Program-made: the position numbers and the translations under genes
Part shown: positions 1 to 20,000 of the stretch, piece by piece
How positions within the stretch are numbered: the first letter of the stretch is position 1
Layout: every line of letters starts with the position of its first letter
The notes under the pieces: generated by a model
Database searches by the model: none
Seen by the model: the letters and a program-made list of their open reading frames with translations, nothing else
Told to the model about the DNA's origin: nothing
NCBI GenBank assembly: GCA_026991575.1
Contig: JALXBF010000039.1
Span: forward strand, 54,965-74,964
DNA from: Planctomycetota bacterium
Lineage (GTDB): Bacteria; Planctomycetota; Planctomycetia; JALXBF01
Reading direction: 5' to 3'
Length of the DNA stretch: 20,000 nt

Positions 1-2
1 GT

Positions 3-110
3 GAGTTTGAGTTGACGGTGGACTTGAGTGGCCAGCGGTGGGTTAGGTTGGAGGCATGGGACGTGGCAGTCAACGGCGCGTTCACGCAGCCTGTTTGGTT
101 GGAACCGTAG
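3..110 (+). CDS. 3' end of an uncharacterised protein (5'-truncated by window edge)
   Basis: Manual translation, open from the window edge: EFELTVDLSGQRWVRLEAWDVAVNGAFTQPVWLEP* (TAG 108-110). It reads like a natural beta-rich C-terminus. Not in the ORF track because no start codon lies in the window. Confidence 0.65.
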   Translation, partial: EFELTVDLSGQRWVRLEAWDVAVNGAFTQPVWLEP

Positions 111-131
111 CGCGGGATGGTATCGATTCAG

Positions 132-215
132 TGCGAGAGGCGGGACTCGAACCCGCACGCCCGTGAGGGCACAGGATCCTAAATCCTGCGCGTCTGCCAG
201 TTCCGCCACTCTCGC
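132..215 (-). tRNA. tRNA-Leu (anticodon TAG), CCA not encoded
   Basis: Reverse complement GCGAGAG-TGGCGGAACTGGCAGACGCG-CAGGA-TT-TAG-GA-TCCTG-long variable arm TGCCCTCACGGGCGT-GCGGG-TTCGAGT-CCCGC-CTCTCGC-A. Acceptor, anticodon and T stems all pair, with a class II variable arm. Confidence 0.97.
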
Positions 216-237
216 ATACACGCCGCGGATCCACTCT

Positions 238-266
238 ATGCTTGGACCTACGCGCGGCACTGTCAA
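238..266 (-). promoter_or_regulatory. putative sigma70-type promoter of tRNA-Leu
   Basis: On the - strand, a perfect TTGACA (266-261), a 17-bp spacer, then a weak -10 AAGCAT (243-238), about 22 nt upstream of the tRNA 5' end. Confidence 0.5.
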
Positions 267-374
267 GCACAGGATACCGCCCACGGATAGAATCCGGCTC
301 TTGTGCGGGGAACCGAATGCTCCAGGGACCGCCCCAACGGGATGCTCACTTGGGTAGCCGGTCTGCTCACCGGC

Positions 375-410
375 TTGACGCCCTGGTCAACGCCGTTGGG
401 ATTTTAGAAT
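375..410 (+). promoter_or_regulatory. putative fwdDB promoter with palindromic operator
   Basis: TTGAC-N6-GTCAA (375-390) followed by TAGAAT (405-410, 5/6 match to -10), 35 nt before the fwdD ATG. Confidence 0.4.
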
Positions 411-445
411 GCAGTGATTCGTTTCGGGGCGCCAAGGGCAAACCA

Positions 446-808
446 ATGCCGGAGCGATTCGTGCTCATCGCCGGCCGCACGGCGCGGCAAGGGACGACGT
501 TGAACAAGTCGAAGCTGGCGGGGGAGTACCTGGAAGAAATCTCCACCGTGTACATTGCCCCCGAGGACGCAGAGCGCCTGGGGCTGCGCGACGGCCAGCG
601 GGTACGGCTGAGCAGTGACCACGGGTCCGTAGTGCTGCGGTGCCGCCGGGCGCGTAAGGACGAGCTGGCACCGGGAGTCTTGTTCCTGCCTTACGGCGAT
701 GCTTCCAGCCGACTAATGGGTGCCGACACTCACGGCACGGGTATGCCCGACAGCAAAGGGCTTGACGTCGTGCTCGAACCGCTTCCGGACACAACGTCGA
801 GGGGGTGA
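446..808 (+). CDS. fwdD: formylmethanofuran dehydrogenase subunit D (molybdopterin dinucleotide-binding domain)
   Basis: 120 aa from ATG 446. Motifs GRTxxQG, PEDAERLGLRDGQRVRLSS, GVLFLPYG and DTHGTGMPDSKG match the FwdD/FmdD pattern. Lies directly before fwdB. Confidence 0.88.
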   Translation: MPERFVLIAGRTARQGTTLNKSKLAGEYLEEISTVYIAPEDAERLGLRDGQRVRLSSDHGSVVLRCRRARKDELAPGVLFLPYGDASSRLMGADTHGTGMPDSKGLDVVLEPLPDTTSRG

Positions 809-809
809 T

Positions 810-2141
810 ATGTCCGCAGAGAACGGCCGCAAACTGGTCCGCGATGTGACCTGCACGTTTTGCGGGTGCGTTTGTGATGACATCGTGCTGGAGGTTGAGG
901 GCAACCGGATTGTCAAGGCGCGCAACGCGTGTGTGCTCGGCACAGCCTGGTTCCTGAACCACGCGCCCGCGACGCTGCCCGCATGCCGGATCGACGGCAA
1001 ACCGGCACCGCTGCAGGAGGGCATCCGGTTGGCCGCCGAGATCCTGGCCGAGGCGCGGTATCCGTTAATCTACGGGTTGAGCGACACGACCAGCGAAGCG
1101 CAGCGCGTCGCCTGTCGCCTAGCCGACCGCATCGGCGCCTGCCTCGACACGACCACCTCCGTGTGCCACGGTCCTAGCGGTATGGCCTTTCAGGGCGTAG
1201 GCGAAGTGACCTGCACGCTGGGCGAAATCAAGCACCGCGCGGACCTGGTCGTGTTCTGGGGGTGTAACCCGGCCGAGTCCCATCCGCGCCACTTCACGCG
1301 CTACTCGACCATGCCTCGAGGCTTCCTCGTACCGCGCGGACGGAAGGACCGTACGGTAGTCGTGGTTGACGTGCGCAAGACGAAGAGTGCCGCAGCGGCC
1401 GACATCTTCATCCGCATCCGTCCCAGGAGCGACTTCGAAGCGCTCTGGACGTTACGCGCTCTGGTGCGCGGCCGCCACGTGGACCCTGACGAAGTGACGC
1501 GCTTGACCGGCGTTTCGTTCGAAACATGGCGCGAGCTGGCCGAGCGCATGCGGACCTGTCGTTTTGGCGTGCTGCTGTTCGGAATGGGTCTGTCGATGAC
1601 GCGGGGCAAGCACTTGAACGTGGCCGCAGCGCTTGCGCTGGCCCGCGACCTCAACGAGCACGGCCGGTTCGCGGCCAAGCCGATGCGAGGCCACGGGAAT
1701 GTCACTGGTGCGGACAACGTCGTGGCCTGGCAGACCGGCTTTCCATTCGGTGTGGGCCTGAACCGGGGCTACCCGCGGTTCAACCCTGGGGAATTCACCG
1801 CAACCGATGTGCTCTGTCGGGGCGAAGCGGATGCTGCGCTGATCATCGCGGCCGACCCGGCGGCGAACTTCGCCGAACCGGCGCGGCAGCACCTGCGGCG
1901 CATTCCGGTGATTTCACTCGACCCGAAGGACACGCCAACGGCCCGCCTGGCCCGGGTCGCTTTCTGCACCGCCCCGTACGGGATCAGCACACCCGGCACG
2001 GTCTACCGCATGGACGATGTGCCCATCTACTTGAGGCCGGCACTGCCGTCACCGCATCCGAGTGACCAGCAGGTGCTTGAGCTCCTGGACCAGGCCGTCG
2101 CGGAGGCGCTGCTCCGCCGTACGGGCTCCCCCGTGCGCTAG
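810..2141 (+). CDS. fwdB: formylmethanofuran dehydrogenase subunit B (W/Mo-bisPGD, [4Fe-4S])
   Basis: ATG 810 after a GAGGGGGTG Shine-Dalgarno, 443 aa. Motifs CTFCGCVCDD...NAC, TTSVCHGPS, TCTLGEIKHRAD, WGCNPAESHPRH, PMRGHGNV, WQTGFPF and GTVYRMDDVP. Confidence 0.93.
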   Translation: MSAENGRKLVRDVTCTFCGCVCDDIVLEVEGNRIVKARNACVLGTAWFLNHAPATLPACRIDGKPAPLQEGIRLAAEILAEARYPLIYGLSDTTSEAQRVACRLADRIGACLDTTTSVCHGPSGMAFQGVGEVTCTLGEIKHRADLVVFWGCNPAESHPRHFTRYSTMPRGFLVPRGRKDRTVVVVDVRKTKSAAAADIFIRIRPRSDFEALWTLRALVRGRHVDPDEVTRLTGVSFETWRELAERMRTCRFGVLLFGMGLSMTRGKHLNVAAALALARDLNEHGRFAAKPMRGHGNVTGADNVVAWQTGFPFGVGLNRGYPRFNPGEFTATDVLCRGEADAALIIAADPAANFAEPARQHLRRIPVISLDPKDTPTARLARVAFCTAPYGISTPGTVYRMDDVPIYLRPALPSPHPSDQQVLELLDQAVAEALLRRTGSPVR

Positions 2142-2224
2142 TGTGGTCGCCAGCTGCAGGAAGGCGTTCCGCACGCGTAAGGTCAGCATGGTAACCTGGA
2201 GACGGCGTCCGGCTGACACTCCGC

Positions 2225-3916
2225 TCAGGCCCCTCCCCGCTCACCACAATCCGGCGGCCTGTTCTGCGCGTTCCTGCCCGGGTTGGGCATGTGGACGGCC
2301 GTCGGATGGCTATCAGGCCCCGGCACGGACCGCAGGCTCATGCGGTGCTGGCCTGAGCGTACGGCCTCTTCCACGGCGCGCACCAGCGAATTGGCACTGG
2401 CTGCATCCTGGACCTCGATCATCGACGGCCAGCACCGGAACGCTGCCTCAATGACGCGCGGATCCCACTGGCTACCGGCTCCTTCCGCGAAGATCTTACG
2501 AATCTGCTCCGGGTCGCGGCGGCGGCGGTAGGCTCGGTCACTGTACATTGCATCGAAGGCGTCTGCCACGGCCAGGATGCGTCCGTCCATGCTGATCTGC
2601 TCGCCGGCAACCCCGTCCGGATACCCTTTGCCGTCGTACCGCTCATGATGGTGTCGTACGGCCGGAATGAGCTGGCGGAACCAGCGGACCTGCTCCAGGA
2701 TCGCAACGCCGATCTCCACGTGCGACATGATGTGCTCACGCTCCTCAGGCGTCAGCGGCCCGGGTTTCTTCAGCACGGCGTCATCGATCCCGATTTTGCC
2801 GATATCGTGCAGCAGGCCGGCAAGGTACAGGTTTGAGCAGCGGGTGTCGTCCAGGCCCAGTTGCTGGCCCAGCAGAACCGCAAGCTTAGCGACTCGGTGA
2901 CTATGGCCACGGGTGTAGTCGTCCTTTGCGTCGATGGCTGCGGTCAGGGCGCGCATCAAGCCAAGGAGCAGCTCCTTGAACTGGCCGGACAACTGGCGAA
3001 ACTGCTGATCATTCGCTACGGCTGCTGCGACCGGACGGAGTGCTTCGGCAAGTTCGCGGGCTGTACCTTCGTCCAGCCACCGGCACATGGCTACCAACCA
3101 GCCGGGGGGCTTGGACTGGTTGCCGGCAACGATCAGGCACTGCGGCGCGATGCCGTAGCTGCGGCGTGCCTCGTCGACCGTAGCCAGCCAACATCCCGGC
3201 GCGAACGGGCGGAGACGTTTGATGGCCCGGCCGACCACCCGGCGGTACTCGGCCGGATCGAGTGCGACGGCCCCGGCGAGCACAGGCCGCTGCGCAGGCG
3301 CGGCGGGGATCCAGGCGAGCGAGTCCAGTTGGAGCGTTTCGCACAGACCGGCAAGCAAGCTGGCCACCACGCGGCTTCCGCCCCCCGCGGCCGCACGCCG
3401 CGAGCTGGAACCGTACAGGAGCGACAGCAGCGAGGGTAGTGTCGAGAGGATCAGGCCGTGGTTCGATTTGTCCTCAGAACCTTGCCCCGAACGCATCCGA
3501 TCCACAACCGCCTGCGCCCAGCGGCGCAGGACGGCCGCGCCGGTTTCGCTGTCCTGCGCGAGCAGTTTGCCGAGCATGGACGGAGCAGCAGTGCCGCCGG
3601 CCGCACTCACGATGCGCGCCACGGCCACGCCCCGTAGCTGCCCTCCTTGCCACACCGGCAAGGCCAGAGCCCACACGTCGCGGTCCACTTCCTCCAGTTG
3701 CGCCGCCTGGCGCTCGTGGGCCAACTCCACGAGCTCCAACGCTGTCAGTGGCAGCTCAAACGGCAAATGACCCGGCAAGACCGGCACCGGCACAAACACA
3801 AATGGCACGCCGAACTCACGGTACAGCTCATCGAAGAGGCGATTGGCACCGGTTTCCCCCGCCTTCGGCCCGTCCCACGGAACTGCGGGCCAGGTCGTGA
3901 ACATCGAACTCGACAT
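2225..3916 (-). CDS. HD-GYP domain cyclic dinucleotide phosphodiesterase with long N-terminal putative sensory region
   Basis: AIDAKDDYTRGHSHRVA, LLHDIGK, HHERYDGKGYPDG and ILAVADAFDAM.SDRAYR motifs in the C-terminal half. Confidence 0.92.
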   Translation of the reverse strand: MSSSMFTTWPAVPWDGPKAGETGANRLFDELYREFGVPFVFVPVPVLPGHLPFELPLTALELVELAHERQAAQLEEVDRDVWALALPVWQGGQLRGVAVARIVSAAGGTAAPSMLGKLLAQDSETGAAVLRRWAQAVVDRMRSGQGSEDKSNHGLILSTLPSLLSLLYGSSSRRAAAGGGSRVVASLLAGLCETLQLDSLAWIPAAPAQRPVLAGAVALDPAEYRRVVGRAIKRLRPFAPGCWLATVDEARRSYGIAPQCLIVAGNQSKPPGWLVAMCRWLDEGTARELAEALRPVAAAVANDQQFRQLSGQFKELLLGLMRALTAAIDAKDDYTRGHSHRVAKLAVLLGQQLGLDDTRCSNLYLAGLLHDIGKIGIDDAVLKKPGPLTPEEREHIMSHVEIGVAILEQVRWFRQLIPAVRHHHERYDGKGYPDGVAGEQISMDGRILAVADAFDAMYSDRAYRRRRDPEQIRKIFAEGAGSQWDPRVIEAAFRCWPSMIEVQDAASANSLVRAVEEAVRSGQHRMSLRSVPGPDSHPTAVHMPNPGRNAQNRPPDCGERGGA

Positions 3917-3978
3917 GTTGCTTCCCTCGATCGAACGCGAATCGATCCCTGGCAGCGTTGCTGACAGCCCGCCACGGG

Positions 3979-4007
3979 TATCTACATTGCGGATTGCGCT
4001 TCGTCAA
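3979..4007 (-). promoter_or_regulatory. possible sigma70-type promoter for the HD-GYP gene
   Basis: On the - strand, TTGACG (4007-4002), a 17-bp spacer, then TAGATA (3984-3979). The -10 match is weak. Confidence 0.3.
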
Positions 4008-4119
4008 ACCGCCTGGCATCACCTCCCCACAGGCGTGCTGCCTGACACCACGAGCTACGGTTGAGAGAGGCGTGGCAGGAGCATGTCTGATCGGGTTGGC
4101 CACCATCACTGGTCGTGCT

Positions 4120-7100
4120 ATGAGCAAAGGAACCAAGCCGGAATCCTCCGCACATTCGCTCCAGGCAGGCTGGCCTATGGACGGCGGCGCCGTGGTGCCC
4201 TGGTTGCCGGAGGAAAGCGACGAGCAACCGGAGGGCACGGTGCCAGAGCCGATCACGCTCGGCGGATTGTTCCAGATGTGCAGCCTGTCGGGGGAGGCGG
4301 TATCGGCTGCTTCGGTCGCGGCGGTACCGTTCGACGCGCTGGATGTTGGCGACGAACTCGCAGGCTACCGCCTGATCTTGCGGCTGGGCAAGGGAGCATT
4401 CGGTCGTGTTTTCCTGGCCGAAGAGCAGAACCTGGCGCGCCGGCTGGTCGTGGTCAAGGTTTCGCAACGACAGTTAGATGAGCCGCACGCTCTGGCCCGG
4501 CTGCAGCACAGCCACATCGTGCCGATCTATTCGCTGCACGACGACCCGATCACCGGGCTTCAGGCCATCGTCATGCCGTACCTGGGCGGCACGACGATGG
4601 ATCGAATCCTGCGCACCATCGGAGATCCCACCCGAAACACGCTCTCCGGCCGCGATCTGCTTCGGATCGTCGACGGCTACACGGCCGCCGTGTATCGGCG
4701 GCTGCAGGAAGTGAACCACCTCCCTGAGAGCAGCGGGGCGGGCCAGCGCGACTGGCGCGAATCGTTCCGGTCGCTGGCCAGCCTGGTGGACATCCGCTCA
4801 GTGACCGTGTCGGCATCTTCGGTCGATATGGCCTCTTATCTGGACGACGAGGACCGGCCGGCGCAGTCCGGCCCGGCGCGCGACTGGCTCGGTGCCCTGG
4901 TTCGCAAGCTCCGTTATGACCCGGTACCGTTGGGGGACTCCCCCCGTGCCGCGCTCAGTGCACTGTGTTACGAACGGGCGGTCCAATGGATCGGTGCGCG
5001 CCTGGCCGAAGCGCTCTATCACGCCCACAGCCGCGGTGTGCTGCACCGCGACGTCAAGCCCGGCAACATCCTCATCGGCCAGGACGGCCGGCCCATGCTG
5101 CTGGACTTCAACCTCGCGTACGTCAGCTCCGAGCAAGCACAGCAGCGATGCATCGGGGGCACGTTGCCGTACATGGCTCCAGAACATCTGGAGGCCTTCG
5201 CGCGGGGCGACAGTGGCGAAGGCACCGTCGATGAGCGTGCGGATATCTACTCGTTGGGCGTCGTGCTCTACGAGCTGCTCACCGGCCGGTGCCCGTTCCC
5301 AACAGACCGTTCCGCGTCCACGCGCCAACGGCTTCAGCAACTAATTGAGAGTCGCCGGCAGCTGCCCCCCTCCGTCCGTAGCCTCAATCCGCGGGTCTCG
5401 CCTGCCTTCGCCGCCATCATTCAGAAATGCCTCCAGCCAGACCCGGCAGACCGCTATCAGTCCACGGCCCACCTGGCCGAAGACCTCCAGCGCGACCTTG
5501 AGTCGCTGCCGCTGCGGTACACTGCGGAGCCCAGCCTGCGCTACCGAGCACAGAAATGGTGCCGGCGACATCCGAAGATCACGCTCGCCGGTGCGATTGT
5601 CACCATCGGGTTGGCCGTCATCGCTGTGCTTGGCATGGCACTGGCATCGGCCGGCCAGCGGATCGCCCGCATAGACCTGGCCCAGCAGCGCGCGCGGTTC
5701 GCCCGACTGTTCCAGCAAACTCAGCTGCTCACGTACGCCGCCGTGGGCGAGCCTGGCTCCAAGGCGTTTCAGACCGCGTGGCGCAGCTGTGAGGAAGCGC
5801 TGCAGATGGTGCGTGACGCCGGACTGGTGCCGGCAGAGTCGCTGGCCAAGCCGGAGCAGGTGGACGAGGTCTTCTTCATGGCAGCGTTGCTGACCAAGGC
5901 ACGCGCTGGCGCCACGCACGATGCCGAGCGACGTCGGCAGCTCTATGAGCAGGCCCTGCGCTACCTGCGCGAGGCCCGGGCGTTGAACGCGCCGCCGAGC
6001 AGAGCGTCCCTGCTGCTGGCAGCCGAATTGCACACCCTACTGGGCAACACCACCCAGGCTACAGAGCTGCGTCAGCAGGCCGAAGAGCGACCACTCAGCA
6101 CCGCACACGACCTCGCCATGGAAGCCACCCGTGTGGCGGCTCGCCGTGACTTCGAGCAAGCCATCCCGCTGTTCCAGCGCGCGCTGCAGCTTGATCCGGG
6201 AAACTTCTGGGCCGCCTTCGGGTTGGCGGTCTGTTATCAGGCGCTGGGTCAGGTAGATGAAGCATTGGCCGCTTACTTTGCCGCCGCCAATGCGTGGCCC
6301 GAGTGCGGTTGGGTCTACTTGAACCGCGGTCAGCTGCTGGCCAACGCCGGCCGCTATGCCGACGCCCTGGCCGATTTGAATCACGCGATCAAGTTGTTGA
6401 GCAACGTCGGCCTGGCCTACGCGGCCCGAGGCAGTGTTCTGCTCAGGCTCCGCCGCTACGAGCAAGCGGCCGAGGATCTCCGGCAGGCAGTTGCCCTGGG
6501 CCCGGTGGACACGCGTCTGTTGACGGCCTACGGTACGGCGCTGGCATGGTCGGGCCAAATCGCCCGCGCGCTGGAGGTGTTCGAGCGGGCGGCGACGATC
6601 CAAGGGGCCGGCGATTCGGTGGCTATTGCTGCCGCGTCCGCTCTGGCAGATCGCGCACCACGCACGGCCATGAGCTGGCTGGACCGTGCACTGCGCGGCA
6701 ACCCGCGCAACCCGCAAGCACTGTACTTGCGGGGCTACATCCTGGCAGAGAAGCTGGACCGGCCCGAGTTGGCTCAGCTCGCGCTGGAGCAGTGCCTGAA
6801 GATCAAACCGCACCACACATCTGCCCTGGCCCTGGCGGCCCTGTTGGATGCGCGCGCCGGAAGAGACGCACGCGCGCGTCGGCGCGCGGAGCTGGCCGAG
6901 GCCATGACGGCAACCGCAGCCGATCTGTACACGCTGGCGAGCTGCTATGCGCGCCTGGCCGAGCGGGAGCCGCGCTGGAAAGCGCGCTGCGTGGAGCTGC
7001 TGCGGCGCGCCGCGGCCGCGGGCGCGGATCTGTCCCGGCTGCGCGACGATGCCGATTTCGCCCACCTGTGGCAAGACCGGGTTGCCGCTCGGCTGCTCGA

Positions 7101-7227
7101 GGAACTCCTCACGCGCACCGCTTCAGAACCTGCTCCGCCACCCGACGTGCTGCATCCCGATGCAACGCAGCCAACTCGGCTGCAGCCCCTGCACCCGGCC
7201 GACCCGACCGTTCCAGCAGCTCAATGA
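4120..7227 (+). CDS. Hanks-type Ser/Thr protein kinase with one TM segment and C-terminal TPR repeats
   Basis: GKGAFGRV, VVVK, HRDVKPGN, DFN, GGTLPYMAPE and DIYSLGVVLYELLTG. Hydrophobic stretch ITLAGAIVTIGLAVIAVLGMALA at about 5578-5646. Multiple TPR-like units (AIPLFQRALQLDP, YLNRG..ALADLNHAI). Start uncertain: ATG 4120 chosen, ORF open from 3958. Confidence 0.92.
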   Translation: MSKGTKPESSAHSLQAGWPMDGGAVVPWLPEESDEQPEGTVPEPITLGGLFQMCSLSGEAVSAASVAAVPFDALDVGDELAGYRLILRLGKGAFGRVFLAEEQNLARRLVVVKVSQRQLDEPHALARLQHSHIVPIYSLHDDPITGLQAIVMPYLGGTTMDRILRTIGDPTRNTLSGRDLLRIVDGYTAAVYRRLQEVNHLPESSGAGQRDWRESFRSLASLVDIRSVTVSASSVDMASYLDDEDRPAQSGPARDWLGALVRKLRYDPVPLGDSPRAALSALCYERAVQWIGARLAEALYHAHSRGVLHRDVKPGNILIGQDGRPMLLDFNLAYVSSEQAQQRCIGGTLPYMAPEHLEAFARGDSGEGTVDERADIYSLGVVLYELLTGRCPFPTDRSASTRQRLQQLIESRRQLPPSVRSLNPRVSPAFAAIIQKCLQPDPADRYQSTAHLAEDLQRDLESLPLRYTAEPSLRYRAQKWCRRHPKITLAGAIVTIGLAVIAVLGMALASAGQRIARIDLAQQRARFARLFQQTQLLTYAAVGEPGSKAFQTAWRSCEEALQMVRDAGLVPAESLAKPEQVDEVFFMAALLTKARAGATHDAERRRQLYEQALRYLREARALNAPPSRASLLLAAELHTLLGNTTQATELRQQAEERPLSTAHDLAMEATRVAARRDFEQAIPLFQRALQLDPGNFWAAFGLAVCYQALGQVDEALAAYFAAANAWPECGWVYLNRGQLLANAGRYADALADLNHAIKLLSNVGLAYAARGSVLLRLRRYEQAAEDLRQAVALGPVDTRLLTAYGTALAWSGQIARALEVFERAATIQGAGDSVAIAAASALADRAPRTAMSWLDRALRGNPRNPQALYLRGYILAEKLDRPELAQLALEQCLKIKPHHTSALALAALLDARAGRDARARRRAELAEAMTATAADLYTLASCYARLAEREPRWKARCVELLRRAAAAGADLSRLRDDADFAHLWQDRVAARLLEELLTRTASEPAPPPDVLHPDATQPTRLQPLHPADPTVPAAQ

Positions 7228-8329
7228 CCACCTGGCCAAGCACGGCCGGTTCGATGCACCCCGGGGGCGCTTCGGAAACGATCGGCCAGCCTAACCGATC
7301 GGCAACGTAGCAGGCGTTCTGGCGTTGGTGATCATCCGCGGCGTGGGGGTATGGAATCAGGACACATGGCACCTGGCACACCGCCGCCTCAGCGATGGCC
7401 GACGCGCCGGCCCGCATGACGAGCAGATCGGCCATGCGATACAAGTCGTCCATCTCCGCCACATGGGGGACCACGCACGCCTCCAGCGCTCGGTCGGCAT
7501 ACATGCGCCGCACTGCAGGCCAGTGACGGACCCCGGTCTGGTGCACGATCCAGACCTGCCGATCCGCCAGCATCTCAGCCAGTTTGACAGTGGCGTGATT
7601 CAAGCTCTGAGCCCCCTGGCTCCCACCCACCGCGGCAACCACGCGGGGCGTCCCCTCGGGCCGCTCGGCCACGCGCCTCACAGCGGCAGCCCGCACGATC
7701 CGGTCGCGTACCGGGACCCCGGTCACCAGCGCCGGGCAGCGCGGGTTCATCCGCCGTAGCGTCTCGGGAGTACCCGCGCAGACCAGGTCGGCTAACGCCA
7801 GCAGACAGCGGTTGGCTCGGCCCGGGACTACGTTCGGTTCGAAAAGCACCACGTGCCAACCCAGGCTCCGCGCGGCCACAGCTGCCGGAACCGCAGCATA
7901 TCCGCCAAACGATACCAACACGCCTCTGCGCGCGAACCTGGTCAGCACGCCGCGGAGCCAGGCGAGGACGGCGGCCGAACCGGCCAGATAGCGGCCCAAC
8001 GCCCTAAGGCCGGTCTCCCGCTTCTGCATCGGCACCACACGCCGCTCGACCCCCTCGGGCAACTGGCCGCTCAAGTCGACACCTCTGTCACCGGTGGTAC
8101 CCAGCAACATGATGGGTAACTCAGGCGCCAGCCGGCGCAGCTGTTCAGCGAGCGCGACGGCCGGGTAGAAGTGTCCGCCGGTCCCGCCTGCGGCCAGCAC
8201 CACACCACAGCGTGCCCGCAGGGAACCCACCTCAACTGGTAATTGCCTCAGCTCCACGGTGCGCCTCCGTGCTGGTCCATTTCCCCCTCTCGCCTGGCAG
8301 CTTGTACCTTCTTGGCCAGTAATGCTCAA
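7109..8329 (-). CDS. murG: undecaprenyl-PP-MurNAc-pentapeptide GlcNAc transferase
   Basis: GGTGGH, FGGY, EPNVVPGRANR, GVPVR, GGSQGA, RAGASAIAE and PYPHAADDHQRQNA. The TTG start overlaps the ftsW stop, but the true start could be up to about 35 codons downstream. Confidence 0.95.
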   Translation of the reverse strand: MSITGQEGTSCQARGGNGPARRRTVELRQLPVEVGSLRARCGVVLAAGGTGGHFYPAVALAEQLRRLAPELPIMLLGTTGDRGVDLSGQLPEGVERRVVPMQKRETGLRALGRYLAGSAAVLAWLRGVLTRFARRGVLVSFGGYAAVPAAVAARSLGWHVVLFEPNVVPGRANRCLLALADLVCAGTPETLRRMNPRCPALVTGVPVRDRIVRAAAVRRVAERPEGTPRVVAAVGGSQGAQSLNHATVKLAEMLADRQVWIVHQTGVRHWPAVRRMYADRALEACVVPHVAEMDDLYRMADLLVMRAGASAIAEAAVCQVPCVLIPYPHAADDHQRQNACYVADRLGWPIVSEAPPGCIEPAVLGQVVIELLERSGRPGAGAAAELAALHRDAARRVAEQVLKRCA

Positions 8330-9510
8330 GCCGCCGCGCCGTCGGCCGACTCAAGGCTTCGGCAGCGGCTCAGGCCCAGAACCAGGCCTACGGCAAGCAG
8401 GCTGGCCGTCAGATTCGAACCGCCGTAGCTGATGAACGGCAGCCCGATGCCTTTCGGTGGCAGCAGCGCAAGCACGACGGCAATGTGAATGAGCGCCTGC
8501 AGCGTCAGGGCCAGGACAAGGCCGCGGACGGCCAGCTGACCGAAGGCCGTCGGTGCAGCTGCGGCCAGCAGCCAGCCGCTCCAGAGAAACGCAACCCAGC
8601 CGGCAATGATCAACAGGGCGCCGACCAGGCCGAGTTCCTCGCCGATGACCGCGAACACGTAGTCCGTGCTGGCTTCTGGCAAGAAACCGAGCTTCTGCCA
8701 GCCGGCACCCAGACCCGTGCCCCATAGGCCCCCTGAGACAAACGAAAGGATCGATTGCTTCACCTGGTAGGGCGCGTCGGCCAGATGGGACCACGCTTGC
8801 ACGAAGCCGACGATGCGCGCCATGCGGTACGGTTCGGCCAGAAGCGCCAGGACGGTCACAGCACCGCCTGCGATGCCCAGGGCAACCAGGTGCGTAACAG
8901 GCAACCCGCCAAGAAAGGCCACGGCCAAGGTCAGCACGGCGATCAGCAAGCCACCGCCGAAATCGGGTTCAGCCACCACCAGTGCGGCGGCAATGAGTCC
9001 CGGGCCCAGACAACCAAACGTATCGGGCCAGCGCCATCGGGGACCGTCGCCACCGCCTGTTGCCGTGACGGCCGCCGCTCGGCGGGCTGTGTAGAGGATC
9101 ACGGCCAGCCGGGCAAACTCGCTCCACTGTACCGTGATCGGCCCGAGCACGAACCAGCGGCGTGCCCCGTTGATCGGTCGCGTGACCCCTGGCATCAAGA
9201 GCACCGCCAGGCCGGCGACCGCCAACAGGTACGCTGCCGGTGCCACGCGTAGCCAGAACCGATCCGGCAGCCGCGCGGCCACTGCCGCAACGACCGTGCC
9301 GATGGTGGCGAACACCAGTTGGCGCACGAAGGCCTCCTGGTGTCTCAGGGTGGGTTGGGCCGTGATCGAACTGCCCGGGACGATAAGCAGTCCAAGGACG
9401 ACGAACAGTGCGGTGAGGAACGCGATCAGCACCGCGGCCGCCGGCGGCTCAGGCCGCAACGGCCGCACCACCTCGCCGCCTCGAACGGCTTGGAGCGCCG
9501 TGTCGGCCAT
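8326..9510 (-). CDS. ftsW: SEDS family peptidoglycan glycosyltransferase FtsW
   Basis: Polytopic membrane protein with GARRW, QWSEFAR, EPDFG, YQVKQS, LPEASTDYVFAVIGEELG and PPKGIGLPFISYGGS. Directly upstream of murG. ATG 9510 preferred over TTG 9633. Confidence 0.9.
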   Translation of the reverse strand: MADTALQAVRGGEVVRPLRPEPPAAAVLIAFLTALFVVLGLLIVPGSSITAQPTLRHQEAFVRQLVFATIGTVVAAVAARLPDRFWLRVAPAAYLLAVAGLAVLLMPGVTRPINGARRWFVLGPITVQWSEFARLAVILYTARRAAAVTATGGGDGPRWRWPDTFGCLGPGLIAAALVVAEPDFGGGLLIAVLTLAVAFLGGLPVTHLVALGIAGGAVTVLALLAEPYRMARIVGFVQAWSHLADAPYQVKQSILSFVSGGLWGTGLGAGWQKLGFLPEASTDYVFAVIGEELGLVGALLIIAGWVAFLWSGWLLAAAAPTAFGQLAVRGLVLALTLQALIHIAVVLALLPPKGIGLPFISYGGSNLTASLLAVGLVLGLSRCRSLESADGAAA

Positions 9511-9773
9511 TGTTTCGAACAAGGCCTCGTCTGAGAGAGCGTGACACGCAGGGCGGTGGCCAGCCGGAACAGCAAGTCGCGCGCGGCCTTGCAGAGCCGG
9601 CGCATGCTCCGGGCGGGGCCTTACCCTTAACAATCGGTACAGCCACGGTTATCCTTTAGTCTTGGGCATCCGGCGGCCGGATCGTCCGGCGCGGAGGCAC
9701 TGTCCCGTTCGGCATGCAACAAGAAGACGCACTGCGAGCGACCTGCGCGGGGGGCTCGAGGAGCGGCTACCGT

Positions 9774-10931
9774 ATGACTCCAGCTAGAATCACGTTGCCG
9801 CACGCCGAGACGTTCAAGCGGCTTGCGCTCGAGGTAGCAACCACCGCTGCGATCGTCATCGCCGCCTTCAGTAACATCTGGCCCCGCGGGCGCGATCTGA
9901 CGGCAGCCGTCCTGGGGCAGGACGTCGGCCCAAAGGGCAACGCCTTGTTTCGCGGTATCTTCGTAACCGTGCTGACACCGTTCACGGCCGAGGGAAACAT
10001 CGACGTGCGCGCCCTGGAAGCGCAGCTCCGCTACCTGGTCGACGCCGGCGTCCATGGACTGTTAGTGCTTGGCTCCATCGGCGAAGGGCCATACCTGACG
10101 GACGAACAACGTGAGCGTGTGTTGGAGGTCGTGCAGCGGGAAGTTGACGGCCGTCTGCCGGTCGTGGTCGGGATCACGGCAGCTTCGACCGCTCAAGCGA
10201 CCGCGCACGCGCTGCAAGCAGCACGGTACGGCGCCGATGCCCTGACGGTGGCGTTACCGGTTTACTACTCGGTCGATCTCAGCGCGCTGAAGCGTCATCT
10301 GCTGGCCGTTGCCCGCGCGTCTGGTTTGCCTGTGCTGTTCTACTACTACCCGGACGCCTACCGCGGCGTGCTGAAGCCCGCGCAGATCGCCGAACTGCTG
10401 CGTGAGCCGGAAATCATCGGCGTGAAGGAAAGCATTCTGGACATGGCCCACATTGAGCGGCAGATCGTGAAGGTGCGGGACCCGTCGAAAGTCTTTTGGG
10501 CTGGGACGACGCTGGCCATGCCCGAGGTCATGGAGCTGGGTGGCGACGGGGCTGCGTCGGTGGTCGGTCTGCTGATGCCGCGGACCGCTGTAGCCCTGTA
10601 CCGAGCGGTTCAGGCAGGCGACCGTGCCCAGGTCGAACGCCTCCGAGGCAAGCTGTTCCGTGCGTTACCGTTGCTGCAACGCAACGCGATGAATCCGCTG
10701 CTGGCTCATGCCGGCTTCCTCGCCGCGCTCCGCGGGCAGGTACCCTTAAACCTTGGTGCCGAAAGCACTCACGCCCGGCTCAAGGCGGCACTGCGCTATC
10801 GGGGAATCCCGATCGAACCGTACGTCGCAGCGCCTCTACCCCCCCTGACTGCCCACGAAGAACAACTGGTGCGCCGTACCATGGAGGAACTGCTCCGGCT
10901 CGAACCGAATGTGGAGAGCTCAGATGAGTGA
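9774..10931 (+). CDS. dihydrodipicolinate synthase / N-acetylneuraminate lyase family class I aldolase (probably not true DapA)
   Basis: FRGIFVTVLTPF, GSIGE, PVYY, FYYYP and Schiff-base GVKES. ATG 9774 has GAGGAG upstream. An alternative TTG start lies at 9945. Confidence 0.88.
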   Translation: MTPARITLPHAETFKRLALEVATTAAIVIAAFSNIWPRGRDLTAAVLGQDVGPKGNALFRGIFVTVLTPFTAEGNIDVRALEAQLRYLVDAGVHGLLVLGSIGEGPYLTDEQRERVLEVVQREVDGRLPVVVGITAASTAQATAHALQAARYGADALTVALPVYYSVDLSALKRHLLAVARASGLPVLFYYYPDAYRGVLKPAQIAELLREPEIIGVKESILDMAHIERQIVKVRDPSKVFWAGTTLAMPEVMELGGDGAASVVGLLMPRTAVALYRAVQAGDRAQVERLRGKLFRALPLLQRNAMNPLLAHAGFLAALRGQVPLNLGAESTHARLKAALRYRGIPIEPYVAAPLPPLTAHEEQLVRRTMEELLRLEPNVESSDE

Positions 10932-12099
10932 ATCGCCCCGGCGGCGGATCTACCTGGACTACAACGCCACCTGTCCGCTGGCCGACCCGGTGCGGGAAGC
11001 GATCCAGGCCGCCGCGGAAGGCCCTTTCGGTAACCCATCAAGTACACACTGGGCCGGGCAAGAGGCCCGAGCTGCTCTAACGGAAGCGCGACGCCAGCTG
11101 GCCTTGCTGCTGGGCGCCACCGAGCAAGAGATCGTCTTCACCAGCGGCGGCAGTGAAGCGAACAACTTTGCGATCAAAGGGATCTTCTGGCGTGCGGCCC
11201 AGCGCTTCCGGCACCCGCATTTCGTAACCAGCGCCATTGAACATCCGGCCGTACACGCTCCTCTTGGCTTCCTGCAGCGGCTGGGCGCCGAGGTTACCTT
11301 TGTGCCGGTGGACCGCTTCGGGCAAGTCGACCCGGACGACGTCCGCCGAGCACTCCGGCCACAGACCGTGCTGGTCACGATCATGCACGCCAACAACGAA
11401 GTGGGCACCTTGCAGCCGATTGCCGAAATTGCTCGCATCTGTCGCGAACATGACGTGTGCTTCCACACGGATGCCGCCCAATCGGTGGGGAAAACCACGG
11501 TCGACGTAGCCCGGCTCGGCTGTGACCTGCTATCGCTGGCCGGTCACAAGTTCTACGCGCCCAAAGGGGTCGGCGCACTGTACGTGCGTGAGGGGGTTGA
11601 GCTGGAGCCGCTGGTGCACGGGGCCGGTCACGAGCGCGGCCGTCGCGCGGGCACGGAAAACCTCCTGTTGGACGTGGCCCTTGGAGCAGCCGCCGAGCTG
11701 GCCCGTACCGATCCGGCCGAAGCACACCTGAAGAGCCTGGCCGACCGCTTGCTTGAGCGCCTCCACGAGTTGCTTGATGATGCGGTGGTGCTCAACGGCC
11801 ATCCCACGGAGCGTATCCCGAACACGGTCAACGTTAGCTTCTTGGGAGTAAGCGGCCGTGAGTTGTTGGAGCGGGTACCGGACGTTGCCGCTTCCACCGG
11901 CTCGGCCTGCCACGAGCGCGGTGGGGCCGTCTCACACGTGCTGGCGGCCATGGGCCTGGACCGCGCCCGACAGTTGGGCGCCGTACGGCTCAGCGTCGGT
12001 CGAATGACCACGCAAGATGAGGTGGATGAAGCCGCCGAATTGCTGGCGACTGCGTATCGGCATCTGACCGGGCGTTCCACAGAGAGCGTATCGGTGTGA
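10924..12099 (+). CDS. group I (IscS/NifS-like) PLP-dependent cysteine desulfurase
   Basis: IYLDYNAT, GNPSS, FTSGGSEANN, EHPAV, HANNEVG, HTDAAQ, GHKFYAPKG (PLP Lys), RAGTEN and STGSAC (catalytic Cys). Overlaps the upstream gene by 8 nt. Confidence 0.93.
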   Translation: MSESPRRRIYLDYNATCPLADPVREAIQAAAEGPFGNPSSTHWAGQEARAALTEARRQLALLLGATEQEIVFTSGGSEANNFAIKGIFWRAAQRFRHPHFVTSAIEHPAVHAPLGFLQRLGAEVTFVPVDRFGQVDPDDVRRALRPQTVLVTIMHANNEVGTLQPIAEIARICREHDVCFHTDAAQSVGKTTVDVARLGCDLLSLAGHKFYAPKGVGALYVREGVELEPLVHGAGHERGRRAGTENLLLDVALGAAAELARTDPAEAHLKSLADRLLERLHELLDDAVVLNGHPTERIPNTVNVSFLGVSGRELLERVPDVAASTGSACHERGGAVSHVLAAMGLDRARQLGAVRLSVGRMTTQDEVDEAAELLATAYRHLTGRSTESVSV

Positions 12100-13049
12100 G
12101 TTGTGGAGTTGCGGTGGTGAAGGTAACCAAGCGTTTTGTCTTCGAGCAGGCACCTTTCCGCGAGTGCCATGCGTCGACGATCGTCCAGGTCGCGCCCAAC
12201 CGGTTCCTGTGTGCGTTCTTCGCCGGGGCGCGTGAGGGTGCGCGGGATGTGGCCATCTGGCTGGCCGAGTACGAGAACGGCGCGTGGCGCGGTCTGCGCA
12301 AGGTGGCCGAAGAGCGGGGTATCCCGTGCTGGAATCCGGTGCTGTTTCGCTACGGTCCAGCAATCTGGCTCTTCTACAAGGTCGGCCCCAGTCCGCAGAC
12401 CTGGAGTGGCTACTACAAGAAGTCGACCGACGGCGGACAGAGCTGGTCTCCGCCCGAGCTGCTGCCCGCCGGACTACTCGGGCCGATCAAGAACAAACCT
12501 CTCGTGCTCGCAGACGGCACTATCCTGGCCGGCAGCTCCGTGGAAAGCTACAACACGTGGGCCGTCTGGGTGGAACGCTCCGAGGACGGCATGAAGAGCT
12601 GGCAGAAGCTGGGACCGATCTACGACCCGGAGGAACTGTACGGCGTGATCCAACCCACGATCTGGATCGTGGAGGGCAACCATCTGCGCATGGCCATGCG
12701 CGCGACGCGGCGCATCGGAGTCGTCTGCATGGCAGACAGCTTCGACGGCGGCCGAACGTGGACCACAGCCAGACGCACGCAGATCCCTCACCCCAGCAGC
12801 GGGCTGGACGCCGTGCGGTTGCAAGACGGTCGTGTCTTGCTGGTACACAACCCGACGCGCACCGGCCGCAGTCCGCTGATCGTGTCCGTCTCCGACGACG
12901 GCGGCAACCGCTGGCGTCCATGGCTGACGCTGGAGGATGAACCGGGCGAGTACTCGTACCCCGGGATCATTGAGGCCGACGACGGTTCGGTGCACATCGT
13001 CTACACCTGGCGCCGCCGCCGCATCCGGCACGCCGTGCTGGAACCATAA
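12096..13049 (+). CDS. BNR/Asp-box beta-propeller protein (sialidase-like fold)
   Basis: Four Asp boxes (STDGGQSW, SEDGMKSW, SFDGGRTW, SDDGGNRW), plus CHASTI, WNPVLF, GPIKNKP and EYSYP. GTGA overlap with the upstream stop. No signal peptide seen. Confidence 0.88.
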   Translation: MSCGVAVVKVTKRFVFEQAPFRECHASTIVQVAPNRFLCAFFAGAREGARDVAIWLAEYENGAWRGLRKVAEERGIPCWNPVLFRYGPAIWLFYKVGPSPQTWSGYYKKSTDGGQSWSPPELLPAGLLGPIKNKPLVLADGTILAGSSVESYNTWAVWVERSEDGMKSWQKLGPIYDPEELYGVIQPTIWIVEGNHLRMAMRATRRIGVVCMADSFDGGRTWTTARRTQIPHPSSGLDAVRLQDGRVLLVHNPTRTGRSPLIVSVSDDGGNRWRPWLTLEDEPGEYSYPGIIEADDGSVHIVYTWRRRRIRHAVLEP

Positions 13050-13122
13050 TCACCACGCGTCCGGCCGGCAGATTTTTCCGGGCAATGAAAGAGCGGGCTG
13101 GTCCCGCTGGCGCAGGTCGGCG

Positions 13123-13191
13123 TTGACAATTGAGGGCAAAGGGCATGAAGTGGGTCGGGCAACCAAGGAACGGACAGGGAAGTCTTGAGGT
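13123..13191 (+). promoter_or_regulatory. putative murE promoter and ribosome-binding site
   Basis: TTGACA at 13123-13128, weak -10 TGAAGT at 17-bp spacing (13146-13151), and SD GAGGT at 13187-13191 before ATG 13197. Confidence 0.4.
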
Positions 13192-13196
13192 AAGCG

Positions 13197-14708
13197 ATGG
13201 ACCTACTGCGCCTGGACGGCACGCATGCCGTGTCGCTGCGTCGGCTGTTTCCGCGGTGCCGACTCAGCGGAGCCGATGAGCTGATCGTACGTTCGCTGGC
13301 GATCGACTCGCGCCAGCTCCAAGCCGGCGACCTCTTCGTGGCCATTCCCGGCTGCCGTTGCGACGGCCATCGGCATGTGCACGACGCGGTCCGTCGCGGG
13401 GCATCTGCTGTGCTGGCCTGTCGGCCGCTGGCAGGGCTCCCGGTACCAGTCGCCCAGGTGGCTGACATACGCCGTGCGTTGGCTGAACTCTGTTGGGCTC
13501 TGGTGGGCAACCCGCAGCGCCGTCTGAAGCTAGCCGGCATCACGGGCACGAACGGCAAGACCACCACGGCCTATCTGCTCCATGCGATCCTCAGCCAGCG
13601 CGGCCCTGCAGGCCTAAGCGGCACGATCGTTCGCCATGATGGCACGCATTATCGACCGGCCGGGCTGACCACCCCGCCCCCCACCGCCCTGGCGGACCTG
13701 TTGGCAGCCATGGTCGAGCACGGCTGTTGGGCAGCGGCCATGGAGGTCTCCAGTCATGCACTGGCTCAGCACCGCTGCAGCGGACTGAACTTCCATGTGG
13801 CCGTCTTCCTGAACCTCGCTCACGACCACCTTGACTATCACGGCGACTGGGAAGCGTACGCTGCGGCAAAACGGCAGCTTTTCGAGGAACTCCACCCCCA
13901 GGGCCGCGCGATCGCGTGGGCATCCGATCCGCGGACAGATCAGGTGACCGGACCAGCATCGGACCGCCGATGGCTGTTCGGCCTGGACGGGATCGGCGAC
14001 GTCGGCGGGACGATTGCGAGCATGGATCGTACGGGCACCGTTCTTCGGCTGGATCTGCCGACCGGAGCGGTCACCTGCCACCTGCGGCTCATCGGCCGCC
14101 ACAATGCGCTCAACGCGGTGGCTGCTGCAGCGGCCGCTGCAGCACTGGGCTGCGACCTGCCGGAAATCAAGCGTGGCCTGGAGCAGGTGCACTGCGTGCC
14201 CGGGCGGCTGGAGCGGGTCAGCCCGGCGGGCGGACCGGATGTCTACGTAGACTACGCGCACACTCCCGACGCCCTGGCCACGGCCCTTACCGCCCTGCGC
14301 GAGGCCATGGGCCGCAGCGGTCGACTGATCGTCGTCTTCGGCGCCGGCGGTGATCGCGATCGCAGCAAGCGCCCGAAGATGGGAGCCGTGGCGACTCGGT
14401 TCGCCGACGTGGTCATTCTTACCGACGACAACCCCCGCACCGAAGACCCCGCCCTGATCATCGGTGACATCCTCCGTGGCTGCCGCGACCGCGATGCGGT
14501 CGTTGTCCAAAGGGACCGAGCCTGTGCCATTGAGCTGGCGCTGGAACTGGCCAGACCCCACGACGTGGTCCTCATCGCAGGCAAAGGCCACGAGCAGTAC
14601 CAGATCGTCGGCACCCAACGGTTGCCATTCGATGACCGCGAGGTAGTACACGAGTGGTTCAGACGGCACGTGTGGGCCAGATGGCGTGCGGAGCAAGCGA
14701 CAGCGTGA
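13197..14708 (+). CDS. murE: UDP-MurNAc-L-Ala-D-Glu:meso-DAP ligase
   Basis: DSR, GITGTNGKTTT, LTTP, MEVSSHAL, DHLDYH, PGRLE, VDYAHTPDAL, FGAGGDRD, DNPR and AGKGHE. Confidence 0.97.
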   Translation: MDLLRLDGTHAVSLRRLFPRCRLSGADELIVRSLAIDSRQLQAGDLFVAIPGCRCDGHRHVHDAVRRGASAVLACRPLAGLPVPVAQVADIRRALAELCWALVGNPQRRLKLAGITGTNGKTTTAYLLHAILSQRGPAGLSGTIVRHDGTHYRPAGLTTPPPTALADLLAAMVEHGCWAAAMEVSSHALAQHRCSGLNFHVAVFLNLAHDHLDYHGDWEAYAAAKRQLFEELHPQGRAIAWASDPRTDQVTGPASDRRWLFGLDGIGDVGGTIASMDRTGTVLRLDLPTGAVTCHLRLIGRHNALNAVAAAAAAAALGCDLPEIKRGLEQVHCVPGRLERVSPAGGPDVYVDYAHTPDALATALTALREAMGRSGRLIVVFGAGGDRDRSKRPKMGAVATRFADVVILTDDNPRTEDPALIIGDILRGCRDRDAVVVQRDRACAIELALELARPHDVVLIAGKGHEQYQIVGTQRLPFDDREVVHEWFRRHVWARWRAEQATA

Positions 14709-16096
14709 GCGGGATCTGGCTGCAGCGGCTGGCACAGGTGGTGGACGCCGTCTGGTCCGGACCCACGCCTGAGACGCCATTGGCTGCGGGGGTCTGCATC
14801 GATTCCCGCACGCTGCAGCGTGGCGAGCTGTTCTGGGCTTTGCCAGGGACGCGTACCGACGGGCATCGGTTCGTTACGGACGCAGCCACCCGGGGCGCCG
14901 TGGCCGCGGTCGTCTCCCGTCCGCTGGAGCACAGCCCGGCCCCGCTGCTGGTGGTCCCCGACACAGTAGCTGCCCTGGCCAGGGCCGCCGCATGGTACCG
15001 TTCCTGTCTAAGCGCCACCGTGATCGGCATCACCGGTTCGGCCGGCAAAACAACCACCAAGCAGATGCTCGCCACGGTGCTGGCCGGTGAGCTTGCCGTA
15101 CATGCCACGCCCGGGAACCAGAACAACCTGCTCGGGTTGCCGCTAACCATCTTGAACACCCCGCGAGCCACGGAAATGCTCGTCCTGGAACACGGCACCA
15201 GCGAGCCAGGCGAGATCCGTTCGTTGGCTGCCATCAGCAGACCGCACTGGGCTGTGTTGACCACAATCGGAGCCGCTCACCTTGCCGGCCTTGGCTCCAT
15301 TGAAGGTGTGCTTCGTGAGAAGCTCGACCTGGTGCGTACCCTGCCGCGTGATGGTCTGGCGTTCGTGAACGCCGACTGTGAGCACCTGGCCAAACTGCGC
15401 GACCGGAGGATGCACTGCCGGATCGTCTGGTACGGTTTCGGCCACATGGCTCGCCTCCTCGGACCGCGAGCTACGTGGCGTACGACCAGCGACGGCTCGG
15501 AGCTGGTCGTGGACGGCGATTGCTTCCGGTTGCCGGTTCAGGGGCGACCGTTTGCTTACGCGGCCCTGGTGGCCGTGCTCGTTGCCCGGGAACTGGGCCT
15601 GAGCCGGCAGGCGATTGCCAACGGGCTTGCTGCGTTCCGCCCGCTGAGTGGTCGCCTCCGTGTGGTGGATGCCGGTCCAGCGCGGATTATCGACGATAGC
15701 TACAACGCGAACCCGGTCTCGCTAGAGGCCTGCGTGGAGCTGCTCGACGAGCTCGCTCGCCGACACGGCCGGCACCGGGTGCTGGTGCTCGGGGACATGC
15801 TCGAACTGGGCCCCGACGCCGAACGCGAACACCGACGACAGGGCACACGCCTGGCGGAGAAGCTTGACGTTGTCATCGCCGTTGGTGAACTGGCCGAAGC
15901 ATTCGCCACCGCGGCCGCCGCGGCGAACCCGTCCTGCCGGAGGGTGCGAGCACGCGACGCGGAGCAAGCCGCTACCGCCTGTCTTCCGCTGCTTGCCTCT
16001 GCCGTGATCGCAGTGAAAGGGTCCAGGGCGATGCGGCTGGATCAGACCGTGGCCGCGCTCCTTCGGCGCGCCGGTCCCACGATCCGGGTGGCCTAG
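14705..16096 (+). CDS. murF: UDP-MurNAc-tripeptide:D-Ala-D-Ala ligase
   Basis: GTGA overlap with the murE stop. DSR, GITGSAGKTTTK, NNLLGLPLT, GEI, IDDSYNANP, LGDMLELG and KGSR. Confidence 0.95.
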   Translation: MSGIWLQRLAQVVDAVWSGPTPETPLAAGVCIDSRTLQRGELFWALPGTRTDGHRFVTDAATRGAVAAVVSRPLEHSPAPLLVVPDTVAALARAAAWYRSCLSATVIGITGSAGKTTTKQMLATVLAGELAVHATPGNQNNLLGLPLTILNTPRATEMLVLEHGTSEPGEIRSLAAISRPHWAVLTTIGAAHLAGLGSIEGVLREKLDLVRTLPRDGLAFVNADCEHLAKLRDRRMHCRIVWYGFGHMARLLGPRATWRTTSDGSELVVDGDCFRLPVQGRPFAYAALVAVLVARELGLSRQAIANGLAAFRPLSGRLRVVDAGPARIIDDSYNANPVSLEACVELLDELARRHGRHRVLVLGDMLELGPDAEREHRRQGTRLAEKLDVVIAVGELAEAFATAAAAANPSCRRVRARDAEQAATACLPLLASAVIAVKGSRAMRLDQTVAALLRRAGPTIRVA

Positions 16097-16100
16097 CGAC

Positions 16101-17198
16101 ATGTTGCTCGCCGTCGTCCGAGCGATCGAGTGGTTCGTAGGGGGCAGTGCTGCTCAGGCCAGCCTGCTCGATTCGATCACATTCCGCGCCGCTGCTGCCG
16201 CGGTGCTGGCTTTCGTGCTATCGCTGGTATGTGGCCCCCGTGCCATCGCATGGTTGGGAAGACGCTTCTGCGAACCGATCATAACCCCCTCGTCAACGCT
16301 GAGAGCGCTGCACCAGGCCAAGCAGGGGACGCCCACGATGGGCGGCCTGTTGATCCTGGCAACTAGCCTGGCCAGCGTGCTGCTCTGGTCCGATCTGACG
16401 AACCCCCTGCTGCTTGCCGGCACGGTGTACTACGCAGCGCTGGGTGTGGTCGGCGTAATTGACGATTGGCGCAAGGCGACGGGTCATCGGAAGCGCGGGC
16501 TAGAGGAGTGGGAGAAGCTGGCTGCCGAGGCGGTGCTCAGCGGTCTTGTTCTCCTTTTTCTCTATGTCATAGGGCGGCCCGCTGGCTGGCAGCCCGTGCT
16601 CTACGTTCCGGTGGTTGACGTCGCCTGGCCGCTGGGCATCCTGGGCGTTCCGTGGTTCCTGGTGGTGATGCTCGGAGCGACCAACGCCGTGAACCTGACC
16701 GACGGGCTCGATGGCCTTGCGGCAGGCTGCTATGTGTTCGCGGGCGGTGCGGTCGGAGTGGTTGTGTACATCGCCGGCCATGCCGTGCTGGCCGAACACT
16801 TCGGCATGCTCCACGTGCCGGCTGCCGGGGAGGTGACGGTCCTGGTGGGAGCAGCCGTGGGGGCAAGTCTCGGGTTCCTATGGTTCAACTGCCATCCCGC
16901 CCAGGTGTTCATGGGCGATACCGGAGCGCTGGCACTGGGCGGGCTGCTTGCGTACGCCGCCGTGGTGGCCCACCAGGAACTGCTCATGGCCCTGGCCTGC
17001 GGCGTGTACGTGGCCGAGGCCGTCAGTGTGCTGTTGCAACGTGCGTACTTCCGCCGCACCGGCCGACGGCTCTTTCGCTGCGCGCCACTTCATCATCACT
17101 TCCAGTTCCTTGGCTGGCCGGAGAACCGCATCGTGGTGCGTTTCTGGATTGTGGCGGCCATCTGTGCGCTGGCAGCCACGGCCGTGTTACGGCTCTGA
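16101..17198 (+). CDS. mraY: phospho-N-acetylmuramoyl-pentapeptide transferase
   Basis: KQGTPTMGG, IDD, NAVNLTDGLDGL, FLWFNCHPAQVFMGDTG and APLHHHF. Polytopic membrane protein following murF. Confidence 0.97.
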   Translation: MLLAVVRAIEWFVGGSAAQASLLDSITFRAAAAAVLAFVLSLVCGPRAIAWLGRRFCEPIITPSSTLRALHQAKQGTPTMGGLLILATSLASVLLWSDLTNPLLLAGTVYYAALGVVGVIDDWRKATGHRKRGLEEWEKLAAEAVLSGLVLLFLYVIGRPAGWQPVLYVPVVDVAWPLGILGVPWFLVVMLGATNAVNLTDGLDGLAAGCYVFAGGAVGVVVYIAGHAVLAEHFGMLHVPAAGEVTVLVGAAVGASLGFLWFNCHPAQVFMGDTGALALGGLLAYAAVVAHQELLMALACGVYVAEAVSVLLQRAYFRRTGRRLFRCAPLHHHFQFLGWPENRIVVRFWIVAAICALAATAVLRL

Positions 17199-17325
17199 AC
17201 GCTGCCATGATGAACGGTTCCCGGCCCGCCCGAGCCGAGCGTCTCGGCACGATCGAGCCCGCGGCGTGTGGTCACGCGAGCATCCCAGCAGGACCCAACG
17301 CTCTTGCGGCGTAGGCCGTCAGGAT

Positions 17326-18063
17326 TCAGGCGTCGTGCTGATACTTGCGCTCGCTCAACCGCTGGCGTGCGATCCGTTCGATCCGATCGACCACCTCCTC
17401 CAGCGTTAGCTCGCTGGTATCGATGATGATCGCATCCGGTGCGGGCAGGAGCGGTCCGTACGAGCGCTGCTGATCGCTGCGATCCCGCGCGACGATCTCT
17501 TTGAGCACGGTGTCGAGCGAGACGCGCTCGCCAAGCGCGGCAAGGTCGCGCAGTCTGCGGCGGGCACGGACCTGGGGGGTTGCGGTTAGAAAGATCTTGA
17601 CGGCTGCGTCTGGGAAGACGACTGTGCCCTGGTCGCGTCCCTCGGCAACCAGGTCCGTGCCATAGCCGGCAGCTCGCTGCAGGGCGACCAGCTTCTTGCG
17701 GACCGGAGTGGAGTTGGCCAGGCGTCGGACCGCTCGCGTCAGTTGTCGGCTGCGAAGCTCGTCGGTAACATCCTCGCCGTTGAGCAGGACACGATCGTCG
17801 CGGAGCTCGATGCGAAGCGTGCCCACGAAGTCGGCCAACTCGTCATCAGGCGCGTCGAGCTTACCGGCGCGCAGGGCGGCCAGCGTCGCGGCTCGGTACA
17901 TCGCGCCGGTGTCCAGGTACTGGAAGCCGAGCCGGCGCGCCAGGGCACGAGCTACGGACGATTTCCCCGCGCCGGCAGGTCCGTCGATGGTGATGACGAA
18001 GCCGAGTGACGGTTCGGCCTGAGTGGTTTCGGCCCGGGCACCGCCCCGGTCTGCTACGTCCAC
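17326..18063 (-). CDS. cmk: cytidylate kinase
   Basis: ITIDGPAGAGKSS P-loop, YLDTGAMYRA, EGRDQGTVVFPDA and RDRSD..R..PL. The GTG start overlaps the upstream TAG by 1 nt. Confidence 0.96.
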   Translation of the reverse strand: MDVADRGGARAETTQAEPSLGFVITIDGPAGAGKSSVARALARRLGFQYLDTGAMYRAATLAALRAGKLDAPDDELADFVGTLRIELRDDRVLLNGEDVTDELRSRQLTRAVRRLANSTPVRKKLVALQRAAGYGTDLVAEGRDQGTVVFPDAAVKIFLTATPQVRARRRLRDLAALGERVSLDTVLKEIVARDRSDQQRSYGPLLPAPDAIIIDTSELTLEEVVDRIERIARQRLSERKYQHDA

Positions 18064-20000
18064 TAGCCAACCTCCACCTCTAACTGGACCACCTCGTTGG
18101 CAAGGATATCTACTTCCGCCCCGTCATCCACGAGGTCCGCCTCAAATAGCGGCTCGCCCAGAAAATCGGTTAGCAGCGCCCGGCGGATCGGCCGCCAGAA
18201 ACGGACCCGGGTGCGCGTGGCTTCGCCGGCCGTCTCCAGCAGGCGGAGCTGGAAGCGTTTTCCGTTCGGGTCAAGGGGCCACAACTGGAGCACGTGCACG
18301 TTGCGGGCGTCTACGTGTAGGAACCAGCCCTGCTCTGGCCCACGCGGCACTCGATCGGTAGCATCCATGGCCACGGGGGGACACAACAGGGATTGGAGCA
18401 CGGCGTAACTGTTGGCCGGGTCCAGGTACAGGGCAAACTCGAAGAAGCGTCTTTCCTCTGTTGCCGTCACCAGCAATAGATCGGCCATCCGCCGATGCGG
18501 CCTGACGTAGAAGGGAAGCCCGCCGGTGAGAATGGCCGTGCGCCGGGGCGGGTCATACAGTTCCACAAAGGCAGGTGCTTCGAAACGTTCCTGACGCGTA
18601 GGGGTTCGCAGCGCACCGTTAGCACGGGCCAGAACAGTTGCTGGATCGGGCCATGCGAAGCGGGCGCCCAGGTACTGGACCCAGGGCGACTCCTGGCGAT
18701 CCCACAGGTCACTGACCACATCCCAGAACTCAACCGCCACACGGATCAGGTCATCGTCCGCGTAGCACTGATAGGCGATCCGATAACGTGCGATCAGACC
18801 GTTCAGGCTGGCCGCTGGGGGGGGCTCCCCCACCATCATCCCCTCGGCAACCACTTCCACGAAGTCCGCGGCCTCGTGCTCAACGCTCAGCCTCAAGCAG
18901 TTCATGTAGCTTCGGCTGGGCGTGGGTAACTCCGCGTACGGTTCCGGTTCATGACTTTCCGCAGTGCTGCTCGGAAAGCCGCAGCCCACCAGCTGGCAGC
19001 CTACTCGTGGAACACGGTCGCCCGGCCGCCCGAAGCCCCGGAGCATGCCACTGGGCCGATCCAGCGTGACGACGTAGCGTTCATTCTGGATGACCAGTGT
19101 CTGCTCGCCATGCTCCACGATCCGCAGTGGCGTTCTCACGGCTGAGGGCCCGCTGACGCAGCAGTACCCGAAGCCCGGCACCGACACGGTGCCGGGGGTG
19201 CGTTCCGGTTCGGCCCACGCGCCTCGGGCCGTCGGGTCGATCGTGTAGGGTTGTCCCAGCGGACGGATGGCGAAGGGGGCCGGCGCGGCAGGGCTGAGCG
19301 GAACCTGCACAGTGTGGGCCGAAGCGTTCAGCAGCACGCGCACCGTGTTTGCACCCCGGTCGCCTGGTTTGCTGCGGAGCAGAGCGTTGGCAAGCTGCTC
19401 GGAGCTGCGAGAGAGTGCCTGCAGGAGGGAACGGTCCGCGGAGCCGTTGCCCGCTGCGTAGCCCTGCCGGTGAAGCTCCTGCGGCAGCTCCACGCGTACA
19501 CGTAACGTGCGAGCCACCTCGGCCCAGAAACCGATGGCCTGCAGCAACGCGTCCCTGCGCCACCGTAGCAAATAGCGGCTCACCGGATGCTCATGCCCGG
19601 CCACATGATCACGCATCAGGAAGGCAGATCGGTAGCCGTCTTCCGGTTGATGGCTGCTGACGTCGGTAGGATCGGTCGTCTGGAAGTAATCGGTTAGCGT
19701 GCACCAACGACCGAAGCAGTTCGTGTACTGGGCAATGCGGGCCACCAGATCGGCCCACAACGGGTCGCCTTTGGCCTGGTACGCCCAGACCGTGGTGGGG
19801 ACGTGATCGGAGGCGATACTCTGGGCAACGGCCCGACCATAGGCCAACACGTCCACGGGCTCGTCCAGACTGTGCGGAAGCCTGGTGAGCGCTTCGACGC
19901 TGGCGGTTGCGACGCCCTCCCAGCGGATCTTCGGCTCATAGTGTTCCGGGAACAGTGCCCCGTCGAGGCTGTAGTGGAGTGCGTAGTAGGTGTTCATCCG
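18063..20000 (-). CDS. large uncharacterised protein, C-terminus resembling the GH38 alpha-mannosidase beta-sandwich region (5'-truncated)
   Basis: Frame is open to the window edge (over 644 aa). IQNERYVVTLDRPSG and the terminal LRLLETAG...LTDFLGEP...ILANEVVQLEV recall GH38 C-terminal domains. No catalytic motif is visible. Confidence 0.6.
   Translation of the reverse strand, partial: RMNTYYALHYSLDGALFPEHYEPKIRWEGVATASVEALTRLPHSLDEPVDVLAYGRAVAQSIASDHVPTTVWAYQAKGDPLWADLVARIAQYTNCFGRWCTLTDYFQTTDPTDVSSHQPEDGYRSAFLMRDHVAGHEHPVSRYLLRWRRDALLQAIGFWAEVARTLRVRVELPQELHRQGYAAGNGSADRSLLQALSRSSEQLANALLRSKPGDRGANTVRVLLNASAHTVQVPLSPAAPAPFAIRPLGQPYTIDPTARGAWAEPERTPGTVSVPGFGYCCVSGPSAVRTPLRIVEHGEQTLVIQNERYVVTLDRPSGMLRGFGRPGDRVPRVGCQLVGCGFPSSTAESHEPEPYAELPTPSRSYMNCLRLSVEHEAADFVEVVAEGMMVGEPPPAASLNGLIARYRIAYQCYADDDLIRVAVEFWDVVSDLWDRQESPWVQYLGARFAWPDPATVLARANGALRTPTRQERFEAPAFVELYDPPRRTAILTGGLPFYVRPHRRMADLLLVTATEERRFFEFALYLDPANSYAVLQSLLCPPVAMDATDRVPRGPEQGWFLHVDARNVHVLQLWPLDPNGKRFQLRLLETAGEATRTRVRFWRPIRRALLTDFLGEPLFEADLVDDGAEVDILANEVVQLEVEVG

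Follow-up and report, generated by a model that had tools for sequence, protein, structure and literature searches.

In the tungsten enzyme of Methanothermobacter wolfeii, Cys118, His119, and Arg288 are the catalytic residues of the formyl-methanofuran dehydrogenase subunit FwdB, and in the account of Hemmann et al. (2019, PMC6926001) they are missing in FhcB of Methylorubrum extorquens. The M. extorquens Fhc complex, the only biochemically studied bacterial member of the family, is metal-free and releases formate. No assayed bacterial enzyme of the catalytic FwdB type was found in the literature searched. In the passages that deal with these genes, Kim et al. (2016, PLoS One, PMC4807772) described a planctomycete operon, fmdD-fmdB(Sec)-fmdA-fmdC, in Rhodopirellula sp. 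P2, likewise noted the operon in Ca. Methylomirabilis oxyfera, reported two fmdB forms in some genomes, and approached the gene from the side of selenoproteins and horizontal gene transfer rather than enzymology. Genes of this type are common in Planctomycetia, have been annotated before, and have been in print since 2016, so the caveat of the first-pass annotation that similar genes may be annotated was correct and even understated.

Here, we analysed a 20,000-nucleotide stretch of a planctomycete genome, called the window below. Direct reading of the ORFs showed that positions 446..2141 hold two real adjoining genes on the + strand, fwdD followed by fwdB (Table 1). Only 1 nt lies between the fwdD stop codon and the fwdB ATG, and this spacing suggests that the two genes are translationally coupled. 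A scan of window positions 1-2400 returned no consensus promoter or terminator. A Pfam search of the window identified murE, murF, mraY, murG, and ftsW, in line with the description of the host as peptidoglycan-making in the first-pass annotation.

Table 1. Positions of the fwdDB genes and of their sequence signals in the window.
Feature	Positions	Strand	Description
fwdD	446..808	+	ATG 446, stop TGA 806-808, 120 aa; molybdopterin-dinucleotide-binding cap domain protein
fwdB	810..2141	+	ATG 810, stop TAG 2141, 443 aa; catalytic-type subunit B, 'type 1'
GAGGGGG Shine-Dalgarno-like run	797..803	+	within the fwdD 3' end, 6 nt upstream of the fwdB ATG (sequence read)
[4Fe-4S] motif codons C15-x2-C18-x3-C22...C41 of FwdB	852..932	+	sequence read
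TGC CAC, Cys119-His120 of FwdB	1164..1169	+	aligned with W ligand Cys118 and with His119 of M. wolfeii FwdB
CGA GGC CAC, Arg293-Gly-His295 (MRGH) of FwdB	1686..1694	+	Arg293 aligned with Arg288 of M. wolfeii FwdB

FwdB matched the NCBIfam model TIGR03129 with 496.3 bits (cut-off 327.8) over profile positions 2-418 of 421. A Pfam search on its own would overlook the protein, since no family was assigned at the default E-value and PF00384 appeared only at E 0.0016. When compared with PDB chains by phmmer, FwdB matched 5t5i_B (E 9.5e-117) and 8rja_B (E 1.8e-116), whereas M. extorquens FhcB (6s6y_B) reached only 7.3e-15. Residues C15, C18, C22, C41, C119, H120, R293, and H295 were read by script (strings TTSVCHGPSG and KPMRGHGNVT), and C119, H120, and R293 align with Cys118, His119, and Arg288 of 5t5i_B. 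Both the motifs listed in the first-pass annotation and its view that these active-site features are of the methanogen type are therefore confirmed by the reading and the alignment. All four traits of FhcB, namely the lack of an Fe-S domain, a Ser ligand, non-conserved His119 and Arg288, and the lack of FwdD, are reversed in the window protein and its locus. The AF2 model of FwdB, with a mean pLDDT of 81.1 and low certainty precisely at the loops of the active site (residues 116-133 and 296-312), gave Foldseek TM scores of 0.79/0.81 to 5t5i_B versus 0.59/0.71 to 6s6y_B. C15, C18, C22, and C41 were unchanged across all 16 complete FwdBs that were aligned and across all 80 related loci, a conservation that lies far beyond chance. 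All eight key residues were present in every type-1 sequence examined (17 genomes; 79 of 80 loci), where conservation of the CH and RxH motifs in the related loci is built into the search patterns and that of the four Fe-S cysteines is not.

The separate FwdD that the first-pass annotation placed ahead of fwdB is supported by Pfam PF01568 (E 9.1e-16; 58.3 bits, cut-off 26.8) and by the solved FwdD chains, which were its best PDB matches (8rja_D, E 1.8e-19; 5t5i_D, E 1.7e-11). Against NF042908, an 'exception'-type NCBIfam model for tungsten-dependent FwdD, it scored 69.5 bits, under the 175-bit cut-off. By these scores the protein is a FwdD-like cap domain, although the strict NCBI rule would not admit it as FwdD. 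FwdD corresponds to domain IV of formate dehydrogenases, present here as a separate subunit, and relatives with 35-68% identity precede type-1 fwdB in 66 of the 80 related loci.

In the FwdB trees, window FwdB fell in a clade of 16 rows (97*) nested in a clade of 38 rows (95*). The larger clade also contains Bathyarchaeia loci, representatives whose best PDB matches are methanogen FwdB/FmdB chains, and Actinomycetota and Chloroflexota sequences. The planctomycete type-2 paralogs form a different clade (15 rows, 99*) and are partly degenerate: the Fe-S cysteines are kept and Cys-His is often kept, with the His of MRGH gone. The trees, which are unrooted and show grouping without direction of descent, support a placement of window FwdB with catalytic archaeal FwdB/FmdB, apart from the degenerate Fhc-like forms. 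PDB scores and Foldseek agree with this outcome of the tree check proposed in the first-pass annotation. A search of the source genome revealed no second FwdB-family gene, type 2 included, and type 1 is therefore its only possible B subunit.

We then surveyed relatives in two genome samples. The class sample of 201 genomes yielded 57 FwdB matches at type-1 level (at least 468 bits), and FwdD was found in 56 of those 57 genomes. Only 3 of the other 144 contained FwdD, one of them fused and two with a weak or partial FwdB match only. In the phylum sample of 301 genomes, the 10 whose stand-alone FwdD match was strong (E about 1e-22 or better) were the same 10 with FwdB at 490 bits or more; at E <= 0.001, FwdD matches occurred in 135 of the 301, mostly as domain IV of larger molybdoenzymes. 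One in-frame TGA was present in 20 of the 57 type-1-level FwdB matches of the class sample, and all 7 Sec-type loci that we examined have it as the ligand codon (TSL*HGP). A conserved hairpin follows this codon. Closed genomes with type 1 occur in the class sample for both the Cys and the Sec form. The 7-sequence alignment contained no compensatory pair and folding one sequence gave no significant SECIS element (z -1.13), so the reading that these relatives encode selenocysteine at the metal-ligand position rests mainly on the position of the codon. To our knowledge, selenocysteine is retained only at working redox sites. The 7 Sec-type relatives share the gene order fwdD-fwdB-fwdA-fwdC with ftr adjoining. 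Near type-1 fwdB, AOR-family genes were found in 25 of the 80 related loci, MoaD-like genes in 13, MobA-like genes in 7, and MoeA in 4. An ORF with the ferredoxin motif CxxCxxCxxxC[P/A/G] was present in only 4 of these loci and in none of the window, and no FwdF/FwdG-like or other ferredoxin gene lies near fwdDB in the window.

Of the partner and cofactor genes that the first-pass annotation had suggested looking for, fwdA, fwdC, ftr, mch, mtd, moaA, moeA, a mobA-like gene, and modA were found in the source genome. Each of fwdA, fwdC, ftr, mch, fae, mtd, and fwdB occurs there once. FwdA (723 bits, cut-off 392.75) is encoded on contig C6 and FwdC (280 bits, cut-off 130.65) on contig C34 beside ftr, both unlinked from fwdDB. 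The genes moeA, a moeA/PBP fusion, ftr, and fwdC share one strand and adjoin or overlap each other in an operon-like block, and the moeA-moeA/PBP-ftr arrangement recurs in the single further genome searched from this family. The genome further encodes moaA (375.7 bits), three moeA, modA, NapA, six AOR-family genes, and a NAD-type formate dehydrogenase (FdsA) with a NuoEF-like partner. The mobA-like gene scored 100 bits, under the cut-off of 151.85, which only 1 of 14 control genomes passed. Given moaA, three moeA, modA, the mobA-like gene, NapA, and FdsA, synthesis of the bis(pyranopterin guanine dinucleotide) (bis-PGD) cofactor must work in this organism. The first-pass annotation had named an absence of this pathway as evidence against its proposal; pterin-cofactor genes and other bis-PGD enzymes are present. 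AOR-family enzymes are usually tungsten enzymes. A tungsten assignment based on the linked AOR-family genes and the two clustered moeA genes was rejected as not decisive.

We predict that fwdDB probably encodes the redox part of a bacterial formyl-methanofuran dehydrogenase, in which the formyl group is oxidised to CO2. FwdB, capped by FwdD, would bind W- or Mo-bis-PGD via Cys119 and hold one [4Fe-4S] cluster. Together with FwdA (an amidohydrolase), FwdC, and Ftr, FwdBD would close H4MPT-linked formaldehyde oxidation (Fae, Mtd, Mch, Ftr). H4MPT would hand the formyl group over to a methanofuran-type carrier, FwdA would free formate, and FwdBD would oxidise the formate to CO2. Two electrons would pass via the Fe-S cluster to an acceptor, for which ferredoxin is a guess. 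What we observed directly comprises the genes, their motifs and homology, the place in the tree, the gene inventory of the genome, and the pattern among relatives, whereas cofactor binding, reaction direction, and acceptor are what we infer. As fwdDB is unlinked from fwdA and ftr-fwdC, assembly of the subunits into one complex is inferred from relatives.

Alternatively, FwdBD could work on its own as a small formate dehydrogenase or CO2 reductase, acting on free formate apart from FwdA/FwdC/Ftr and the internal tunnel. FwdB has the fold and active site of formate dehydrogenases, fwdDB is isolated in the window among unrelated neighbours (tRNA-Leu and an HD-GYP-type protein), and of the 7 type-1 relatives examined first, 3 have fwdD and fwdB on different contigs. 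However, scattered operons are usual in planctomycetes, fwdD-fwdB-fwdA-fwdC is a single operon in many relatives (FwdA follows FwdB in 46 of 80 loci), and the source genome has exactly one fwdA, fwdC, ftr, and fwdB each. The structural description in PMC6926001 also makes B part of the A/C assembly in both solved complexes. We regard a free-standing enzyme as unlikely. Little probability is likewise left for FwdB as a cofactor-less scaffold like FhcB, in which the motifs are relics and the complex hydrolyses the formyl-carrier to formate for FdsA. The sole characterised bacterial complex, M. extorquens FhcABCD, works in this way as described in PMC6926001, and the type-2 paralogs show that active-site decay happens in planctomycetes. 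Because the source genome encodes an NAD-type formate dehydrogenase, formate from Fhc-like hydrolysis could be oxidised without FwdBD. Against a scaffold, which we consider very unlikely, stand the retention of the eight key residues in the window protein and type-1 sequences, the near-perfect co-occurrence of FwdD with type 1, the existence of Sec variants, the linked cofactor genes, and the weak likeness to FhcB.

The predicted oxidation to CO2 also has to be weighed against the reductive direction seen in methanogens, where CO2 is loaded onto the furan carrier and C1 units enter H4MPT for assimilation. According to the sections of PMC11656701 on the archaeal homologs, these are reversible and do so, and Merino et al. 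(PMC7325909) considered an active Fwd-like complex for a Wood-Ljungdahl actinobacterium. But this direction requires donors near -530 mV (PMC11656701), no bifurcating or polyferredoxin module is linked, and the enzyme is paired in the source genome with fae and mtd, the entry of formaldehyde oxidation. We therefore give the reductive direction only a slim chance.

If the planctomycete type is active, bacteria would also oxidise the carrier-bound formyl group directly to CO2 by a W/Mo enzyme. Models of C1 flux and electron balance would change for a widespread aquatic and soil phylum, and there would be an aerobically grown, genetically approachable source of an enzyme that is of interest for CO2 capture. 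Printed statements that fwdD 'is not present in' Planctomycetes (in the passage concerned of PMC5020050) and that bacterial FwdB representatives are absent (likewise in PMC7331816) would be corrected. The gain from this window in particular is small, as the type is common, annotated, and reported. A broader interpretation is offered only tentatively, and we hold it to be somewhat less than an even chance. Planctomycetia, often within one genome, may keep a working Fwd-type B (with FwdD and Cys/Sec) and a half-decayed Fhc-like paralog, and the phylum would then preserve intermediate stages between Fwd and Fhc in living organisms. Lineages with type 1 only, such as that of the source genome, would release H4MPT-bound C1 units to CO2 solely through a formyl-methanofuran dehydrogenase that is exposed to oxygen, possibly depends on tungsten, and has an unlinked electron acceptor; such an enzyme could also fill in for formate dehydrogenase in those marine Planctomycetota from which the latter is reported missing.

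Compared with M. wolfeii FwdABCDFG (PDB 5T5I; related 8RJA, 7BKB, 9SFI, and 9SW6), the source organism has in common an end-to-end FwdB alignment, the Fe-S cysteines, Cys118/His119/Arg288, the separate FwdD cap subunit, FwdA and FwdC in the genome, and the fold (TM 0.79/0.81). It differs in being bacterial and probably aerobic, with the oxidative direction expected, genes scattered on three contigs, and no FwdF/FwdG polyferredoxin or electron module linked. M. extorquens FhcABCD (PDB 6S6Y), as presented in PMC6926001, shares the position at the end of H4MPT-linked formaldehyde oxidation and homologous A, B, C, and Ftr/FhcD. Its FhcB is without the Fe-S domain, has Ser for Cys118, and lacks His119, Arg288, and a FwdD partner, whereas the window protein has all of these and resembles FhcB only at E 7.3e-15 and TM 0.59. 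The Rhodopirellula sp. P2 operon comes from the same phylum and has a D-B pair of the catalytic type, and the two fmdB forms, as outlined by Kim et al., correspond to our types 1 and 2; our 7 Sec-type relatives carry the same Sec operon. In contrast to that operon, window FwdB is the Cys form, fwdDB is detached from fwdA/fwdC, and the genome has no second fmdB. Merino et al. (2020, PMC7325909), on the fwdDBA-ftr-fwdC genes of Hakuba actinobacteria, and Wells et al. (2023, PMC10100899), on '149 bacterial FwdB', likewise deal, in the relevant parts of their papers, with bacterial FwdB that has an N-terminal Fe-S domain and the catalytic Cys, comes without fwdE/F/G, and is suggested to be active. 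The Hakuba genes belong to another phylum and another sub-clade, and they form one operon in a Wood-Ljungdahl context.

The window corresponds to positions 54965-74964 of contig C39 in an assembly of 4.96 Mb (191 contigs, 97.8% complete). As proposed in the first-pass annotation, a separate fwdD lies directly ahead of fwdB, and the two genes abut. A scripted reading of the FwdB sequence found C15, C18, C22, C41, C119, H120, R293, and H295, that is, all eight residues claimed as Fe-S cysteines, Cys119-His120, and Arg293/His295. FwdB scored 496.3 bits against NCBIfam TIGR03129 (cut-off 327.8); Pfam at its default E-value assigned it no family, PF00384 appearing only at E 0.0016. FwdD matched Pfam PF01568 and scored 69.5 bits against NCBIfam NF042908, under the model cut-off of 175. 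The top PDB matches of FwdB were archaeal catalytic subunits (5t5i_B of Methanothermobacter wolfeii, E 9.5e-117; 8rja_B, 1.8e-116; 9sfi_Q, 9sw6_J, and 7bkb_H), whereas FhcB of Methylorubrum extorquens (6s6y_B) matched at only 7.3e-15. In the alignment to PDB sequences, C119, H120, and R293 fall on Cys118, His119, and Arg288 (M. wolfeii numbering), and the top matches of FwdD were FwdD chains (8rja_D, E 1.8e-19). An AlphaFold2 model of FwdB, built from a 16-sequence alignment (mean pLDDT 81.1, low at residues 116-133 and 296-312), gave TM scores of 0.78-0.81 with 8rja_B and 5t5i_B, compared with 0.59/0.71 for 6s6y_B. FhcB is described as carrying Ser62 in place of Cys118 and as having neither His119/Arg288 nor the N-terminal Fe-S domain, and the Fhc complex as lacking FwdD (Hemmann et al. 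2019, PMC6926001), so the contrast initially drawn between catalytic Fwd and FhcB is correct.

The remaining window genes encode a TPR-repeat Ser/Thr kinase, MurG, FtsW, a DHDPS-family protein, a class-V aminotransferase, a BNR-repeat protein, MurE, MurF, MraY, and Cmk. Because the mur genes, ftsW, and mraY are present, the description of the host as peptidoglycan-making is right. These cell-wall genes are split between the strands and do not form one dcw operon; the DHDPS-family, aminotransferase, and BNR-repeat genes lie between the two groups.

Features of the window and of other contigs (C + number) of the same genome; locations without a contig are window positions
Feature	Location	Strand	Remarks
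tRNA-Leu	131-215	opposite to fwdDB	upstream of fwdD
fwdD	ATG 446 to TGA 808	+	120 aa
fwdB	ATG 810 to TAG 2141	+	443 aa; GAGGGGG run 5' of start
HD-domain protein	2225-3916		downstream of, and convergent with, fwdB
cell-wall genes	7109-17198	-/+	ftsW-murG on -, murE-murF-mraY on +
644-aa ORF	18063-19997	-	reaches window end; no Pfam or NCBIfam match
moeA	C34:9486-10724	same as ftr-fwdC	412 aa
MoeA/PBP_like fusion	C34:7487-9523	same	678 aa; NF011068 776 bits; Pfam PBP_like E 2.3e-53
ftr	C34:6553-7479	same as moeA pair
fwdC	C34:5724-6548	same as moeA pair
mch	C60:20732-21742
pteridine-reductase-like SDR	C60:19874-20725	-	adjoins mch (locus L046:4875-5726)
AIR-synthase-related protein	C6:7675-8793	-	one gene away upstream of fwdA, divergent (locus L045)
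245-aa ORF	C6:12005-12742	+	3 nt after fwdA; no family

The genome search suggested earlier for fwdA/C, ftr, mch, and mtd returned single matches over curated cut-offs to fwdA on C6 (723 bits), to fwdC and ftr, which adjoin on C34, and to mch on C60; an Mpt_N dehydrogenase, taken as mtd, adjoins fae on C36, both again single matches over their cut-offs. No second FwdB copy was found in the genome, the other TIGR03129 matches being NapA and a formate dehydrogenase. Beside mch, the SDR scored 179.8 bits against NF006598, under the cut-off of 288. Dihydromethanopterin reductase (Afp/DmrA) is reported as unrecognised in Planctomycetes (Chistoserdova 2016, PMC5020050), and the SDR is a candidate non-homologous substitute for it. 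Near fwdA, the AIR-synthase-related protein has weak methanogenesis-marker-2 and HypE/ThiL likeness; it and the 245-aa ORF are possibly unrecognised pathway or cofactor genes.

The first-pass annotation had also named a lack of bis-PGD biosynthesis as grounds for rejecting a redox-active enzyme. This lack can be set aside, since cofactor genes and other pterin enzymes were found in the genome. The inventory took in moaA, moeA, modA, and mobA and recovered moaA (375.7 bits), three moeA, modA (127.4 bits), and a mobA-like gene at 100 bits, under a cut-off of 151.85 that only E. coli passes among 14 control genomes. The other pterin enzymes comprise NapA (1053 bits), whose gene has Rieske- and cytochrome-b-like neighbours, a formate dehydrogenase of the FdsA type (768 bits) next to a NuoE/F-like protein, and six AOR-family (AFOR_C) matches on C133, C28, C76, C105, C130, and C31, one of which abuts the mobA-like gene, directly upstream. 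On C34, moeA, the MoeA/PBP_like fusion, ftr, and fwdC abut or overlap on one strand; this block, with two moeA co-operonic with ftr-fwdC, ties cofactor genes to the pathway. The order moeA, moeA/PBP, ftr is repeated on one contig in the sole other same-family genome searched; two sister-family genomes keep the moeA pair, with ftr on a different contig.

Another ground for rejection was clustering of the protein with degenerate FhcB. FwdB homologs of the phylum were compared. TIGR03129 matches at E <= 1e-30 occur in 23 of 301 Planctomycetota genomes, and a strong stand-alone FwdD (E ~1e-22 or better) in 10, the same 10 whose best FwdB scores at least 490 bits. In an alignment of 17 homologs cut from 14 relatives, type 1, a complete catalytic type found in the window and six relatives, keeps CxxCxxxC...C, TSVCHGPS, and PMRGHGNVTG. 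Type 2, a partly degenerate paralog with 42-49% identity to the window FwdB (39% in one case), keeps the N-terminal cysteines and has MR(I/V/L/H)(P/S/Y)GD where type 1 has MRGHGN; the ligand Cys is gone in some members (KGH, TSH). The type-2 proteins of relatives' loci L024, L029, L034, L032, L026, L021, and L033 carry four Fe-S cysteines and often Cys-His, with the MRGH His replaced. Judged by these motifs, type 2 may stand between Fwd and Fhc as a half-degenerate form. Three more divergent forms keep the N-terminal motif alone. Both types are present in four relatives; the window genome has type 1 only.

A class sample of 201 genomes gave a match at E <= 1e-30 in 174, with 101 over the cut-off. 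At our own type-1 line of 468 bits, which is not sharp (a fused FwdD case scores 454 bits), there were 57 matches, and FwdD is present in 56 of these 57 genomes; the exception has fwdB at a contig start. Three further genomes carry FwdD, one fused (596-aa frame) and two with a weak or partial FwdB-family match. By coordinates compared by hand, ~44 of the 59 FwdD-bearing genomes have FwdD on the strand of fwdB and no more than ~1 kb upstream of it, and a hand count found a second FwdB-family match in 26 of the 57 type-1 genomes and none in 31.

Scanning 185,579 species genomes for MRGH[GYF]N.. and ..CHG[PA] yielded at least 603 stretches matching both patterns, at least 600 of them confirmed. 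The best 80 of these loci are mostly Planctomycetota MAGs (62-71% identity), with three from Bathyarchaeia (50-52%) and a few labelled Methylomirabilota/Rokubacteria, Actinomycetota, Chloroflexota, Clostridia, Gemmatimonadota, or Proteobacteria; some unexpected labels may be binning errors. Among the source-named close homologs, 'formylmethanofuran dehydrogenase subunit B' is the name used, once 'tungsten-containing formylmethanofuran dehydrogenase 2 subunit B', and the hosts are Gemmatales, Gemmataceae, Pirellulales, or Pirellulaceae MAGs. A same-strand upstream FwdD was seen in 66 of the best 80 loci and unseen in 13, one locus having no upstream DNA. Clustering of 640 neighbouring ORFs recovered FwdA (46/80), an AOR-family protein (25/80, mostly directly upstream of fwdD), Ftr (18/80), FwdC (14/80), MobA-like (7/80), and MoeA (4/80). 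The AOR gene (AFOR_N + AFOR_C; for example at loci L065, L072, L073, L091, and L116) is preceded in 13 loci by a ~97-aa ORF without a Pfam hit, which from its length and GG end we take to be MoaD-like. Together with the six AOR genes of the window genome, this pattern is a hint that Planctomycetia, although presumably aerobic, use tungsten-type pterin enzymes widely. Of the 80 loci, only 4 carry a ferredoxin-type Cys motif, and the whole window has none.

Two unrooted trees place the window protein. In a FastTree of 144 rows (126 representatives at the 50%-identity level, each 395 aa or longer, and 18 sequences from the window and relatives), every row with both CH and RxH, the ligand Cys-His and MRGH motifs, falls in one 27-row clade (support 99) and type-2 rows lie elsewhere; most representatives keep the N-terminal cysteines and miss CH and RxH. 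A quick IQ-TREE run (LG+C20 PMSF, SH-aLRT only) on 69 rows chosen by us from a larger set recovered a 38-row clade (95) that includes the window's 16-row type-1 clade (97), other bacterial complete forms (Chloroflexota, Clostridia, Actinomycetota, and the selenocysteine (Sec) type), and a 12-row archaeal clade (99) with Bathyarchaeia loci as well as representatives that match 7bkb_H, 5t5i_B, and 9sfi_Q best in the PDB. The type-2 proteins of planctomycetes group apart, in a clade of 15 rows (99). The window FwdB thus groups with complete forms, apart from the partly degenerate type 2, and no clustering with degenerate FhcB is seen; the top 150 representatives included no proteobacterial FhcB, so the tree has none.

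One in-frame TGA interrupts 20 of the 57 high-scoring FwdB matches of the class sample and four of the phylum sample, and in all seven loci examined it is the ligand codon (TSL*HGP). In these seven Sec-type fwdB genes (L136-L141 and L031) a hairpin, GCCGCCC-AGUU-GGGYGGC, begins 21 nt 3' of the UGA; it shows G-C/G-U changes, with no compensatory pair among the seven aligned loci, and a single-sequence fold of the region was not significant. It is a candidate bacterial SECIS. The gene order in these genomes is fwdD-fwdB-fwdA-fwdC with ftr beside. Since Sec stands at the metal ligand, its presence argues that the clade is catalytically active, which for the Cys-type window protein would hold by homology only (55-58% identity). 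Of the original proposal, the genes and motifs are confirmed, and its main inference, that FwdBD would be cofactor-competent and probably redox-active, is well supported by comparison.

A literature search, supplements excluded, found no report of biochemical work on a catalytic-type Fwd from bacteria, and the 2024 FMD review (PMC11656701), in its available sections, deals with archaeal enzymes and Fhc only. Genomic precedents exist: 149 bacterial FwdB have been counted and transfer from Archaea proposed (Wells et al. 2023, PMC10100899), and an actinobacterial fwdDBA-ftr-fwdC with Fe-S domain and Cys118 'could be active' (Merino et al. 2020, PMC7325909). In the Gulf of Mexico, H4MPT genes of Planctomycetota MAGs, two of which are our related loci L094 and L125, recruit RNA reads, and the available text reports no FDH found in them (PMC9874027). 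The traits specific to the present genome are modest: type 1 as sole B subunit, fwdDB detached from fwdA and ftr-fwdC, and the moeA-ftr-fwdC block. The kind of enzyme is known and common, and the most relevant prior report is Kim et al. 2016 (PMC4807772), which describes fmdB of a Rhodopirellula genome as a selenoprotein gene within an operon fmdD-fmdB-fmdA-fmdC, an arrangement also present in Ca. M. oxyfera, with some organisms having both Sec and Cys forms.
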